Shown here: piece after piece, positions 1-60,969 of the stretch | How positions within the stretch are numbered: position 1 is the first letter of the stretch | Layout of the letters: every line of letters starts with the position of its first letter | From: Solirubrobacterales bacterium | GTDB taxonomy: Bacteria; Actinomycetota; Thermoleophilia; Solirubrobacterales; 70-9 | Assembly (NCBI GenBank): GCA_035266685.1 | Contig: DATFMX010000018.1 | Coordinates: 1-60,969, forward strand | Length of the DNA stretch: 60,969 bases | Reading direction: 5' to 3' | Program-made: the position numbers and the translations under genes | Notes under the pieces: generated by a model | What the model was told of the DNA's origin: nothing | Seen by the model: the letters and a program-made list of their open reading frames with translations, nothing else | Database searches by the model: none

Positions 1-345
1 ACAGCAGGGCGGCTTGTCCGAGCGGCGCCGACCGACGGTTGCCAGACCGGGCAGCGCCTCGGCGAGGTCGACCGCGGGGTTGTGTTTGCGGTCATGCTTG
101 TCGAGAGCGAAGATCACGATGCGCTCTTCGTCGGGGAACGCCGTGAACATGCGCCACGCATAGGCGAGGTGGCGGCAGCAGAGCGGGTAGTTCTCCCCCT
201 CGGCGGCGGCCAGTCGGTAGCCGCCCGCCTTGCAGCCTTCGCCGCGCAACGCATCTCGCGTCGCCTCGTAGGACCGCTTCTCGCGAGTCGGCATCCTGCG
301 AAGCGCCGCCGTCACCTGCGGCGTCCGGAGGATCTCGTAGGGCAT
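1..345 (-). CDS. RelE/ParE-superfamily-like toxin; the 3' end runs off the window
   Basis: Absent from the ORF track because no stop lies in the window. The ATG at 345..343 overlaps the TGA of the upstream HTH gene (ATGA). Translation MPYEILRTPQVTAALRRMPTREKRSYEATRDALRGEGCKAGGYRLAAAEGENYPLCCRHLAYAWRMFTAFPDEERIVIFALDKHDRKHNP... has the size and layout of a small RelE/ParE-type toxin. The family call is from memory only. Confidence 0.45.
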   Translation of the reverse strand, partial: MPYEILRTPQVTAALRRMPTREKRSYEATRDALRGEGCKAGGYRLAAAEGENYPLCCRHLAYAWRMFTAFPDEERIVIFALDKHDRKHNPAVDLAEALPGLATVGRRRSDKPPCC

Positions 346-782
346 CAGGCGGGCTCGAGCTGGCCGCGCTTGAGCTGGGCGAGTCCTTTGCGCAGGTCAT
401 CGCTGCCCCGCGCCTCGCGGTCGTGCAGGTGATCGACAAGAGCCTGAAGCCAGTCACGGTCCTGGCCACGCTCGCGCAACTCGGCGAGCGCACGGTTGAT
501 CCGGTGCAGGCTCTCGGGCTCGATTTGGATCGGCCTCGCGTCCGGCACGGTCTCAAGGGCCCCCCGCTTGACCCAACTGCGAATCGTCGGCTCGGACACG
601 CCGAGTCGCTGGCTGGCGGCGGCGACGCTCACCCCGGGGGTGTGCCTGACCGAGATCAACACCTCTTGCGCCTCCCCGAGCGCGTCGAGCGCGGCATCGG
701 CATGACCGTTCTCGATCGCCTCACGCGCATCGACGAGCGTGTAGAGGGCCTCGGTGACGAGCTGTGCGTCGCGCTTTCCCAT
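345..782 (-). CDS. HTH DNA-binding protein (excisionase/MerR-type HTH), putative antitoxin
   Basis: 145-aa ORF. The helix-turn-helix segment VSVAAASQRLGVSEPTIRSWVKRGAL is present. It lies upstream of, and overlaps by 4 nt, the small toxin-like ORF, which is the antitoxin-first type II TA arrangement. Confidence 0.55.
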   Translation of the reverse strand: MGKRDAQLVTEALYTLVDAREAIENGHADAALDALGEAQEVLISVRHTPGVSVAAASQRLGVSEPTIRSWVKRGALETVPDARPIQIEPESLHRINRALAELRERGQDRDWLQALVDHLHDREARGSDDLRKGLAQLKRGQLEPA

Positions 783-866
783 GCCTGAAGCTTAGCTCAT
801 GCTTACGAGAAATGGCTCTATTACCGAAAGCTGCATCTCGCCGCGCCAGCCGCCTAACGGCCGTCG

Positions 867-940
867 TGCCGGCGGTTGGAAATGGCGTGCGAAATTGGGC
901 ACTTCTCCCCGGGAAGTGCCCGAATCGCCGCTAATCCCCG
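867..940. repeat. 74-bp direct repeat, copy A (about 92% identical to 3826..3899), with an internal hairpin
   Basis: Sequence TGCCGGCGGTTGGAAATGGCGTGCGAAATTGGGCACTTCTCCCCGGGAAGTGCCCGAATCGCCGCTAATCCCCG. By hand alignment 68 of 74 positions match copy B. It contains GGGCACTTC(897..905)/GAAGTGCCC(913..921). Confidence 0.85.
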
Positions 941-1199
941 CGTATCCCCGCACTTCGGGGGAAACTAGCGGAGCAGCCAGACTAGGAAAAAGCCCTGCAA
1001 ATCACGCTCTCAGCTAGCAGGCGTGCGATTCAGCTTTCGGAAATCGCACCCAGGAGGTCGCCGGTTGAGTCCGGCTAGCTCCACTGGAATGCGCCTGCAC
1101 GAAGGCGCTTTTTCGCTTGACGACCGGGCTGGCGGCGAGGAAGCTGCGGTGCTAGTCAACCGCAGGTCAACTTCCGGCCGGAGGGGCGCCAGGAGGAGA

Positions 1200-1640
1200 A
1201 GTCGCCCATGCCCCCAGACAAGCACCGGCGCCGCATCCGAGCTGCGCGCCGATGGACGCTCTGCGAAGAGCACAGCCAACGCGCTCGGGACGCTGCAGGG
1301 CATCCTTCGCTTCGCCCGGTGCCGGGGTTGGCTGCTCGTCATCACCGCCCTCTACAGCGGCCAGCGGGTCGCCGAGGTGCTCGGGCTGATCCGGGAGGGA
1401 CGTCGGCTTCGCCGCCGGTCTGATCCGGGTGCGCGCGCAGCCCTCCCGCGCCCACCACCGCGAGCCGGCTCGGAGGGTGGCGCCGAAGACGCCGGCCTCG
1501 GTGCGCGAGGTGCCGCTGGTCGAGCAGCTCTCACACCTGCTCGCCGCACACAAGCAGGCATCGCCCTTCGCGACGCCCGGCGACTGGATGAGGGGGTGCG
1601 GAACCGAGCCTGGGCTGCCGTTCCTCGCGCGAAGAAGCAG
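1200..1640 (+). pseudogene. Tyrosine recombinase (phage-type integrase) remnant, frameshifted and C-terminally truncated
   Basis: Frame of ORF 1023..1658 gives ...SAKSTANALGTLQGILRFARCRGWLLVITALYSGQRVAEVLGL. The match continues after a frame change near 1400 in the frame of ORF 1429.. as DVGFAAGLIRVRAQPSR...APKTPASVREVPLVEQLSHLLAAHKQASPFATPGDW. These are the core-binding and early catalytic motifs of integrases. The HxxR/Y catalytic end is absent. Confidence 0.6.
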
Positions 1641-1812
1641 TCAGGCCGATGCCCGTAGAGTGGCGTCTGTGATCTCGCTGGAGGCGATCCCGACCCCGCC
1701 GATCCCGCGCCTTCCCCTGGTGCCCGACCCGTTGCGGCGCATCCGGGTGCCCCGCGACCTCGGGGCGGTCAGCGCGCGCGCCGACGAGGTGGCCGATGTC
1801 GAGGCGTTGGGC

Positions 1813-2997
1813 ATGACGACAGCCGGCATCGAGCGGATCTGGGCCGGGGTGGAACGCCTGTACCGCAGCGGCTTCTATCCGGCGATCGCGCTCTGCGTGC
1901 GTCGCCACGGTCAGGTCGTGCTCGACCGGGCGATCGGTCATGCCTGCGGCAACGGGCCGTCCGACCGGGAGGACGCGACGCGCACGCCGGCCACCCCCGA
2001 GACGCCGTTCGTCATCTTCTCCGCATCAAAGGCGATGACTGCCGTCGTGGCCCACCTGCTCGACGAGCGCGGGTTGCTGCATGTGGACGACCGGGTGTGC
2101 GAGTACATCCCCGAGTACGCTGCCCACGGCAAGGAGGCGATCACCATCGGGCAGGTGCTCTCCCACCGTGCGGGGGTGCCGAACCTGCCGGCCGAGGCGT
2201 TCGATCTGGACCGCTTCAGTGACCGGGAGTTCCGGCTGGAGGCGTTGTGCGCGGCCGAACCCCGCTCGCGCCCCGGCAAGCTGCTCTCCTACCACGCGGT
2301 GTCGGGCGGCTTCATCATCGCTGAGATCGTCCAGCGGGTGACCGGCATGGACATTCGCACCGTGCTGGGGGAGGAGATCCTCGACCCACTCGGCTTTCGC
2401 TGGGGGAACTACGGCGTCAGCCCGAAGGATGTCGAGCGCGTCGGCGTGAGCTACCCCACCGGCCCGCCCGCACTGCCGCCGCTATCCACCGTGCTCGAGC
2501 GTGCGCTGGGCCTCGCGCCGGACGAGATCACCGTCCAATCCAACGACCCACGTTTCCTCACCGGCGTCGTTCCGTCCGGCAATGTCGTCACGACCGCCAA
2601 CGAGCTCTCGCGCTTCTTCGAGTTGTTGGCCGCCGGTGGCGAGCTCGACGGCGTGCGCATCCTCGAACCGCGCACGATCCGCCGCGCCATATCCGAGCGG
2701 GCGTTTCACGAGATCGACTTCTCCCTGGTGGCCCCCCTGCGCCACGCCAGTGGATTCATGCTGGGCGCCAGGGCGTTCAGCCTGTTCGGCCCCGATACCG
2801 AGGAGGCATTCGGCCACCTCGGCTTCACCAATGTGCTCGGCTGGGCCGACCCCGAGCGTGCGCTGTCGGTTGGCCTGATCACCAGCGGGAAGCCGATGCT
2901 TCACCCGGCTTTGGGGGACCTGTGGCTGTTCACGCGTGCGATCGGCCAGGAGGCGCCCAAGGTGGCGCGCCCGGGGATCTGGTTCACGGAAACCTGA
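1813..2997 (+). CDS. Serine hydrolase of the class C beta-lactamase / EstB esterase family
   Basis: The C-terminal 394 codons of ORF 1429..2997 carry the SxxK nucleophile motif (FSASKAM) in the segment LCVRRHGQVVLDRAIGHA...PFVIFSASKAMTAVVAHLL. The N-terminal 128 codons of that ORF are integrase remnant read in frame. The start is placed at the first in-frame ATG (1813) and could lie a little upstream. Confidence 0.75.
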   Translation: MTTAGIERIWAGVERLYRSGFYPAIALCVRRHGQVVLDRAIGHACGNGPSDREDATRTPATPETPFVIFSASKAMTAVVAHLLDERGLLHVDDRVCEYIPEYAAHGKEAITIGQVLSHRAGVPNLPAEAFDLDRFSDREFRLEALCAAEPRSRPGKLLSYHAVSGGFIIAEIVQRVTGMDIRTVLGEEILDPLGFRWGNYGVSPKDVERVGVSYPTGPPALPPLSTVLERALGLAPDEITVQSNDPRFLTGVVPSGNVVTTANELSRFFELLAAGGELDGVRILEPRTIRRAISERAFHEIDFSLVAPLRHASGFMLGARAFSLFGPDTEEAFGHLGFTNVLGWADPERALSVGLITSGKPMLHPALGDLWLFTRAIGQEAPKVARPGIWFTET

Positions 2998-3245
2998 AGC
3001 GCGGCCTCGGTTCGCTTGGCGGTATTTGCCACGCGGTCGTACACACGGACACCATGCAGACCCGGGCTCTCTCGCTCATCGCGCAACGGAGCAGCGTCTC
3101 CCCTGCGTCAAATGCTGATCGAATCTCGCCTCGATCAATGAACAAACTTTCCTACGCCCGTATGAACAAGAAATCCTTACGCTCCGCATCGTGAACTCTT
3201 CCGCGAGCGGTTTGTGCGACAGCCTCGCGTTAAAAGCGAAGGCAA

Positions 3246-3545
3246 TCAGTCGAGATCAAAGGTGGCCGCGATCGCTTCGCTGAGAGCCGGCTCTTGACTG
3301 TCGAGCAGGACGCCGATCTGCTCTCCCAGGGCATCCGTGGGAATGGTGGTGATGTTGTCGCAGCTGACGACCGAGGGCCCCGCCAGGCCGTTCGCGGCAT
3401 CGACCCCCACCTCGCTGGAGAGACCGCGGATGGTTGTGGTGATCGGCGCGACGGTCACCGTCCTGAGGTGCGGCCGGACGAGCTCACGCGTGAGGATCAA
3501 CACGGGCCGCGCCTTGTCGAGCTGCGCGACGTGGATCGCCCGCAT
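3246..3545 (-). CDS. mazF: MazF/PemK-family endoribonuclease toxin
   Basis: 99 aa. Sequence ...LDKARPVLILTRELV...VTVAPITTTIRGLSSEV...SVVSCDNITTIPTDAL is the PemK/MazF pattern. Its ATG overlaps the stop of the upstream RHH gene (ATGA at 3543..3547). Confidence 0.8.
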   Translation of the reverse strand: MRAIHVAQLDKARPVLILTRELVRPHLRTVTVAPITTTIRGLSSEVGVDAANGLAGPSVVSCDNITTIPTDALGEQIGVLLDSQEPALSEAIAATFDLD

Positions 3546-3778
3546 CAGGCCAGATCATGCGGCAGGCCCGCCGCGTGCTCGGCGAGCCCTGCGAGCTCTG
3601 GGTCCGGGCCGGTGCGGGCGAGGATCCGGGCATCGCGTTCGGCGAGCTCACGCCGGCGCTCGCGCTCGAGTGCCCGAGTCACGACAGCGGCCCGACTGCG
3701 CTCGGCGCCGGAGTCGACGATCCCGTCGACGAAGTCGACAAGGTCATCTGGAAGCCGCACTGCGATCTGCTTACTCAT
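3545..3778 (-). CDS. Ribbon-helix-helix (CopG/MazE-like) antitoxin
   Basis: MSKQIAVRLPDDLVDFVDGIVDSGAERSRAAVVTRALERE is a typical RHH N-terminus. The start is set at the internal ATG (3778); the ORF track starts at a GTG at 3805. Confidence 0.7.
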   Translation of the reverse strand: MSKQIAVRLPDDLVDFVDGIVDSGAERSRAAVVTRALERERRRELAERDARILARTGPDPELAGLAEHAAGLPHDLA

Positions 3779-3825
3779 CCCATAATGGTAGCAAAACGGT
3801 AGCACCAGCCTGCGGCCGGCCGAAC

Positions 3826-3899
3826 TGCCGGCGGTTGGAAACGCCGCGCGAAGTTGGGCACTTCTTGCCGGGAAGTGCCCGAATCGCCGCTAATCCCCG
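3826..3899. repeat. 74-bp direct repeat, copy B (partner of 867..940)
   Basis: Sequence TGCCGGCGGTTGGAAACGCCGCGCGAAGTTGGGCACTTCTTGCCGGGAAGTGCCCGAATCGCCGCTAATCCCCG, with hairpin arms 3856..3864 / 3872..3880. It sits between the vapC stop (3901) and the RHH antitoxin start. Confidence 0.85.
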
Positions 3900-3900
3900 G

Positions 3901-4293
3901 CTAGGGTCGAAGGTCCTTCACATCGCAGGGCAGACTCCCCGCCCGGTCGATGATCTCTGGGTCGCCGGTCAGGAGGACTGCGCCCTCGGAGGCGGCGAGC
4001 GCAACCGCGAAACAGTCCGCCAGCGCCATTGGGTGGGAGGCCTTTAGGTTCGCCGCCGCCCGCATCGCCGAGACACCGGGAAGATGCTCGGTGATCCGGG
4101 GGCGAAGTTCCTCAAGCATGCGGTCCGCCTCTTCCTTGCCGTGGTCCCGGCTCGTTCGATAGTGGACCTCGACCAGATTGATCCAACTCATCGTCGGGCG
4201 TTCCCGACGCAGAATCCCATCGACCAAGTCTGCCGCGGGCTCGTCTCCGTCGAGCCAGGACAGCACAGGCCACGAATCCAGGCAAAAGGGCAA
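3901..4293 (-). CDS. vapC: PIN-domain toxin VapC
   Basis: 130 aa. Acidic PIN residues are present in MPFCLDSWPV (D6), NLVEVHY (E), ALADCFAVALA (D) and LLTGDPEI (D). It lies immediately downstream of an AbrB-type antitoxin gene. Confidence 0.8.
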   Translation of the reverse strand: MPFCLDSWPVLSWLDGDEPAADLVDGILRRERPTMSWINLVEVHYRTSRDHGKEEADRMLEELRPRITEHLPGVSAMRAAANLKASHPMALADCFAVALAASEGAVLLTGDPEIIDRAGSLPCDVKDLRP

Positions 4294-4298
4294 GGGCG

Positions 4299-4514
4299 CT
4301 ACCGGGGCTCTTTGTCGCGATCTTCCAGTAGCCGCGCCGCCATGCCGCTACCAGCGAACCTTCCTCGCAGCGTCGAACGGGGAGTCGCGCGCCGTACAAC
4401 GATCCCATCGTCAATGGACTCGAAGGAAACGTCTGAGCCTGGTCCGAGCCCGGCGCGCTCACGGAGATCCTTGGGGATCACCACCTGGCCCTTAGCGCCG
4501 ATTCGTTGAGTCAT
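4299..4514 (-). CDS. vapB: AbrB/SpoVT/MazE-fold antitoxin VapB
   Basis: MTQRIGAKGQVVIPKDLRERAGLGPGSDVSFE is the swapped-hairpin AbrB motif. The start is set at internal ATG 4514, because the 49 upstream codons of ORF 4299..4661 look non-coding. Confidence 0.75.
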   Translation of the reverse strand: MTQRIGAKGQVVIPKDLRERAGLGPGSDVSFESIDDGIVVRRATPRSTLRGRFAGSGMAARLLEDRDKEPR

Positions 4515-4765
4515 ACGTCCCCAGTATACCTCACGGTGTCCCTGGTGCAGGGGGAAGCGTGGTTTTCCATTCGACTCGTAAGTCGTGCTCGCGTTGCTCA
4601 CCGCGTGTTGGTGATCGCGCTGGAAACGCTCAAGCGCGAGGGAATATCGGTGGGCGGGCACGCTGCAGCCGGCGAGCCGATGGGCTCGCTGCTCGACGGC
4701 CTACGCCAGTTCGACGCAAACGAGGTGGTGATGCTGAGCGGCGGCGAGACGGGCTGGGAGGCCGA

Positions 4766-5032
4766 TCAGGCGAGGGCCTTTACCTCGCGCCAGGTCAGCA
4801 GGCGACCGCTCTGGCGGTCGATCACCTTTAAGCGAATCGCCCGCAGGCCATCGGCCACGCCGAGCACTGGAACGTCATGGAAGATCGGGCTCTCGTCGTG
4901 GGCGCGCTGGAGGTGGTCGTTGGGGATCTTGGCGCTGAGATGGTGAACGTGATGGAGGCCGATGTTGCCGGTGAAGAACTGGAGGAACTTCGGAAGCTTC
5001 AGATAGGAGCTTCCCTCCGCCCCACCTAAACC
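4766..5032 (-). pseudogene. C-terminal fragment of a membrane fatty-acid desaturase (gene remnant)
   Basis: The minus frame reads ...SSYLKLPKFLQFFTGNIGLHHVHHLSAKIPNDHLQRAHDESPIFHDVPVLGVADGLRAIRLKVIDRQSGRLLTWREVKALA*. This contains the third histidine box (HHVHH) and tail of a desaturase. There is no start codon or N-terminal two thirds, and an in-frame TGA lies at 5033..5035. Confidence 0.6.
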
Positions 5033-5053
5033 TCAATCCACCGTGGATTGAGG
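5031..5053. repeat. Perfect 11-bp inverted repeat (CCTCAATCCAC c GTGGATTGAGG)
   Basis: Read directly from the sequence. It abuts the truncated 5' edge of the desaturase remnant and lies about 100 nt 3' of the 5152..6867 gene on the minus strand, so it could be a terminator or a breakpoint palindrome. Confidence 0.6.
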
Positions 5054-5151
5054 CTAAAGCGCGATGTCTGCCCCTGGTTTCCAGCTGAGGGCCAGCGCTA
5101 CCTGACCATGGTCGTCGCACGTAGACCGCGTCGGTCGTCCCGCCCAAGGCT

Positions 5152-6867
5152 TCACGGTTGCGCCTTGCACGGCTTCCATTCGGGCGTCTCGTTGATCGCG
5201 GTTTCGGTGCATTCGCGGCGTGGATTTTCCACCAACTGGGGTTCCGGTAGGAAGACCTGGTCGACCGCCCCGCTTTCGGCTTCGCGCCCCCTCCATTTGT
5301 GGCCACAGGGCAAAGGTTTCCTGTGTTCGCACTGGGGCGCGATTGGACCGGTCATGTAGGTCACTTTGGCGCCGGGGCGCAGGTGCGCTTTGACCTTCAT
5401 GTCGTAGGCAAGCTGGAAGCGACTCGGCAGCGCCAGCGCATCGCGTATTTTGACCATTGAATCGCCGTCGCGTTCGAACTTTTTGGCCGTCTTGCAGGAG
5501 GTCCACCATCGCCCGAGCAGCCCACTTCCCGCGGCGGCGTACCGGACCAGGCATTTCCACTTCTTATCGACCTTCGTGTGGACCTCGACCGAGCCGGCGC
5601 CGAACGCCTCGGCGACGGTCTTCGCTTCGTTCTCGTTCGATTCGCCCTTTACGGCTGGCTTCTTCTTCGCGCCGGTCGAGGCGCCCGCCTTGGCCTTTTT
5701 CTTCCCCTTTTCTTCCTTCGCTTCTCCTTCTTCCTTGGCGCCGATGTCGGTTTCGGGTTCCTTCGGCGGCTTTTCGGGCGTCACCCCGGCCCGTTCGCGG
5801 TTCGCGATCAGGCGTTCCAGCATCAACCTCTCGCGCAGCGCCGCGTCGGCCCGCGACTCGAGCGGTCCAACCGCATAGCTGGCGCCGTCGCGTGGAACTT
5901 CCAACATCGCCATCCGTGACTTTTGATCTGCCTCCGTCGCCACGTCCTGCGCGAAATAGATCGTCTTGTCGGTGGCGGCGACATAGACGCCGGTGAGGCC
6001 GGTGTCGCCGGCCCCGCGCACGATCGCCACCCCCTGCACGAACTTCTGCTGTTTCACGATCAAGATGCCGGTCGCCGCCGAGAAGACCAGTGAGGCGGTG
6101 AAGACCGCTAGGGCAAGGGGCCAGAAGCGGGTGTCGGTTCTGTACCCGACCGCGACACAGCCGCCGAGCAGCGCCGCCGCGAGGATGATCAACCCGAGCT
6201 TCCCCCAACAGGAGAGGTGGGTGCCAAGGATGACGTAGGCGGTCGCGCCGATCACCAGGCCAGCCAGGACCAGCAGCGTGATCCACCGGATCACTCCTTG
6301 GGGATCGGCGAAATAGACCAGCAGGACGGTGACCAACGCGATGGCGACGAAGATGATCGTCTCCTGCGCGCCGAGGGCGAGAGCCTCACCCTTCGGCTGC
6401 ACGCTGACCGCCTGGGTCGCCGGAATCCCGACCTCGTTGAAGCGGATCCAGATCACCGCAGCACCGACCACGACGATCGCCCCCGTGGCCGTAATCCCGG
6501 CCGCCGTCGCCCCGATCGCTTTCCACACCGCGGCGCCGATCCCGTCATCCCCGCCGCTCTTCTTTTCGTCCTTACCGGCGGGCTTGGCCTGCCCGCAGCG
6601 ACAACCGCTGGCGGGAACGCTGACCTCAGCATCGCGCCGGCCGACCTTGATCTTCAGGCGGCCCCTTGTCTTGCCCGCCTTCTCCTTCGCTTCCGCGGCG
6701 GTTTCTTCTTCCGCCTTTTTCTTGGCATCTGCGTCTTTCGTCGCCCTGGCAGCGTCCTTGTGCCGTCGCAGGAAAGCCGGTTCCTGAAACAACCACCTGG
6801 CCGGATGCTCGCGGCAGCCGCCCGGCTGCTCGTCCGACTTGCCTCCGCCTGACGCTCCGTCTCCCAT
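5152..6867 (-). CDS. Hypothetical polytopic membrane protein with Lys/Glu-rich linkers and a Cys-containing C-terminal domain
   Basis: 571 aa. About six hydrophobic helices fall between residues about 125 and 290 (AAVWKAIGATAAGITATGAIVVVGAAVIWI ... FWPLALAVFTASLVFSAATGILIV). Two K/E-rich tracts are present (KKKAEEETAAEAKEKAGK; AKEEGEAKEEKGKKKAKAGASTGAKKK). The C-terminal 150 aa contain 8 Cys. I recognise no family. Confidence 0.6.
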   Translation of the reverse strand: MGDGASGGGKSDEQPGGCREHPARWLFQEPAFLRRHKDAARATKDADAKKKAEEETAAEAKEKAGKTRGRLKIKVGRRDAEVSVPASGCRCGQAKPAGKDEKKSGGDDGIGAAVWKAIGATAAGITATGAIVVVGAAVIWIRFNEVGIPATQAVSVQPKGEALALGAQETIIFVAIALVTVLLVYFADPQGVIRWITLLVLAGLVIGATAYVILGTHLSCWGKLGLIILAAALLGGCVAVGYRTDTRFWPLALAVFTASLVFSAATGILIVKQQKFVQGVAIVRGAGDTGLTGVYVAATDKTIYFAQDVATEADQKSRMAMLEVPRDGASYAVGPLESRADAALRERLMLERLIANRERAGVTPEKPPKEPETDIGAKEEGEAKEEKGKKKAKAGASTGAKKKPAVKGESNENEAKTVAEAFGAGSVEVHTKVDKKWKCLVRYAAAGSGLLGRWWTSCKTAKKFERDGDSMVKIRDALALPSRFQLAYDMKVKAHLRPGAKVTYMTGPIAPQCEHRKPLPCGHKWRGREAESGAVDQVFLPEPQLVENPRRECTETAINETPEWKPCKAQP

Positions 6868-6996
6868 GAGCGATCAGCCTATACGCTGGCCATCGAGATG
6901 TCTCTACTTAAACCATCCCGCTAAGGATCGCGCCCCCAGATACGGCCCAGGGACGCTCCGCGGATTCGGCCAGGGGTGTACCCCCTGATTAGTCTT

Positions 6997-7036
6997 TCTG
7001 GGGGATATTCATGGTGCTTCCCACGTCTGGGGGATT
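6997..7036 (+). promoter_or_regulatory. Tandem TCTGGGGGAT boxes (29-nt spacing) in the leader of the GT2 synthase gene
   Basis: TCTGGGGGATA lies at 6997..7007 and TCTGGGGGATT at 7026..7036. They sit inside a block, TTAGTCTTTCTGGGGGATA-N18-TCTGGGGGATTGCGCTTCTCGAG, that is nearly identical to 9531..9590. Inverted copies lie at 6933..6940 and 7161..7171. Confidence 0.5.
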
Positions 7037-7149
7037 GCGCTTCTCGAGCAAATTCCTGACAGTGAGACTCAGGGACGGTTCAGGCGACTCGAAATGCCCG
7101 GCGTTGCTCTCCCCGGCGTTGCCGCTCCCAGATGAAGTTGCCTCCCAGG

Positions 7150-7180
7150 CCCCCTAGGTCTACCCCCCAGACCTAGGGGG
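7150..7180 (+). other. Strong hairpin (12-bp perfect stem, 7-nt loop) 62 nt upstream of the GT2 start
   Basis: CCCCCTAGGTCT (7150..7161), loop ACCCCCC, AGACCTAGGGGG (7169..7180). Read directly from the sequence. Confidence 0.7.
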
Positions 7181-7241
7181 CCACCCAAATGAGTGGCGAC
7201 AAAGGTGTAGGTCCCCGCTGTTTGGTCGATACATCTCTGAG

Positions 7242-8666
7242 ATGGCCGCGACCAAGCCCGATCCAGGACCGATCGCCAGGCCTCCGCCGGAGCCGCCTGC
7301 GACCTCCGTGATCGCCGGTGCCCCGACGATCCTGGTCAAGGACCTCGAGCGGACGCCGCGCGAGCGCCGCCGCCTCTACGTCGCCCTGTATCTGAAGCTG
7401 CTCCTCGTCGTCGGGATCGGCTTCGCCTGGGCCGGCTTCTCCCTCTGGCTCTCGCTTCCGTGGATCGACACCCTGGGCCAATCGATCACCATGCCGCTCG
7501 CGATCGCCGTGATCTTCGGCATCGCGATCATCCCCGGCTACCTCAACGCCAACCTGATCGCCTCGCTGCTGCTCGACCGCCCACCCCCGCTGCGCTTCGA
7601 TCTCGCCTTTCCCGAAGCGACCGTGGTGATCGCCTGCTTCAACGAGCAGGAGACGATCGGGGAAACCCTCGACTACGTGGTCGCACAGGACTACCCCGGC
7701 AGGCTCCGGATCCTGGTCGCCGACGACGGCTCCACCGATCGCACCGCCGAGCTGGCCCGAGCGCGTGCTGCGACCAACCCCGACATCGCCGTCCTCACCG
7801 TCCCCCACGCCGGCAAGGCAGCGACGCTGACCGCGGCGCTGAAGCGGGTGCAGACCCCGCTGATGGCGACCGTCGACGCCGACACCCTGCTGATGCCCGC
7901 AGCGCTGCAGCGCGTGGTCGCCCGGCTGCTGATCTCCCCGCCGGACACGGTCGCGGTCGCCGGCGCGGTCTTCGTCCGCAACTCCCGCCGCAACTTCATC
8001 ACCCGCGCCCAGGAGTGGGACTACTTCCTCGGCATCGCCTCGGTCAAGCGCCAGCAGGGCCTCTTCCAGGGGACGATGGTCGCGCAGGGCGCCTTCAGCG
8101 TCTATCGCACGCCGGCCCTGCGGCAAGTGGGCGGCTGGCCGGACCGAATCGGCGAGGACATCGTCCTCACCTGGGCGATGATGCGCGAGGGCGGCCGGGT
8201 CGGCTACGAGCGCACCGCGATCGCCTTCACCAGCGCACCGGAAGACGTCCGGGCATTCGCCCGCCAGCGACGACGCTGGGCGCGCGGGATGATCGAGGGG
8301 CTGCGCGAGCACGGCGGCGCGCTGCTGGCCGGACACCGGTCCAACGTGCATGCTGTCCTCGTCAACTTCGTCTTTCCCTATGTGGACGTCGTCTTCTCGA
8401 TCGCCTTCCCGATCGGGATCGTCCTGGCGCTGTTCGGCAACTTCGCGATCGTCGGACCGATGACCCTCGCCGTCTTGCCGTTGAACGTGCTGCTCTCGAT
8501 GATCATGTTCCACCTGAGCAAGCAGTCCTTTGACGAGGTGGGCCTCAAGGTCCGACAGAACCGACTCGGCTATTTCGGCTACCTCCTCACCTACCAACTC
8601 TTTATGTCGCCGGTCTCGGTGGCCGGCTACGCGCAGGAGCTGTTCGGCGCCGCACGCCGCTGGTGA
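7242..8666 (+). CDS. Processive family-2 glycosyltransferase (PgaC/IcaA/NodC-like polysaccharide synthase)
   Basis: 474 aa. N-terminal TM helices are followed by a GT-A core with VVIACFNEQETIG, ILVADDGSTDRT, ATVDADT (DxD) and the processive-synthase signature FARQRRRWARG (QxxRW), then C-terminal TM helices. Confidence 0.85.
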   Translation: MAATKPDPGPIARPPPEPPATSVIAGAPTILVKDLERTPRERRRLYVALYLKLLLVVGIGFAWAGFSLWLSLPWIDTLGQSITMPLAIAVIFGIAIIPGYLNANLIASLLLDRPPPLRFDLAFPEATVVIACFNEQETIGETLDYVVAQDYPGRLRILVADDGSTDRTAELARARAATNPDIAVLTVPHAGKAATLTAALKRVQTPLMATVDADTLLMPAALQRVVARLLISPPDTVAVAGAVFVRNSRRNFITRAQEWDYFLGIASVKRQQGLFQGTMVAQGAFSVYRTPALRQVGGWPDRIGEDIVLTWAMMREGGRVGYERTAIAFTSAPEDVRAFARQRRRWARGMIEGLREHGGALLAGHRSNVHAVLVNFVFPYVDVVFSIAFPIGIVLALFGNFAIVGPMTLAVLPLNVLLSMIMFHLSKQSFDEVGLKVRQNRLGYFGYLLTYQLFMSPVSVAGYAQELFGAARRW

Positions 8667-8815
8667 CGACTTAAGCCGTACCGCACTGTGTCTGACTGTG
8701 CAAACGGTGTTGACTATCGCCTATATCCTCTATGGGTTGCATCTACGGATTTCTTCCCCTATTGTCGAAACGGAACGAGCAGTCAGCGTGCATGGAGCCC
8801 TGAGTCAAGGAGGTC

Positions 8816-9529
8816 GTGGTGGTTACCCCTGATCCTCCCGCTGACGGAGAAGATGTACAGGTCTTTGCGACCGGCGAGACCGGTCCGCAGGCGGCGATGC
8901 ACCTGCGGGCGGCATTCGAGCACTCGCGACATCCGATGCTGATCGCCGATGACCAGCGGCGCTGGGTGACCGGGAATGCCGCCGCATGCGAACTGCTGGG
9001 GATCTCTCGCGACGAGATCCCCTGGCACACGATGGACGATTTCACGGCTCCAGACGAGCGCAAGAGGCTCGAAGAGCAATGGGGGGCCTTTCTGGCCAGT
9101 GGCGGAGCGGAGGGCTGGTATCAGCTGTACGTTCCAGACCGCGGACCGATGCAGGTCGAGTTCAGCGCGACCGCAAACGTGCTGCCGGCACGCCACCTTT
9201 CGGTCTTCATCCCGCCCGACGAGGCATCCGGCGTGCAGGCACAGAGTGCCTTGGCTCACCAGGCAGCCTGGGCGCCGGTCCCGGTTGAGGGGAGCGGCCG
9301 GCTGCAACTGAGTGAGCGCGAGCGCGAAGTCATGACGTTGGTCGCCTCCGGGCTCCAGAGCAGTGACATCGCGGGGTGCCTATTCCTCTCCCCCGAGACG
9401 GTCAAGTCTCACGTTCACAACGCGCTGGGCAAGCTGGGGGCACACACGCGCGCCCATGCCGTGGCGATCGCGTTGGTCACCGGGCAGATCATCTGGGATG
9501 TGCAGGGCCGCCGCGATGACACCTCCTAG
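8816..9529 (+). CDS. PAS-domain LuxR-family transcriptional regulator
   Basis: The C-terminal LuxR HTH is LSEREREVMTLVASGLQSSDIAGCLFLSPETVKSHVHNALGKLG. The N-terminal PAS-like segment is AAFEHSRHPMLIADDQRRWVTGNAAACELLGISRDEI. An AAGGAGG lies at 8807..8813, so the true start may be the GTG at 8819. Confidence 0.8.
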   Translation: MVVTPDPPADGEDVQVFATGETGPQAAMHLRAAFEHSRHPMLIADDQRRWVTGNAAACELLGISRDEIPWHTMDDFTAPDERKRLEEQWGAFLASGGAEGWYQLYVPDRGPMQVEFSATANVLPARHLSVFIPPDEASGVQAQSALAHQAAWAPVPVEGSGRLQLSEREREVMTLVASGLQSSDIAGCLFLSPETVKSHVHNALGKLGAHTRAHAVAIALVTGQIIWDVQGRRDDTS

Positions 9530-9537
9530 TTAGTCTC

Positions 9538-9576
9538 TCCGGGGGATACCCCAGCGCCTCATATGTCCGGGGGATT
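9538..9576 (+). promoter_or_regulatory. Tandem TCCGGGGGAT boxes (28-nt spacing) at the 5' end of the DUF3494 gene
   Basis: TCCGGGGGATA lies at 9538..9548 and TCCGGGGGATT at 9566..9576, inside TTAGTCTCTCCGGGGGATA-N17-TCCGGGGGATTGTGCTTCTTGGAG. This is the partner of the 6991..7047 block. Confidence 0.5.
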
Positions 9577-10816
9577 GTGCTTCTTGGAGAGTGCGCGCAT
9601 ATTGACCTGGATGAGAGACATGTTGTCCACGAGCGTGGTGTCGATGCTCCGCATCGTGTCGCTCGTGACGATGGCCTCCCTCCTACTCGCGGGCAGCTCC
9701 CAAGCAGCCACGTCGGTCGGCCTGGGAACGGCGGATAGCTTTGCGGTGTTGGCCGGAGCTGGGGTCACCAACACCGGGCCCAGCGTGATCAACGGCGACC
9801 TCGGCAGCTCTCCGACTCCAGCGGTAACCGGCTTCGGCGGGGCGCCGAACGGAACGGTCAACGGGGCAACTCACCAGGCCGATGCCCTCGCCGCACAGGC
9901 CCAGGCCGACCTGACCACCGCATACAACGACGCGGCCGGCCAGGGACCGCCCAACACGCTCGCCACCGAGCTCGGCGGCCAAACCCTGACTCCCGGCGTC
10001 TATGACTCCGAATCGGGGACCTTCGGGATCACCGGGACGCTGACGCTGAATGGCCAGGGCGACCCGGATGCCGTCTTCATCTTCAAGACGGCATCCACGC
10101 TGATCAGCGCATCGTCCTCCCAGGTGTTGACGATCAATGGCGCCCAACCGTGCCATCTCTTCTGGCAGGTCGGCTCATCGGCGACGCTCGGCACGGACTC
10201 CGCCTTCGCCGGGAACATCCTGGCGCTGGAATCGATTCAGCTGAACAGCGGCGTCACCGTTCTCGGCAGGCTGCTCGCCCGGAACGCCTCGGTCACGTTG
10301 ATCAACGACACCGTTACGCGCGCCGACTGCGCGGTTCCCGAAACGGTGGGGGCCGGTGGTGACAACGACGGAGGCGGAGGCGGAGGCGGAGGCGAAGCCG
10401 GCGGCGGCGGCGAAACGGGTGGTGGCAGCACGACCGGTGGTGGCGGCGCGGGGCGTGGCGGGAATCGCGGAGCAGCCAGTCGGCCGAGCGCCCAGATCAC
10501 CGGAGTCCCCCGATCCGGCGGACGCGCCGGCGCCTCCCCAGATCGCCGAGCGCCCTGCACTGACCGTGGATTCAAGGCCCGGATCAGGATCCACAGCCGG
10601 CGACGCATGCGCAGGGTCAGCGTCTACCTCGACGGAAGGCCGATCGAGCGAACCACTCGCAAACGGTTCACGGTCTGGATCAGAGTCCTCGGCCTGCGCG
10701 CCGGGCGCAACACGATCAGAGTCGTGGCGGTCGATCGCAGGGGCCGACACGGCGTCGCAAGCCGCAGCTTCCGTCGCTGTGCTCGGGCTGCTCCGAGCCC
10801 AGATTTCACGGGCTGA
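9563..10816 (+). CDS. Secreted ice-binding-like (DUF3494) protein with a Gly-rich linker and an Arg-rich C-terminal beta-sandwich-like module
   Basis: The signal peptide is ...MASLLLAGSSQA/ATS. The DUF3494 hallmarks follow: LGTADSFAVLAGAGVTNTGPSVINGDLG...TPGVY...LTLNGQGDPDAVFIFK...INGAQPCHLFWQVGSSATLG...GNILA. The start is uncertain: 9563 overlaps the conserved leader, and ATGs at 9611 or 9620 give a more ordinary signal peptide. Confidence 0.72.
   Translation: MSGGLCFLESARILTWMRDMLSTSVVSMLRIVSLVTMASLLLAGSSQAATSVGLGTADSFAVLAGAGVTNTGPSVINGDLGSSPTPAVTGFGGAPNGTVNGATHQADALAAQAQADLTTAYNDAAGQGPPNTLATELGGQTLTPGVYDSESGTFGITGTLTLNGQGDPDAVFIFKTASTLISASSSQVLTINGAQPCHLFWQVGSSATLGTDSAFAGNILALESIQLNSGVTVLGRLLARNASVTLINDTVTRADCAVPETVGAGGDNDGGGGGGGGEAGGGGETGGGSTTGGGGAGRGGNRGAASRPSAQITGVPRSGGRAGASPDRRAPCTDRGFKARIRIHSRRRMRRVSVYLDGRPIERTTRKRFTVWIRVLGLRAGRNTIRVVAVDRRGRHGVASRSFRRCARAAPSPDFTG
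10370..10393 (+). repeat. (GGAGGC)x4 microsatellite inside the Gly-rich linker
   Basis: GGAGGCGGAGGCGGAGGCGGAGGC is read directly from the sequence and encodes part of GGGGGGGG. Confidence 0.8.
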
Positions 10817-10818
10817 GC

Positions 10819-11147
10819 ATGGCGGCTCTGCTTGTCCTGCTGGCGGCATCTGTGCCTCCGGCGACGGCAACCGCGGCCATCGTTCCCGGCGCCGACGGCA
10901 GCGTTCGCCTCTCGAACGAATGGACCTTCACGCCGCCGGTGGCCTCTACGGGCCGGTGGCGTTCGGCAGCAGCGACTACTCCGTTCTCAGTGACTGGCCC
11001 GGCGGGGGGATCATCGGCATCCACGGCACCAGCGAACCCTTCCTGATCCCCGGCCGCCCGTCCCACGGCTGCATTCGCGTCCGAAATCGGGCGGTGCGCC
11101 GCCTGTGGCGCCTGATGCCGGTCGGCACCCCACTGCTGATCCGATGA
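10819..11147 (+). pseudogene. L,D-transpeptidase (YkuD) gene, frameshifted and shortened
   Basis: The signal peptide MAALLVLLAASVPPATATAA is in the frame of ORF 10819... The catalytic end YGPVAFGSSDYSVLSDWPGGGIIGIHGTSEPFLIPGRPSHGCIRVRNRAVRRLW...GTPLLIR (HG...SHGCIR motif) is in the frame of ORF 10356..11147. The frames switch near 10920. The whole locus is only about 109 codons, far shorter than an intact LDT. Confidence 0.5.
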
Positions 11148-11719
11148 CCCAGGACATGTACATCTACTCGACCTTCTCGGATGCTCGGATCGTCTTGCAC
11201 TGCGCGGTGGAGGCCAGGATCCTCGATATCTACGGCCACCTTGACCTTCCCGACGAGTTGAGGGGGATAGACGCGGTCTATGCGGTTGGCGATCAGGCGC
11301 CGTCTCCCGATGGACCGATGAACCCCCGCTCCACTCGCGAACGAATCGAAGCGGGGGAGCTCGATCCCCAGATGATCCTCCGCTGGATAGTCGACGGGAC
11401 CGCCGCTGCCCTTCACCGTCATGACCATGTCGTGATCGGGCATCTGTTCAGTGCCCTTCCCAGCCTCGGGCTCGAGGAGGAGGACGTATCGCCGGATCTG
11501 ATCGATTCGCTTGCCATCGCGGCGGCCGAATCCGAAGCTCGGATCGTGGTTGACGAGCACTGGAAGCATCCGAGCGTGCGCACCCTGCGGCCATTCCTGC
11601 GGCGCGGTGTCCCGCTGCTGCTCGGCACCGGGAGCCAGAGCCGCGAGACAATCGGCCGCTACGACTACTGCGCCGGCGTCGTCCGCAAGCTGCGTGAACC
11701 TGAGCTGCAGAAGGCCTAG
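11144..11719 (+). CDS. Hypothetical protein
   Basis: ATG 11144 overlaps the TGA of the LDT locus (ATGA). Third-position GC is high and the composition is protein-like, in contrast to the Arg/Pro-rich antisense ORF 10976..11779. I recognise no motif. Confidence 0.45.
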   Translation: MTQDMYIYSTFSDARIVLHCAVEARILDIYGHLDLPDELRGIDAVYAVGDQAPSPDGPMNPRSTRERIEAGELDPQMILRWIVDGTAAALHRHDHVVIGHLFSALPSLGLEEEDVSPDLIDSLAIAAAESEARIVVDEHWKHPSVRTLRPFLRRGVPLLLGTGSQSRETIGRYDYCAGVVRKLREPELQKA

Positions 11720-11823
11720 GCCGGGGGCCCAAGCCGGATCTCGCGGACAGGGACCGCCCGCGTGGGTCAGTTGATCCATGCGCGGCTAAAGGCGCGAGGG
11801 CTCGCCGCCGATAGGACACCTCG

Positions 11824-13425
11824 ATGCGGCCCCGCCTGCTACTCGTCCTCACCGCGCTGCTCGCCGCGCTCGCCCTGCCGGCGGGCGCGCAGGCGCTGCA
11901 GCTGCGGATCGTCAACGAGAGCGGCGTCCTCCCCGAAGACGTCCACGTGACGATCACCGGCAGCCCCTTCGAAGTGAGCGGGATGGCGAACGACGTCCCG
12001 AAGACGCTGAAGGAAATCGAAAAAAACCCGAGCTGGCTCGATATCGAAAAGCTCGTCTCCGGGCGCGTCTACATCTCCTACTACGACGCCCTGCACGAAG
12101 CCGAACTCGGGACGCTGTTCAGATCCCCGACCCGCTTCGACTGGGCCGAGCTCACCGTCACGCCTGTTTCCACGGACAAGGCCAACCTTACCGCGGTCGA
12201 ACAGACCGGGATCGGGATGCGCCTCGACACCTTCGACAGCGAAGGCCACCAGCTCGAGGAGCTCGGCTCGGCCAACTCCGACGCGATCTTCGAAGCAATG
12301 CAGAAGATCCCCGGCGGACCGGCGGCGACCGTGCGCAACGGCGAAGGGAAGCCCGTCCGCGTCATCTCGCCACAGAAAGCCGCCAGCTACCCCGACCTCG
12401 CCGGCGTCTACCCCGACCTCGGCGACTACGTGCGCTCGATGGCCGGTGAGACGATCGCGCTGCACACCGCCTTCTTCGGCTCGCCCTTCACCACCAGCTC
12501 CTATGCCGGGACCTTCGCCGGCGATGGCTCGATCACGCTGACCGGTACGAGCAACCCGCCGAACCAGGCGCCGTCCCAGATCTCCTTCCAGGGCGACCAG
12601 CTGATCGACGACATCGAGACGGGCGTAGGCACGCCGAACACCCTCCAAGGGACGATCAGGCGCGACGTTCTCTCCGCTTTCAGCGCCGGCCTCTGGGGTG
12701 GCAGATACGGCAACAGCGCGATCGACTTCTGCACCAACCCGACGAGCGACGCGCAGGGCACCTGGTGTCCTGAAGGGTTCAACCAACCCGCCTTCGGCGG
12801 CGCCCGAGCGAGCCTCTCCCCGTTCCCGACCTGCGAGCAGTACGCGGCCGTGATCGCCCACTACACCGACACCTACGGCAACCCCTACAGCGACGCCTCC
12901 GGCAAGGTCCAGATCAGCCTCGACCAGCCGGGCGACGGCGGTCAGGTCGAGACGTTGCAGCTGACGATCCTGCCGGACTCGGGTGACGCCCAGCCGGTCA
13001 GCAGCGCCAACTCGGACTGTGGCGCGGGCTCGGCCTCCGGCTCAGGTTCCGGCGCGAGCACCGGAGGCGGCGGCTCCACCCCGAGCAGCGGCGCCAAGCC
13101 GCGCGGGAGCTCCGCCGTCGCGGTCCACGCCCGGCTGCTCAAGCACAGCAAGCTCCTGCGCCGCGGCAAGCTGCGCGTCGCCCGCCTCGCCTGCTCGGCC
13201 GCCTGCGGGCGCGTGCGCGCGACCGTCCGCGTGGGCAGGCGGATCCTCGCCCGCGCCCTGGTCAAGCGTTCGGGCCGCAAGCGCCTCGTCGTCGCCCAGC
13301 TGACGAAACCGGGCCGCAAGCTGCTGCGCCGGCACAAGAAGCTGAAGACCAGGCTCGACCTCTGGGTCGCCCCGCCCGGTCAGCACGCGACGCACCGCCG
13401 CGGCAAGCTGCTGCTGCTCCGTTAG
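11824..13425 (+). CDS. Secreted GH64-like (beta-1,3-glucanase / thaumatin-like fold) protein with a basic C-terminal tail
   Basis: The signal peptide is MRPRLLLVLTALLAALALPAGAQA. LQLRIVNESG...SGRVYISYYD...TRFDWAELTV...ANLTAVEQTGIGMRLDTF resembles the GH64 N-terminal pattern, recalled from memory. The C-terminal 100 aa are Arg/Lys-rich (LVKRSGRKRLVVAQLTKPGRKLLRRHKKLKTRL). Confidence 0.5.
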   Translation: MRPRLLLVLTALLAALALPAGAQALQLRIVNESGVLPEDVHVTITGSPFEVSGMANDVPKTLKEIEKNPSWLDIEKLVSGRVYISYYDALHEAELGTLFRSPTRFDWAELTVTPVSTDKANLTAVEQTGIGMRLDTFDSEGHQLEELGSANSDAIFEAMQKIPGGPAATVRNGEGKPVRVISPQKAASYPDLAGVYPDLGDYVRSMAGETIALHTAFFGSPFTTSSYAGTFAGDGSITLTGTSNPPNQAPSQISFQGDQLIDDIETGVGTPNTLQGTIRRDVLSAFSAGLWGGRYGNSAIDFCTNPTSDAQGTWCPEGFNQPAFGGARASLSPFPTCEQYAAVIAHYTDTYGNPYSDASGKVQISLDQPGDGGQVETLQLTILPDSGDAQPVSSANSDCGAGSASGSGSGASTGGGGSTPSSGAKPRGSSAVAVHARLLKHSKLLRRGKLRVARLACSAACGRVRATVRVGRRILARALVKRSGRKRLVVAQLTKPGRKLLRRHKKLKTRLDLWVAPPGQHATHRRGKLLLLR

Positions 13426-13432
13426 CCGGCGC

Positions 13433-16114
13433 TCAGCGGACGATCCGGAACCGCGTCACGCGTCGCTTCGACCTCAGCCGCCGGCTGTCGATCGCCCGCG
13501 CGGTCAGCCGGTACCTGCCGGGCGCCAGCACCTTCCTGCCGCGGCGACCGTGGAAGTGGATCGCCGCGTTTCCGGACCGCTTCACCCGGCGCTTGAACCA
13601 GAGCTTTCTCACCTTCCGATGCCCGTGTCGCGCCCGGCTGGAGTGGGCTCGCCGGTGCCGGTGTCGCCGGTGCTTCGAACGCCTGGGGCGAATCCGCGTG
13701 ATGGCGAACCGCACCGTCGCCGGCTCGGAGAGGTGGAACCTGATCCTGGCTCCTCGCCTCCTCCTCCAGACCCTGGGCGTCACCCTGAGCCGGCGCAGGA
13801 CCGGCGCCCGGTTCTTCACCGCGACCACGGGGCTCGGCGCCACGCCCGGCGCGGCCGGGCCGACCCGCAGGTAGAACGGGATCTGGCCCTTGTTCCCCTT
13901 CGAATCGGTCGCGGTGACGTAGACGAGCTTGCTGGACTCGCCCGCCGAGGTGGGGTAGGTCCACGTGTACCTGCCGCCGTCGTCGTCGGCGACGCTGCCG
14001 ACCGAGGCGCCGAGCGAGACCGGGTCGCCGTCGGGGTCCCTGTAGGTGCCGGTCACGCTCGCCGTGTCCCCCGGTGCGACGAGCGGTTCGGCGTCGTCGA
14101 CGTTGACGTCAGGCCGCTCGTCGCCGTTCGGATCGGTGACGACGAGCTCGCTGAGCATGCCGTTGCTGGCGTGGAAGAGGATGTGGCAGTGAAAGAGCCA
14201 GCGCCCGAGCGCCCCGCCCGGGGTGAGCCCGTCGGCCAGCGGCCTGTCGAACAGCCTTACCTTGAAGATCACCCGGTAGTGCGGCGGGACGTCGAGGACA
14301 TCTTTGTACTCGGGGTCGGGGAATTCGTAGTCGTTGCCGCCGACCGCCGGGTAGAAGGGTTCCTGGTCCATCATGATCGGCTCGAAGGAGAAGCCGTGCA
14401 GATGGAAGGTGTGGTGCGCGCCGGTCGTGTCTTCGATGCTGAGCAGCAGGACGTCGCCGGGTTTGGCGTAGCGGGTCGAGGGCAGGTGATCGATCGACAT
14501 GTAGCTGCCTTCGACGTCGTGGACGCCGTAGGCCCCGTCGATGCCGAGGCCGCCGGCGCCGTTCGAGGTGAAGGCGATATGGGGATCCGCGCTGCCGAGC
14601 TTCGGCGACGAGAATTCGGACGGATCCAGCAACCCGCCGGTCTCTTCGCCGAGCGGCTGGATCGGGTCCCCGGCGGCATCCCGCAGTTCGGTGCCGTTTT
14701 CGATGCTGTAAGGCGGTTCGACGGGCGCGCCGGTCAGGTTCAGGTGCATCACCGGGACGGTCGGGATGTTCACGTAGCCGCCGCCGGTGCGTTTGAAGTC
14801 CTCCGTCCAGAGCGTCAGCACGCCGCCGGTCGGGGTCGAGGGAATCGCCGCGACCACATCGGCGCGACCGGCTGGTGGGAGCAGGATCTCCCCTTTGCTG
14901 TATTCGGTGTCCCAGAGGCCCTTGATTCCGCCTTCCTCGACTGCCCGGTTGAGCAGGCCGCCTTCGCCGCCGACCCGGTAGAGGGGAATGAGTTCCCCTT
15001 CGGGGTCGGTCAGCCGCAGGCGCATGTAGCGGATCGTCGCCGAGTTGGCGATCTGCAGACGCAGCCCCTGGCCCGGTCGGACGTCCATCGTCGAGGCCCC
15101 CGGTTCGAGCGGTCCCGGTTCGTAGCCCTCGTCTTTAGGCCCGCCCGCGCGCCCGCCGACGTTCCTGCCGTTGGTCAGCACGAGCGTGCCCTCATTGGTC
15201 CGGCCGGCGTGCAGCCTGGTCTGGATGTTCGGGATGTCCCCAGCCGCGAACGGGCCCCGCGGGTTGCCGTCTTCGTCGGCCGGATACGGATTCTCGACCC
15301 CTTCGGAGCTGACGCTCGGGCCCTCGCAGAGGTTCTGCGGCGAGGGTTCGGCCTGCGTCGGCAGCGAGTTGGCGACCGTGCTGCCGGCCCATGGCGCCGT
15401 CACGGCCGGCGTGTCGTCGCTGTTGTCGTCGTAGACATGCGGCTGGCCCGTTTCCACCCCCGGGTTGCTGCCCGGCGCCTGGCAGACCGTCGTGTCGCTG
15501 AGGTCGATCTTCCTCGTCTGCGACTGCTCGGGCAGGATGCCGGCCCCCTGCAGCGCGGCTTCGTTCGGGTCCCGGACGTAGATCATCCCGTAGAGCCCTT
15601 TGAACACCTGATCGGTCGAGGCGTGATGGTGCGGGTGATACCAGTAAAGTCCCGGACGGGTAACGGTGAATTTGTAGAGGAACGAGCCGCCCGGCGCGAC
15701 CATGTCCTGGGTGTACGGCGTCCCGTCCTCGCCGTTGGCCAGCTCGATGCCATGCCAGTGAATCCCGGTGGCGTGCGCGAGGCGGTTGTGGAAGTGGACG
15801 ATCACCGTATCGCCGAGGTTGAGGTCGAAGGTCGGGCCCGGGACCTCGCCGTTATAGGTCTGCGCATTCGCCTCCAGGCCGTTGCCGAGTTCGACCGTCG
15901 CTTCCTCGGCCGTGATCGTCGTCTCGACGATGTCCGGAGCGGGATTCGTGTCGACGACCGCCGGCGGGCTGTAGGGGTCGCCGCCCGAGGTCGCCGAGAC
16001 CCGTGGGTTGGCGAGCACCAGAAAGCCGATAGCGGCGAGCGCAAAGCAGGTCACGAGCAGCAGCAGGCGACCGCGGCGCGTCACGCCGAAACGATCGGTC
16101 CCCCTTGCCCGCAT
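13433..16114 (-). CDS. Multicopper oxidase (laccase/CueO-like), unusually long, with a possible Tat leader and a basic tail
   Basis: All four Cu-binding motifs are present: GIHWHGIE, LYWYHPHHH, HTFHLHGF, WLFHCHILFHASNGM. The N-terminus VTRRGRLLLLVTCFALAA is Tat-like. The protein is 893 aa. The last 130 aa are Arg/His/Lys-rich (RSKHRRHRHRRAHSSRARHGHRKVRK...VKRSG...). Confidence 0.9.
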   Translation of the reverse strand: MRARGTDRFGVTRRGRLLLLVTCFALAAIGFLVLANPRVSATSGGDPYSPPAVVDTNPAPDIVETTITAEEATVELGNGLEANAQTYNGEVPGPTFDLNLGDTVIVHFHNRLAHATGIHWHGIELANGEDGTPYTQDMVAPGGSFLYKFTVTRPGLYWYHPHHHASTDQVFKGLYGMIYVRDPNEAALQGAGILPEQSQTRKIDLSDTTVCQAPGSNPGVETGQPHVYDDNSDDTPAVTAPWAGSTVANSLPTQAEPSPQNLCEGPSVSSEGVENPYPADEDGNPRGPFAAGDIPNIQTRLHAGRTNEGTLVLTNGRNVGGRAGGPKDEGYEPGPLEPGASTMDVRPGQGLRLQIANSATIRYMRLRLTDPEGELIPLYRVGGEGGLLNRAVEEGGIKGLWDTEYSKGEILLPPAGRADVVAAIPSTPTGGVLTLWTEDFKRTGGGYVNIPTVPVMHLNLTGAPVEPPYSIENGTELRDAAGDPIQPLGEETGGLLDPSEFSSPKLGSADPHIAFTSNGAGGLGIDGAYGVHDVEGSYMSIDHLPSTRYAKPGDVLLLSIEDTTGAHHTFHLHGFSFEPIMMDQEPFYPAVGGNDYEFPDPEYKDVLDVPPHYRVIFKVRLFDRPLADGLTPGGALGRWLFHCHILFHASNGMLSELVVTDPNGDERPDVNVDDAEPLVAPGDTASVTGTYRDPDGDPVSLGASVGSVADDDGGRYTWTYPTSAGESSKLVYVTATDSKGNKGQIPFYLRVGPAAPGVAPSPVVAVKNRAPVLRRLRVTPRVWRRRRGARIRFHLSEPATVRFAITRIRPRRSKHRRHRHRRAHSSRARHGHRKVRKLWFKRRVKRSGNAAIHFHGRRGRKVLAPGRYRLTARAIDSRRLRSKRRVTRFRIVR

Positions 16115-16147
16115 CGGAACGGAGTATAAACATGCCGGTATATAGCG

Positions 16148-18043
16148 TCACCGGTGGATTTCGATCTCGAAGACCCCGCGCAGGCGTTCGTCCTTGCGGG
16201 TGCGTGCGACGACCCCGACTTCCAGCGTTCCCGGCTCGAATTCGACGTCGGCCGCGAAACGGGAGCTTGCGAGCCTGCGAACCGGCAATTGCTTCGGCGG
16301 GGCGCCGTCGGGGGCGGCGGTCACGACGACGCGATCGATCGGCAGCAGGGTTTCGAACACCGTGAAGGCGCTCAGGTAGATGTGGCCGGGTCCCGGCCGG
16401 GCGGGGTTGGGTGAAATCCGTATGTAGCCGTTGCTGGCTTGCAAGGTGTACACCGGCGCTCGCGAAGACCCCGGTATGTCGAGCACCGATACGAACTGTT
16501 CGGGTACCGGCAGGTCGAGCTCGAGCGGGATCGTCACCACGCCGCTGCGTTCGACCGACACATCGACTTCCCAGCGCCCGTCGAAGGCGAGGTTGGCGCC
16601 CGACCCGGTGTACGTGCCGCCGGGGCGCTCCCTGAGCTTCAGCGAGGAGGGCTGGGCTCCGAGGTCGTCGAGGGGATCAAAGTGGAGGGTGATGCCTTCG
16701 GGGGCGATCGGCTCACCCGAAGCGTAGTCCTCGACTCGGGCCGTGAAGAGATTCGGGCCGGGGCTCGCCGAAGCCGTCGTCAGCTCGACGCGGACGGTGT
16801 GTCCGAAGTCGGCTCCTGAAGCCTCGAGCCCGGACGGCACAGCCCCCGTGGAGAGCGGCGGCGAGAGGGTGCCCAGCAGCGCCGCGACGCCCACCGCGGC
16901 GACGGCCACCGCCAGCTCGAGCCTCGATCTGCGCCGCAGGGCTTCGAGGTCACGGGACTTCAGCGGATCCCTGCCGGGCCGGTTCCGTGCCGCAATCGCC
17001 GCGATCAGAATCACCAGGCCCAGCTTGGCCAGCACAGCGAGGCCGTAGCCGCTGTGCAGAAGGTCCCCCCAGGAGGTGAGCTCCTCGACAGAGCGCAGGA
17101 CGCCGCTCGCGGCGACGAGCAGCAGGGAAGCCAGGGCGAGGGTGGAGAATCGCCTCACCGCCGCCTCCCGCGCGGCCGTCGCGGCGCCGCGGAAACCCAG
17201 CAGCAGCGCCGCCAGACCGCCGAACCAGACTCCCGCCGCGGCGAAGTGGGCGACCTGTGCGGGCACGCCAAACGTCGCGGCCCAGCTGACCGCGCGGGCG
17301 TGCCCGGCGTCGACGTGGGCGAGCACGAGTCCAGACGCGGCCAGCGTCGCGACCGCCAGCAGCGGGCGGCGCAGCTTTGGCTCGCGCCTGGCCGCCAGCA
17401 GGGCGAGCCCCACCGCCCCGAGCGCGGCGGCGCGCCAGATCAGCGCCTTGCCGACCGCGCTGTCCAGCAGCTGGCCGACCGATGAGCCGGCGGCGGCCCG
17501 CTCCGCCTCGCCGAGCGCCAGCAGGCCGACGGCGGCAAGGACCCAGCCTGCCGCGGCAAGCGCCAGGTCGCTGCCCGAAGTTCCACCGAAGCGCGCGACC
17601 CCGGCGACCGCGCCGCCGATCAGCGCGATGACGCCGAGCAGGAAGACCCAGCGGGCGAGCAGTTCGAACAGCGAGCCGGATTCGCTCGTCGTGCCTTCGC
17701 CTGCGGCGACGCCGCTGGGCGAGACCCGGACGCCGAAGGCGAACATCCCTTCGGTCAGGTGCCCGTCAACCGCCGAGATGACCTTCCAGCTCACGGTATA
17801 GACCCCCTTGCCGAGGCGTCGCAGCGGGACTTCGAAGGTCAGCGGATCGCCGGGCGCCTGCCGGGCGCGTCCCCGCTGCTCGGGCTGCCCGCCGGCACCG
17901 AGAACCTCGATCTCCGACAGCGAGGCCTCAGGCTTCTCGGAGAGCGAGAGTCGCACGGTTTCCGGCGCCGCCCCGAGCGTCGCACCGGCCAGCGGTTCGG
18001 AGCCAATCAGGCTGGCGTGTGCGAAAGCGCTTGCGGGGGACAT
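16148..18043 (-). CDS. CopC-CopD fusion copper-resistance/uptake protein (YcnJ-like) with C-terminal Ig/FixH-like domains
   Basis: The CopC domain starts at the mature HASLIGSEPLAGATL...VYTVSWKVISAVDGH. It is followed by about 8 TM helices (CopD) and two soluble beta-rich domains. The true start is probably upstream of 18043 (see findings). Confidence 0.85.
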   Translation of the reverse strand: MSPASAFAHASLIGSEPLAGATLGAAPETVRLSLSEKPEASLSEIEVLGAGGQPEQRGRARQAPGDPLTFEVPLRRLGKGVYTVSWKVISAVDGHLTEGMFAFGVRVSPSGVAAGEGTTSESGSLFELLARWVFLLGVIALIGGAVAGVARFGGTSGSDLALAAAGWVLAAVGLLALGEAERAAAGSSVGQLLDSAVGKALIWRAAALGAVGLALLAARREPKLRRPLLAVATLAASGLVLAHVDAGHARAVSWAATFGVPAQVAHFAAAGVWFGGLAALLLGFRGAATAAREAAVRRFSTLALASLLLVAASGVLRSVEELTSWGDLLHSGYGLAVLAKLGLVILIAAIAARNRPGRDPLKSRDLEALRRRSRLELAVAVAAVGVAALLGTLSPPLSTGAVPSGLEASGADFGHTVRVELTTASASPGPNLFTARVEDYASGEPIAPEGITLHFDPLDDLGAQPSSLKLRERPGGTYTGSGANLAFDGRWEVDVSVERSGVVTIPLELDLPVPEQFVSVLDIPGSSRAPVYTLQASNGYIRISPNPARPGPGHIYLSAFTVFETLLPIDRVVVTAAPDGAPPKQLPVRRLASSRFAADVEFEPGTLEVGVVARTRKDERLRGVFEIEIHR

Positions 18044-18090
18044 CGCCGCTCCCGCGGCAGCGACCGCGAGGATGGCGGCAATCCGAAGCC

Positions 18091-18720
18091 TCAGGATCGT
18101 TCGCTTCCCCGCCCGCGCATGGCCACCAGCGCAGCGCCGCCCATCACCAGGCCGAGCGTGCCGACCGCAATCGAGATCAGAGCAAGCGTATGAGCGTCAT
18201 CCGCCTGGCTGCGGGCGTCTTCCACCTGCTGCGCTTCGCTGCTCAATCGCTGCGCCAGTTCCCCTGCGGAGGGGTCCTTGACCGGGAACTCGTCACCGGC
18301 GCCCGCTTCCACGCACTCGAAGGTCGACTGCGAGCAGACGGCGCTGACGTCGAGTGGCTGCCCGTGGATTTCGCCGCTGACGCTGAAGCCATAGGCGCCC
18401 GGTCGGGTCGGGGTGATCGACGCTTCCAGGGCGCCCGGCTCGGCGGTCGGGATGAGCGGCAGGGTGGCCGTGGCGCCGCCGTAGGCGACTGCGACCGAGA
18501 GCGCCCCTGCCGGAACCGCGACCGGCGCGCCGGTCTGCGCGTCGCTGACCGCGATTTCGATCGAGTTGTCGACGCCGACGCGCGGCGGCTCTTCCGCCCA
18601 GCCCAGCTCGACCTCGAACGAGCCCGACCGCTTGGCGACATGACCTTGGGCAGCCCCGACCCCAATCGTCAAGAACGCGGTCAGGAGGGCGGCGAGAACG
18701 AGGCGCCGCGACCGGCTCAC
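18091..18720 (-). CDS. Secreted, C-terminally membrane-anchored protein; YcnI/DUF1775-like candidate copper-binding protein
   Basis: The signal peptide [12 protein letters not shown] leaves an N-terminal His. The C-terminal TM is [22 protein letters not shown] followed by MRGRG. Its position directly upstream of a CopCD fusion mirrors the B. subtilis ycnJ-ycnI pairing. Sequence similarity to DUF1775 was not verified. Confidence 0.45.
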
Positions 18721-20207
18721 CCCCGATGCGTCCTTCGCTTCTTATGCCGCCTCTTGCCGTGTCCTCTCTTGCCGTGCCGCCTGCGGTGCTTCTTCGCGCA
18801 GATCCGGCGCCAGCGCTTGACCTTCTTCCCGTGCTTCTTGACGACGACCTTCACCCGTCGGCAGCGCCGCTTCCTGACGCAGCGCCGCTTGCCCCTCACC
18901 TTCTTCTTGACGAAGCCCTTCCTGCAGGTGAGTCTCCTGGCTGTGGGCGTCGTGGATGTGGGCATCGTGGCCTGCGGAATCGTCACCGTCGCCGGCGAGC
19001 TCGACGCCGGTGGCGAGCTGACGACCGCGAACGAGTTGTCGACCTGCCAGCTGAACGCCGCCGTCGAGCCGAGGTTGCCGGCCCGGTCGGTCGCGCGCAC
19101 CTTGAAGGCGTAGACGCCGTCGGCCAGGTTGGAGTAGCTGTTGCCGGACGACGGACAGGAGGCGAAGCCGTCGGCCGTACCCGTCTGGGCAAGGCTGCAT
19201 TCGAAGCTCGAGCTGAGCTCGCTCGATTCGTAGCTGAAGGAGACGCTTCCGGGGCTCGGGTTATCCGGGCGATTCGCGATCGTCGTCGTCGGGGGCTGGG
19301 TGTCGACGGTCCAGCTGTAGATCGCCGGGAGCCCGGCTCCCTGGTCGGTGACGGCCCTGACTTCGAACGTATGCACCCCATCCGCCAGCGGTCCCGAGCT
19401 TTGGAACGGCGAGGTATCGCAGTTGACAAAGTCGTCGTCGTCGATTTTGCACTCGAGTTCTTCGATGGATGCGAGTTCTTCGGCCGTTCCCACCGGGTGA
19501 TAGGTGAAGCCCGCCGAGGTCGCGTTGGTCGGGCTTTTCGGCTTCGAGTCGATCGCCGTTCCCGGGACGACGCAGCGAGTCTCGGTAACCGGGCTCGCGT
19601 TGTTTCGCGGTCCAGGGGTGACCTCGGCGAAGTCAGCTTCGCTGTCGTCGGTATCGTCGCCCGCCTCCAAGAACGTCGGGCAGACTGCCCCGATCGCGCG
19701 TCGCAGGGCCTTACCGGCGGTAACGCCGGCGGGACTCGCCGGACCCCCCACCAGCAGCTCCGAATTGCCGGCGGGATTGGTGGCGCTGAAGTTGCCCCAG
19801 GCGACGCAGTCGGGCGGCTCGCCTTCGACCCAGCAGACCGCGCCGCCCGCGGCCGAGAGGTTCATGCCGCTGTCGACCTCGTCGGCGCTCGGGCTGCCGG
19901 CGTAGCCGGAGCCCGCGATCAGCACCGTGGCGTTGGCAGCGCTCGACGGGCTGGCGTTGGACGACAGGGTGAGGTCATGAGCGACGGTGCCGTCAGCGTT
20001 GTAGGCGACGAGGTGATGTCCTCCGACCTGGTACTCGCCGGCCTCGAGCAGCTGCAGCTCGACGTAGCTCGCATTGCCCGCGGGATACACCTCGCGGATT
20101 TTCATCAGGTGGAACGTCGCCGACGCCGGCGTGGCGAACAGCAGCAGTCCCGTAAGCGCGCCGGCCAGCCAAAGGCCGAGCCGCGCCGAAGTACGATTTC
20201 CTTGCAT
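18717..20207 (-). CDS. Secreted lamin-tail-domain (LTD) protein with two Ig-like repeats and an extremely basic tail
   Basis: The start is set at [30 protein letters not shown] (ATG 20207). The LTD-like segment is [18 protein letters not shown]. Two repeats of the form ECxxD...F..C.S......L.DG.H.F.VRA.D..G are present. The tail is [69 protein letters not shown]. Its stop overlaps the GTG of the next gene (GTGA). Confidence 0.7.
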
Positions 20208-20324
20208 GGTCAAACGCCCCTCCCTTTTGCGTCCCCTCGGTACCGACACGTTTATCACATACGATGCCGCGGTGGAGCGGCTTCTACCGGGACTGGACAT
20301 CTATCTCTATCCTTGGAGGAAGCC

Positions 20325-22217
20325 ATGCCACCGCTGAGATCACGCACTGTCACCCACGGTCGCAACATGGCCGGCGCCCGCGCGCTGCTGCGCGCCGCCG
20401 GGGTCGCCCGCGAGGACATCGGCAAGAAGCCGATCGTCGCGATCGCCAACTCCTACACGCAGTTCGTCCCCGGCCACACGCACCTGAAGCCGGTCGGCGA
20501 GGTCGTCGCCGAAGCCGTGCAGGCGGCCGGCGGCGTGCCGCGCGAGTTCAACACGATCGCGGTCGACGACGGGATCGCGATGGGCCACGGCGGGATGCTC
20601 TACTCGCTGCCCTCGCGCGACCTGATCAGCGACAGCGTCGAGTACATGGTCAACGCCCACTGCGCCGACGCCCTGGTCTGCATCTCCAACTGCGACAAGA
20701 TCACGCCGGGCATGCTCAACGCCGCCCTGCGGCTCAACGTGCCGACCGTGTTCGTCTCCGGCGGCCCGATGGAGGGCGGCGCCGCGACGCTGGTCGACGG
20801 CACCGTGCGCAAGCGGCTCAACCTGATCACCGCGATCACCGACGCGGTCGCCGAGGACGTCAGCGACGACGACATCGGCCGGATCGAGGAGGCCGCCTGC
20901 CCGACCTGCGGCTCCTGCTCGGGCATGTTCACCGCCAACTCGATGAACTGCCTGACCGAGGCGCTCGGCCTCGCCCTGCCCGGCAACGGCTCGACCCTGG
21001 CGACCCACACCGCTCGGCGCGCGCTGTATGAAGACGCCGGCCGGGTGACGGTGGAGATCGCGAGGCGCTACTACGAGCAGGACGACGAGAGCGTCCTGCC
21101 GCGCTCGATCGCGACCCGCGAGGCGTTCGAGAACGCGATGACGCTCGACATCGCGATGGGCGGCTCGACCAACACGATCCTCCACCTGCTCGCCGCCGCG
21201 CAGGAGGCCGAGGTCGAGTTCGCGATGCACGACATCGACCAGCTCTCGCGCCGCGTGCCCTGCATCTGCAAGGTCGCGCCGAGCGGCGAGTACCTGATGG
21301 AGGACGTACACCGGGCGGGGGGGATCCCGTCGATCCTCGGCGAGCTGCGCCGTGGCGGCCTGCTCAACGAGTCGGTCGGGACGGTCCACGCGGCGAGCAT
21401 GGACGCGTGGCTCGGCGCCTGGGACGTCGGCGGCGAGAGCCCCTCCGCGGAGGCGGTCGAGCTGTTCCACGCGGCGCCCGGCTGCAAGCGCTCGGCGACC
21501 GCGTTCTCGCAGTCGGAGCGCTGGGAGTCGCTCGACCTCGACCGGGCGGCGGGCTGCATCCACGACGTCGAGCACGCCCACACGGCCGAAGGCGGCCTGG
21601 CGATCCTCTACGGCAACCTCGCCGAGCGCGGCTGCGTGGTCAAGACGGCCGGCGTCGACGAGTCGCTGCTGACCTTCGAGGGCCCGGCCGTGGTGGTCGA
21701 GTCCCAGGACCACGCGGTCGATCTGATCCTCAGCGGCGGCGTCAAGCCGGGCGACATCGTGGTGATCCGCTACGAGGGGCCGCGCGGCGGTCCGGGCATG
21801 CAGGAGATGCTCTACCCGACCTCATATCTGAAGGGGCTCGGGCTCGGCAAGGAGTGCGCGCTGATCACCGATGGCCGCTTCTCCGGCGGCACCTCAGGCC
21901 TCTCAATCGGCCATGTCTCGCCCGAGGCGGCGGCGGGCGGGGCGATCGCCCTGGTGCAGAACGGGGACACGATCGCGATCGACATCGCGGCGCGCTCGAT
22001 CGAACTCGAAGTACATGGCGACGAGCTGGCCGACCGCCGCCGCCAGCTCGAGGAGGCCGGCGGCTACGCGCCGCTGGCGCGCGAGCGCGAGGTCTCGCCG
22101 GCCCTGCGCGCCTACGCGGCGATGGCGACCTCGGCCGACACCGGCGCCGTCCGCGACGTCGACTCGGTCGAGCGCGCGGCCTCGCTGGCCTCCAGGCGGG
22201 ACTCCGCGGCCGTCTAG
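20325..22217 (+). CDS. ilvD: Dihydroxy-acid dehydratase
   Basis: [26 protein letters not shown]...[14 protein letters not shown]...[20 protein letters not shown]...[13 protein letters not shown]...[29 protein letters not shown] lies 5 nt upstream of ATG 20325. Only the last 630 codons of ORF 18726..22217 are this gene. Confidence 0.95.
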
Positions 22218-22236
22218 CTGTCCGGCGGGCGGGCGC

Positions 22237-23073
22237 TCACTCGATCGGGTCGCCGTCGGCAAACGGCTCGTCGCGCTCGGCGACGGCCTGCCTGACGCCC
22301 TTGCGCGCCGCCGTCTCCCAGAAGGCCTCCGCCCCGGGCGCGAGCCGGCCGAGCACATCCTGCTGGACCGCCGTCTCCTGCAGCAGGGTCCGGCCCATCA
22401 GGTCGAGCCCGCGGTTGACGACATGCTTGTTGACGGTCAGCAGGTCGCGCGGGATCGAAGCGATCCGGGCGGCGAGCGAGAGCACGTGCTCGTCCAGCTC
22501 CTCCGACGGGACCGATTCGAGGAAGAGGCCGACCTCGGCCGCCTTGGCGCCGCTCAGCGAGTCGCCGCTGAGCAGCAGCCGCTTGGTCCACTGCGGCCCC
22601 AGGTGGTAGAGCCACATGTGCGTCGCCGGCGAGCCCATCGAGCGCACCGCCGGGTAGCCGATGCGGGCGTCGGCGGCGCAGACGAGCAGGTCGCAGCTCA
22701 GCGCCAGATCGGTGCCGGCGGCGAGGCAAGCCCCGTGTACCTGGGCGATCGTCGGGATCGGCAGCCGCCAGAGCCGGTCGAAGACCCTGCTGTCGCCGCG
22801 CACGACCTGGGCCTTCTCGATCGGCGACGGGGAAGCCTCGGCTCCGTCCTGCGAGGACCCCGCGACGTCATAGCCGGAGCAGAAGCCCTTGCCGGCGCCG
22901 CGCAGGACCAGCACGCTCGTCTCCGCATCCAGCTCGACCACTGAGATCAGCTCGAACAGCTCCTCGATCAGCTCGGCCGAGAGGGCGTTGCGCCGCTCGG
23001 GACGGTCGAGCGTCACCCGCAGCACCGGGCCGAACGTCTCCAGTATGAGGTTCTCGTACCCCTCGGCCTTCAT
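22237..23073 (-). CDS. Enoyl-CoA hydratase/isomerase (crotonase) family protein
   Basis: LRVTLDRPERRNALS...VLVLRGAGKGFCSGYDV is the crotonase oxyanion-hole pattern. Confidence 0.85.
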   Translation of the reverse strand: MKAEGYENLILETFGPVLRVTLDRPERRNALSAELIEELFELISVVELDAETSVLVLRGAGKGFCSGYDVAGSSQDGAEASPSPIEKAQVVRGDSRVFDRLWRLPIPTIAQVHGACLAAGTDLALSCDLLVCAADARIGYPAVRSMGSPATHMWLYHLGPQWTKRLLLSGDSLSGAKAAEVGLFLESVPSEELDEHVLSLAARIASIPRDLLTVNKHVVNRGLDLMGRTLLQETAVQQDVLGRLAPGAEAFWETAARKGVRQAVAERDEPFADGDPIE

Positions 23074-23756
23074 CTTGCCTCGCCTGCGTCGGGAGCCCAG
23101 CGACGGAGCTCGATCCTATCCGGCGTCCCTTCGACGGCGACGGCCGCGACCGTGCCGGCGGCGGCGTCGAGCTGTCGGAGCCGCCAGCCCGGATGCGCCG
23201 TGCCCTCCAGCCACTCGCCGAGCGAACGCGAGAGGCCGGTGCAGTCAAAGGAGCGCAGCCCCCCGGGCAGGCCGATCCCGATTGCCTTGAGGTATGCCTC
23301 CTTGAGCGTCCAGAACTCGAGGAACCTGTCGGCCGACCCGGCCACCGCCCGCTGCTCATCCTCCGTGTAGAAGCGCCTGGCGATCCGCTCCCAGCGGGGA
23401 TGCTCGCGGCGCTGCTCGATGTCGATCCCGACGCGCCAGGGCGAGACCGCGACCGCGGCCAGGCTCGCCGAGCTCGACGAGGACCACCACACCTCGCCGG
23501 ACTCGCCGGCGAGCGGGCTCGCCGGGTGCAACCGGCCACAGCGCTCACAACGGCTCTCGATGGCCAACGCCGCCGGTTCCTCGCCCGTCGCCCTTGCCAG
23601 CAGCGTCCTCGCCATCCAGCGGCGGGCGAGAAAGCGCCGCCGCAGCCGGGCCGAGCCGATCTGCTCGGCCCGCGCCAGCTCCTCGGGTGAGAACGTACCC
23701 TGCGCCGGCGCGAGGTCCACCTCGTCGACGTCCGAAAGCCATACCTGAAGTGTCAC
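23070..23756 (-). CDS. Sfp-type 4'-phosphopantetheinyl transferase
   Basis: PWRVGIDIEQRR and FLEFWTLKEAYLKAIG are the PPTase signature motifs. It overlaps the crotonase gene by 4 nt. Confidence 0.85.
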   Translation of the reverse strand: MTLQVWLSDVDEVDLAPAQGTFSPEELARAEQIGSARLRRRFLARRWMARTLLARATGEEPAALAIESRCERCGRLHPASPLAGESGEVWWSSSSSASLAAVAVSPWRVGIDIEQRREHPRWERIARRFYTEDEQRAVAGSADRFLEFWTLKEAYLKAIGIGLPGGLRSFDCTGLSRSLGEWLEGTAHPGWRLRQLDAAAGTVAAVAVEGTPDRIELRRWAPDAGEAR

Positions 23757-23777
23757 GGTCGGTTATTGTGACAGTGC

Positions 23778-24164
23778 ATGAGCCTGATCCACACCTGCTA
23801 CCGCATCCTCGACATCGACCGCTCGGTCGAGTTCTATGAAGCCATCGGCTTCGAGGAGATGTCCCGCTACCCGATCGGCGACGAGGCGATCAACGTCTAC
23901 ATGGGCCAGCCCGGCGACGGGCCGGAGCCGCGGCTCGAGCTGACGTACAACATCGGGAGAACCGAGGAGTATGAGATCGGTACCGGTTACGGTCACATCG
24001 CCGTGTCCGTTTCCGACCTCGAGGCGACGCTCGCGGCGTTGGCGGAGCGCGGAATACACCCCGAACGCCCGCCGTACACGGTCGGCGAGGGAGACAGTTC
24101 ACTCCTCTGTTTCGTGCGGGACCCCGACGGGTACCGAGTCGAGCTGATAGAACGACGCAGATGA
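23778..24164 (+). CDS. gloA: Glyoxalase I / VOC-family lactoylglutathione lyase
   Basis: IHTCYRILDIDRSVEFYEA...LELTYN...GYGHIAVSVSD...FVRDPDGYRVELIE. Confidence 0.8.
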   Translation: MSLIHTCYRILDIDRSVEFYEAIGFEEMSRYPIGDEAINVYMGQPGDGPEPRLELTYNIGRTEEYEIGTGYGHIAVSVSDLEATLAALAERGIHPERPPYTVGEGDSSLLCFVRDPDGYRVELIERRR

Positions 24165-24943
24165 CGATGGACAGCTGGGACGTACTGGAACTTCCGGCGC
24201 TCACCCACGACTCGCTGCAGGCGCTGCTGCGCAACGAGATCGGCGCGGTAACCGTTCCCCGCTTCATCGACGACGAGCAGCGCGAGGCGATCCACGCCAC
24301 GTTGATGGACTCCGAGGACTGGTCGTTCTACGAGGGGACCTCGCCTCCCCTGGGTCGCTTGGGGATCACCCAGTACGAGCACCACGACTCGAAGGATCGT
24401 TACCTCGATTCGGCGCCGGCCGCCACCGCGCGCAGGTCCGAGATCCTCGATCCGCTGCCGGACCCGGTCGACACCGTGGTCGACGCCTTCGACGCTGCCT
24501 GGCCCGACCGGGTCGGGCTCGCCGAAGAGGACGGCCGGCCCTACTTCGCCGGCGTGTTCCGTCGCGGGGGCGGGGGCGGCGTCGCGATCCACGCCGACTG
24601 GGGCCCGCGCGACGGCCCGGGCTGGGCGATCGAGCGGCTCACCGGCCAGTTCGCCTGGAACCTCTTCTTCTCCTCGCCCGGCGAGGGCGGCGAGCTGATC
24701 GTCTACGACTACCCCTGGCAGCCCGAGCTCGAGCAGCACGCCCGCCAGCGCTTCAACGACTACGACCCGGAGCTCTTCGAGTCCTGCCGTAGGGTGGAAG
24801 TACAGCCGGAGCCAGGCGTGCTGATGGTCTTCAACTCGCGCAACGCCCATGCCGTCGGGGCCTCGTCAAACGGCGAGGCGCGCGTCGCGGTCGGCTCCTT
24901 CATCGGCGTCACTGACGATCGCCAGCTGGCCTTCTGGTCCTGA
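24161..24943 (+). CDS. Putative 2-oxoglutarate/Fe(II)-dependent oxygenase-like protein
   Basis: An HxD...H arrangement is present (VAIHADWGP ... FNSRNAHAV) in a 260-aa soluble protein. There is an ATGA overlap with the glyoxalase gene. The functional call is weak. Confidence 0.4.
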   Translation: MTMDSWDVLELPALTHDSLQALLRNEIGAVTVPRFIDDEQREAIHATLMDSEDWSFYEGTSPPLGRLGITQYEHHDSKDRYLDSAPAATARRSEILDPLPDPVDTVVDAFDAAWPDRVGLAEEDGRPYFAGVFRRGGGGGVAIHADWGPRDGPGWAIERLTGQFAWNLFFSSPGEGGELIVYDYPWQPELEQHARQRFNDYDPELFESCRRVEVQPEPGVLMVFNSRNAHAVGASSNGEARVAVGSFIGVTDDRQLAFWS

Positions 24944-24958
24944 GATCCCGCCGCTGAG

Positions 24959-27900
24959 TCAGCGCTCAGCCGGGACGCCGCCGCCAGGCAGCAACCGGTC
25001 GAGCCACCCTGGCATCCACCAGCTCCACCGGCCGAGGCCCTTCATGATCGCCGGCAGGACGATCAGCCGGATGATGAAGGCGTCGATGAACACGGCGATC
25101 GCCTGGGCGACGCCGAAGTTGCGCAGGGTGACGAACTGCGAGATCGAGAAGCAGAGGAAGACGACGATCATGATCACCGCCGCGCCGGTGATCACCGGCG
25201 CCGTCTGCGCAAGCCCCCTGTCGACAGCTTTGTCGGGCGAGCCGGTGCGCACGTACTCCTCCCGCATGCGGGCGAAGACGAAGACCTCGTAGTCGATCGC
25301 CAGCCCGAAGATGACCATGACGATCGCGGGTATGTCGGCGGCGTCGACGTACCCCGGGCCGCCAAGGAGAGAGTTGTTGAAGAGCAGCGCGAGCACTCCT
25401 ATCGTCGCGCTGACGGTGAGCAGGTTGAGGAGCGCCGCGATCGTCGGAATGGTCAACGACCGCAGCACGAGCACCATGATGATCAGGGTGACGAGCATCA
25501 TCGCGATGCGTGCCAGCTCGGTGCGGTCGGTGAGCGCTTCGTCGATCGTCAGCTGGCTTGCAGCCAGCCCACCGACCACCACTTCGGTGTGGCTCTCGCC
25601 GGCGAATCGCGTCGCTTCGTTGCGAATCAGGTCCAGCGTCCGCTTCCCCTGCGAGGTCGTGATCGGGTCGCGGGGAATCACCATCAGGCGGGCCGTGTGT
25701 CCTCCACGGTCGAGGTCGGTGACGAAGTTGACGAGGTCGCGGCGGGCGGGGTCGCTGCCGTCGAGGCCCGCGAGGTAGAAGTAACCGGAGCGAAAGAGGT
25801 TCGGCGTCTGCCGGCGCAGGCGGTCGAGCGCGGCGGAGTTCGGGCCCGCCTGCGACGCGACCCCGTCCCCGAGTCTGCCCAGGGATCCGGCAAGGCGCTG
25901 CGCGCCGTAGGCGCCGCTTCCCAGTCCTCCGGCGAGATCGGCAGCGCTTCCCCCGAGCCGGCCGAGGCCCGCCTCGAGGTGCTCGGTGCCTTCCTGCAGA
26001 CGCTGCAGGGCGGGTGACAGTTCCGTTCCTTCGGCGGCGAGCCGCTCGGTCCCCGACGAGAATTCGGCGGCGGCGTCGGTCAGGCGCTCGATGCCGCGAT
26101 CGAGTCGTTCGGCGCTCGTCGCCAGCTTTCCGATCCCTTCCACCGCTTCGCCGTTGTCCGCGGCGATTTTGTCCGCCAGGTAGAGCCCGAGTTCGAACTG
26201 GCGCAGACCACGGGTGATGCCGTCGGCTACTCCCTCGTACGTCGGGCTGATCTGCGTTTCGCCTTCGACGGTCTTCCCCGTCAGGTATTCCTGCGCTGCG
26301 CGGAGCGCGCCTTCCAGTGCCGCATACTGCGGATCGGCCTTTCCGGTCGTCATCTGCTGCAGCGCCTGCCAGGCGGCGCCGAGGCGGTCTTCGGCCGAGC
26401 CCAGCGGGCTCTGCGCTCCGGTCAGTTCTGCGCTGCCGGCCTGCATCGCGCTTTCGCTCGCGCGTACGTCTCCTTCCATTTCCTCCAGTTCGTCCCTCGC
26501 GTCTTCCAGCGATTCGGCGAGGCGCGAGACACCGCTGCTGGCTTCGGACGTGCCCTCGGCAAACTTCCCGGCCCCCTTGCTCGTGCGCCGCAGGCCGCCC
26601 GTCAGACGGGCCGATCCGGTGTGCGTCGCCCCCAGGCCCTTGGCGAGCAGGCCGGCCCCGGCGGTCGCCCTTTCGACGCCGCCGCTGATTTCGCTTGCGC
26701 CACCGGCGGCCCTGCGCAAGCCGCTGACGCTGCGCCGCGAGCCGCTCTCGATCCGCGCGATGTCGTTGCCCAGCCTGGTCACCCCGCGCCGCTGCGCGAG
26801 CAGCCTGCGTTCGAAGCCGGAGAGAGACTTCAGGTTGGATGCGACCGCGCCGAGCCCGGCCACGGTCTGCACGCCTTCGGCGCCCGCGATCCGGTTCTGG
26901 AAGGCGACCAGCGAGTGAAATCGCTTCGGTGAGGTCATCGGCTCGCCGCGCCCGCTGACGACGACTTCGATCGGCGCCAGCCAGCCGGGGCCGAGCGCGT
27001 CGGCGACCCTTTCCTCTTCGAGCCGGCCCTTGTCCTTCGGCGGCAGCAATTCCGGCGTCGCAACTCCCGAGTCGAGCGTCGACGCAAGGGCGGCGAGCAC
27101 GAACAGACCGATGACGAAGAGGCCGACAACGCGTGGGCGGCGCACCAGCCGGTTCGAAATCCGCAGGGGGGCGCCCTGGGCCGAGAAGCGCCGCGGCAGC
27201 GTCCAGCGCTCGAGGTTGTCGCCGAGCAGCATGATCGCGGCGGGAACTGCGATCAGCGCCGAGCCGGCGCTGAGTACCGTCGCGATGACGATCGTCAGGG
27301 CGCTGGAGCTGACCACCGTGCCCGGCAGGATCTCGGCGGCGATCAGCATCGCCAGCGACAGGCCCGCTGCTGCGGGGATGATCGAACGGGGGGTCGCGGC
27401 CGCGGTTCGCCGCACGGCTTCGGGCAGATCGTGTTTCAGCCGCTCTTCCCGGAAACGCGAGACGACGAGCAGCGAGTAGTCGACGCCGAGCGCAAGACCC
27501 ATCATCGCCGCCGCCCCCAGGGCGAACGCGTCGATCTCCACGACCCCGAGCAGCGACCTCATGATGCCCTGGGTCGCCGCGGCCACGACGCCGCCGACAA
27601 TCACCGGGATCAGCGCCGCAACCACCGACCGGAAGACCAGCAGGAGCACGAGCATCAGGACGGGGATCGCGATCGCCTCGCCGGTTTGAGCGGCACCCTT
27701 GTTGGCCTCGACGTAGGATCCGAATAGCTGCGGCAGGCCGCCGATGCTCGCGTCGACCGGCGGCGAGACCGTCCGGTCGACCTCCCCTTCGACCAGCTCG
27801 AGCACCCGCGTAAGCGCCTCGTTGCTCTGGTGCCCGACCCTGACCACCAGGCCGGCGACCCGTGGCCGCGGCCTCAGACCCCCGAGCGTGCCTCCCGCCG

Positions 27901-28249
27901 TCCAGGGCGAGACGACGACCGTGTCTGGCAAGGCGTCGATGCGCCTTGCCAGCTTTCGCCCCTGCCGCTCGACCACCGCCCGCGGACCGCGCAAGGCGAC
28001 GACCATGCTTTCGTCGCTGCCGAACTGGCGCAGGCTGATCTCGCGGGCCTTCGCCGGTTCGCTGCCCTCGATGTAGAGCGGGTGCGAGTGCAGCTGGTCG
28101 GGGAGGTTCCTGCCGACGAAAGCGAGCACTACGACGAGCACGACCCAGGCGCCGAGCATCAGGCGCGGGTGCCTGGTCAACAACCCGCCGAGCCCGTAGG
28201 CGCGAGGACCGCGCGAGGGCCCCGCTCCGCGCTTACCTGTCGCGTTCAT
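24959..28249 (-). CDS. MMPL-family (RND superfamily) transporter with a long coiled/heptad YhgE/Pip-like extracytoplasmic insert
   Basis: 1096 aa. There are two blocks of about 6 TM helices (e.g. GEAIAIPVLMLVLLLVFRSVVAALIPVIVGG; AVIMIVVFLCFSISQFVTLRNFGVAQAIAVFIDAFIIRLIVLPAIM). They flank about 400 aa of Gly/Ala/Ser/Leu heptad-like repeats (GVERATAGAGLLAKGLGATHTGSARLTGGLRRTSKGAGKFAEG...). Confidence 0.85.
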   Translation of the reverse strand: MNATGKRGAGPSRGPRAYGLGGLLTRHPRLMLGAWVVLVVVLAFVGRNLPDQLHSHPLYIEGSEPAKAREISLRQFGSDESMVVALRGPRAVVERQGRKLARRIDALPDTVVVSPWTAGGTLGGLRPRPRVAGLVVRVGHQSNEALTRVLELVEGEVDRTVSPPVDASIGGLPQLFGSYVEANKGAAQTGEAIAIPVLMLVLLLVFRSVVAALIPVIVGGVVAAATQGIMRSLLGVVEIDAFALGAAAMMGLALGVDYSLLVVSRFREERLKHDLPEAVRRTAAATPRSIIPAAAGLSLAMLIAAEILPGTVVSSSALTIVIATVLSAGSALIAVPAAIMLLGDNLERWTLPRRFSAQGAPLRISNRLVRRPRVVGLFVIGLFVLAALASTLDSGVATPELLPPKDKGRLEEERVADALGPGWLAPIEVVVSGRGEPMTSPKRFHSLVAFQNRIAGAEGVQTVAGLGAVASNLKSLSGFERRLLAQRRGVTRLGNDIARIESGSRRSVSGLRRAAGGASEISGGVERATAGAGLLAKGLGATHTGSARLTGGLRRTSKGAGKFAEGTSEASSGVSRLAESLEDARDELEEMEGDVRASESAMQAGSAELTGAQSPLGSAEDRLGAAWQALQQMTTGKADPQYAALEGALRAAQEYLTGKTVEGETQISPTYEGVADGITRGLRQFELGLYLADKIAADNGEAVEGIGKLATSAERLDRGIERLTDAAAEFSSGTERLAAEGTELSPALQRLQEGTEHLEAGLGRLGGSAADLAGGLGSGAYGAQRLAGSLGRLGDGVASQAGPNSAALDRLRRQTPNLFRSGYFYLAGLDGSDPARRDLVNFVTDLDRGGHTARLMVIPRDPITTSQGKRTLDLIRNEATRFAGESHTEVVVGGLAASQLTIDEALTDRTELARIAMMLVTLIIMVLVLRSLTIPTIAALLNLLTVSATIGVLALLFNNSLLGGPGYVDAADIPAIVMVIFGLAIDYEVFVFARMREEYVRTGSPDKAVDRGLAQTAPVITGAAVIMIVVFLCFSISQFVTLRNFGVAQAIAVFIDAFIIRLIVLPAIMKGLGRWSWWMPGWLDRLLPGGGVPAER

Positions 28250-30849
28250 CTATTCCGCTTGTGCTTGCGCCAGACGCGCTTGTGCCTGTGCCCGCTGCGC
28301 CTGTGCTTCCTGAGCTGGCGCTTCGAGCAGCCCGCCCCGAGCCGCACCGTCATCTTCCGACTGGCGCCGTCGTGTCCTTCGAGCTCGATTGGGGTCTTCA
28401 GCCGGGCGCGCCGGCATGCCTTGCGAGCCAGCGAGAAGAGAGAGCGCTTTCCGGTGCCGCCGCTGACACGCATGGTGAAGCTGGAGAGCGGCAGGTCCGG
28501 GATATCGACCAGTTCCGTGTTGAGCCTGCCGCGCTGTGCCGTCGACTCGCCCTTCAGCTGCAGCTTCACACCCATGCCCTCGACGCTGGTCCAGAGATCG
28601 GGAACGCCGTTCTTCCGGTCGGGCTGGACCAGGTAGACCGGCCCGCGCAGCGCCCCATCCAGAAGCGGTGTAAAGGCGATTCCGGTGCCGACGCGAGAGC
28701 CGGGACGGCAGCGATCTTCAAGCGCGTCATCGCGCGCGCAGACTTCCTGGACCGCGGAGTTGTGGAACCTGACGACGCGTGGAAACTCGACGCTGAACCG
28801 CTTCAGGTTCGCATTCGCTCCGGGCATCCGCACCCTGAACGAGAGCTCGGGCCGCCCGGCGTACCGGCCTCGCCGCTTGAGCGCCACCGCGAACCTCGGT
28901 CGGAACCGGAGCGAGTCGCAGCGGCCGACGTTGAACGGGCCCGAGACGTCGGCCGCCCTGCCGTCGACCGACCACACCGTCGAGGCGAGCGTCTCCGTCT
29001 CGCAGGAGGTGGGGTTGACCAGGAAGCCGGGGCGATCGAGGTCGATCGCAATCGTGCGGAACCGCAACGGAACTCCTTCGAAGACCGCGGGCAGCAGGTG
29101 CTCGATCGTGATCTGGCCGGTGTGCGGGTCGATGCTGAGGCTTCCCCGGACCACGAACGTGCCGAGGTCGTACGGCCCGATCGCCGCCCTGAATACGATC
29201 GCCAGGCCGAACGCCGCGCCCCTGTAGGGCTCGGTGAGGTACACCGAGCCCGACACTGAGGCCGGATTCGGTCCCGAACCCACCTCGGCCTTCGCCGAGC
29301 CGATCCTGCTCACCTCCGCGCAGGCGCCGGCGTCGGCAGAGGAGGACGAGCAGCGGTCGACGGTCCTCAGCCTCGCCGTCAGGCCGGGAGGCAGGGTGGT
29401 CGCGAATTTCCCCGGCAGTTGCTGCCCGTTGCCGCGAGTGAGGGTCAGCGCGAAGCCGGTGGTCCTGCCGGCGAGAACGTCGGTGCTGCCGGCGCTGAGG
29501 CCCGGAGAGTAGGGCGGCGACCCGCCGCAGGGCGTCCCGATGTTCACCGTGGCCGACGATTCGACCGCGGGGCCGCCGGCGTCGGAGACGAAACGGGCCC
29601 TCGCGGTGGATGGCCCGCAGGAGAGCGGCGTCGCGAGCAGGGCATGCGGCCCGCCTTCGAAGTTCAGCGAGATCTGGCTCACCGCGAACGACGGCAGGCC
29701 GTTCAGCTCGGTCGAGATCTGGCCGGTCCGCGGATCGGTGGCGAGCTGCGCGGCGACCTTGTAGTCGATGCCCCGCGCCGACCCGTGGATGAACAGGCGG
29801 AAGCGTTCGCCCGGCCGTTCCTCCCCGAGGTAGATCGAGCCGACGAGGTTTTCGGCGAGCTGTGGGGTGCTGATCTCGACCGAGCCGACCCGAGAGCGGA
29901 ACGGGCAGGTGACCGGACGTTCGGTCCCGAGTCCGAACTGAGCATCGGAGCAGAGCTCCCTGCCCTCGACGCCAGCGGGCGCAACCGTCAACCCGGGCGG
30001 GAAGTCGATGTGGACCTGTTTGAGGTTCGCACCCACGCTTCCGTCGGGATCGCTGAGCTCCGGCAGGTTGAGGTCGATCCTGGCGCCGGTGGGCGAATCC
30101 GGGTTCGTGTCGGTCAGATGGAGACCGAGGCTGGGTTCGAATGGCAGGCTTTCGCAACCCGTGAAGGGATCGCTTTCGGCGGTTTCGGTCAACCATGGCG
30201 CCCCCGGTTCCCAGGAGCGCGTGTGGAGCACAAACCCGAGCGTCCCGCATTCGGTCGGCGTGGTCAGAAACGGCACTCGTTCGGGGGAGCCGTTGTGGTC
30301 GGCCGGAACGCCCCACAGTTCGACATGCCCGTTATTGAAGGGGAGCTGCGGCATGTCGTACGTCGAGATGTCGAGCCCGTAGTCGTCGGGCCGCAGCTTC
30401 ATCTCGAGCTCGGTCTCCCAGAACGGCTTGAACGCCAGGGCGGCGAGCTGGCCCGGCGCGGGCGTGATGTTGAAGATCGGCGCGTTGATGCCTTCGCCGC
30501 CGATGAACAGCACGGAGAATTTTCCGACCTGCGTATCGGCCGGACATTCGTCGAATTCATAGATCACCCGCGAGCAGGTTTTCGTGGCGATCGGCGATCC
30601 GGTCAGGCCCGGCGCGAATTCGAACAGCAGGTCCCGCGCCGCCGTGCCGACGCCGGTCGTTTCGATGTTGAAGTCGAGCACCAGGCGATCGGGGTGTGCG
30701 CCGGCGCGATTGTCCGGGTTGCCGCCGCTGTCCAGCGCCTGGACCCGGACGCTTCCGGGTTCGATCGCGAAGCCTCCATAGCTTGCCGACGGCATCGCCG
30801 CCGCTGCCAGCAAGAGGAGGACGAGGGCGGTCGTCGTGCGTTTCGTCAT
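28246..30849 (-). CDS. Large secreted beta-rich hypothetical protein with a basic tail
   Basis: The signal peptide is MTKRTTTALVLLLLAAAAMPSASYG. The protein is 867 aa and rich in G/P/T/S with paired Cys. The tail is KRQLRKHRRSGHRHKRVWRKHKRNR. Both of its ends overlap neighbouring genes by 4 nt (ATGA). Confidence 0.7.
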   Translation of the reverse strand: MTKRTTTALVLLLLAAAAMPSASYGGFAIEPGSVRVQALDSGGNPDNRAGAHPDRLVLDFNIETTGVGTAARDLLFEFAPGLTGSPIATKTCSRVIYEFDECPADTQVGKFSVLFIGGEGINAPIFNITPAPGQLAALAFKPFWETELEMKLRPDDYGLDISTYDMPQLPFNNGHVELWGVPADHNGSPERVPFLTTPTECGTLGFVLHTRSWEPGAPWLTETAESDPFTGCESLPFEPSLGLHLTDTNPDSPTGARIDLNLPELSDPDGSVGANLKQVHIDFPPGLTVAPAGVEGRELCSDAQFGLGTERPVTCPFRSRVGSVEISTPQLAENLVGSIYLGEERPGERFRLFIHGSARGIDYKVAAQLATDPRTGQISTELNGLPSFAVSQISLNFEGGPHALLATPLSCGPSTARARFVSDAGGPAVESSATVNIGTPCGGSPPYSPGLSAGSTDVLAGRTTGFALTLTRGNGQQLPGKFATTLPPGLTARLRTVDRCSSSSADAGACAEVSRIGSAKAEVGSGPNPASVSGSVYLTEPYRGAAFGLAIVFRAAIGPYDLGTFVVRGSLSIDPHTGQITIEHLLPAVFEGVPLRFRTIAIDLDRPGFLVNPTSCETETLASTVWSVDGRAADVSGPFNVGRCDSLRFRPRFAVALKRRGRYAGRPELSFRVRMPGANANLKRFSVEFPRVVRFHNSAVQEVCARDDALEDRCRPGSRVGTGIAFTPLLDGALRGPVYLVQPDRKNGVPDLWTSVEGMGVKLQLKGESTAQRGRLNTELVDIPDLPLSSFTMRVSGGTGKRSLFSLARKACRRARLKTPIELEGHDGASRKMTVRLGAGCSKRQLRKHRRSGHRHKRVWRKHKRNR

Positions 30850-32969
30850 CCGAGCTTCACCCTTACGACCCGTGAGATGCGAAGCCGTCGCTGGCGAATC
30901 GTCAAGCGCACCTTCCTGACACCCGGCCGCGCCATGCGGGAGGCCTTCGTCAGCCGTAGTCTTAAGCGGGTCCTGCCCGAACGCTTGACGCGCTTCGCGC
31001 CCCGCGCCAGAACGATCCTCCGGTGCTTACCGCGAACCCAAAGCCGGCCGACGAGCCGCCCGCGCGCGGGCGGCGCGACGACCGCCACGACTGCGTTCCT
31101 CCTCGGCCTGACCGCGACACGGAGCAGCCGCAGCCGCGCCTTCCGCGTTCGCCCCTTCGGCAGCGGAACCGAGCTCGGCGGAGTCTCGCGCGTCAGCCGC
31201 GGTTGGCTGGGGAGCGGGCAGCTGGAGCTGTCGCATGCCGCGCCCTCCGGTTCTTTCGGGAAGCCACCTTCGAGCCGGGCCGCGTAGATGTCCCTGCCTT
31301 CTCCGTCCACGTCGGCTGGGACGAGATCGGCGTTCGTCGCGAACAGCGCCGTCCGGCCGTCCCTGCTGGCCCCTGCGAAATCCGATTTCAACGGCAGATA
31401 GCTCGGCGAGATCAGGCCGAGCGCGCCATGCGCGTACTCGTAGACGTCGAACTCGGCGTTGGTGTCTTCGGGGAGCAGCGACTCCTCGGTCATGAAGAAG
31501 ACGCGTTCCCCGCTGTCGTCGATCGCGTGGTAGGGCCGCAGGTCTCCGGCTTCGAATTCGTGCTGGTTGAGCGGGGAAGGCGCGGTGATGCCCACCGGAA
31601 AGGCGCCGTTTCCGCCGATCGAACCCGCCGAGACTCTCGTCAGCTTTTCTTCGCCCGCGTCGTAGAGATAGGCGTCCGCCTGACTGTCCGTGTCGCTCGG
31701 GAGGACCTGCGCGGAGGTGGCGAAGAGCGCCCTGCCGCCATCGGGCGTCAACTGGATCTGACGTTCTTCCAAGACGGTCGGGATCGATCCTTCGGCGACC
31801 AACCGCTCGCCGCCCCCGTCGGCGACGAACAGCTTCTGACCGGTCGCCGATTCGCCGGGCAGCAGTTCGCCGGAGCCGGTGAAGTAGACCCGGTCGCCGA
31901 CGTCCGCCGGGCTGGCGTCGGCGCTGTCGACGGAGCCGGTCGCCGACGGCGCGCCGCCGCTGACGAGGGTCAGCTCGCCGCTTTCGACGTCGTATCTGTA
32001 CAGGTCCCGCTTGGAGTCTTCGTCGGCGTCGGTCAGCTGCTGCGTCGTCGTCATGTAGGCGACGCTGCCCGACCGGTTGGCGCCGGCGAAGCTGACGTTG
32101 GCGGCGGCGTTGCAGTCGACCCGGGCGCAGCGAGAGGAGGAGATCTCAGTAGTCGTGCCGTCTTCCAGGTTCCGGAGGTAGACGCTTTCGGTCCCGTTGC
32201 AGGAAGCCGGCACCGAGAAGAACACACGGTCACCCGACGCTGCCATCCCGTTGGACTTGGAGATCTTGGCGCCGCAGGTCGAGAGCAGGGCGCCGCCGGT
32301 GTCGACATCGACGAGCTGAAGGCCGCCGTTCCTCCAGGCGTAGATCGACTTCCCCGTCGTCCTCCCGGCGTCCGCGGGGAGCAGGTGCTCCCGGGTGTCG
32401 AAGACGATCCGGCCACCGTCGCTCGAGATGCCCGCGAAGCCCCGGTATTCGAGGGGCGCCGCGATGCCAACGGGAGCGACGAGCTCGAGTGGCTGCCCGG
32501 TAACGTCGCGGTACAGTGCGGTTTCGCCTTCCGGCGGCCCGTCAGGGGTGAGCGGCACCAGCGAAGCCCACAGCCTGGTCTGTAGATCCTCGCTGAAGGA
32601 CACAGGCCTGATCGGCTCGAACAGCGTAAAGATGTTGGTCGATTCGATCTTGAAGGCGGGCCCGAGCGGCGTGTTGAGCCAACCCGACGAGCCGCGCGCG
32701 GAGGCGTCATATCCGAAGAGCGCCCCGGAAGGGCTTCCCGGCGGAGGCCCCACGGTCGAGTATGTGACCCTGTCGCCGTCCTCACCGAGCGGGCGGTTGC
32801 CCAGCACCCGCGAGGACGACGGGTTCTTGAGGGTGGTCAACTCCCAGACGCGTCCGTTCGCCGGCACCGCGGCCCCAACGTCAGCAGTCGGCGCAGCGGA
32901 CACCGCGACCGCCACGGTTAATGCGAGTACGACGTTCCTTACTCCCCTTGCCACAGAAAGGCCTCCCAT
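30846..32969 (-). CDS. Secreted PD40/TolB-like beta-propeller repeat protein with an Arg-rich C-terminal module
   Basis: The start is set at MGGLSVARGVRNVVLALTVAVAVSAAPTADVGA (ATG 32969). Repeats are ISSDGGRIVFDTREHLLPADAG, LTPDGGRALFATSAQVLPSDTDSQADAYLYD, IDDSGERVFFMTEESLLPEDTNAEFDVYEY and ASRDGRTALFATNADLVPADVDGEGRDIYAA. The tail is ...RGAKRVKRSGRTRLRLRLTKASRMARPGVRKVRLTIRQRRLRISRVVRV. Confidence 0.7.
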   Translation of the reverse strand: MGGLSVARGVRNVVLALTVAVAVSAAPTADVGAAVPANGRVWELTTLKNPSSSRVLGNRPLGEDGDRVTYSTVGPPPGSPSGALFGYDASARGSSGWLNTPLGPAFKIESTNIFTLFEPIRPVSFSEDLQTRLWASLVPLTPDGPPEGETALYRDVTGQPLELVAPVGIAAPLEYRGFAGISSDGGRIVFDTREHLLPADAGRTTGKSIYAWRNGGLQLVDVDTGGALLSTCGAKISKSNGMAASGDRVFFSVPASCNGTESVYLRNLEDGTTTEISSSRCARVDCNAAANVSFAGANRSGSVAYMTTTQQLTDADEDSKRDLYRYDVESGELTLVSGGAPSATGSVDSADASPADVGDRVYFTGSGELLPGESATGQKLFVADGGGERLVAEGSIPTVLEERQIQLTPDGGRALFATSAQVLPSDTDSQADAYLYDAGEEKLTRVSAGSIGGNGAFPVGITAPSPLNQHEFEAGDLRPYHAIDDSGERVFFMTEESLLPEDTNAEFDVYEYAHGALGLISPSYLPLKSDFAGASRDGRTALFATNADLVPADVDGEGRDIYAARLEGGFPKEPEGAACDSSSCPLPSQPRLTRETPPSSVPLPKGRTRKARLRLLRVAVRPRRNAVVAVVAPPARGRLVGRLWVRGKHRRIVLARGAKRVKRSGRTRLRLRLTKASRMARPGVRKVRLTIRQRRLRISRVVRVKLG

Positions 32970-33051
32970 GAGCGCCGAATCCCCCGTCGACGAGAAGCGG
33001 AAAACTACCACAACCCAAGAACTCACAGGAATATTAGGAGAGGTTCAAGAA

Positions 33052-33080
33052 GTAACTGACAGTACCAATATGACTGTTAC
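33052..33080. promoter_or_regulatory. AT-rich divergent promoter region with GTAACTGAC / ACCAATATG boxes
   Basis: GTAACTGACAGTACCAATATGACTGTTAC lies in the 160-bp gap between the minus-strand propeller operon and ACP1. Related boxes recur at 41469..41475 and 43571..43611. Confidence 0.35.
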
Positions 33081-33128
33081 ACATATGCGGGCGCGGCGAC
33101 TCCGTTTTCGGTTAGCCTGACGCGCAAT

Positions 33129-33392
33129 ATGATCGTGGGGGTCGAGGAGATGGTGGGGCAGCTGATGGGAATCATGGAACGCGAGATCGGTGATGTGAGC
33201 CCTTCGCGCGACGATTTCGGCACCGACTCGATCGCCCGCCTGAACCTCGACTCGCTCGGCCTGATCGGCTTTCTCGCCGCGGTGGAAGAGGAGTTCCGGA
33301 TCGAATGGGATCCTGACGTGGACATCGACGTGCTCCGCTCCTTCGACGCGATGGCTCGCTACGTGCTCGAGCAGAGCTCGGATCCGTCTTGA
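33129..33392 (+). CDS. Free-standing acyl/peptidyl carrier protein (ACP1)
   Basis: 87 aa. The phosphopantetheine site context is ARLNLDSLGLIGFLAAVEEEF (DSL motif). Confidence 0.75.
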   Translation: MIVGVEEMVGQLMGIMEREIGDVSPSRDDFGTDSIARLNLDSLGLIGFLAAVEEEFRIEWDPDVDIDVLRSFDAMARYVLEQSSDPS

Positions 33393-34564
33393 CCGACGAA
33401 GCGGTTTCGGATCGGCGGGGGATGCACCTGGTCAGTGGCGCGACCGGGTTCCTCGGCGCAGCCCTGGTGCTCGAGCTGCTCGAGCGGACCGAGGGCGATG
33501 TCGCCTGCCTGGTCCGCCCGAGTCACGATGCCGAGCGCGCCCGGTCCCGGCTCACCGAGGCGCTCAAACGCGCCTTTGCGCTCTACGGCCGAACCGACCT
33601 GCTGCCGGCGATCGAAGAGCGCTGCCGCAGCGTGCCCTTCGATCTGCGCGAGGAAGACGACGCAGCCGCGGAGCGACTGCCGGCCGGGATCGCCGAAGTC
33701 TGGCACTCGGCCGCTTCGCTGAGGTTCAAGCAGAAACAGCGCGAGAAGATCTTCGAGCAGAACGTCGAGGGCACCCGTCGCATGCTGCGGCTGGCCACCG
33801 ACGCCGGGGCCGAAGCCTTCAACTACGTGAGCACGGCCTACGTGGCGGGGACGCGGAGCGGCCTGGTCCCGGAGGAGCCGGCGCGCGACCCGAGCGTCGC
33901 CCACAACGCCTACGAGGAGAGCAAGGTCCGCGCCGAGACGCTGGTCGACGAGTGGGACGGGCTGCACACCCGGATCATGCGGCCCAGCATCGTCATCGGT
34001 CACACCGGGACGTTCGCGGCGATCTCCAATACGGGGCTTTACGGCTTCATCCTCGGCGTGCAACGCGCGCGGGAGGAGGTCGAAGGCCGCAAGCTCGGCG
34101 GCTTCCTGGCGCACCGTCAGATCCGGCTGCGCGGCGAAGGCGAGGCGCCGATCAACCTGATCCCGGTCGACGTCGTCGCCGGCAACGCCGTGCGGATCGC
34201 CCAGTCGCCGAGCGAGGCCGGCGTCTTCCACCTCGCCAACGCGACGCCGCCGAGCGCGGCGGAGGTCGGCCGCGTCGTCTTCGGCGCGCTGGGCATGGCC
34301 GAGCCGCGCTGGGTCGAAGACGACGACGAGTTCACCCTGATCGACGAAAAGCTCGACGAGCAGCCCCGCACCGACTTCTTCCGCACCTACCTCTCCCGCG
34401 ACAGGGTCTTCGACCTCGCCAACACCGACGCGGCGCTCGGCGAGCAGGCCTCGACGATCTCCTTCGACGACGGAGAGCTGGCGCCCTACATCGAGTGGTA
34501 CCTGGGGATGGTCAAGCAGGTGCGCGACGAGCAGCGGGCTCGGCTCGGCGTCAGCCCGGGCTGA
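33389..34564 (+). CDS. Thioester reductase-type SDR (NAD_binding_4 / fatty acyl reductase-like)
   Basis: HLVSGATGFLGAALVLELLER (TGxxG), YVSTAYV and NAYEESK (YxxxK) are present. The TTG start overlaps the ACP1 stop (TTGA). An alternative ATG lies at 33422. Confidence 0.8.
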   Translation: MTDEAVSDRRGMHLVSGATGFLGAALVLELLERTEGDVACLVRPSHDAERARSRLTEALKRAFALYGRTDLLPAIEERCRSVPFDLREEDDAAAERLPAGIAEVWHSAASLRFKQKQREKIFEQNVEGTRRMLRLATDAGAEAFNYVSTAYVAGTRSGLVPEEPARDPSVAHNAYEESKVRAETLVDEWDGLHTRIMRPSIVIGHTGTFAAISNTGLYGFILGVQRAREEVEGRKLGGFLAHRQIRLRGEGEAPINLIPVDVVAGNAVRIAQSPSEAGVFHLANATPPSAAEVGRVVFGALGMAEPRWVEDDDEFTLIDEKLDEQPRTDFFRTYLSRDRVFDLANTDAALGEQASTISFDDGELAPYIEWYLGMVKQVRDEQRARLGVSPG

Positions 34565-36017
34565 TCAGCTCCGACCAGAGCCGCTCGGCGGAGCGGCGGT
34601 CGATCTTGTTCTGACCGATCCGTGGAAGGGCGCGGTCGGCGACGATGACCCGGCGCGGTCCGCGGCTTGCCCCGAGCGCCTCGTCGAGCGCCGCCTTCAG
34701 CTCGCCGGCGTCGAGGTCACCGCCCTCGACCGGGCGGACGATCGCGCCGAGGTCCTCGATGCCGCCGGGCAGGTCGACGCGCACGGCGACCGCCTCGAGC
34801 ACGCCGTCGAGGCCGACGCACGCCTCCTCCACCTCGGTCAGGTACACGGTCGTGCCGCCTTTCATCACCGCATCCTTCAGCCGGCCGACGATCCAGTACT
34901 TGCCCGTCTCGTCGCGTCGAGCCAGATCGCCGGTCTTCAGCCACGGCCCGGAGAAGAGCGCCGCGTTGGCCTCGGCGTTGTCGTAGTAGCCGTCCGAGAT
35001 CGACGGGCCGCGGACCTCGATCTCGCCCTCGCCCTCGCCGGCCACCAGCTCGCCGTTCTCGCTCCGCAGCCTGACCTGCGCCAGGTCCGGCCGGCCCACC
35101 GCCTGCGTCGTCCTCCCCCGCTCGTCGGTGTCCCCGACCATGCAGGCGAAGGTCGTCTCGGTGAGCCCGTAGCAGTTGAGCACGAGCGCGTCGAAGCGCT
35201 CCATGAAGCGAGCGTGCGTGGTCGCCGAAATCGGGCCGCTGCTGTTGACGAACAGCGGCCGCCGTTCGAGCTCGCCGGGCTTCGACGCCCGCAGGAGCAG
35301 CTCATAGAGGGCCGGCACCAGCACGACCTGATCGATCTCGTGACGGTCGAGTTCGGCCCAGTAGCCCCTCGCCGTCGAGAGGTCGAGGCGCGGCAGGACG
35401 ATCAGCTCAGCGCCGAAGGCCGCCGACCAGAGGTAGTGCAGGGCGAGGACTCCGAAGCCCGAGAGCCGCATGCTCGAGCCGATGCGCGCCGGGGGGTCGC
35501 CGCGGAAACCGGTCAGCTCGCCGGCGGACGCGTGGAGCGCCGCCACCAACCGGTCGTGCTGAAGGGCGATCCCCTTGGGCGCAGCGGTGCTGCCGGAGGT
35601 GTAGGCGAGCATCGCGGCTCCCGGCGGCAGCTCCGGCCGATCGGGCGCAGGAGCCGGGTCGGCGGCCTCCACCGTCAGCCGGTCGCCGATCGCGACGACG
35701 GCGTCCGCCCGACTGTGCGCGAGGACCCCGGCGCGAATCGCATCGCCCCACTCCGGATCGACTAGGACCGGTACCGCTCCGAGCTGCCACATCGCCAGCA
35801 GGGTGGGCAGCGAGTCGGGGTGGTCGACGAGCACCGTCGCCACCCGCGAAGCGGAGCCGACGCCGGCGTCGCTCAACTCGCCGGCAAGCGCATCGGATCG
35901 CTCGATCAGATCGCTCCAGGTCAGCGCCAACCCTTCGAATGGAGGTAGGGCGAAGGTGACTGCCGGCTCCGATCCCCTGTCGGCCGCGTTGGCTCTGTAC
36001 ATGTCTAGGAGATTCAT
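34551..36017 (-). CDS. Adenylate-forming acyl-CoA/acyl-carrier-protein ligase (ANL superfamily)
   Basis: The start is set at MNLLDMYRAN (ATG 36017). Motifs are AYTSGSTAAPKGIAL, NCYGLTETT, WLKTGDLARRDETGKYWIVGRLKD and the terminal IGQNKIDRR lysine. Confidence 0.85.
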   Translation of the reverse strand: MNLLDMYRANAADRGSEPAVTFALPPFEGLALTWSDLIERSDALAGELSDAGVGSASRVATVLVDHPDSLPTLLAMWQLGAVPVLVDPEWGDAIRAGVLAHSRADAVVAIGDRLTVEAADPAPAPDRPELPPGAAMLAYTSGSTAAPKGIALQHDRLVAALHASAGELTGFRGDPPARIGSSMRLSGFGVLALHYLWSAAFGAELIVLPRLDLSTARGYWAELDRHEIDQVVLVPALYELLLRASKPGELERRPLFVNSSGPISATTHARFMERFDALVLNCYGLTETTFACMVGDTDERGRTTQAVGRPDLAQVRLRSENGELVAGEGEGEIEVRGPSISDGYYDNAEANAALFSGPWLKTGDLARRDETGKYWIVGRLKDAVMKGGTTVYLTEVEEACVGLDGVLEAVAVRVDLPGGIEDLGAIVRPVEGGDLDAGELKAALDEALGASRGPRRVIVADRALPRIGQNKIDRRSAERLWSELISPG

Positions 36018-36063
36018 CGTCAGCCGGCGATCTGACCCTACCAACGCTGATAGCCTCACGCAG

Positions 36064-37323
36064 GTGAGGCGAGGGAATTTTTCGTCACTGGTCGAGGAGG
36101 GGCGGGTGCATCGGGATGTGTACGTCGATCCCGATGTGTTCGAGGCCGAGATGCGGCGGATATTCATGCGTACCTGGATATACGTCGGGCACGACAGTGA
36201 GATTCCCCACGCGGGTGACTACAAGCGAACCTTCATCGGTACCGAGCCGGTCATCCTTACCCGCGGAAGCGACGGCGCCCCAAGTGTGGTGGTCAACCGC
36301 TGCAGCCACCGCGGCGCCGCGATCTGCCTGCTACCGAGGGGCAACGCAAAGGGATTCCGCTGCCAGTTCCACGGCTGGACCTTCGGCCTCGACGGCGAGC
36401 TGCTCGGCGTTCCGTACTCCGAGGAAGAGGTGGACAAAGACGAGCTGTCGCTGGCGTCCGCAAAGGTCGAGTCATACCGCGGCTTCATCTTCGCCTCGTT
36501 CAACCCGGACGTCCCGCCGCTGACCGATCACCTGCGCGACGTTCTCCCCTACATCGATCGGTTCGTCGAACACGCCGGCGACTACGCGCTGCAGGTGTCA
36601 CCCGATGCCAACGAGGTCGTCTACGACGCCAACTGGAAGATGCAGCTGGAGAACAACGTCGATGGATACCACCTGAGCTTCACCCACCAGTCCCTATTCG
36701 GAGTCCTGCAGCAGCGAACCGGCAAGCAGCCGCGCTACGTGACCGGGTCCTCGGACGGCGAAGCCAGGGTCGAGGCGTTCTCCAACGGCCATGCGGTGAT
36801 GGACCTCCGCTCGGTGGCAACCGATGTGCTGCGCGAACGGCTCGGCATCGTTCCGGGCGCCCCGCCGCCGGACGCGGACCTCGACGCCTACTTCGGAATC
36901 GAGGGCGCCGAGGACCTCTACCTGGCCAGCACCGGGCCTCCGGTGAACATCTCGATCTTCCCCAACCTCAACCTCGGCAGCATCAACATCTGCGAGGTCC
37001 ACCCGCTGGCGGTGAACCGCACCCGTGTGGTCCTGCGACCGCTGCTGCTCGACGGCGCCCCACCCGGCATCAACCGGACCCGCCTGCGCTACCACGAGAT
37101 CGGCTCCGGGCCGGCCGGCTTCGTGCAACCGGATGACCTCGAGATGTTCGAACGGGTCGCCCTCGGCCTCGCCTCGGAGGACGTCGAGTGGATCCAGATG
37201 ACCCGGGGGCGGGAACGCGAGACCGAGGTCGACGAGACGCACCGCTACAGCCACGTCTCCGACGAGACCCCGCAACGCGGTCAGTACCGCTGCTGGCGCG
37301 AGATGATGGACGGCGACGCTTGA
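36064..37323 (+). CDS. Rieske non-haem iron oxygenase, alpha subunit
   Basis: The Rieske cluster motifs are CSHRGAAIC...CQFHGWTF. The mononuclear iron motif is ENNVDGYHLSFTHQ. The start is uncertain: GTG 36064 is chosen, but ATG 36001 would overlap the divergent ligase start. Confidence 0.85.
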   Translation: MRRGNFSSLVEEGRVHRDVYVDPDVFEAEMRRIFMRTWIYVGHDSEIPHAGDYKRTFIGTEPVILTRGSDGAPSVVVNRCSHRGAAICLLPRGNAKGFRCQFHGWTFGLDGELLGVPYSEEEVDKDELSLASAKVESYRGFIFASFNPDVPPLTDHLRDVLPYIDRFVEHAGDYALQVSPDANEVVYDANWKMQLENNVDGYHLSFTHQSLFGVLQQRTGKQPRYVTGSSDGEARVEAFSNGHAVMDLRSVATDVLRERLGIVPGAPPPDADLDAYFGIEGAEDLYLASTGPPVNISIFPNLNLGSINICEVHPLAVNRTRVVLRPLLLDGAPPGINRTRLRYHEIGSGPAGFVQPDDLEMFERVALGLASEDVEWIQMTRGRERETEVDETHRYSHVSDETPQRGQYRCWREMMDGDA

Positions 37324-37799
37324 CGCCGCGCTCGTCCTTCCCGGAGGCCTACGAGCTGCTGGCCCGCGAGGCGCACCTGCTCGACGACCGCGACTTCGAG
37401 GGCTGGCTGGACCTCTTCACCGAGGACTGCCTCTACTGGATGCCGGTCGACCCACTGGCCGAGGACGGCGGGCTGCGGCTCAACGTCTTCTACGACGACA
37501 AGGCGAAGATGAAGGACCGGATCGCCCGGCTCAGCTCGGGCTCCGCCTACACCGAGGAACCGATCTCGCTGACCGCTCGCACGTTCTCAGCCGTGCAGCT
37601 CGAGAACGGCGGCGAGGAACCCCTGGTCGTGAGGAGCAACTTCCAGATGATCGCCTACCGCAGCGGCGACCAGCGCCTGCTCGGCGGGCGCTACCGGCAC
37701 CGCCTGCTCCGAGAGGACGGCGCCCTCCGGATCTCAGAGAAGCGCGTCACCCTGCTCGGCTCCGACGCTCCCCAGCGACCGATGACCTTCCTCTTCTGA
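37320..37799 (+). CDS. Ring-hydroxylating oxygenase beta subunit (NTF2/SnoaL-like fold)
   Basis: EAYELLAREAHLLDDRDFEGWLDLFTEDCLYWMP...FYDDKAKMKDRIARL is the typical beta-subunit pattern. TTG 37320 overlaps the alpha-subunit TGA (TTGA). Confidence 0.75.
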   Translation: MTPRSSFPEAYELLAREAHLLDDRDFEGWLDLFTEDCLYWMPVDPLAEDGGLRLNVFYDDKAKMKDRIARLSSGSAYTEEPISLTARTFSAVQLENGGEEPLVVRSNFQMIAYRSGDQRLLGGRYRHRLLREDGALRISEKRVTLLGSDAPQRPMTFLF

Positions 37800-39053
37800 G
37801 CCGCCGCCCGCAGGGCCGGGCGCCTGCCGGCCCGTCTCCTCCTGCGGCTCCAGCTGAGACCTCAGCTCCCACCTGCCGAGGCTCCTGATATGGACCTCGT
37901 CGGGGCCGTCGACGAAGCGCAGCGTACGGGCCTGCGCGTAGAGCTCGGCCAGCGCCGTGTCCTGACTCAACCCGGCCGCGCCGTGCGCCTGGATCGCCCG
38001 GTCGAGGACGTCGAGGGCGACCTTCGGGGCGGCGACCTTGATCGCGGCGACATCCCGCCGGGCGCCCCCGCCGCCGAACTCGTCCATCGCCCAGGCGGCC
38101 TTGAGGCCGAGCAGGCGGGCCTGCTCGATCTCGATCCGCGAGCGCGCGATCCATTCCCTGATCACGCCCTGGTCGGCGAGGCGCGTGCCGAACGTCTCCC
38201 GGCTCGCGACCCGCTCGCACATCGTTTCCAGCGCCCGCTCGGCCTGGCCGATCGCGCGCATCGAGTGGTGGATGCGGCCCGGGCCGAGCCGGCTCTGGGC
38301 GAGGCCGGACCCGTCCCCCTCGTACTGGAGCAGGTTCTCCGCCGGCACCCTGACGTCGTTGAAATGGATTTCGCCGTGGCTGATCGGCTGCTGGTAGCCG
38401 AGCACGCTCATCGCCCGCACGACCTCGACCCCGGGCGTGTCGAGCGGAATCAGGATCATCGACTGCTCCGGGAAGGGCTTGGCGTCGGGGTCGGTCACGC
38501 CGACGAAGATGCAGAGCTTGCAGGCCTCGCGGGCCGCCCCTGTGGAGAACCACTTGCGCGCGTCGATCACGTACTCGTCGCCGTCGCGCACGATCCGCGC
38601 GCTGATGTTGTGGGCGTCGGAGCTGGCCACGGCGGGCTCCGTCATCGCGAAGCACGAGCAGATCTCGCCCTCGATCAGCGGGATCAGCCACTTCTCCTGC
38701 TGCTCCGGCGTGCCGCAGTCGGCCAGCACCGAGATGTTGCCGGCGTCGGGCGGGTGGCAGTTGAAGACCTCGGGGCCGAGCATGCTGCGACCCATCTCCT
38801 CGCAGACCGGCGCGAACTCGACGTTGGAGAGCCCGAACCCACCCCACTCGGTGTGCTGCAGGAAGAGATTCCACAGCCAGGCGCGCCGCGCCTTGCTGCG
38901 CAGCTCCTCCATCACCGGAGGGCGGCAGGACGGGTCGCCAGATTCGGCTATCTCCCGGCGGTAACGCTCCTCGTTCGGGATCACCTCCTGATCCATGAAC
39001 TCCCGCACTTCGCGAGTCAGCTTCGCCGATCTGTCAGAGAGTTTGAAATCCAT
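37734..39053 (-). CDS. Acyl-CoA dehydrogenase family protein (ACAD10/11 / FadE-like)
   Basis: CFAMTEPAVASSDAHNI, GDEYVIDARKWFSTG, LGPGRIHHSMRAIGQAERALE and IQAHGAAGLSQDTALAELYAQARTLRFVDGPDEVH are present. Its 3' end overlaps the convergent beta-subunit gene by 66 nt. Confidence 0.85.
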   Translation of the reverse strand: MDFKLSDRSAKLTREVREFMDQEVIPNEERYRREIAESGDPSCRPPVMEELRSKARRAWLWNLFLQHTEWGGFGLSNVEFAPVCEEMGRSMLGPEVFNCHPPDAGNISVLADCGTPEQQEKWLIPLIEGEICSCFAMTEPAVASSDAHNISARIVRDGDEYVIDARKWFSTGAAREACKLCIFVGVTDPDAKPFPEQSMILIPLDTPGVEVVRAMSVLGYQQPISHGEIHFNDVRVPAENLLQYEGDGSGLAQSRLGPGRIHHSMRAIGQAERALETMCERVASRETFGTRLADQGVIREWIARSRIEIEQARLLGLKAAWAMDEFGGGGARRDVAAIKVAAPKVALDVLDRAIQAHGAAGLSQDTALAELYAQARTLRFVDGPDEVHIRSLGRWELRSQLEPQEETGRQAPGPAGGGSEEEGHRSLGSVGAEQGDALL

Positions 39054-39082
39054 TTCCTACCAGCTCCGTTCCGCTTGGATGT

Positions 39083-40537
39083 TCATGCAACTCCGTCGAT
39101 TCCGGCGAGCCAGCGGGCGTAGCCGACCGCGTCCTCGCCGTCGTATTTGGCGAGGATCGTCAGCTTCTCCGCCTCGATCGAGCCCTCGGCATGGATCGCC
39201 AGCACCGCCTGGTAGCCGCCGAATTCACCGGTCGTCAGGTCGCTGATCATGCGCAGGACACGCAGCCGCTCCTCGCCGTCGGCCCCGCCGGCGGCCTCCA
39301 GGTAACGCTTCAGGTCCGGTCCGTACTCGTCATGGTCGAGGTCCTCCGGCGCCGGATACGTCACCAGCAGGGCGCCGGCCATGTCCTGCAGGTATTGCAT
39401 CGCCGTGTGCAGCCCCTGTGCGAACTGCAGCTTGGCGATGTTGACCGGCAGCGGGTGGGGGATCGCCACGCCGTCGACGATCGCGCAGCGCCGCGCCGAG
39501 TCGTGGGTGAGGATCCGCAGCGTTTCGGCGTAGGAGACGAGCCAGGAGAGCTTCTCGCGCACGTGACCGGCGCGCTCGAGCCCGTTGACCCGCGCCGCCA
39601 GCAGGCCGCTGCCGACGAGCGCGTCGACCAGCGGCAGCTTGTAGGAGATCGCGGTGAAGCGATGGAATTCGACGAAGCCGCGCGCGAGGTCGCCGGCGTG
39701 CTCGGTCTCACCGGCGAGGAAGACGCGCTCGGCCGGCACGAAGACGTCGTCGAAGAGGGTCGATGTCTCGGTCATCTTGCGCCCCGCCGATATCGGGTGC
39801 TCCTCCTCGCTCTTGCCGTGCGGCGACATGTAGGGGCTGGCGACCAAGGTCAGGCCCGGGGTGTCCAGGGGGATCGCGAAGGAGACGGCGTAGCTCTCGT
39901 CGCCGGACCCCAGCGCACGGGTCGGCAGGACGACGAGCTCGTTCGCGTTGACCGAGACCGAGGTGTGCGCCTTGGCGCCGCGCACGACGATTCCGTCCTC
40001 GCGGTGCTCGACGATCCGCAGGTAGGCATCGGGGTTCGGCTGCTGGGAGGGGCCGAGCGAGCGGTCTCCCTTGAAGTCCGTCTGCGCGACGCAGACCGCC
40101 AGGTCGTGCTCTCGCGCCCCCTCGTAGAACGCCTCGATCCGGCCGGCGTACGGCTCTCCCAGCCGCTCGCGCATCGCCAGCAGCGCGAACATCGCGTCCG
40201 TGCCGATCTCCTTGATCAGCGGCGGCAGGGTCTTGCCGGCGCGCGTCCCGGCCTCGATCAGGGCGCTGCGGGCGAGCAGGTCATCGGCGCTCCTCGGGAC
40301 CTGGAAGTAGCGGCTGTAGCCGTCGGGGGCGACGGCCAGCTCGCGGTGCTCGTCGCTCTCGGCCATCTCGTAGTCGAGCGCGGCGTGGTCCACCGCATGG
40401 CGGAGGACAGGGTGGGTGGTGACGTCCTCGACCAGCTCGCCCCGGTAGTAGACACGGCGGCCGTCGCGCAGGCTCTCGCGGTACTGGGCCGGCGAGCGCA
40501 ACCGCGTGGCCGCGTCGATCTCGCCGGCCTGGGTCAT
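39083..40537 (-). CDS. HpaB-family (4-hydroxyphenylacetate 3-hydroxylase-like) flavin-dependent monooxygenase component
   Basis: The start is set at MTQAGEIDAAT (ATG 40537, ATGA overlap with the hydrolase stop). The 484-aa length and segments such as YRESLRDGRRVYYRGELVEDVTTHPVL and VAQTDFKGDRSLGPSQQ fit the HpaB/AbfD fold. The Cys ligands of the AbfD Fe-S cluster are not evident. Confidence 0.7.
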   Translation of the reverse strand: MTQAGEIDAATRLRSPAQYRESLRDGRRVYYRGELVEDVTTHPVLRHAVDHAALDYEMAESDEHRELAVAPDGYSRYFQVPRSADDLLARSALIEAGTRAGKTLPPLIKEIGTDAMFALLAMRERLGEPYAGRIEAFYEGAREHDLAVCVAQTDFKGDRSLGPSQQPNPDAYLRIVEHREDGIVVRGAKAHTSVSVNANELVVLPTRALGSGDESYAVSFAIPLDTPGLTLVASPYMSPHGKSEEEHPISAGRKMTETSTLFDDVFVPAERVFLAGETEHAGDLARGFVEFHRFTAISYKLPLVDALVGSGLLAARVNGLERAGHVREKLSWLVSYAETLRILTHDSARRCAIVDGVAIPHPLPVNIAKLQFAQGLHTAMQYLQDMAGALLVTYPAPEDLDHDEYGPDLKRYLEAAGGADGEERLRVLRMISDLTTGEFGGYQAVLAIHAEGSIEAEKLTILAKYDGEDAVGYARWLAGIDGVA

Positions 40538-41409
40538 GCGGGCCTCGAGGCTGCGGAGCGGTCCTCGACTTCGGTGACGAACTCCTGCACTATTCGTTCG
40601 AACTCCTCCGTCTGCTCGACGTAGGGAGCGTGGCCGCAGCGCTCGATCACCTCCACTCTCGCGTCGGGGATCATCCCTGCCAGGTCTTCCATCGACGAGC
40701 GGCCGATGTTGAAGTCGTCGTCGCCGGTGAACAGCAGCACCGGGCATTTCAGGTTGCGCAGCTTCTCGGGATCGTTGTCCGCCTGCAGGCCGCCTTCCAG
40801 GTTTGAGCGCAGCTGCGCCTTCGAGTGAAGCGCGAGGAAGCGGTCGCGCAGCGCCAGGTAGGCCGCCGAGCCGCCCTTCGCAATCGTCCGGTCGCCGATC
40901 ACGAACGGATAGCTGGCGGCGAACAGCCCCGCCGGGCCGCCGGCCTCGAGCGCCGCAAGCCACGTTTTGAGGTGAAGGTTGCGGCGATTCGACTCGTACG
41001 GACTGATCGCCGGGCCACAGAGGATCAGGCCCTTGACGCGATCCGGGTGCCGAACCGCGAAGTCGCGAGCGAACATGGTCGAGAAGGAGACGCCAAGGAG
41101 GTAGGTCTGCTCGATGCCGAGCCCGTCGAGCAGCGACTTCAGGTCGTTGAGGTGATTCTCATATGAGCCGTCGCCCATGGTCGAGGCGCCCTGGTTGCGA
41201 ATGTCATAGGAGAGGACGGTGTTCGACTCGACCAGCTGCTCGGTGAAGTGCCGCCAGGCGGTGCTCACCACGAAGACGCTGGAGAGGATCGTCAGCCACG
41301 GCCCCTGACCGCGGTGCTCGTAGTAGATCTCCACCCCGTCCTCGGTCCGGTGGAGGTCCTGATTGCCGTCATAGCTGGCGTCCCATGACTCGATTTCCTG
41401 AATGTCCAC
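40534..41409 (-). CDS. Alpha/beta-fold hydrolase
   Basis: The nucleophile elbow is LLGVSFSTMFA (GxSxS). HPDRVKGLILCGP is present, and the C-terminal ERCGHAPYVEQ contains the catalytic His context. Confidence 0.8.
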   Translation of the reverse strand: MDIQEIESWDASYDGNQDLHRTEDGVEIYYEHRGQGPWLTILSSVFVVSTAWRHFTEQLVESNTVLSYDIRNQGASTMGDGSYENHLNDLKSLLDGLGIEQTYLLGVSFSTMFARDFAVRHPDRVKGLILCGPAISPYESNRRNLHLKTWLAALEAGGPAGLFAASYPFVIGDRTIAKGGSAAYLALRDRFLALHSKAQLRSNLEGGLQADNDPEKLRNLKCPVLLFTGDDDFNIGRSSMEDLAGMIPDARVEVIERCGHAPYVEQTEEFERIVQEFVTEVEDRSAASRPA

Positions 41410-41491
41410 GTTACGTCAGCTCCTTCCGCCTGGTACAAAGTGGCCGCATTGCACGGGTGGGAATCCTGAACTGACGGTGGGGAGGCTTTCG

Positions 41492-41761
41492 ATGGTGGAG
41501 AAAAGCGTTCGTGAGGACGTCCGTAGGATGATCGAGCAGCTGGCGCCGGTGCGCGACGTCGAGATCGCACCGTCCAGCGAACTCGGAGTCGACCTCGGGT
41601 ACGAGTCGCTGCGGCTGATGGAGCTGGCGACGGCGTTCGAGGACCACTTCGGGCTCGACGAGATCACCGAGGACGACGCCGCCGAAGCTGACACCGTCGG
41701 CGAGGTGGAAGACCTGATCGTGCGTCTTGTCAGCGAGCAGCAAGTCGGCTCCCAAGTCTGA
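41492..41761 (+). CDS. Free-standing acyl carrier protein (ACP2)
   Basis: MVEKSVREDVRRMIEQLAP...SSELGVDLGYESLRLMELATAFEDHFG has a carrier-protein Ser context. A GGGGAGG lies 7 nt upstream of ATG 41492. Confidence 0.7.
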   Translation: MVEKSVREDVRRMIEQLAPVRDVEIAPSSELGVDLGYESLRLMELATAFEDHFGLDEITEDDAAEADTVGEVEDLIVRLVSEQQVGSQV

Positions 41762-41763
41762 GG

Positions 41764-43551
41764 TCAGCTCTCCCGCCGCGGGTACTCGGCGAGCAGCTCC
41801 ACATCGTCTTCGGCGACCATCGACTTACAGAGGCGCCGCTGGATCTTGCCGCTCGTCGTCTTCGGAACCGTGCCCCTGGCACACAACCCGATCCAGTAGA
41901 GCGGCAGGTCGAGATCCTCGGCGACGCGCTTGCGCACCGCCGCCATGATCTCCTCGTATTCCTCGTCCTTCTCGGGCAGATCGACCTCCATCAGGATCGC
42001 GATGCGGATCTCGCCGTCGACCTCCTGCTCGAAGGCGGCGCTGCAGTGACCGCGCAGCAGCGGGCTCGCGGCCTCGGCGCTGAACTCGATGTCATGCGGG
42101 TAGATGTTGCGGCCGTTGACGATGATCAGCTCCTTGATCCGGCCGACGACGAACAGCTCGCCGTCGACGATCGCGCCTAGATCGCCGGTCCGCAGGTACG
42201 ACCTGTCGGGCTCGCCCTGTAGCCGTGCGCCGAAGAACTGGGCCGTCTCCTCGGGGTCGCGCCAGTAGCCCTGCGCCACCCCCGGTCCGGCAAACCAGAT
42301 CTCGCCCACCTGCCCGTCCTCGCAACGACTCAGCTTCTCGGTGTCCGCGACGACCAGCTCGTTGCCCTCGAAGGGAGCGCCGGATCCGACCAGGACCTTT
42401 GCCGGGCCGCCGCCCTTCCAGGTCTCGACCCGTCCGTCCTCGAGCGCCCGTTCGTCGACCTTCAGCGTCATCGGCTCCCTCTCCCTGTCGCTCGAGGTGA
42501 CGATCAGCGTCGCCTCGGCAAGGCCGTAACCGGTCTGAAAGGTGTCGCGTTTGAACCCGCAGGGGCCGAACTTCTCGCAGAAGGCGTCGATCGTCTCGGC
42601 GCGGATCGGCTCGGCGCCGTTGAACGCGACCTCCCAGTCGGAGAGGTCGAGTCGTTCGCACGTCTCCTGGTCGATCCGGCGAACGCAGAGGTCGTAGGCG
42701 AAGTTCGGGCCGCCGCTGGTCGTCACCCTGTACTTCGTCATCGCTTCCAGCCAGCGGGCCGGGCGCTTGATCACGGTGAGCGGCGACATCATGATGCAGT
42801 GCCCACCGGCATGGACGGGCTGCAGGACGCCGGCGATCAGGCCCATGTCGTGGTAAGGCGGCAGCCAGCTGAGCCCCTTGCGCAGGCCGTTCGGGACGTG
42901 GCCGAGGGCGTCGGTGATCAGGTCCGAGTTGCCCATCAGGTTCTCGTGCGAGAGCACGACGCCACGCGGATCGCGGGTCGATCCGGACGTGTACTGCAGG
43001 AAGGCCATCTCGCCCAGGTCCGGCCTGGCGACCTCCACCTCGCCGCCCTCGGCGGCCGTATCGGTGGCGATCCACTGCACTTCGGTCAGCGGGCCATCGC
43101 TGAGGAACGACTCCGCCGCGTCGGACTCCGCTGCCTGCTTGATGAAGTCGATGGTGAGCACGGCGCTGATCTCGGCGTCGGCGGCGATCGCCTGCAATCG
43201 CGGCAGCGTGCGATGCAAGCGGTTCGGCTGCGGCGGCGGCGCCGAGACGGCGACGATGCCCGCCTGAAAGCAGCCGTAGAGGGCGCACACGTAGTCGATC
43301 CCCGGCGGAAACAGCAACAGCGCGCGGCCGGTCGAGGGCATCTTCTCGAGCAGCAGTGCCGCGACGTCCTGTGCCTTCTGGTGCAGCTGCGAGAACGTCA
43401 TGGTCCGGTCGTCCTCGCCGTGCTCGATCAGCCTGAACGCAAGTTCGTCCGGCATCTCCCCGGCACGATGCTCGAGCGCCGCGCCGAAGCTCATCTCCGA
43501 TACCGAGGTAGGCCGACCCACGGCTAGCCCCTCGGCTGATTGTCCCCCCAT
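41764..43551 (-). CDS. Fatty acyl-AMP ligase (FAAL / FadD32-like) type adenylating enzyme
   Basis: 595 aa. Motifs are FLQYTSGSTRDPRGVVLSHENLMGN, YGLAEATL and LRTGDLG...GRIKELIIVNGRNIYPHDIE. An AAGGGGA lies upstream of ATG 43551. The FAAL-versus-FACL distinction was not verified. Confidence 0.8.
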   Translation of the reverse strand: MGGQSAEGLAVGRPTSVSEMSFGAALEHRAGEMPDELAFRLIEHGEDDRTMTFSQLHQKAQDVAALLLEKMPSTGRALLLFPPGIDYVCALYGCFQAGIVAVSAPPPQPNRLHRTLPRLQAIAADAEISAVLTIDFIKQAAESDAAESFLSDGPLTEVQWIATDTAAEGGEVEVARPDLGEMAFLQYTSGSTRDPRGVVLSHENLMGNSDLITDALGHVPNGLRKGLSWLPPYHDMGLIAGVLQPVHAGGHCIMMSPLTVIKRPARWLEAMTKYRVTTSGGPNFAYDLCVRRIDQETCERLDLSDWEVAFNGAEPIRAETIDAFCEKFGPCGFKRDTFQTGYGLAEATLIVTSSDREREPMTLKVDERALEDGRVETWKGGGPAKVLVGSGAPFEGNELVVADTEKLSRCEDGQVGEIWFAGPGVAQGYWRDPEETAQFFGARLQGEPDRSYLRTGDLGAIVDGELFVVGRIKELIIVNGRNIYPHDIEFSAEAASPLLRGHCSAAFEQEVDGEIRIAILMEVDLPEKDEEYEEIMAAVRKRVAEDLDLPLYWIGLCARGTVPKTTSGKIQRRLCKSMVAEDDVELLAEYPRRES

Positions 43552-43570
43552 TTATTTCCCCTTGCCGCTG

Positions 43571-43611
43571 GTAACTGACTGGAGCGTCGGCTTATATATA
43601 GCACCAATGTG
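43571..43611. promoter_or_regulatory. AT-rich divergent promoter region (FAAL / P450) with GTAACTGAC and ACCAATGTG boxes
   Basis: GTAACTGACTGGAGCGTCGGCTTATATATAGCACCAATGTG. The same two box sequences occur at 33052..33072. Confidence 0.35.
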
Positions 43612-43637
43612 CAAACCAGGTGTAACCAATTCGATCT

Positions 43638-44867
43638 ATGTTGGACCCATTGACTATGTCACCACAACGTGATGTGTTGAGCTTCAACCCGCATGACGCC
43701 TCGCTGTTCGTCGCCGAGCGGCGCGAAACTGTCTTCGCACACCTCCGCGAGTGTGACTCACTGTATGTGGATAGTAACTGTGATGTACCGATTTACTCAC
43801 TAGTTCGGTACGCGGATGTGGAGCGGGCATACAAGGAACCGGACGTCTTCAGCCCCTGTGCCGGGCTCACCCTGGATGCGTTCGATCCCGCCAGCTCCGA
43901 CTCGCTGAGCAAGATGCTCGAGACCGCCCCGCCGGATCGTCACCGGGCGCTGAGGAACGCGATGCAGGCAGGCTTCCGGGGAGATGCGCTGGACGAGATC
44001 CGCGCTGACATCGAGGGTCGGCTCGGACGCTTCCTCACCGCAGCGACGGGCGGTGGTGCGGTGGAGTTCGTCGGCGCTTTCGCGCAAGACGCCGGCACGG
44101 CGATGATGACCTCGCTGCTCGGCCTGGCCGCGGAGGAGCGGGAGCGGCTCGCTCCGGCCCTGCGAGCGATCGGCGAGGTCGACTTCGGCGCGTCTCCCGA
44201 ATCGGCATCCCGCAGGCAGCGAACCGAATTCCTGCTGCTGCGCGGGCTCGCCCGCGCAGTGCGCGCCGACCGCAAGGCGGGTCGCTCCCGCGGGCTGATC
44301 GGTCTGCTTCTGGCGGCGGAGATCGACGGGCAGCCGCTGAGCGACCAGGAGGTGGCGCTGAACTGCTTCAACGTGGCGATGGCCGGCACGGGCGCCAGCC
44401 AGCACACGCTCGCCGGGGCCGCCGCCGTCTGGGCTGAGCATCCGGCTGCCCTCGCCGGCGCCGGCGAGGATCTAAAACTCAGACGGCGGCTCGTCGATGA
44501 GACGCTGCGCTGGCTGAGCCCGGTTATCCACCTGACGCGCATCCTCACCGCCGAGGTCGAGATCTCGGGCCAGCGGCTTCCAAAGGGCGCCGGGGTCTGC
44601 CTCTGGAACATCTCCGCGAACCGCGACGAGAGCGTCTTCGAGGACGCCGCCGGCTTCGATCCCGATCGCCCGCCCGCCCGCAACCTCGCCTTCGGCGCCG
44701 GGCCCCAGTACTGCCTCGGGGCCGAAATCGTGCGCGCCCAGCTCGACGCTCTGCTGACCGGCCTGGCGCGGCACGGAGCGCGCTTCGAGCTCGCCGGGCC
44801 ACCCGGGTGGATGGCGTCGAACGCGATCGCCGGCGTCGAGTCGCTCCCCCTGCGCGTCCGCCGGTAG
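43638..44867 (+). CDS. Cytochrome P450
   Basis: The haem-thiolate loop is FGAGPQYCLGAEI. The I-helix-like segment is NVAMAGTGASQHT. ETLRW (ExxR) is present. Confidence 0.9.
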   Translation: MLDPLTMSPQRDVLSFNPHDASLFVAERRETVFAHLRECDSLYVDSNCDVPIYSLVRYADVERAYKEPDVFSPCAGLTLDAFDPASSDSLSKMLETAPPDRHRALRNAMQAGFRGDALDEIRADIEGRLGRFLTAATGGGAVEFVGAFAQDAGTAMMTSLLGLAAEERERLAPALRAIGEVDFGASPESASRRQRTEFLLLRGLARAVRADRKAGRSRGLIGLLLAAEIDGQPLSDQEVALNCFNVAMAGTGASQHTLAGAAAVWAEHPAALAGAGEDLKLRRRLVDETLRWLSPVIHLTRILTAEVEISGQRLPKGAGVCLWNISANRDESVFEDAAGFDPDRPPARNLAFGAGPQYCLGAEIVRAQLDALLTGLARHGARFELAGPPGWMASNAIAGVESLPLRVRR

Positions 44868-44902
44868 CGACGGCGGCGCCGCCAGCTCAAGCCCCGACGC
44901 GT

Positions 44903-46432
44903 TCAGGGACGCAGCAGCGAGACCGTCGCGTCGCCCCAGGCCGCCGCGTAGACGAGGCCGCCGGGGCCCGGGGCGAGGGCGGTGAGGTGGGAGAGGCCGC
45001 TGTCGACGCCGTTGCCGGTCCTCGTGCGCAGCGGCTGGCAGGGGCCGTCGCCGGCCGTGCTGAGCCGGCGGTCGCCGGTCACGCAGCCGCGGTAGCGAAG
45101 GGCGCCGCTGCGCGGGTCGCGCCGCAGCTCGGCGAGCCCGTCGAGCGACCCGACAGGGACGAGCATGGTCCTGCCGCCGGCGCCGAGCAGCGGAGTGCGG
45201 GCGCCGGCCAGCAGGCTGACGTTGTGGCTGCCGTTGTTCGTCTGCGGGCTGGCGGGGGTGCGGGCGCAGCGGTGCCGGTCCTCGCGGCGGCTGCTGAGGC
45301 AGCTCGCCAGGGAGAGCCTCCCGGTAGCGCGGTTGCGCCGCAGGGCGACGATCCGCCCGAGTCGCGAGCCGGCGTAGAGGAAGCGGCCGTCCGGTGAGCC
45401 GGCGAGGCCCGATGACCTGACGAGCGCTGCCGCGACCCCCTCCGGACGCCCCACCTGCCGGCACGGCCGGCGGTCGTCGCGCGAGCTGATGCAGCCGGCG
45501 AAGCGCAGCGGCGACGCGCCGCCGAGCGCGAAGGCGCTGACCGTGTCGCCGCCGCTCGCCGCCGCGTACAGGTAGCGACCGTCGGGCGAGATCCAGGGCG
45601 AGCCGAGACCGCCGAGGACCGGCGCGTGGCCGTCGCCGATATGCGCGCAGGCTCGCGTCGTCCGGTTGCTGCTCAGGCAGCCGGCGAAGGAGAGGGCGCC
45701 GCTCGCGGGGTCGCGGTCGAGCGCCGTGAGGCTCGCGTCGCCGGACCCGGTGACGTAGACCCGCCGGCCGTCGGCGGCGATTGCGACGCCGCTCGCTTCG
45801 TAGATGCCCGAGCCATAGCCCCTGCTCGTCGCCCCGGGCAGCGTCTCGCAAGCCGCAGGGCTGGACGGGCCGGCGTCGAGGTCGCCGGTCAGGCAACCCC
45901 GGTAGGCAAGCGCGCCCCCGGCCGGGTCGCGGGCGAAGCGCGCGACCATCGAGCTGTGGAAGCCGGCGCCGCTGACCACGTAGAGCGAGCGCCCGTCCGG
46001 GCTCACCGCGGCGGCATTGGGCCAGGAGATCGGCGCTTCGACGGCGTTGTGGCTGGCGCCGCTCAGCGCCGGGCACGAGCGGCCGAACAGGTCGCCGGTG
46101 AAGCAGGCGCCGAACGCGAGCCGGCGCCCGGGGCCCAGCGCGAGCTGCGCCAGCGAGCTGTTGCGCTTGCCGGTCGCGTAGACCGACATGCGGCTCGAGT
46201 CGACGGCCAGCGCGGTCACGTTCGCCAGCGCCGAGTCGCGTTCCCCGGCGCCCGCCACGGTCCCGCAGCCGAGCCGCTTGGCGACGCCGGGGCTACCGGT
46301 GAGGCAGGAGACGACTTCGACCTGGAGCCCTCTCGGAGGAGCGTGGCGCGCCGCTCCGGCCGTCCCCGGCAGCAGCATCATCAGCGCGAGAATCGCCGCC
46401 GTGCCCAACAGCCTGCGCACGCCCATGGCCAT
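44903..46432 (-). CDS. Secreted beta-propeller (lactonase/YVTN-like) repeat protein with a Cys pair per repeat
   Basis: The signal peptide is MAMGVRRLLGTAAILALMMLLPGTAGA. About 7 repeats are present, of the form SPDGR.LY......G.....F.RD...G.L...GC......C. Confidence 0.6.
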   Translation of the reverse strand: MAMGVRRLLGTAAILALMMLLPGTAGAARHAPPRGLQVEVVSCLTGSPGVAKRLGCGTVAGAGERDSALANVTALAVDSSRMSVYATGKRNSSLAQLALGPGRRLAFGACFTGDLFGRSCPALSGASHNAVEAPISWPNAAAVSPDGRSLYVVSGAGFHSSMVARFARDPAGGALAYRGCLTGDLDAGPSSPAACETLPGATSRGYGSGIYEASGVAIAADGRRVYVTGSGDASLTALDRDPASGALSFAGCLSSNRTTRACAHIGDGHAPVLGGLGSPWISPDGRYLYAAASGGDTVSAFALGGASPLRFAGCISSRDDRRPCRQVGRPEGVAAALVRSSGLAGSPDGRFLYAGSRLGRIVALRRNRATGRLSLASCLSSRREDRHRCARTPASPQTNNGSHNVSLLAGARTPLLGAGGRTMLVPVGSLDGLAELRRDPRSGALRYRGCVTGDRRLSTAGDGPCQPLRTRTGNGVDSGLSHLTALAPGPGGLVYAAAWGDATVSLLRP

Positions 46433-46559
46433 CGCCTCGCAGTGTAGAGCGACGATCGCGGTCCGGGTGCGGGCACCCCGCAGAGCGACCCCGGCTGAGC
46501 GTCACCGCCGTCGGCGGTCAATAGCCTGCCTGCCGACCAACTCGACCCGAAGGGGAACC

Positions 46560-48632
46560 TTGCCCGCTCGCCGCACGACCGCCGCCGTCCTCACGCTCCT
46601 TGCATCGCTCGCCCTGCTCGTGCCGGGCGCGAGCTCCGCGGCCACGCCCCCGGGCATATCGACCCTGCACGGAAGCGTCCCGCAAGGCGGGATGACGGTG
46701 ACGATGCTGGCGGCGAACCCCGGCGAACGGCGCCCGGTGGTGCTCGGCCACGCGCGCAGCCGCAGCGGCGGGCGCTTCGTGCTCCGCTACCGCAGCCCCA
46801 GCCGCGCCGCGATCAAGTACCTGCTCGCGACGCGACCCTGCTGCGCCGCCGAAGCCGGCTTCCCGGTGCCCGCCAACAGCTACAAGCTGGCGCTGGCGCT
46901 CGGCGCCGGACGGGCCCCGGGCAGGGTGACGCTCAACGAGCGCACCACCGTCGCGATGGGCTACGCGATGGCGCAGTTCATCGACGGCAACCGCGTCTCC
47001 GGCAAGAACCCCGGGCTGCGCAACGCCGCGGCGATGACCCGCAACCTGGTCACGCGCCGCCGCGGCCTCGTCTCGCCGGTGCTGGCGCGCTTCCCGAACG
47101 GCAGGTCGACCTCGACCCTGCGCAGCTTCAACTCGCTGGCCGATCTGCTGGCGCTCTGCCGGCGCCAGGGCCGGGCCTGCGCCCGCCTGCTGAGGCTCGG
47201 CGGCGCGCCGGGGGGCGGACCGGCGCCGGACACCCTGCAGGCCACGGTCAATATCGCGACCAACCCGTGGCACAACGTCGGTGGCCTGTTCAAGCTCTCC
47301 CGCCTGGCCGCCAAGCTGCCGCCGCGCTACGCGCCGACGGCGACCCGGCGCCGGCTGGTCCCCGCCTGGACCCTCGCGCTGCGCTTCGAAGGCAGCCCGC
47401 GGGGCCTGGACGGGCCCGGCGCCTTTGCGATCGACGCCAAGGGCGGCATCTGGGTCGGCAACAACTACGAATACAGCCGCCAATCGACGAAGTCGACCTG
47501 CTTCGGCCGCAAGCTCTTCCGCTACACCCCGACCGGCCGCTACTACCCCGGCTCGCCCTACGAAAGCGGCGGCACCAGCGGCGTCGGCTTCGGGATCACG
47601 TTCGACAAAGAAGAACACATCTGGGTCGGCAACTTCGGCTTCGAAGGAAAGGGCTGCCGGAAGGAAGCGCCGCACAACAGCGTCTCCGAGTACAGGTCGA
47701 ACGGCGAAGCGCTCTCGCCGGACCTCGCCAAAGCCGGGATCAAGCGCGAGGAAACCGGCAGGGGAAAGAAGAAAAAGACGATCCTCGTGCAGACCTACAC
47801 CGGCGGCTGGGAAGTCGGCGACATCTTCTGGCCGCAGGCGACGATCGCCGACGTCAACAACAACATCTGGGTGGCGAACTGCGGCAACAACAGCGTCACC
47901 GAGATCCCCGGCGGCAAGCCCGAACTGGCGGTCAACTACCCCGAAGACCACTTCTCGCTGCTCCGCGGCTTCAGCTTCCGGCGGCCCTTCGGCGCGGCGA
48001 GCGACGCCGCCGGCAACGTCTACGTCGGCGGCAACGGCAGCGCCACCGTGGTCAAGATCGGCCCCGGAGGGGAAGTCCTCGACCGCTTCAGCGGCGGCGG
48101 CCTGCACCGGCCGATGGGCCTCGCCACCGACAGCCGCGGCAACGTCTGGGTCGGCAACTCGACCTGGGTCGTCGCACCCTGCGTCGGCCAGTTCCACCCC
48201 GAGCGCGGCCCGCGCAAAGGCGGCACCGTCTCGCTGATCGAACGCGACGGCACGATGGCGGCTCAGAGCCCGTTCGAAGGCGGCGGGCTCAAAAACGCCT
48301 GGGGGGTCGCGGTCGACGGCGACGACAAGGTCTGGGTCGCCAACTTCAGCGGCCGGCGGCTCTCCGAGCTCTGCGGCGTGCGCACGAGTGTCTGCCCGCC
48401 GGGCAAGCGCCGCGTCGGCGCCCCGATCTCACCGGAAACGACCGGCTATGGCTTCAACGGCCTGACCCGCAACACCGGTGTCTCGATCGACCCCTCGGGC
48501 AACGTCTGGCTCGCCAACAACTGGAAGAACGCGCCGATCCAGACCAACCCCGGCGGCTACCAGATCGTCGCCTACCTCGGGCTCGCAGCGCCGGTCAAGA
48601 CGCCGCTGATCGGCGTGCCGGAACGACCGTAG
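46560..48632 (+). CDS. Secreted NHL-repeat beta-propeller protein
   Basis: The start is set at TTG 46560, preceded by GAAGGGGA, giving ARRTTAAVLTLLASLALLVPGASSA. NHL-like blades are GGIWVGNNY, HIWVGNFG, NIWVANCGNNSVTEI, GNVYVGGNGSATVVKI, GNVWVGNSTW, KVWVANFSGRRLSEL and GNVWLANNW. Confidence 0.7.
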   Translation: MPARRTTAAVLTLLASLALLVPGASSAATPPGISTLHGSVPQGGMTVTMLAANPGERRPVVLGHARSRSGGRFVLRYRSPSRAAIKYLLATRPCCAAEAGFPVPANSYKLALALGAGRAPGRVTLNERTTVAMGYAMAQFIDGNRVSGKNPGLRNAAAMTRNLVTRRRGLVSPVLARFPNGRSTSTLRSFNSLADLLALCRRQGRACARLLRLGGAPGGGPAPDTLQATVNIATNPWHNVGGLFKLSRLAAKLPPRYAPTATRRRLVPAWTLALRFEGSPRGLDGPGAFAIDAKGGIWVGNNYEYSRQSTKSTCFGRKLFRYTPTGRYYPGSPYESGGTSGVGFGITFDKEEHIWVGNFGFEGKGCRKEAPHNSVSEYRSNGEALSPDLAKAGIKREETGRGKKKKTILVQTYTGGWEVGDIFWPQATIADVNNNIWVANCGNNSVTEIPGGKPELAVNYPEDHFSLLRGFSFRRPFGAASDAAGNVYVGGNGSATVVKIGPGGEVLDRFSGGGLHRPMGLATDSRGNVWVGNSTWVVAPCVGQFHPERGPRKGGTVSLIERDGTMAAQSPFEGGGLKNAWGVAVDGDDKVWVANFSGRRLSELCGVRTSVCPPGKRRVGAPISPETTGYGFNGLTRNTGVSIDPSGNVWLANNWKNAPIQTNPGGYQIVAYLGLAAPVKTPLIGVPERP

Positions 48633-48647
48633 CGCCGATTCGCATAC

Positions 48648-48692
48648 CGCGGTCGAGGTTTGAGTCGCATAGCGGCCAAAACCTCGACCGCG
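48648..48692. repeat. 45-nt extended palindrome, copy 1 (terminator-like, 16 nt after the NHL gene stop)
   Basis: CGCGGTCGAGGTTT-GAGTCGCATAGCGGCCA-AAACCTCGACCGCG. The stem is 14 bp and perfect. Confidence 0.8.
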
Positions 48693-48714
48693 CACCAGGC
48701 GCTACGGTGTCGGC

Positions 48715-49050
48715 GTGGATTCGGCACGCGCCAAGCAGTTGCTCGCCGCCGAGCGAGCCGAGGTCGAAGCGGCGATCGCCGCGCTCGAGCGCGAAGGGCC
48801 CGAGGAGGGCGACGCGCGGCGCGAGCCGGGCGACGAGGACTCGGAGAACCTCTACCAGGACGAGTTCGACGCCGGGCGGCTCGCCGACCTGAAGGAGAGG
48901 CTGGCCGCCGTCGAGCGGGCCGAAGAGCGCCTCGCCGCCGGGACCTACGGCCTTTCGGTGCGCAGCGGCGAGCCGATTCCCGACGAGCGCCTCGAGGCCT
49001 CCCCCACCGCCGAACTGACGGTCGCGGAGTCCGAGCCCAGCGGGTCCTGA
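48715..49050 (+). CDS. DksA/TraR-family-like protein lacking the zinc-finger cysteines
   Basis: A coiled-coil N-terminus is followed by LAAVERAEERLAAGTYGLSVRSGEPIPDERLEASPTAELTVAE. This is the DksA C-terminal pattern (GTYG.C..CG..I...RL.A.P....C..C) with every Cys replaced. Confidence 0.5.
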   Translation: MDSARAKQLLAAERAEVEAAIAALEREGPEEGDARREPGDEDSENLYQDEFDAGRLADLKERLAAVERAEERLAAGTYGLSVRSGEPIPDERLEASPTAELTVAESEPSGS

Positions 49051-49110
49051 CGTCTGGATCGCCGCTGCCGCGGCGGTAGGCTTGCGGGGGTGCCAGGTCC
49101 CGCGCATCGC

Positions 49111-50265
49111 ATGCTCTCGGAGTCGCAGCTTGCGACGCTGGCGGAGGTCGGCGAGGAACGGCGGGCGGAGGTCGGCGAGAAGCTGTTCGAGATCGGCGAC
49201 GCGAGCTACCCGTTCATCGCGATCGTCGAAGGAGAGGCCGCGGTCCTCGACGCCGCCGGGCACGAGGTCATCCGCCACGGCGACTCCGGCTTCCTCGGCG
49301 AGATGAACCTGCTCTCCGGGCAGACCGTCTTCCTCACCGCCGTCGTCACCGAGCCGATGCGCTACATCGCCGTCGACCGCGAAGCGCTGCGCGGGCTGCT
49401 GTTCGAGGACGCTTCGCTCTCCGACCTGCTGCTGCCCGCCTTCGTCCAGCGGCGCGAAATGCTGCAGCAGCGGCAGGGAGTCGGAGTCGAGGTGGTCGGG
49501 CCGCGCGACTCGGCGGAGACCCGGCGGCTGCTCGAGTTCGCCCGCCGCCTGCGGCTCCCCTACTCGTGGCTCGACCCGGTCGAGGACGCCGAGGCGGCGG
49601 CAATCGTGGAGCGGACCGCGCCGGACGAGCTGCCGTTGGTGCGGCTGCCCGGCGGGATCGTGCTGCGGCGGCCGAGCAACGGCAAGCTCTCGCGGGCGCT
49701 CGGGATCGGGCTGGAGCTGGCGCCGCGCGAAGAAGTCGACCTGCTCGTGCTCTGCGGCGCCCAGCGGGTCGGCGTCGTCGGCGGCGGCAACTCGGCCGCG
49801 CAGGCGGCGATCTGGCTCGCCCGCGGCGGCGCCCTGGTCACCCTGCTGCACCGCCGCGCCGACCTCACCGAGACGATGTCGCACTACCTGATCGAGGAGC
49901 TGGAGCGCTACGGCGTCGCCGTCCGCGACCGCAGCGAAGTCGCCGAGCTGCGCGGCGAGGAAGGCAAGCTCGAGGGCGTCGCGCTCACCGACGGCGCCGA
50001 GCTGCCGTTCTCCTTCCTCTTCCTCTTCCTCGGCGCCTCGCCCTGCACCGAGTGGCTCGGCGACGCGGTCGCCCGCGACGAGAAGGGCTTCGTGCTCACG
50101 GGGGGCGAAGCCGGCGCCGACGGCCTGCTCGAGACCAGCCTGCCCGGCGTCTACGCCGCCGGCGATGTACGCGCCGGCTCGATCAAGCGCTGCGCGACCG
50201 CGGTCGGCGAGGGCGCCACCGTCGTCCGCTTCGTCCACGAGCGGCTCGCGGCAGCCGCGGCCTGA
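49111..50265 (+). CDS. Cyclic-nucleotide-binding domain fused to a truncated thioredoxin-reductase-like domain
   Basis: The cNMP-like segment is FEIGDASYPFIAIVEGEAAVLD...GFLGEMNLLSG. The TrxR NADPH and C-terminal parts are VGVVGGGNSAAQAAIWLA, FLFLGASPCTEWL and PGVYAAGDVRAGSIKRCATAVGEG. The GxGxxG FAD motif and the CxxC are missing. The ORF track starts at GTG 49090. Confidence 0.7.
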   Translation: MLSESQLATLAEVGEERRAEVGEKLFEIGDASYPFIAIVEGEAAVLDAAGHEVIRHGDSGFLGEMNLLSGQTVFLTAVVTEPMRYIAVDREALRGLLFEDASLSDLLLPAFVQRREMLQQRQGVGVEVVGPRDSAETRRLLEFARRLRLPYSWLDPVEDAEAAAIVERTAPDELPLVRLPGGIVLRRPSNGKLSRALGIGLELAPREEVDLLVLCGAQRVGVVGGGNSAAQAAIWLARGGALVTLLHRRADLTETMSHYLIEELERYGVAVRDRSEVAELRGEEGKLEGVALTDGAELPFSFLFLFLGASPCTEWLGDAVARDEKGFVLTGGEAGADGLLETSLPGVYAAGDVRAGSIKRCATAVGEGATVVRFVHERLAAAAA

Positions 50266-50274
50266 GCGTCGTCG

Positions 50275-51552
50275 CTAGTGGCCGTGCCGGTGCCCGCCGC
50301 CGGCCGGCCGCAGATTGCCGACGACGCCGACGCGGAAGCCGAGCCAGGGGTAGGTGGTCGTGTAGAAGACGTTGTCCTGCGGCTGCAGGCCGACCGCCGA
50401 GAGCCACAGCTGGTAGGCGGGGGCGTTGGCGATGCCGCCGTGCAGGCGGCGCCAGACGCGGCCACCGCTGCGGCCGGTCGGCGGCGGGGTGATCGTGTCC
50501 GTCCACTCGACCGCGTTGCCGCCCTGGTCGAGCGTGCCCCAGGGAGACGGGGTCGCGGCCTGGCCGACCGTGCTGAGGCTCCCCTGGTAGAGGGTGGCGT
50601 AGGTGGTCGGGTCGATGCCGAAGGGATTGACACTGGCGCAGGCTTCGACCGAGATCGCCGCCGGGCACCAGCTCGGCGCGGCGACGCCGGAGGCGCGGTA
50701 GGTGGCGAGCGGCTGGGTCGCTGCGTTGGTGACGTTGCCGTTCGTCGGGTCGAGCGCCGTCGGGCTGGGCGCGGTCGCGGTGCCGTCGCCGAAGACGCCG
50801 GCGTTGGTCGGGTACTTCCAGTAGGAGTAGGTGCCGCCGCCGTTGGGGTCGTAGTAGGCGGACTTGATCCACTCGTTCTGGCTCGGCACGACGAAGCCCT
50901 GCTTCTGCGCCCGGGTCGCGCCGCTGCGCTTTTCGCGCGCCAGGTCGTACATGCCGCGCTCGGTCTGGCGGGAGAGCCGCACGCGGTAGGTGAGGTACCT
51001 GAAGGCGCCGCTGCTGCTCGCCCTGCGTGAGAGCAGCCTGCCGTTGTCGAGCGCGTTGACGAAGCGTGCCGCGCGGAGGAAGTTGGCGAAGCCGTAGGGC
51101 TTGTCCGCCCATTCCGGGTAGGCGACCGAGTAGTGGTGGCCGTTCCGCGCCCGGGCGGCGAAGCCGATCTGGCCGTACTTGGGCCAGCCGGAGGCGCTCT
51201 CGGTCGGGTCGTAGAGGTTGTGCCTGTCCTTGCCGCGGGGGTCGACCGCGTTGAGGAACGTCACCCACTGGCCGACGGTGATCTCGAGCCGGCCGATGCC
51301 GTAGCGGTAGCCGACGTCGCCGACGAGCTGGCAGGCCGGCTGCGCCTGCGGCGCTTCCCCGCAGGACTTGTAGATCGCGTCGCTGAAGGGGACGATCCCG
51401 ACCGAGGGGTTGCCGGGCGCGCCGACCGTGACGGTCCTGACGGTGACGACCGCGCCCTTGCCGGCGGCGTTCGCGCCGCCGGGCGCCGCGAGCGCAAGCG
51501 CCAGGCAGGCAGCCGCGAGTGCCACCGTCGCCTTGCCGCGAAGAGAACCCAT
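50275..51552 (-). CDS. Secreted FGE/SUMF1-like (DUF323) domain protein
   Basis: The start is set at MGSLRGKATVALAAACLALALAAPGGANA. VTVGQWVTFLNA, PSQNEWIKSAYY, GTLDQGGNAVEWTD, RRLHGG and LGFRVG resemble the FGE-sulfatase fold pattern, recalled from memory. Confidence 0.5.
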   Translation of the reverse strand: MGSLRGKATVALAAACLALALAAPGGANAAGKGAVVTVRTVTVGAPGNPSVGIVPFSDAIYKSCGEAPQAQPACQLVGDVGYRYGIGRLEITVGQWVTFLNAVDPRGKDRHNLYDPTESASGWPKYGQIGFAARARNGHHYSVAYPEWADKPYGFANFLRAARFVNALDNGRLLSRRASSSGAFRYLTYRVRLSRQTERGMYDLAREKRSGATRAQKQGFVVPSQNEWIKSAYYDPNGGGTYSYWKYPTNAGVFGDGTATAPSPTALDPTNGNVTNAATQPLATYRASGVAAPSWCPAAISVEACASVNPFGIDPTTYATLYQGSLSTVGQAATPSPWGTLDQGGNAVEWTDTITPPPTGRSGGRVWRRLHGGIANAPAYQLWLSAVGLQPQDNVFYTTTYPWLGFRVGVVGNLRPAGGGHRHGH

Positions 51553-51654
51553 CCCGCTCCGTTCGCCGCCGACGCCCATACGCCTCTATCGACAGTCACT
51601 TGCGTAGCCTTTATCGCCATCTTCGACCGGATCGCGAAAAGAGCGGCATTCGCC

Positions 51655-52182
51655 GTGGCGACGCTGGGCACGGCGGCGGCGCTGGCCGCCCCGGGAGCCG
51701 CCGCCGAAGCGGTGCCCTGGGGCTACAGCTGCACTCCCCCCGGCGAAGCGCCGCGGACGAGCGAGACCTGCGGCGCGACGCTGGTCGACGGGCGGGCCGT
51801 GCCGCCGCCGGGAGCGCCGCCGCGGGTGAAGGCGGTGATCGCCGCGGCCAACCGCCTCGTCCACAAGCCCTATGTCTGGGGCGGCGGGCATCTCGTCTGG
51901 TGGGACCGGCGCGGCTACGACTGCTCGGGCGCCGTCGGCTACGCGCTGCACGGCGGCGGCATGCTCGGCACGACGATGGTCTCCGGCCAGCTCGCCTACT
52001 GGGGCCTGCGCGGGCTCGGCCGCTGGATCACCGTCTACGCCAACGCCGAGCACGTGTACATGATCGTCGCCGGGCTGCGCTTCGACACCCGCGACGACCC
52101 GCCCGGGGTGAGCGGCCCGCGCTGGCACCCGGCGCGGGTCGACCCGCGCAAGTTCGCCGCCCGCCATCCGATCGGGCTCTGA
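51655..52182 (+). CDS. NlpC/P60 (C40) cell-wall peptidase
   Basis: HKPYVWGGGH...RGYDCSGAVGYALH contains the catalytic Cys context, followed by NAEHVYMIVAGLRFDT. The start is uncertain: GTG 51655 truncates the signal peptide, and the in-frame codons upstream (from ATC 51631) encode IAKRAAFAVATLGTAAALAAPGAAA. Confidence 0.75.
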   Translation: MATLGTAAALAAPGAAAEAVPWGYSCTPPGEAPRTSETCGATLVDGRAVPPPGAPPRVKAVIAAANRLVHKPYVWGGGHLVWWDRRGYDCSGAVGYALHGGGMLGTTMVSGQLAYWGLRGLGRWITVYANAEHVYMIVAGLRFDTRDDPPGVSGPRWHPARVDPRKFAARHPIGL

Positions 52183-52417
52183 GAGCGAGCCGGGTCAGCG
52201 CCTCCGCCTCGACCACCTCGAACTCGGTCCAGTCCTGCGAGCCGGCGGTGTTGGCGCGCGCCCTCGCCTTCGCCCCGACTCCGCGCTTCCGGCCCGAGAA
52301 CTCCCACTCGACCAGCCAGTGATCCGTGAACCGCTCGTGGTTGGCCAGCAGATCGAGGAACTCGTACACCTCCGACGGCGGCTTCGACACGGTGGCCTCG
52401 ACGGTGACCGGCTTCAT
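52183..52417 (-). pseudogene. N-terminal fragment of an SRPBCC (START/polyketide-cyclase-like) protein
   Basis: MKPVTVEATVSKPPSEVYEFLDLLANHERFTDHWLVEWEFSG...DWTEFEVVEAEA is SRPBCC-like. Beyond about 52185 the frame runs antisense through the well-supported NlpC/P60 C-terminus and becomes Arg/Ala/Gly junk. Confidence 0.4.
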
Positions 52418-52435
52418 CCCCGCGATCCTATTGAG

Positions 52436-52480
52436 CGCGGTAGAGCTTTGAATCGTATAGCGGTCGAAAGCTCTACCGCG
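52436..52480. repeat. 45-nt extended palindrome, copy 2 (compensatory stem variant)
   Basis: CGCGGTAGAGCTTT-GAATCGTATAGCGGTCG-AAAGCTCTACCGCG. Two stem positions differ from copies 1 and 3, and both partner bases changed too. Confidence 0.8.
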
Positions 52481-52482
52481 AC

Positions 52483-52614
52483 CTACAGGTGGGCGAAGAA
52501 CAGCGTGAGAAGGCCGATCAGGAGGCTGCCCATGAACGAGAGCAGGAGGTGCTGCCAGTGGTCGAACCCGTCGTCGAGCCTCTCGTCGGTCCAACTTTCT
52601 CTCATCTGCTCCAT
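52483..52614 (-). CDS. Possible 43-aa small membrane protein
   Basis: MEQMRESWTDERLDDGFDHWQHLLLSFMGSLLIGLLTLFFAHL* has one hydrophobic helix. Its stop lies 3 nt from palindrome copy 2. It is too short to support statistically. Confidence 0.3.
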   Translation of the reverse strand: MEQMRESWTDERLDDGFDHWQHLLLSFMGSLLIGLLTLFFAHL

Positions 52615-52819
52615 AATCGTACTGTAGACAGATCGATGCGCACGAGTGGCGCGCGCGATCTAAGAATTGCGCGCAGACTTCAGCGCGAAAGTGCATCGGC
52701 GAGGGGGGTGAGGGCCTCGGTCGCCTTTTCCGGGGGACCTCCGACCGCCCTGCGATGAAACGTCCGCGAAAGCCCATTCCAATCCGCGGGGTCATCTCGA
52801 AAACGGGTATTCATCGAGG

Positions 52820-54082
52820 ATGGGCCGGCTCTTCCTCTTCCTGCGCACATCCCTGCCGGCGCTCGGCGTCGCCGTCGCGATCGGGTTCTCGCTCGGCGGC
52901 TGCGGGGACGCCAGGCGGGCGCAGACGGCTCCCTCGCACCAGCCGGTGCGCTGCGGCAAGGGCGGCGCGCCGGTGCGGGCGGTGCGCTGCCTGCCGGCCG
53001 ACTTCCCGCCCTGGCGGTTCGAATCGCTGCGCCCGGCGCCCCCCGGCCTCTTCTCGGTCAGCCTCAACAGCCCGGCGGACGGGCGTCCCTGGATCGTCGT
53101 CTTCGACAGCAAGGGGGTTCCCCGCTGGTCCTACAGCCCCCCGACGAAAGCGCTGTGGGCGCAGGTGCTCGCAAACGGCACGATCGCCTGGCCGCGCTCG
53201 TTCGGCGACGGCTACGGGCTCGACCGCCGGATGGCCGACGAAATCCGCTCGCCGGACGGCAGGCTGCGGCGCCTGCTCCGGGCGAAGGGCTCGATCGTCG
53301 ACGGCCATGAGCTGCGCGAGCTCGCCAACGGCAACATCCTGATCGATTCCTACGTCCCCGAAACCGCCGACCTGAGGCGTTTCGGCGGCCCGGCGCGGGC
53401 GGCGATCGTCGCCGCCGAGATTCAGGAAATCGACCCGCGGGGCCGGGTGCGCTGGAGCTGGAGCTCACGCGGGCGGATCGGCCTCGGCGAGACCGGCCGC
53501 TGGTGGCACAACGTGTTGGCCAACTCGCGACCGCGCCTCGGCGGCCTGCGGGCATACGACCCGGTCCACATCAACTCGATCGAGCCGCGGGGGCGTGACG
53601 AAATCGTCATCTCGACCCGCCACACCGACGCCCTCTACGGGATCCGGCGCTCGACCGGCCGCATCGCCTGGAAGCTCGGCGGCACCCCGACCGCACAATC
53701 GCTGCGCGTCGTCGGCGACCCGGCGCGCAAGCTGCTCGGTGGCCAGCACGACGCCCGCATCGCCGCCAACGGCGACCTCAGCGTCTTCGACAACGGCAAG
53801 GACCGGCCGCGGCGCCCCCGCGTCGTCTTCTACAAGCTCGACCTGAAACGGCGCGAGGCGATCTACCGCGGTCAACTCAACGACTCCGAGGTGCGCCGCA
53901 GCCACTGCTGCGGGTCGGCGCGCCAGCTGCCCGACGGGGGCTGGCTCGTCAGCTGGGGCGACAACCCGCTGATCACCGAGTTCGACCCACAGGGCAGGAT
54001 CGACTTCCGCCTCCACCTCGCGGCACCGAGCTTTCGTGCCGTGCCGGTTCCCCCCTCTGCGGAAGCTCGGCTGCTACGGTGA
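52820..54082 (+). CDS. Arylsulfotransferase (ASST)-family beta-propeller lipoprotein
   Basis: The lipobox is AIGFSLGGC. ASST-like blocks are GHELRELANGNILIDSY, DPVHINSIEPRGRDEIVISTRHTDALYGIRRSTGRIAWKLGG and GGQHDARIAANGDLSVFDNG. Confidence 0.65.
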   Translation: MGRLFLFLRTSLPALGVAVAIGFSLGGCGDARRAQTAPSHQPVRCGKGGAPVRAVRCLPADFPPWRFESLRPAPPGLFSVSLNSPADGRPWIVVFDSKGVPRWSYSPPTKALWAQVLANGTIAWPRSFGDGYGLDRRMADEIRSPDGRLRRLLRAKGSIVDGHELRELANGNILIDSYVPETADLRRFGGPARAAIVAAEIQEIDPRGRVRWSWSSRGRIGLGETGRWWHNVLANSRPRLGGLRAYDPVHINSIEPRGRDEIVISTRHTDALYGIRRSTGRIAWKLGGTPTAQSLRVVGDPARKLLGGQHDARIAANGDLSVFDNGKDRPRRPRVVFYKLDLKRREAIYRGQLNDSEVRRSHCCGSARQLPDGGWLVSWGDNPLITEFDPQGRIDFRLHLAAPSFRAVPVPPSAEARLLR

Positions 54083-54196
54083 CCGGGTCGGGTTTGGCAC
54101 AAGGCCGCCCGAGAGGTTCCGTTTCCTCCGTGCGCTGAGCTTGCGAATAGGGGTCGCTGGATCTCCCCCATTCGCTCGAAAAGGAGCTCATCACAC

Positions 54197-55399
54197 ATGT
54201 CGTTCGCCGAACTCGGCGTATCCAAGAACGTCGTGCGCGCGCTTTCGCAGCGCGGCATCGACCAACCCTTCCCCGTCCAGCAGATGGTCATCCGCGATGC
54301 GCTCGCGGGCCGCGATCTGCTGGTCCAGTCCCCCACCGGCTCCGGCAAGACGCTGGCCTTCGGCGTACCGCTGGTCGAGCTGCTCGAGCCTGGGGCGAAA
54401 GGCCCCACGGCGCTCGTGCTCGCGCCGACCCGCGAGCTGGCGAGCCAGATCGTCGACGAGCTCGCGTCGATCACCGAGGCGCGCCGGCTGCGGATCGCCG
54501 CCGTCTACGGCGGCGTCGGTTTCGGCCCGCAGAGCGCCGCGGCGAAGCGCGCCGACATCGTCGTCGCCACCCCGGGCAGGCTCGAGGACCTGATCGCCCG
54601 CGGCACGCTCTCGCTCGACCGCGTCCGCATCCTCGTCCTCGACGAGGCCGACCGGATGCTCGACATGGGTTTCAAGCCCGCCGTCGACCGGATCGTCCAG
54701 CAGACCCCACCGGCCCGCCAGACGCTCTTCTTCTCGGCGACCCTGGAGGGCGCGACCGGCAAGATCGCCGCCGCCTACACGCGCGAGCCGCGCCGTCACA
54801 CCCGTGAGGCCGACCCAGCCGCGACGGCCGACATCGAGCACCGCTTCCTCCACGTCGACTCCCAGAGCGCCAAGCTCGATCATCTGGTCGAGCAGCTTCG
54901 CTCCGCCGACGGCGGGCGCACGCTGGTCTTCGTCCGCACCAAGCGCGGCGCCGACCGCCTGGTCAAGCGCCTGCGCAACCAGCAGGTCGAGGCCGCCGCG
55001 ATGCACGGCGACAAAAGCCAGGGCCAGCGCGAACGCGCCCTCGCCCGCTTCGAGCGGGGCGACGTCGACGCCCTCGTCGCGACCGATGTCGCGGCCCGCG
55101 GGATCGACGTCGACGGGATCACGCAGGTGGTCAACTTCGACGCCCCCGGCGACCGCGACGCCTACGTACACCGGGTCGGGCGGACCGGGCGCGCGGGACG
55201 GAGCGGCACCGGGATCAGCTTCGTTCTTGCCGACCAGGCGGACGAAGTGCGCAAGATGGCCGTCGCGCTCGACCTCGCGCGCGAGTTCGACCACGGTCGC
55301 GGCGACCGGCCGCGCGTCGAGTCGCAGGGGCAGAACCGGCGTCCACCGGGATCGGGACGCTCGCGCCGGCGCCGCCGCCGGCCCAAGGCTGCGCGATGA
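54197..55399 (+). CDS. DEAD-box ATP-dependent RNA helicase
   Basis: The Q motif is GIDQPFPVQQ. Also present are SPTGSGKTLAF (motif I), PTRELA, VLDEADRMLD (DEAD), SAT and HRVGRTGRAG (motif VI), followed by an Arg-rich tail. An AAGGAG lies 10 nt upstream. Confidence 0.9.
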   Translation: MSFAELGVSKNVVRALSQRGIDQPFPVQQMVIRDALAGRDLLVQSPTGSGKTLAFGVPLVELLEPGAKGPTALVLAPTRELASQIVDELASITEARRLRIAAVYGGVGFGPQSAAAKRADIVVATPGRLEDLIARGTLSLDRVRILVLDEADRMLDMGFKPAVDRIVQQTPPARQTLFFSATLEGATGKIAAAYTREPRRHTREADPAATADIEHRFLHVDSQSAKLDHLVEQLRSADGGRTLVFVRTKRGADRLVKRLRNQQVEAAAMHGDKSQGQRERALARFERGDVDALVATDVAARGIDVDGITQVVNFDAPGDRDAYVHRVGRTGRAGRSGTGISFVLADQADEVRKMAVALDLAREFDHGRGDRPRVESQGQNRRPPGSGRSRRRRRRPKAAR

Positions 55400-55441
55400 A
55401 CGCCGCCACGCGTCGGGCCGCGGCCTGCCGATAGGAGAGAT

Positions 55442-56299
55442 GTGGAGTTCGGCATCGCACTCGCCCTCGTCGCCGCCCTGATGACGAACCTCGCCTCGCT
55501 GCTCAAGCACCGGGGCTGCCACAGGGTCGAGCCGATCCGCATCCAGCAGCCGCTGCGCAGCGCCCGCACGCTTGCCGGCTCGCGCTGGTTCGCGGCGGGC
55601 TGGGGGCTGGCGGCGCTGGCCTGGCTGGTCCACGTCGCTGCGCTCTCGCTGGCGCCGATCTCACTCGTGCAGGCGGTGCTGGCCGGCGGCGCGGTGACGC
55701 TGGCGGTGCTCTCACAGCGGCTCTTCGGCGACCCGGTCGAGCGCCAGCAGTGGCTGGCGCTGCTGCTCGGCGGCTGCGGCCTGGCGCTGCTCGCGCTGAC
55801 CCTGCCCTCGCTGCACGGCAGCGACTCCGCCTTCTCGACCGGGGCGATCCTCGGCTTCGAGGGAGGCCTGGCGCTGCTCGCCAGCGGCCTCGCCCTCGGC
55901 CACCGCTCTCCACGCCTGGCCGCCCGCCGCGGCGTGCTGCTCGCCGCGCTCGCCGGCATCCTGATCGCCTTCGCCGGGGTCGCGATCAAGGGGCTGCTCG
56001 GCGCCGGCGGGGTCTCGCTCGCCGTGCTCGGGCCCTGGATCGCGCTGACCGTCGTCTGCGGCGCCCTCGCCCAGTACGCGACCGTCGGCGCGCTGCAGAA
56101 AGGCCAGGCGGTCGAGACGATCGGCCTGATCGGCCTGGTCGCCAACGCGACCCAGATCGCCGGCGGCGTGCTCGTCTTCGGCGACCCGCTCGCCGCCGAC
56201 CCGCTCGGCCTCGTGCTGCAGGCGACGGCCTTCGCGATGGTCTGCGGCTCGGCCCTGCTGCTGCCCTCGCGGCAGGCCGCGCGCCTCACGCCCGCCTGA
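55442..56299 (+). CDS. Polytopic membrane protein (DMT/EamA- or NIPA-like)
   Basis: About 9 hydrophobic helices in 285 aa. The GTG start is preceded by AGGAGAG. The family call is tentative. Confidence 0.5.
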   Translation: MEFGIALALVAALMTNLASLLKHRGCHRVEPIRIQQPLRSARTLAGSRWFAAGWGLAALAWLVHVAALSLAPISLVQAVLAGGAVTLAVLSQRLFGDPVERQQWLALLLGGCGLALLALTLPSLHGSDSAFSTGAILGFEGGLALLASGLALGHRSPRLAARRGVLLAALAGILIAFAGVAIKGLLGAGGVSLAVLGPWIALTVVCGALAQYATVGALQKGQAVETIGLIGLVANATQIAGGVLVFGDPLAADPLGLVLQATAFAMVCGSALLLPSRQAARLTPA

Positions 56300-56311
56300 G
56301 GCAGGCGGGCG
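56289..56311 (+). terminator. GC-rich hairpin overlapping the stop codon of the membrane-protein gene
   Basis: CGCCCGCCTG-agg-CAGGCGGGCG is a 10-bp perfect stem that includes TGA 56297..56299. No U-tract follows. Confidence 0.4.
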
Positions 56312-56337
56312 GTCCCCGCTAGTAACGTGCCGCGCGC

Positions 56338-58104
56338 ATGTCCGATGCCGAACGTTCACGCGGGGCAGGCCCGCGGCGCGCACTCGCCCTCTGCCTCGCG
56401 CTCGCCTGCCTGAGCGGCCTGCTGCTCGCGCCGGCGGCGATTGCCGCGGACCCGCCACAAGCCGCGGCGGTCAAGGTCGGCCGGGTGCGGATGAGCGCGC
56501 CGGTAGGCGGGCGCGCCTCGCTGCTCGTTCCGGTGCGCTACCCGGTCCAGCTGCTCGGGCAGCCGGTCGAGCTGCGGCTCACCCTGCGCCGGCCGGGGCG
56601 CGGCGGCGCGATCCGCGCCTGGCGCCTGCGCGCCCGGGCGAACGGCGGCGAACTGCGCCGCCCCGAGCGCCGCAACCGCTTCACCTTCGTCCACCGCATC
56701 GGGCTGGGACCGGCGCTGACGCGGCAGCTCGAACTCGGCGTCGGAACCGGCCGCCACCGCGGCCGGGCGCGACCGCTCGTACAGGTCGACGCCGCTGCGG
56801 TGCTCGACATCAACCGCGACGGCACGCCGGAGCTCGATGCCCCGGTGCGCGAGCTGCAGACGCTGCCCCGCGGCTTCGCCGGCAGGCGGCTCTGCAGCAG
56901 CCCGCCACTCCGCCACGCCCGTCCCGGCATGCGGGTCGTCCTGCCGCTGCCCCACTGCGGCAGGCCGGTGCGCTGGCGGATCGCCCGGCGGCCGACCAAC
57001 GGCTCCGCCCGGATCCGCGGCGGGCGGCTGATCTACCGCTCGGCGCAGCGGTTCCGCGGAGCCGACTCGGTCAGGTTGCGCCAGCGCCGCGGTCGTGGCG
57101 CGCGCAGCTCGGCGCGCCCCCGCTCGGCGCCGGTCGAGATCAGGGTGCTGAGCCACACCGGCCCGGTCGTCCGCGCGATCGGCGACTCGGTCACCGCCGG
57201 CTTCGGCTACTACGACGACGGCTCGCTGATGCCGTTCACCAGCCTGCTCTGGTGCAAGCCGGCGGAAAAGTTCTTCGACGACTCCTGCTCGTCGAACTCG
57301 GCCAGTCGCAGCAACGAAGAAACCGAAGTCCGCTACGCCCCCGACTACGGCCTCTCCAACAACGTCTCCTGGGCGGCGCAGTGGTCGAACGAACACGGCG
57401 TGACCGACTACGAGAACCTCGCGGTCAGCGGCTCCGAACCGAAGACCTGGCTGCCCGGCGGCCAGCTCTACTCGACGCTGAAGCAGATGGAGGCCGAAGA
57501 ACCGGACTACGTGCTGATGACGATGGGCGCCAACCCGCTGCTCTCCGAAATGCTCTTCGGCATCGACAACATGGGCTGCGCGATCTGGTCCGACCTCTTC
57601 GGCCACTACCGCGACTGCATCGAGGAAGCCTTCGAGGGCGTGCAGCTGCGGGCGCGCCTCAAGCAGCTCTACGAAGACCTCGTCGCCAACACCGAAGCGA
57701 CGATCTACCTGATGCAGTACCACCTCTCGATCCCCTCCTCCGCGCTCGCCTACAGCGTCGACCAGATTGCCGAGATGGGAGGGCTGCTGAACGAAGAAAT
57801 CGCCTCGGTGGCGACCGAAGTCGGCTCGCCGCAGCTGCATGTGGTGACGCCGCCGCACTTCCCGGTCGGCATCGACATCTCGCCGCTCTACCCGTCGAAC
57901 TACTCCTGCTCGCACCTCGGCTACGAGGTCGACGGCCCCAGCGTGCAGTCGACGCCGGCGCAGGACGAGCTGTTGGCCGCCCACCCGCTGTCCTTCTGCT
58001 CGGGGCCGATCGACGGCCCGCCGTGGGTGATCAGCGGCGACACCGGCATCCACCCCAGCGCCGCCGGCTACACCCAGATGGCCTCACAGGTCCCGCCGCC
58101 CTGA
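56338..58104 (+). CDS. Secreted SGNH/GDSL hydrolase with an Arg-rich N-terminal beta-rich region
   Basis: The signal peptide is LCLALACLSGLLLAPAAIAA. Residues about 40-270 are Arg-rich. The SGNH block I is VVRAIGDSVTAGFGY. Later segments are LAVSGSE, MTMGANP and HPSAAGY. Confidence 0.75.
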   Translation: MSDAERSRGAGPRRALALCLALACLSGLLLAPAAIAADPPQAAAVKVGRVRMSAPVGGRASLLVPVRYPVQLLGQPVELRLTLRRPGRGGAIRAWRLRARANGGELRRPERRNRFTFVHRIGLGPALTRQLELGVGTGRHRGRARPLVQVDAAAVLDINRDGTPELDAPVRELQTLPRGFAGRRLCSSPPLRHARPGMRVVLPLPHCGRPVRWRIARRPTNGSARIRGGRLIYRSAQRFRGADSVRLRQRRGRGARSSARPRSAPVEIRVLSHTGPVVRAIGDSVTAGFGYYDDGSLMPFTSLLWCKPAEKFFDDSCSSNSASRSNEETEVRYAPDYGLSNNVSWAAQWSNEHGVTDYENLAVSGSEPKTWLPGGQLYSTLKQMEAEEPDYVLMTMGANPLLSEMLFGIDNMGCAIWSDLFGHYRDCIEEAFEGVQLRARLKQLYEDLVANTEATIYLMQYHLSIPSSALAYSVDQIAEMGGLLNEEIASVATEVGSPQLHVVTPPHFPVGIDISPLYPSNYSCSHLGYEVDGPSVQSTPAQDELLAAHPLSFCSGPIDGPPWVISGDTGIHPSAAGYTQMASQVPPP

Positions 58105-58114
58105 TTTCACCCAC

Positions 58115-58159
58115 CGCGGTCGAGGTTTGATCCGCTATGCGGTCGAAACCTCGACCGCG
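58115..58159. repeat. 45-nt extended palindrome, copy 3 (11 nt after the SGNH gene stop)
   Basis: CGCGGTCGAGGTTT-GATCCGCTATGCGGTCG-AAACCTCGACCGCG. The stem is identical to copy 1. Confidence 0.8.
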
Positions 58160-58216
58160 CCGCCCGCGCTGCCGTTTTGGGAGGAGCCGGCTTTAGTCGA
58201 GTATCCTTTAGCGCCA

Positions 58217-58807
58217 ATGGCGCGGACGACGTTCATCACGCTCGGCCCGACCGGGACCTGCCACGAGCGGGCGGTCCGGCGCTATGCCGAGTTCCAGGGG
58301 GTCGAGGACTACGCGATCGAGCTGATCGTCGACTTCTTCGACGGGCTGGAGATGCTGCGCGAGACGCCCGGCGCCTTCCTCGTCCAGTGCAGCGCCCACC
58401 CGAAGGTGCATGAGATCACCGAGAAGTACTGGACCGAGGTCTGGGTCGTCGACACCTTCATCTACCCGACCAAGCACCTGGTGCTGCTCAGCCGCGCCGA
58501 CGTCGACCGGCCGCGCTCGCTGGGGATCGTCCCGGCGACCAAGGGCTACATCGACCTCTCCGGCTGGCAGGAGGTGATCGACGTCGCCTCCAAGCCGCTC
58601 GTCGCCGAGGGCCTGATGCGCGGCGACTACGACTCCGGCCTGACTCACATGGAGCATGTCGAGGAGCACGCGGACGAGCTGCGGCTCGACCTCGACATCG
58701 GCGAAATCGACACCACCTGGGTCGTCTACGGGCGCGAGAAGCGCTTTGCCGGCGAGCTGATCGGCATCCCCTCGGCCGAGCTCTTCGGCTCGATGTCACG
58801 CGCGTAG
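58217..58807 (+). CDS. Prephenate-dehydratase-like (PDT / PBP type 2 fold) protein without an ACT domain
   Basis: The start is set at MARTTFITLGPTGTCHERAV (ATG 58217). The ORF-track start 58127 lies inside palindrome copy 3. TFITLGPTGT..., VVDTFIYPTKHLVLL and IGEIDTTWVVYGRE loosely parallel PDT-domain blocks. The call is weak. Confidence 0.35.
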   Translation: MARTTFITLGPTGTCHERAVRRYAEFQGVEDYAIELIVDFFDGLEMLRETPGAFLVQCSAHPKVHEITEKYWTEVWVVDTFIYPTKHLVLLSRADVDRPRSLGIVPATKGYIDLSGWQEVIDVASKPLVAEGLMRGDYDSGLTHMEHVEEHADELRLDLDIGEIDTTWVVYGREKRFAGELIGIPSAELFGSMSRA

Positions 58808-58866
58808 GGCGCCGATCGTCTCCTTGGTGGAGACTGAAGGGCGATCCGAACGGAGGTGGTCGTGGC

Positions 58867-59625
58867 ATGAAGGTGGCCGTTGCCGGCGGGACCGGCACCC
58901 TGGGGACGCCGCTGGTGGCAGAGCTGGCGCGGCGCGGCGACGAGGTGGTGGCACTGAGCCGCACCGCCCCCGGCAACCTGCCCGCGGGCGTCGCCCACCG
59001 GCGGGTCGACCTGGCGGGCGGCGAGGGGCTCGCGGAGGCGCTGGCCGGGGTCGAGGTCCTGGTCGACGCGGCCAACACCTCGCCGAGCAGGGGAGACGAG
59101 CTGGTCGCGATCACCCGGCGGCTGCTCGACGCGGCGGCCGAGGCGGGCGTGCGCCACTACGTCGGCGTCTCGATCCTCGGCTGCGACCGCGTGCCGATGC
59201 CGTACTACAAGGCCAAGCTGGCGCAGGAGGAGGCGATCGCCGCGGGGCGGGTGCCCTGGAGCCTGCTGCGGGCGAGCCAGTTCCACGACCTGCTCGACTG
59301 GGCCTTCGGCGCCGCGGCGCGGCGGCGGCTGCTGCCGACCGGCAGCGCCCGCCTGCAGCCGGTCGATGTGCGGGTCGTCGCCGCGCGCCTGGCTGAGGCC
59401 GCGCGGGCCGAGCCGGCCGGCCGCCTACCCGACGTCGCGGGCCCGGAGGTCCGCACGCTGAGCGAGCTGGCGCACGCCTGGCGCGCGGCCCGCGGGCGGC
59501 GCCTGCTGCCGCTGCGCATCCCGATGGCCGGCCGGATCGGCCGTCCGCTGCGCGAAGCGGCGCTCTGCAACCCGGCCGCGGCGGCCGGCGGTCCGACCTT
59601 CGAACGCTGGCTCGCCGATGGATGA
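58867..59625 (+). CDS. NAD(P)-binding NmrA/SDR-like protein
   Basis: MKVAVAGGTGTLGTPLVAELARRGDEVVALSR is a Rossmann GxxGxxG segment. Confidence 0.8.
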   Translation: MKVAVAGGTGTLGTPLVAELARRGDEVVALSRTAPGNLPAGVAHRRVDLAGGEGLAEALAGVEVLVDAANTSPSRGDELVAITRRLLDAAAEAGVRHYVGVSILGCDRVPMPYYKAKLAQEEAIAAGRVPWSLLRASQFHDLLDWAFGAAARRRLLPTGSARLQPVDVRVVAARLAEAARAEPAGRLPDVAGPEVRTLSELAHAWRAARGRRLLPLRIPMAGRIGRPLREAALCNPAAAAGGPTFERWLADG

Positions 59626-60364
59626 CCTCGCGACCGCCTTCGAGCAGCTGCGCCCGCAGCTGCTGCGGGTCGCCTACGGCACGCTGGGCAGCCTCGCCGA
59701 AGCCGAGGACGTCGTGCAGGACGCCTGGCTGCGGCTGGAGCGCGCCGCCCCGGAGGAGATCGAGGACCTGCGCGCCTGGCTGACCACGGTCGTCGCGCGG
59801 CTCTCGCTCGACGCGCTGAAGGCGGCGCGTCGCAAGCGCGAGGAGTACGTCGGCCAGTGGCTGCCCGAGCCGATCGTCGAGCGGCTCGGCGAGGGCGACC
59901 CCGCCGACCGGGTCACCCTCGACGAGTCGGTGGCGACCGCGCTGCTGGTCGTGCTCGAGCGCCTCTCGCCGGCCGAGCGCACCGCCTACCTGCTGCACGA
60001 CATGTTCGGCCTGGCCTTCGTCGAAGCCTGCGGGATGGGCGACCTCGATCGGCTGATGGAGGTGCTCGACCCCGAGGTGGTCTTCCGCTCCGACGGCGGC
60101 GGTCATGTCCCCGCCTCACGCTTCCCGCTCGAAGGCGCCGAGCGGGTGGCGCGGGCGCTGCTGGCGCTCGAACGCACGCGCCGGCGCGACGGCCGCGAGA
60201 TGCGCGGGGCGCCCGGCGCCGTCAACGGGCAGCTCGGCTTCGTCTACTTCGAAGGCAGGCACCTCAACGTGCTCTCGTTCACGATCGACGCCGGGCGGAT
60301 CGTCGCGCTCGACGTCGTCCGCAACCCGGAGAAGCTGCGCCACGTGCGGCTGCCCGACCGATGA
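59618..60364 (+). CDS. ECF sigma factor of the SigJ/ECF41 type (SnoaL-like C-terminal domain), apparently missing region 4.2
   Basis: Sigma-2 is LRVAYGTLGSLAEAEDVVQDAWLRL. The start of sigma-4 is LERLSPAERTAYLLHDMFGLAF, which joins directly to VEACGMGDLDRLMEVLDPEVVFRSDGGG (SnoaL-like). At 248 aa it is shorter than the roughly 290-310 aa I recall for this family. Confidence 0.75.
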   Translation: MDDLATAFEQLRPQLLRVAYGTLGSLAEAEDVVQDAWLRLERAAPEEIEDLRAWLTTVVARLSLDALKAARRKREEYVGQWLPEPIVERLGEGDPADRVTLDESVATALLVVLERLSPAERTAYLLHDMFGLAFVEACGMGDLDRLMEVLDPEVVFRSDGGGHVPASRFPLEGAERVARALLALERTRRRDGREMRGAPGAVNGQLGFVYFEGRHLNVLSFTIDAGRIVALDVVRNPEKLRHVRLPDR

Positions 60365-60765
60365 GGTCACCGGCCGTCGCCCGCGCGGCGCTTACGATCC
60401 TGCTGCTGTCCGCGGCCTCGATCGGGCTCACGGCGACGCTGGCGCCGCACGCCTTCTACGACGACTTCCCCTTCCTCCGCCACTGGGTCGACCTGCTGCC
60501 CCCGTACAACGAGCACCTGGTCACCGACGTCGGCGGCCTCTACCTCGGCTTCGCCCTGCTCTTCGCCTGGGCGGCGTGGACCCTGCAGGCGACTCTCGTC
60601 CGCGCCGTCTGCGCGGCCTGGCTGCTGACCGCGGCGATCCACCTGGTCTTCCACGCCACCCACCTCGACCACTTCTCGACCGCCGACGCGACCGCCGAGC
60701 TCGCCTCGCTCGCCTTCCTGCTGATCCCGCCGCCGCTCGCGGTCTGGGCGGTCGGCGAGCAGTGA
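60361..60765 (+). CDS. Small integral membrane protein (4 predicted helices)
   Basis: ATG 60361 overlaps the sigma-factor TGA (ATGA). Sequence is MRSPAVARAALTILLLSAASIGL...GGLYLGFALLFAWAAW...AAWLLTAAIHLVFHATH...LASLAFLLIPPPLAVWAV. Confidence 0.55.
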   Translation: MRSPAVARAALTILLLSAASIGLTATLAPHAFYDDFPFLRHWVDLLPPYNEHLVTDVGGLYLGFALLFAWAAWTLQATLVRAVCAAWLLTAAIHLVFHATHLDHFSTADATAELASLAFLLIPPPLAVWAVGEQ

Positions 60766-60821
60766 AAGCCCTCTCAACCTTCGCTTAGGCAGGGTTTACG
60801 CCCCGCCCGGATGCTGCCGCC

Positions 60822-60969
60822 GTGGATCAGCGTCGGCCGCGGCGGCCCGAGAGCAGAGCACGACGGGCGAGGCGGCGCGGCAGGCTGCGGCTGCTGGCGG
60901 CGCTCGCGGGCGCCGCGGTCCTGGTCGTCGCCGTGTTCGCGCTGGCGCGCTCCGGGTCGCATGGATCCG
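60822..60969 (+). CDS. Possible 5' end of a membrane-anchored protein (runs off the window)
   Basis: From GTG 60822 the frame reads VDQRRPRRPESRARRARRRGRLRLLAALAGAAVLVVAVFALARSG..., a basic stretch followed by one TM helix. It is very short and unverified. Confidence 0.25.
   Translation, partial: MDQRRPRRPESRARRARRRGRLRLLAALAGAAVLVVAVFALARSGSHGS

Follow-up and report, generated by a model that had tools for sequence, protein, structure and literature searches.

A conserved 19-gene cluster of uncultured soil actinobacteria that may make an oxygenated, reductively released lipid

What could be made by a locus that encodes carrier proteins, activating enzymes and a thioester reductase, and no condensing enzyme? 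We asked this of the window, 60,969 nucleotides of DNA from an uncultured Solirubrobacterales-like actinobacterium, in which the original prediction described an eleven-gene, carrier-protein-dependent cluster at 33027-44867 belonging to no recognized pathway. We, too, found no characterized pathway that matches the gene set. We favor an orphan thiotemplate cluster whose product, by chemistry that we infer, would be a lipid-like, oxygenated metabolite, set free by a reductive step and exported.

Results

The eleven genes are half of a larger conserved unit

All eleven genes lie where predicted and encode the predicted domains (Pfam), and direct reading of the sequence confirmed the overlaps that join them: TTGA for ACP1/TR and Rieske alpha/beta, and ATGA for hydrolase/HpaB. 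Thus, the eleven-gene set is real. Pfam also located the PPTase, crotonase and MMPL genes upstream as described. However, the proposed borders cover only half of the conserved unit, which spans 20325-44867 and includes these three genes, the rest of the MMPL operon, and genes for IlvD, glyoxalase I and a WelO5/SadA-like 2OG hydroxylase (Table 1). The wider borders were drawn because the IlvD, crotonase (ECH), PPTase, glyoxalase I and 2OG genes (20325-24943) travel with Rieske, ACAD and HpaB-like genes elsewhere. The full cluster has 19 genes, is conserved in uncultured soil actinobacteria and has the predicted eleven as its right-hand half.

Table 1. Genes of the conserved unit
Feature	Position	Strand	Basis or remark
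IlvD, dihydroxy-acid dehydratase (630 aa)	20325..22217	+	NCBIfam equivalog
Crotonase / enoyl-CoA hydratase family protein	22237..23073	-	Pfam ECH_1
Sfp/HetI-type phosphopantetheinyl transferase (PPTase)	23070..23756	-	Pfam ACPS
Glyoxalase I (GloA)-like VOC protein	23778..24164	+	Pfam Glyoxalase
WelO5/SadA-like Fe(II)/2OG oxygenase, H-A-D triad (hydroxylase type)	24161..24943	+	Pfam WelO5
MMPL-family RND transporter (1096 aa)	24959..28249	-	Pfam MMPL
Secreted protein, family unknown (867 aa; U867), basic C-terminal tail	28246..30849	-	Signal peptide
Secreted or anchored repeat protein, family unknown (<=726 aa; U726)	30846..33026	-	Start uncertain
ACP1, free-standing carrier protein	33129..33392	+	Pfam PP-binding, 23 bits (just over cut-off)
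Stand-alone thioester reductase (TR), extended SDR	33389..34564	+	Pfam NAD_binding_4
ANL adenylating enzyme, acyl/aryl-CoA-ligase-like	34551..36017	-	Pfam AMP-binding + AMP-binding_C
Rieske oxygenase alpha	~36064..37323	+	Pfam Rieske + Ring_hydroxyl_A; start probably GTG 36064
Rieske oxygenase beta	37320..37799	+	Pfam Ring_hydroxyl_B; TTGA overlap with alpha gene
ACAD10/11/LvaC-type flavoenzyme	37734..39053	-	PDB ACAD11 8v3u, 1e-117
AbfD/HpaB-fold flavoprotein	39083..40537	-	Pfam HpaB_N + HpaB
Alpha/beta hydrolase (ABH), generic esterase-like	40534..41409	-	Pfam Abhydrolase_1/6; GVSFS nucleophile elbow
ACP2, free-standing acyl carrier protein	41492..41761	+	Pfam PP-binding, 36 bits; NCBIfam acyl_carrier
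Fatty acyl-AMP ligase (FAAL)	41764..43551	-	PDB FAAL domains, NCBIfam FAAL models
Cytochrome P450	43638..44867	+	Pfam p450; heme loop FGAGPQYCLG

As expected of a co-conserved carrier-protein-dependent cluster, the eleven right-hand genes are colinear in L001, L005, L083 and L085 (63-95% protein identity). Seven loci preserve the gene order of the left half, from IlvD to TR: L086, L089, L097, L098 and three fragments of the left arm (L096, L099, L100). In L088, IlvD and ECH have been moved and inverted and are still adjacent to each other. Since the flanks vary between loci, the block appears to be kept as a unit, with the P450 gene, beyond which this variation begins, as its right border.

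An alternative is that independent modules are juxtaposed and have been co-inherited only through close kinship of the sampled genomes. These would be IlvD/crotonase/PPTase/GloA/2OG, an MMPL envelope operon, a split CAR-like ANL-ACP-TR, the Rieske pair, and FAAL-ACP lipid activation. Window-type synteny does come from closely related genomes and may partly reflect shared ancestry, which counts against a biosynthetic reading, and complete copies are all from one narrow lineage (1 of 80 GTDB loci, in a Solirubrobacterales MAG). In addition, the two secreted proteins diverge faster (47-78% identity) than the enzymes, IlvD is housekeeping-like, and the PKS- and NRPS-type architectures described below lack FAAL, ACP2, ABH, P450, ACP1 and TR. 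However, the block is intact despite changing flanks, many of its neighboring genes are translationally coupled by 4-nt overlaps, and L084, L087 and L093 interleave genes of both arms. Moreover, two rearranged loci join genes from different modules. In L106, a P450 ortholog (53%) adjoins 2OG, ECH and IlvD genes. In L107, the ANL ortholog (67-68%) is in an operon with ACAD, FAAL and both Rieske genes, together with a 2OG gene adjoining a shorter MMPL-family gene (692 aa, 29-34% identity). We thus consider juxtaposition quite unlikely.

The MMPL gene occurs in all window-type loci and is ATGA-coupled to the gene for U867 (orthologs 52-78% identical), which gave no match in Pfam or NCBIfam searches. 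The gene for U726 (orthologs 47-67% identical) is likewise ATGA-coupled to its upstream gene. U726 had no Pfam match; its L085 ortholog gives a faint match to PD40.

Carrier proteins, activation and reductive release

Both small ORFs carry the conserved phosphopantetheinyl serine expected of carrier proteins, as it is invariant in every ortholog aligned. For ACP1 (LDSL), this comprised 8/8 sequences (the window and seven orthologs), and for ACP2 (GYESL), all six rows, window included; L001 and L002 are identical. The PPTase, whose gene is coupled to that of the crotonase by ATGA, matches NCBIfam HetI below cut-off (78 bits vs 370). A PPTase-family gene (4PPT_N + ACPS) is also present in L084, where tblastn found no ortholog of the window PPTase.

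Two activating enzymes had been described. The FAAL is genuine, being colinear with PDB FAALs through the insertion region; its PDB FAAL matches score 441 and 377 bits and include 7r7e (441 bits) and 3kxw, and FadD32, FadD23 and FadD28 match too. In every locus, ACP2 converges on the FAAL gene, from which it is separated by 2 nt in the window sequence. The second enzyme is less clear-cut: in the PDB, the ANL best matches CoA ligases for feruloyl, fatty-acyl and oxalate substrates, and its resemblance to these rather than to NRPS A domains counts against a biosynthetic reading. Since it resembles a CoA ligase, the ANL is only presumed to load ACP1.

The predicted reductive-release enzyme was upheld: TR resembles the R domains of NRPS and PKS proteins, matching TIGR01746 and MxaA (4u7w), and contains the motifs GATGFLG and YxxxK. 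An adenylating enzyme, a carrier, an NAD(P)H thioester reductase and an Sfp-type PPTase recall carboxylic acid reductases of the CAR (A-T-R) type and NRPS terminal R domains such as that of MxaA. Unlike in CAR, the window has three separate proteins and a CoA-ligase-like adenylating enzyme, and the CAR equivalog score is 42 bits against a cut-off of 1300. Judged by this score, ANL-ACP1-TR is outside the CAR family, yet it may be CAR-like in function.

An oxidative cassette with an uncharacterized flavoprotein

Although three oxygenase classes had been described, a fourth is present, the 2OG enzyme of the left arm. Its AF2 model (pLDDT 93.6) best fits the folds of WelO5 (TM 0.75-0.80) and then SadA, H144 and D146 are invariant, and just 48 homologs were found among 5.8 × 10⁹ proteins. 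Together with the genes for Rieske alpha and beta, the ACAD10/11-type enzyme and the AbfD/HpaB-like protein, it makes up a five-gene cassette, usually with the crotonase alongside. As originally noted, the window contains no flavin reductase, ferredoxin or ferredoxin reductase to serve as electron-transfer partner, which counts against a biosynthetic reading.

The Rieske pair resembles IadCDE and benzoate-type dioxygenases in its alpha3beta3-type architecture, SnoaL-like beta subunit, and Rieske and mononuclear-iron motifs (CxH...CxxH and DxxHxxxxH in alpha). The similarity is only moderate, as the best PDB match of alpha, IadD (7yls, 9o71), scores 182 bits and its best NCBIfam match, benzoate dioxygenase (BenA), 208 bits against a cut-off of 781. 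Unlike IadCDE, the window pair has no reductase or ferredoxin nearby, and the remaining iad locus is absent.

For the enzyme described as an ACAD, the family holds and can be specified: it is of the ACAD10/11/LvaC type, whose members remove phosphate from 4-phosphoacyl-CoA by elimination. It shares ~50% identity with the mouse ACAD11 ACAD domain and conserves RLGPGRIHH(S/C)MR and DGPDEVH in the ACAD11 alignment. All four of the ACAD11 active-site residues R626, H634, R637 and D753, of which D753 is catalytic (PMC12440821), are retained. ACAD10, ACAD11 and LvaC, with the LvaA kinase, function in 4-hydroxy-acid and levulinate catabolism (PMC12440821). As the window contains no APH kinase, an ACAD10/11-type reaction would have no known substrate-forming partner there, which also counts against a biosynthetic reading. 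In the cassette variant L094, an APH-type kinase matching the ACAD10/11 type is encoded within the cassette, beside the ACAD gene. Unlike for ACAD10/11/LvaC, the window context is biosynthetic rather than beta-oxidative, and the thioester may be bound to ACP rather than CoA.

The predicted HpaB-type monooxygenase is better described otherwise. The protein shares its fold and Pfam domains with two-component monooxygenases such as TtHpaB (2yyg) and SgcC (4oo2) and with the 4-hydroxybutyryl-CoA dehydratase/vinylacetyl-CoA isomerase AbfD (1u8v; Nmar 6vjr), and scores nearer to AbfD (220 bits) than to TtHpaB (169 bits). The HpaB assignment failed at the substrate residues, since L, I and V stand in place of the phenol-binding R100, Y104 and H142 of TtHpaB. 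AbfD and the window protein have the TDxKGDR motif and H292 in common. However, the Fe-S ligands of AbfD are missing too. In all, C99, C103, C299, Y296 and E455 of AbfD are P, E, Y, A and L. By sequence, the protein is a third, uncharacterized branch of the AbfD/HpaB fold.

The cassette adjoins assembly genes in other architectures

The absence of KS, AT, condensation and thioesterase domains from the 61 kb was borne out, as Pfam found none on the larger ORFs of the window and tblastn queries taken from the PKS, C-domain and TE proteins of related loci returned nothing. Thus, "no condensing enzyme" holds for the window. It does not hold for the system, since the Rieske alpha/beta, ACAD, "HpaB" and 2OG genes co-occur in five further architectures beside PKS, NRPS-type or KS genes. 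In L084, the neighbors are two T-C proteins, one A-T protein, TE, PPTase and MFS. The L087 locus, from an Alphaproteobacteria MAG, has a C domain that stands alone, both L092 and L094/L095 have type I PKS, and L093 encodes a FabH-like KS along with an aminotransferase and a carrier protein. Crotonase orthologs (58-89%) accompany the cassette in L084, L087 and L093; that of the window exceeds the cut-off of NCBIfam PRK08272. Of the six architectures, four include an exporter, MMPL or MFS (window type, L107, L084 and L087).

These loci bear on a catabolic alternative, in which Rieske attack, CoA ligation, ACAD10/11/LvaC- and AbfD-like handling of a 4-substituted acyl-CoA, crotonase hydration and hydrolase cleavage would break down an aromatic or 4-hydroxy/4-oxo carboxylic acid, with ACP, FAAL and TR unrelated or accessory. 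The enzymes nearest to Rieske alpha are catabolic (IadD, which acts in auxin degradation, and the dioxygenases for benzoate, phenylpropionate and anthranilate), the ACAD is of a type active in levulinate and 4-hydroxy-acid catabolism, and the ANL is CoA-ligase-like. The ABH, a generic esterase by its best PDB matches, which counts against a biosynthetic reading, has weak matches to PcaD, BphD and HsaD. Moreover, the L087 version consists simply of a seven-gene operon that includes an MFS transporter, and its visible part shows no carrier protein. However, in five independent architectures the cassette directly adjoins PKS, KS, C, A-T, TE, PPTase or carrier genes, and the window cluster embeds an exporter-type MMPL gene. 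Thiolase, ring-cleavage dioxygenase, dihydrodiol dehydrogenase and electron-transfer partner are all absent, the VOC protein being of the 128-aa GloA type; equivalog models of steroid, levulinate and auxin pathways score far under their cut-offs, and the iad gene set (thiolase, ADH, amidase) has no match. We regard catabolism as unlikely. On balance, 20325-44867 is probably one orphan 19-gene biosynthetic cluster that acts on carrier-protein or CoA thioesters.

IlvD and glyoxalase I in the left arm

IlvD scores as an ordinary housekeeping enzyme (1076 bits vs an NCBIfam equivalog cut-off of 710; TIGR00110, 770 vs 618), which counts against a biosynthetic reading. In biosynthetic clusters, an embedded dihydroxy-acid dehydratase can be a self-resistance copy, as established for aspterric acid. 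Here too, the product could inhibit this enzyme of branched-chain amino acid synthesis: full-scoring IlvD lies within or adjoining the cassette in three architectures from two phyla (window-type loci, L084 at 84% and the alphaproteobacterial L087 at 65%). However, visible parts of the PKS-type loci lack IlvD, and IlvD could equally well supply 2-oxo acids, since L093 has an aminotransferase instead. This special case of the biosynthetic reading is improbable.

The glyoxalase I-like protein matches NCBIfam GloA below cut-off (93 bits) and retains H5, E54, H73 and E122. In L084, the HpaB-like protein carries a glyoxalase domain as an N-terminal fusion.

Discussion

Beyond the family assignments, we infer each step of the following pathway. 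The Sfp-type PPTase would prime ACP1 and ACP2, and the FAAL would adenylate a fatty acid and load it onto ACP2, a pairing suggested by conserved adjacency. The oxidative cassette, usually with crotonase, could then remodel the acyl thioester, most likely by oxygenating it at the gamma position or close by, with subsequent gamma-elimination or double-bond isomerization and hydration. Since ACAD, ECH and AbfD-like enzymes are classically CoA-dependent, much of this chemistry may bypass the ACPs, which likewise counts against a biosynthetic reading. IlvD and glyoxalase I may serve to provide 2-oxo-acid or 2-oxo-aldehyde intermediates or to detoxify them; IlvD could instead confer self-resistance. 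The ANL, ACP1 and TR would release an aldehyde or alcohol in split-CAR-like fashion. The alpha/beta hydrolase may take the place of a condensation domain, transferring or hydrolyzing the acyl group, and the P450 may tailor the product, which the MMPL transporter, U867 and U726 would export to the envelope. Our best guess for this product is an oxygenated, reductively released lipid.

Among the closest known systems are the mycobacterial FAAL-carrier-MmpL lipid pathways and the isonitrile lipopeptide locus (Rv0096-0101/ScoA-E), in which a FAAL charges a free-standing ACP with a fatty acid, the pathway intermediate is the substrate of an Fe/2OG oxygenase, release is reductive and of the R-domain type, and an RND/MMPL transporter lies in the locus. 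The window encodes predicted counterparts of all of these. Unlike those systems, it has no PKS, NRPS or ScoD-type thioesterase, its 2OG enzyme is WelO5/SadA-like rather than TauD-like, and its reductase is stand-alone. Nor do the mycobacterial/ScoA-E loci have known counterparts of the Rieske, ACAD10/11-type and AbfD-like enzymes.

In other bacteria, the cassette thus has genes for polyketide and peptide assembly as neighbors, outside the window lineage too (the Alphaproteobacteria MAG), and we propose that it is horizontally mobile. The branch to which the HpaB-fold protein belongs is widespread in uncultured Chloroflexota, Binatia and Actinomycetota.

A conserved 19-gene unit extends beyond the predicted cluster

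We called ORFs in the window, which has a GC content of 0.64-0.75, using third-position GC and length. Pfam confirmed all eleven genes of the original prediction, an orphan carrier-protein cluster at 33027-44867, and placed the PPTase, crotonase and MMPL genes where they had been reported. Direct reading of the sequence bore out the claimed TTGA, TTGA and ATGA overlaps and the adjacency of ACP2 and FAAL, although the gap between the last two is 2 nt rather than 3. From comparison with orthologues, the Rieske alpha gene most likely starts at GTG 36064. As anticipated, when the larger ORFs of the 61 kb were searched with Pfam, none gave a match to a KS, AT, condensation or thioesterase domain. 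Since neither KS/AT nor C/A domains were found in the window by Pfam and tblastn, the cluster does not belong with type I PKS or NRPS systems. Searching the window by tblastn with the PKS, C-domain, TE, APH-kinase, ALDH and aminotransferase proteins of related loci also gave no match; KS/AT or C/A-type domains do occur in sister architectures (loci L084, L087 and L092-L095).

Homologues of the HpaB-fold protein with 73-94% identity are abundant in soil metagenomes. Inspection of four contigs carrying such homologues (L001, 132 kb; L083, 120 kb; L085, 157 kb; and L005, 61 kb, from a Solirubrobacterales MAG) showed that all eleven genes keep their order and orientation, at 63-95% protein identity to the window. 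Orthologues of U867 and U726, two secreted proteins, adjoin ACP1 in all four contigs, as in the window, and are 49-78% identical to the window proteins. Judged by this synteny, the eleven-gene arrangement is conserved, not accidental.

Past the P450, the window, L001 and L085 carry different genes, and we therefore place the right border at the P450. On the left, an arm made up of IlvD, crotonase, PPTase, glyoxalase, 2OG oxygenase, MMPL, U867, U726, ACP1, thioester reductase (TR) was seen again in L086 (NCBI GCA_037025585.1), L088, L089 and L096-L100, and since the genes left of IlvD differ between L089 and the window, the left border falls at IlvD. Thus, the conserved unit comprises 19 genes (20325-44867), and the borders drawn originally were too narrow. 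Many neighbors within it show 4-nt translational couplings.

Outside the unit, a copper-resistance island to the left also adjoins the cluster in L086 and L088. Directly right of the P450 lie genes for two beta-propeller (NHL/SGL/PD40-like) proteins; the second has an 81% orthologue adjoining the cluster in L083 only. The window also encodes an ice-binding-like protein and an arylsulfotransferase.

Features of the window and of two related loci, with the identity of window proteins to their L084 orthologues
Feature	Coordinates	Strand	Identity to L084
Ice-binding-like protein	9563-10816	+	
Copper-resistance island (multicopper oxidase, CopC/CopD fusion)	13433-18043	-	
IlvD	20325-22217	+	
Crotonase (ECH)	22237-23073	-	67%
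PPTase	23070-23756	-	
Glyoxalase	23778-24164		73%
WelO5-like 2OG oxygenase	24161-24943		65%
MMPL transporter	24959-28249	-	
U867	28246-30849	-	
U726	30846-33026	-	
ACP1	33129-33392	+	
Thioester-reductase-type SDR (TR)	33389-34564	+	
ANL ligase	34551-36017	-	
Rieske alpha (RieA)	ORF from 35803, end 37323	+	73%
Rieske beta (RieB)	37320-37799	+	65%
ACAD	37734-39053	-	71%
HpaB-fold protein	39083-40537	-	74%
Alpha/beta hydrolase (ABH)	40534-41409	-	
ACP2	41492-41761	+	
FAAL	41764-43551	-	
P450	43638-44867	+	
First beta-propeller protein	44903-46432	-	
Second beta-propeller protein	46188-48632	+	
Arylsulfotransferase (ASST)	52820-54082	+	
L084, glyoxalase I/HpaB-like fusion	10001-11833	+	
L094, APH-family phosphotransferase	2833-3864	-	

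Carrier proteins, adenylating enzymes and a separate reductase

ACP2 and ACP1 scored 36 and 23 bits against the PP-binding model (cut-off 20.8). The proposed pantetheine-attachment Ser, within LDSL in ACP1 and GYESL in ACP2, was invariant in every orthologue recovered. With both a PP-binding match and a (D/E)SL Ser, the two are predicted phosphopantetheine carrier proteins, and a PPTase is encoded in the same unit.

The identity of the FAAL also held, as its top PDB matches were all FAALs (7r7e, 441 bits; Legionella 3kxw; FadD32; FadD23; FadD28). Alignment to 7r7e over residues 22-589 contained no large gaps and was colinear through the insertion region; scores against NCBIfam FAAL subfamily models were 405 and 361 bits, both below the cut-offs.

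TR matched Pfam NAD_binding_4 at 1e-36 and MxaA at 2.6e-20, while with TIGR01746 it reached 110 bits, short of the 213-bit cut-off. Its sequence contains GATGFLG and AYEESK, motifs of the TGxxGxxG and YxxxK types. By sequence, TR is a thioester reductase resembling the R domains of NRPS and PKS enzymes. The ANL ligase resembles feruloyl-, fatty-acyl- and oxalate-CoA ligases more than NRPS A domains, and we infer its pairing with ACP1 from gene adjacency only. These proteins do not constitute a CAR: the A, T and R functions reside on three separate genes, and NF041592 gave 42 bits where its cut-off is 1300.

An ACAD10/11-type enzyme and an AbfD-like flavoprotein with a replaced active site

The ACAD matched the ACAD domain of mouse ACAD11 at 1e-117, with residue-for-residue alignment across RLGPGRIHHSMR and VDGPDEVH. 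Its catalytic residue is Asp rather than Glu, and an R...H(C)MR phosphate-binding helix is also conserved. This Asp and the R...HxMR helix are specific to the ACAD10/ACAD11/LvaC clade, which carries out phosphate elimination from 4-phosphoacyl-CoA (PMC12440821). On these residues, the window enzyme is assigned to this clade. No APH domain, which would mark a kinase making the 4-phosphoacyl thioester, was found in the window by Pfam or tblastn. Locus L094 encodes an APH-family phosphotransferase inside a PKS-linked cassette, beside HpaB-like and Rieske genes; this kinase is the partner expected because the ACAD is of the ACAD10/11/LvaC type.

The HpaB-fold protein scored 220 and 213 bits against 4-hydroxybutyryl-CoA dehydratases, above TtHpaB (169 bits) and SgcC-type enzymes, and shares TDxKGDR with AbfD. 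In AbfD (1u8v), we take C99, C103, H292 and C299 to be the [4Fe-4S] ligands and Y296 and E455 to be catalytic. The window protein is not a genuine AbfD, since P, E, Y, A and L stand in place of C99, C103, C299, Y296 and E455, and H292 alone is kept; the replacements hold in 19 of the 19 family members aligned. Nor is it a genuine HpaB, as R100, Y104 and H142 of TtHpaB (2yyg), presumably its phenol-binding residues, align to L107, I111 and V150. With these residues replaced, the name "HpaB-type monooxygenase" given to it originally does not apply, and we found no flavin reductase partner in the cluster. Because the active-site residues of both AbfD and TtHpaB are replaced, the protein lies outside both characterised families.

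At least 557 GTDB genome stretches, mostly from Chloroflexota/Tepidiformaceae, Binatia and Actinomycetota, encode HpaB-like relatives. JGI labels the family "4-hydroxybutyryl-CoA dehydratase/vinylacetyl-CoA isomerase", and the dehydratase label, which is routine in metagenomes, could give false calls of 4-hydroxybutyrate carbon fixation in MAGs of Chloroflexota, Binatia and Actinomycetota. In 75 GTDB loci with relatives of 57-76% identity, none of the other cluster genes was present; active-site motifs are alike in cluster and stand-alone members. Function could not be read from the stand-alone neighborhoods, where no neighbor family appeared in more than 16 of the 75 loci and the recurring neighbors look like lineage-specific housekeeping genes. 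At seven cluster-less loci (L007, L010, L023, L036, L049, L060 and L070), among them one from a Solirubrobacteraceae MAG (L007) and several labelled Chloroflexota, the stand-alone HpaB-like gene is followed after about 1.2 kb by an ORF that, by eye, looks like a 2-oxoacid dehydrogenase E1 alpha subunit.

Oxygenases, glyoxalase and accessory proteins

In the Rieske alpha subunit, the CxH...CxxH and DxxHxxxxH motifs are intact. Pfam assigned Rieske and Ring_hydroxyl_A domains and, for the beta subunit, Ring_hydroxyl_B. From these features, RieA/RieB is classed as an alpha/beta-type Rieske non-heme iron oxygenase. The closest structures to RieA are of IadD from Variovorax auxin degradation, and its best family models are benzoate, phenylpropionate and anthranilate dioxygenases, all moderate matches. 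We did not find a dedicated Rieske reductase or ferredoxin with RieA/RieB in the window.

The model of the 2OG enzyme (pLDDT 93.6) superposed best on WelO5 (TM 0.75-0.80) and next on SadA, an N-acyl-amino-acid hydroxylase. Its iron site, H144-A-D146, is invariant and has HxD instead of HxG, and a WelO5-type halogenase was rejected on this motif. Because of this invariant H-x-D, we predict a hydroxylase or other oxygenase.

The VOC protein is probably glyoxalase-I-like. It has H5, E54, H73 and E122, where we take the metal ligands of GloA, in E. coli numbering, to be H5, E56, H74 and E122; NCBIfam scores of 93 and 78 bits were below cut-offs of 165 and 120. In L084, glyoxalase I is fused to the N terminus of the HpaB-like protein, a Rosetta-stone indication that the two are functionally linked. 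The fusion suggests that they share a thioester or hemithioacetal intermediate as substrate.

IlvD, at the cluster edge, passes equivalog cut-offs and could either supply 2-oxo acids or confer self-resistance. Two other loci, L084 and L087 (Alphaproteobacteria), likewise have IlvD within the cassette or next to it. The ABH is a generic esterase-like hydrolase; its similarity to PcaD was weak and generic, and a gamma-lactone theme was dropped. U867 and U726 have signal or anchor sequences and Arg/Lys-rich C-terminal tails and gave no family matches. Their genes show translational coupling to the MMPL gene, every window-type locus has them (47-78% identity), and the proteins may be envelope partners of the MMPL transporter.

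A five-gene cassette recurs beside PKS, NRPS and FAAL genes

In the window, the MMPL operon and the ACP1-TR-ANL unit split a cassette of five genes (RieA, RieB, ACAD, HpaB-like and 2OG) into two arms. L084 encodes close, tightly interleaved orthologues of seven window proteins, and its IlvD-family gene is an 84% match to that of the window. Beside its cassette lie genes for two T-C proteins, an A-T protein, ANL, TE and MFS proteins and a PPTase-family protein; tblastn revealed no orthologue of the window PPTase in this locus.

As a marker the 2OG oxygenase is rare: a search of 5.8 billion proteins gave only 48 homologues at E<1e-10, and these led to other architectures. L087, from an Alphaproteobacteria MAG, has IlvD-ACAD-RieA-RieB-HpaB-2OG-ECH contiguous and co-directional, with an MFS gene and a stand-alone C domain. 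In L092, HpaB-RieA-RieB-ACAD-2OG immediately precede a type I PKS (KS-AT-DH-ER-...) and a second KS, and L094/L095 have a similar cassette with an APH-family kinase, ALDH and PKS. L093 combines a FabH-like KS fragment, an aminotransferase, 2OG, HpaB, ECH, ACAD, RieA, RieB and a carrier protein. In these other architectures, the Rieske subunits share 58-72% identity with those of the window, the ACAD shares 60-70%, and the HpaB-like and 2OG proteins share 44-74%. Accessory genes stay with the cassette despite rearrangement, as L107 brings together 2OG, MMPL, ACAD, FAAL, RieA, RieB and ANL, and L106 unites 2OG, P450, ECH and IlvD.

These loci bear on whether modules within one lineage were simply juxtaposed by chance, which we judge quite improbable. 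The block is kept while its flanks change, L084, L087 and L093 interleave genes from the two arms, and accessory genes meet cassette genes again, differently ordered, in L106 and L107.

A CoA-dependent catabolic route is, in our assessment, unlikely. The catabolic affinities of the Rieske enzyme, ACAD, ANL and ABH, and the plain operon of L087, fit such a route, but the cassette repeatedly adjoins PKS, NRPS, KS, PPTase and carrier genes, an exporter-type transporter of the MMPL family is embedded in the cluster, and thiolase, ring-cleavage enzyme and dehydrogenase are lacking. For specific pathways, we looked for equivalog matches to HsaD, EchA19, CasG and KshA, to LvaA, LvaB and LvaD, and to the iad thiolase, ADH and amidase; the steroid, levulinate and auxin models all scored far below cut-offs. 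Steroid catabolism was rejected on HsaD (54 vs 400), EchA19 (110 vs 400) and CasG (123 vs 750). The levulinate lva operon was rejected because LvaA, LvaB and LvaD are absent, although an LvaC-like ACAD and a CoA ligase are present, and auxin (iad/iac) catabolism because the remaining iad genes are absent, although IadD is the best PDB match of RieA.

A biosynthetic model and its relation to known systems

We slightly favor an orphan thiotemplate biosynthetic cluster that makes an exported, oxygenated lipid-like metabolite, and hold the order of its steps with much less confidence. The PPTase would prime ACP1 and ACP2, and FAAL would load a fatty acid onto ACP2. The cassette (Rieske, 2OG and possibly the HpaB-like protein) would oxygenate the acyl thioester, with gamma-elimination, isomerisation and hydration then attributable to the ACAD10/11-type enzyme, the AbfD-like protein and the crotonase. 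ANL, ACP1 and TR could act as a split CAR-like unit releasing an aldehyde or alcohol, with the ABH perhaps standing in for condensation or thioesterase function. The P450 would tailor the product, and the MMPL transporter with U867 and U726 would export it. IlvD and glyoxalase I suggest 2-oxo-acid or 2-oxo-aldehyde pathway intermediates; alternatively, they may serve resistance or detoxification. A narrower version of the biosynthetic reading, in which IlvD gives self-resistance to a DHAD inhibitor, we regard as very unlikely.

The logic is similar to that of mycobacterial FAAL-ACP-MmpL lipid pathways, the isonitrile-lipopeptide locus and reductive release by CAR or R domains. Because the window has no PKS or NRPS, its 2OG enzyme is from a different family and the CAR model fails, the cluster lies outside these systems. 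Nor does the cluster match the Streptomyces tropolone (trl) pathway, in which a group A and a two-component flavoprotein monooxygenase work with a PaaY-like thioesterase and no Rieske enzyme takes part. Literature searches returned nothing relevant on the gene combination. In our view, the cluster is an orphan thiotemplate cluster with an undescribed mobile oxidative cassette at its core. Should the biosynthetic reading hold, it would offer a new route, free of condensing enzymes, to an exported lipid-like metabolite and an entry to ACAD10/11-type eliminases and Fe-S-less AbfD-like flavoproteins, neither with a known biosynthetic role. These two flavoenzyme families, and a cassette found across taxonomic groups and assembly-line types, distinguish it from the average orphan cluster.

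More tentatively, and with considerable doubt, the five genes may be a horizontally mobile, undescribed tailoring or building-block pathway serving FAAL-, PKS- or NRPS-type thiotemplate systems. If so, gamma-leaving-group elimination on a thioester would be the first biosynthetic role for the ACAD10/11/LvaC clade, a function would emerge for a large flavoenzyme family now mis-annotated as 4-hydroxybutyryl-CoA dehydratase, and the window would make an MMPL-exported oxygenated lipid of a new class, which might target DHAD.

Cassette carriers with a taxonomic label fall into at least two groups, Solirubrobacterales and an Alphaproteobacteria MAG. Across the PKS, NRPS and FAAL contexts, nearly all carriers seen so far are uncultured. 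The sole homologue from a cultured lineage that we noticed, Micromonospora radicis WP_119574738.1 (53% identity to RieA), may lead to a cultivable bacterium with a related cassette.
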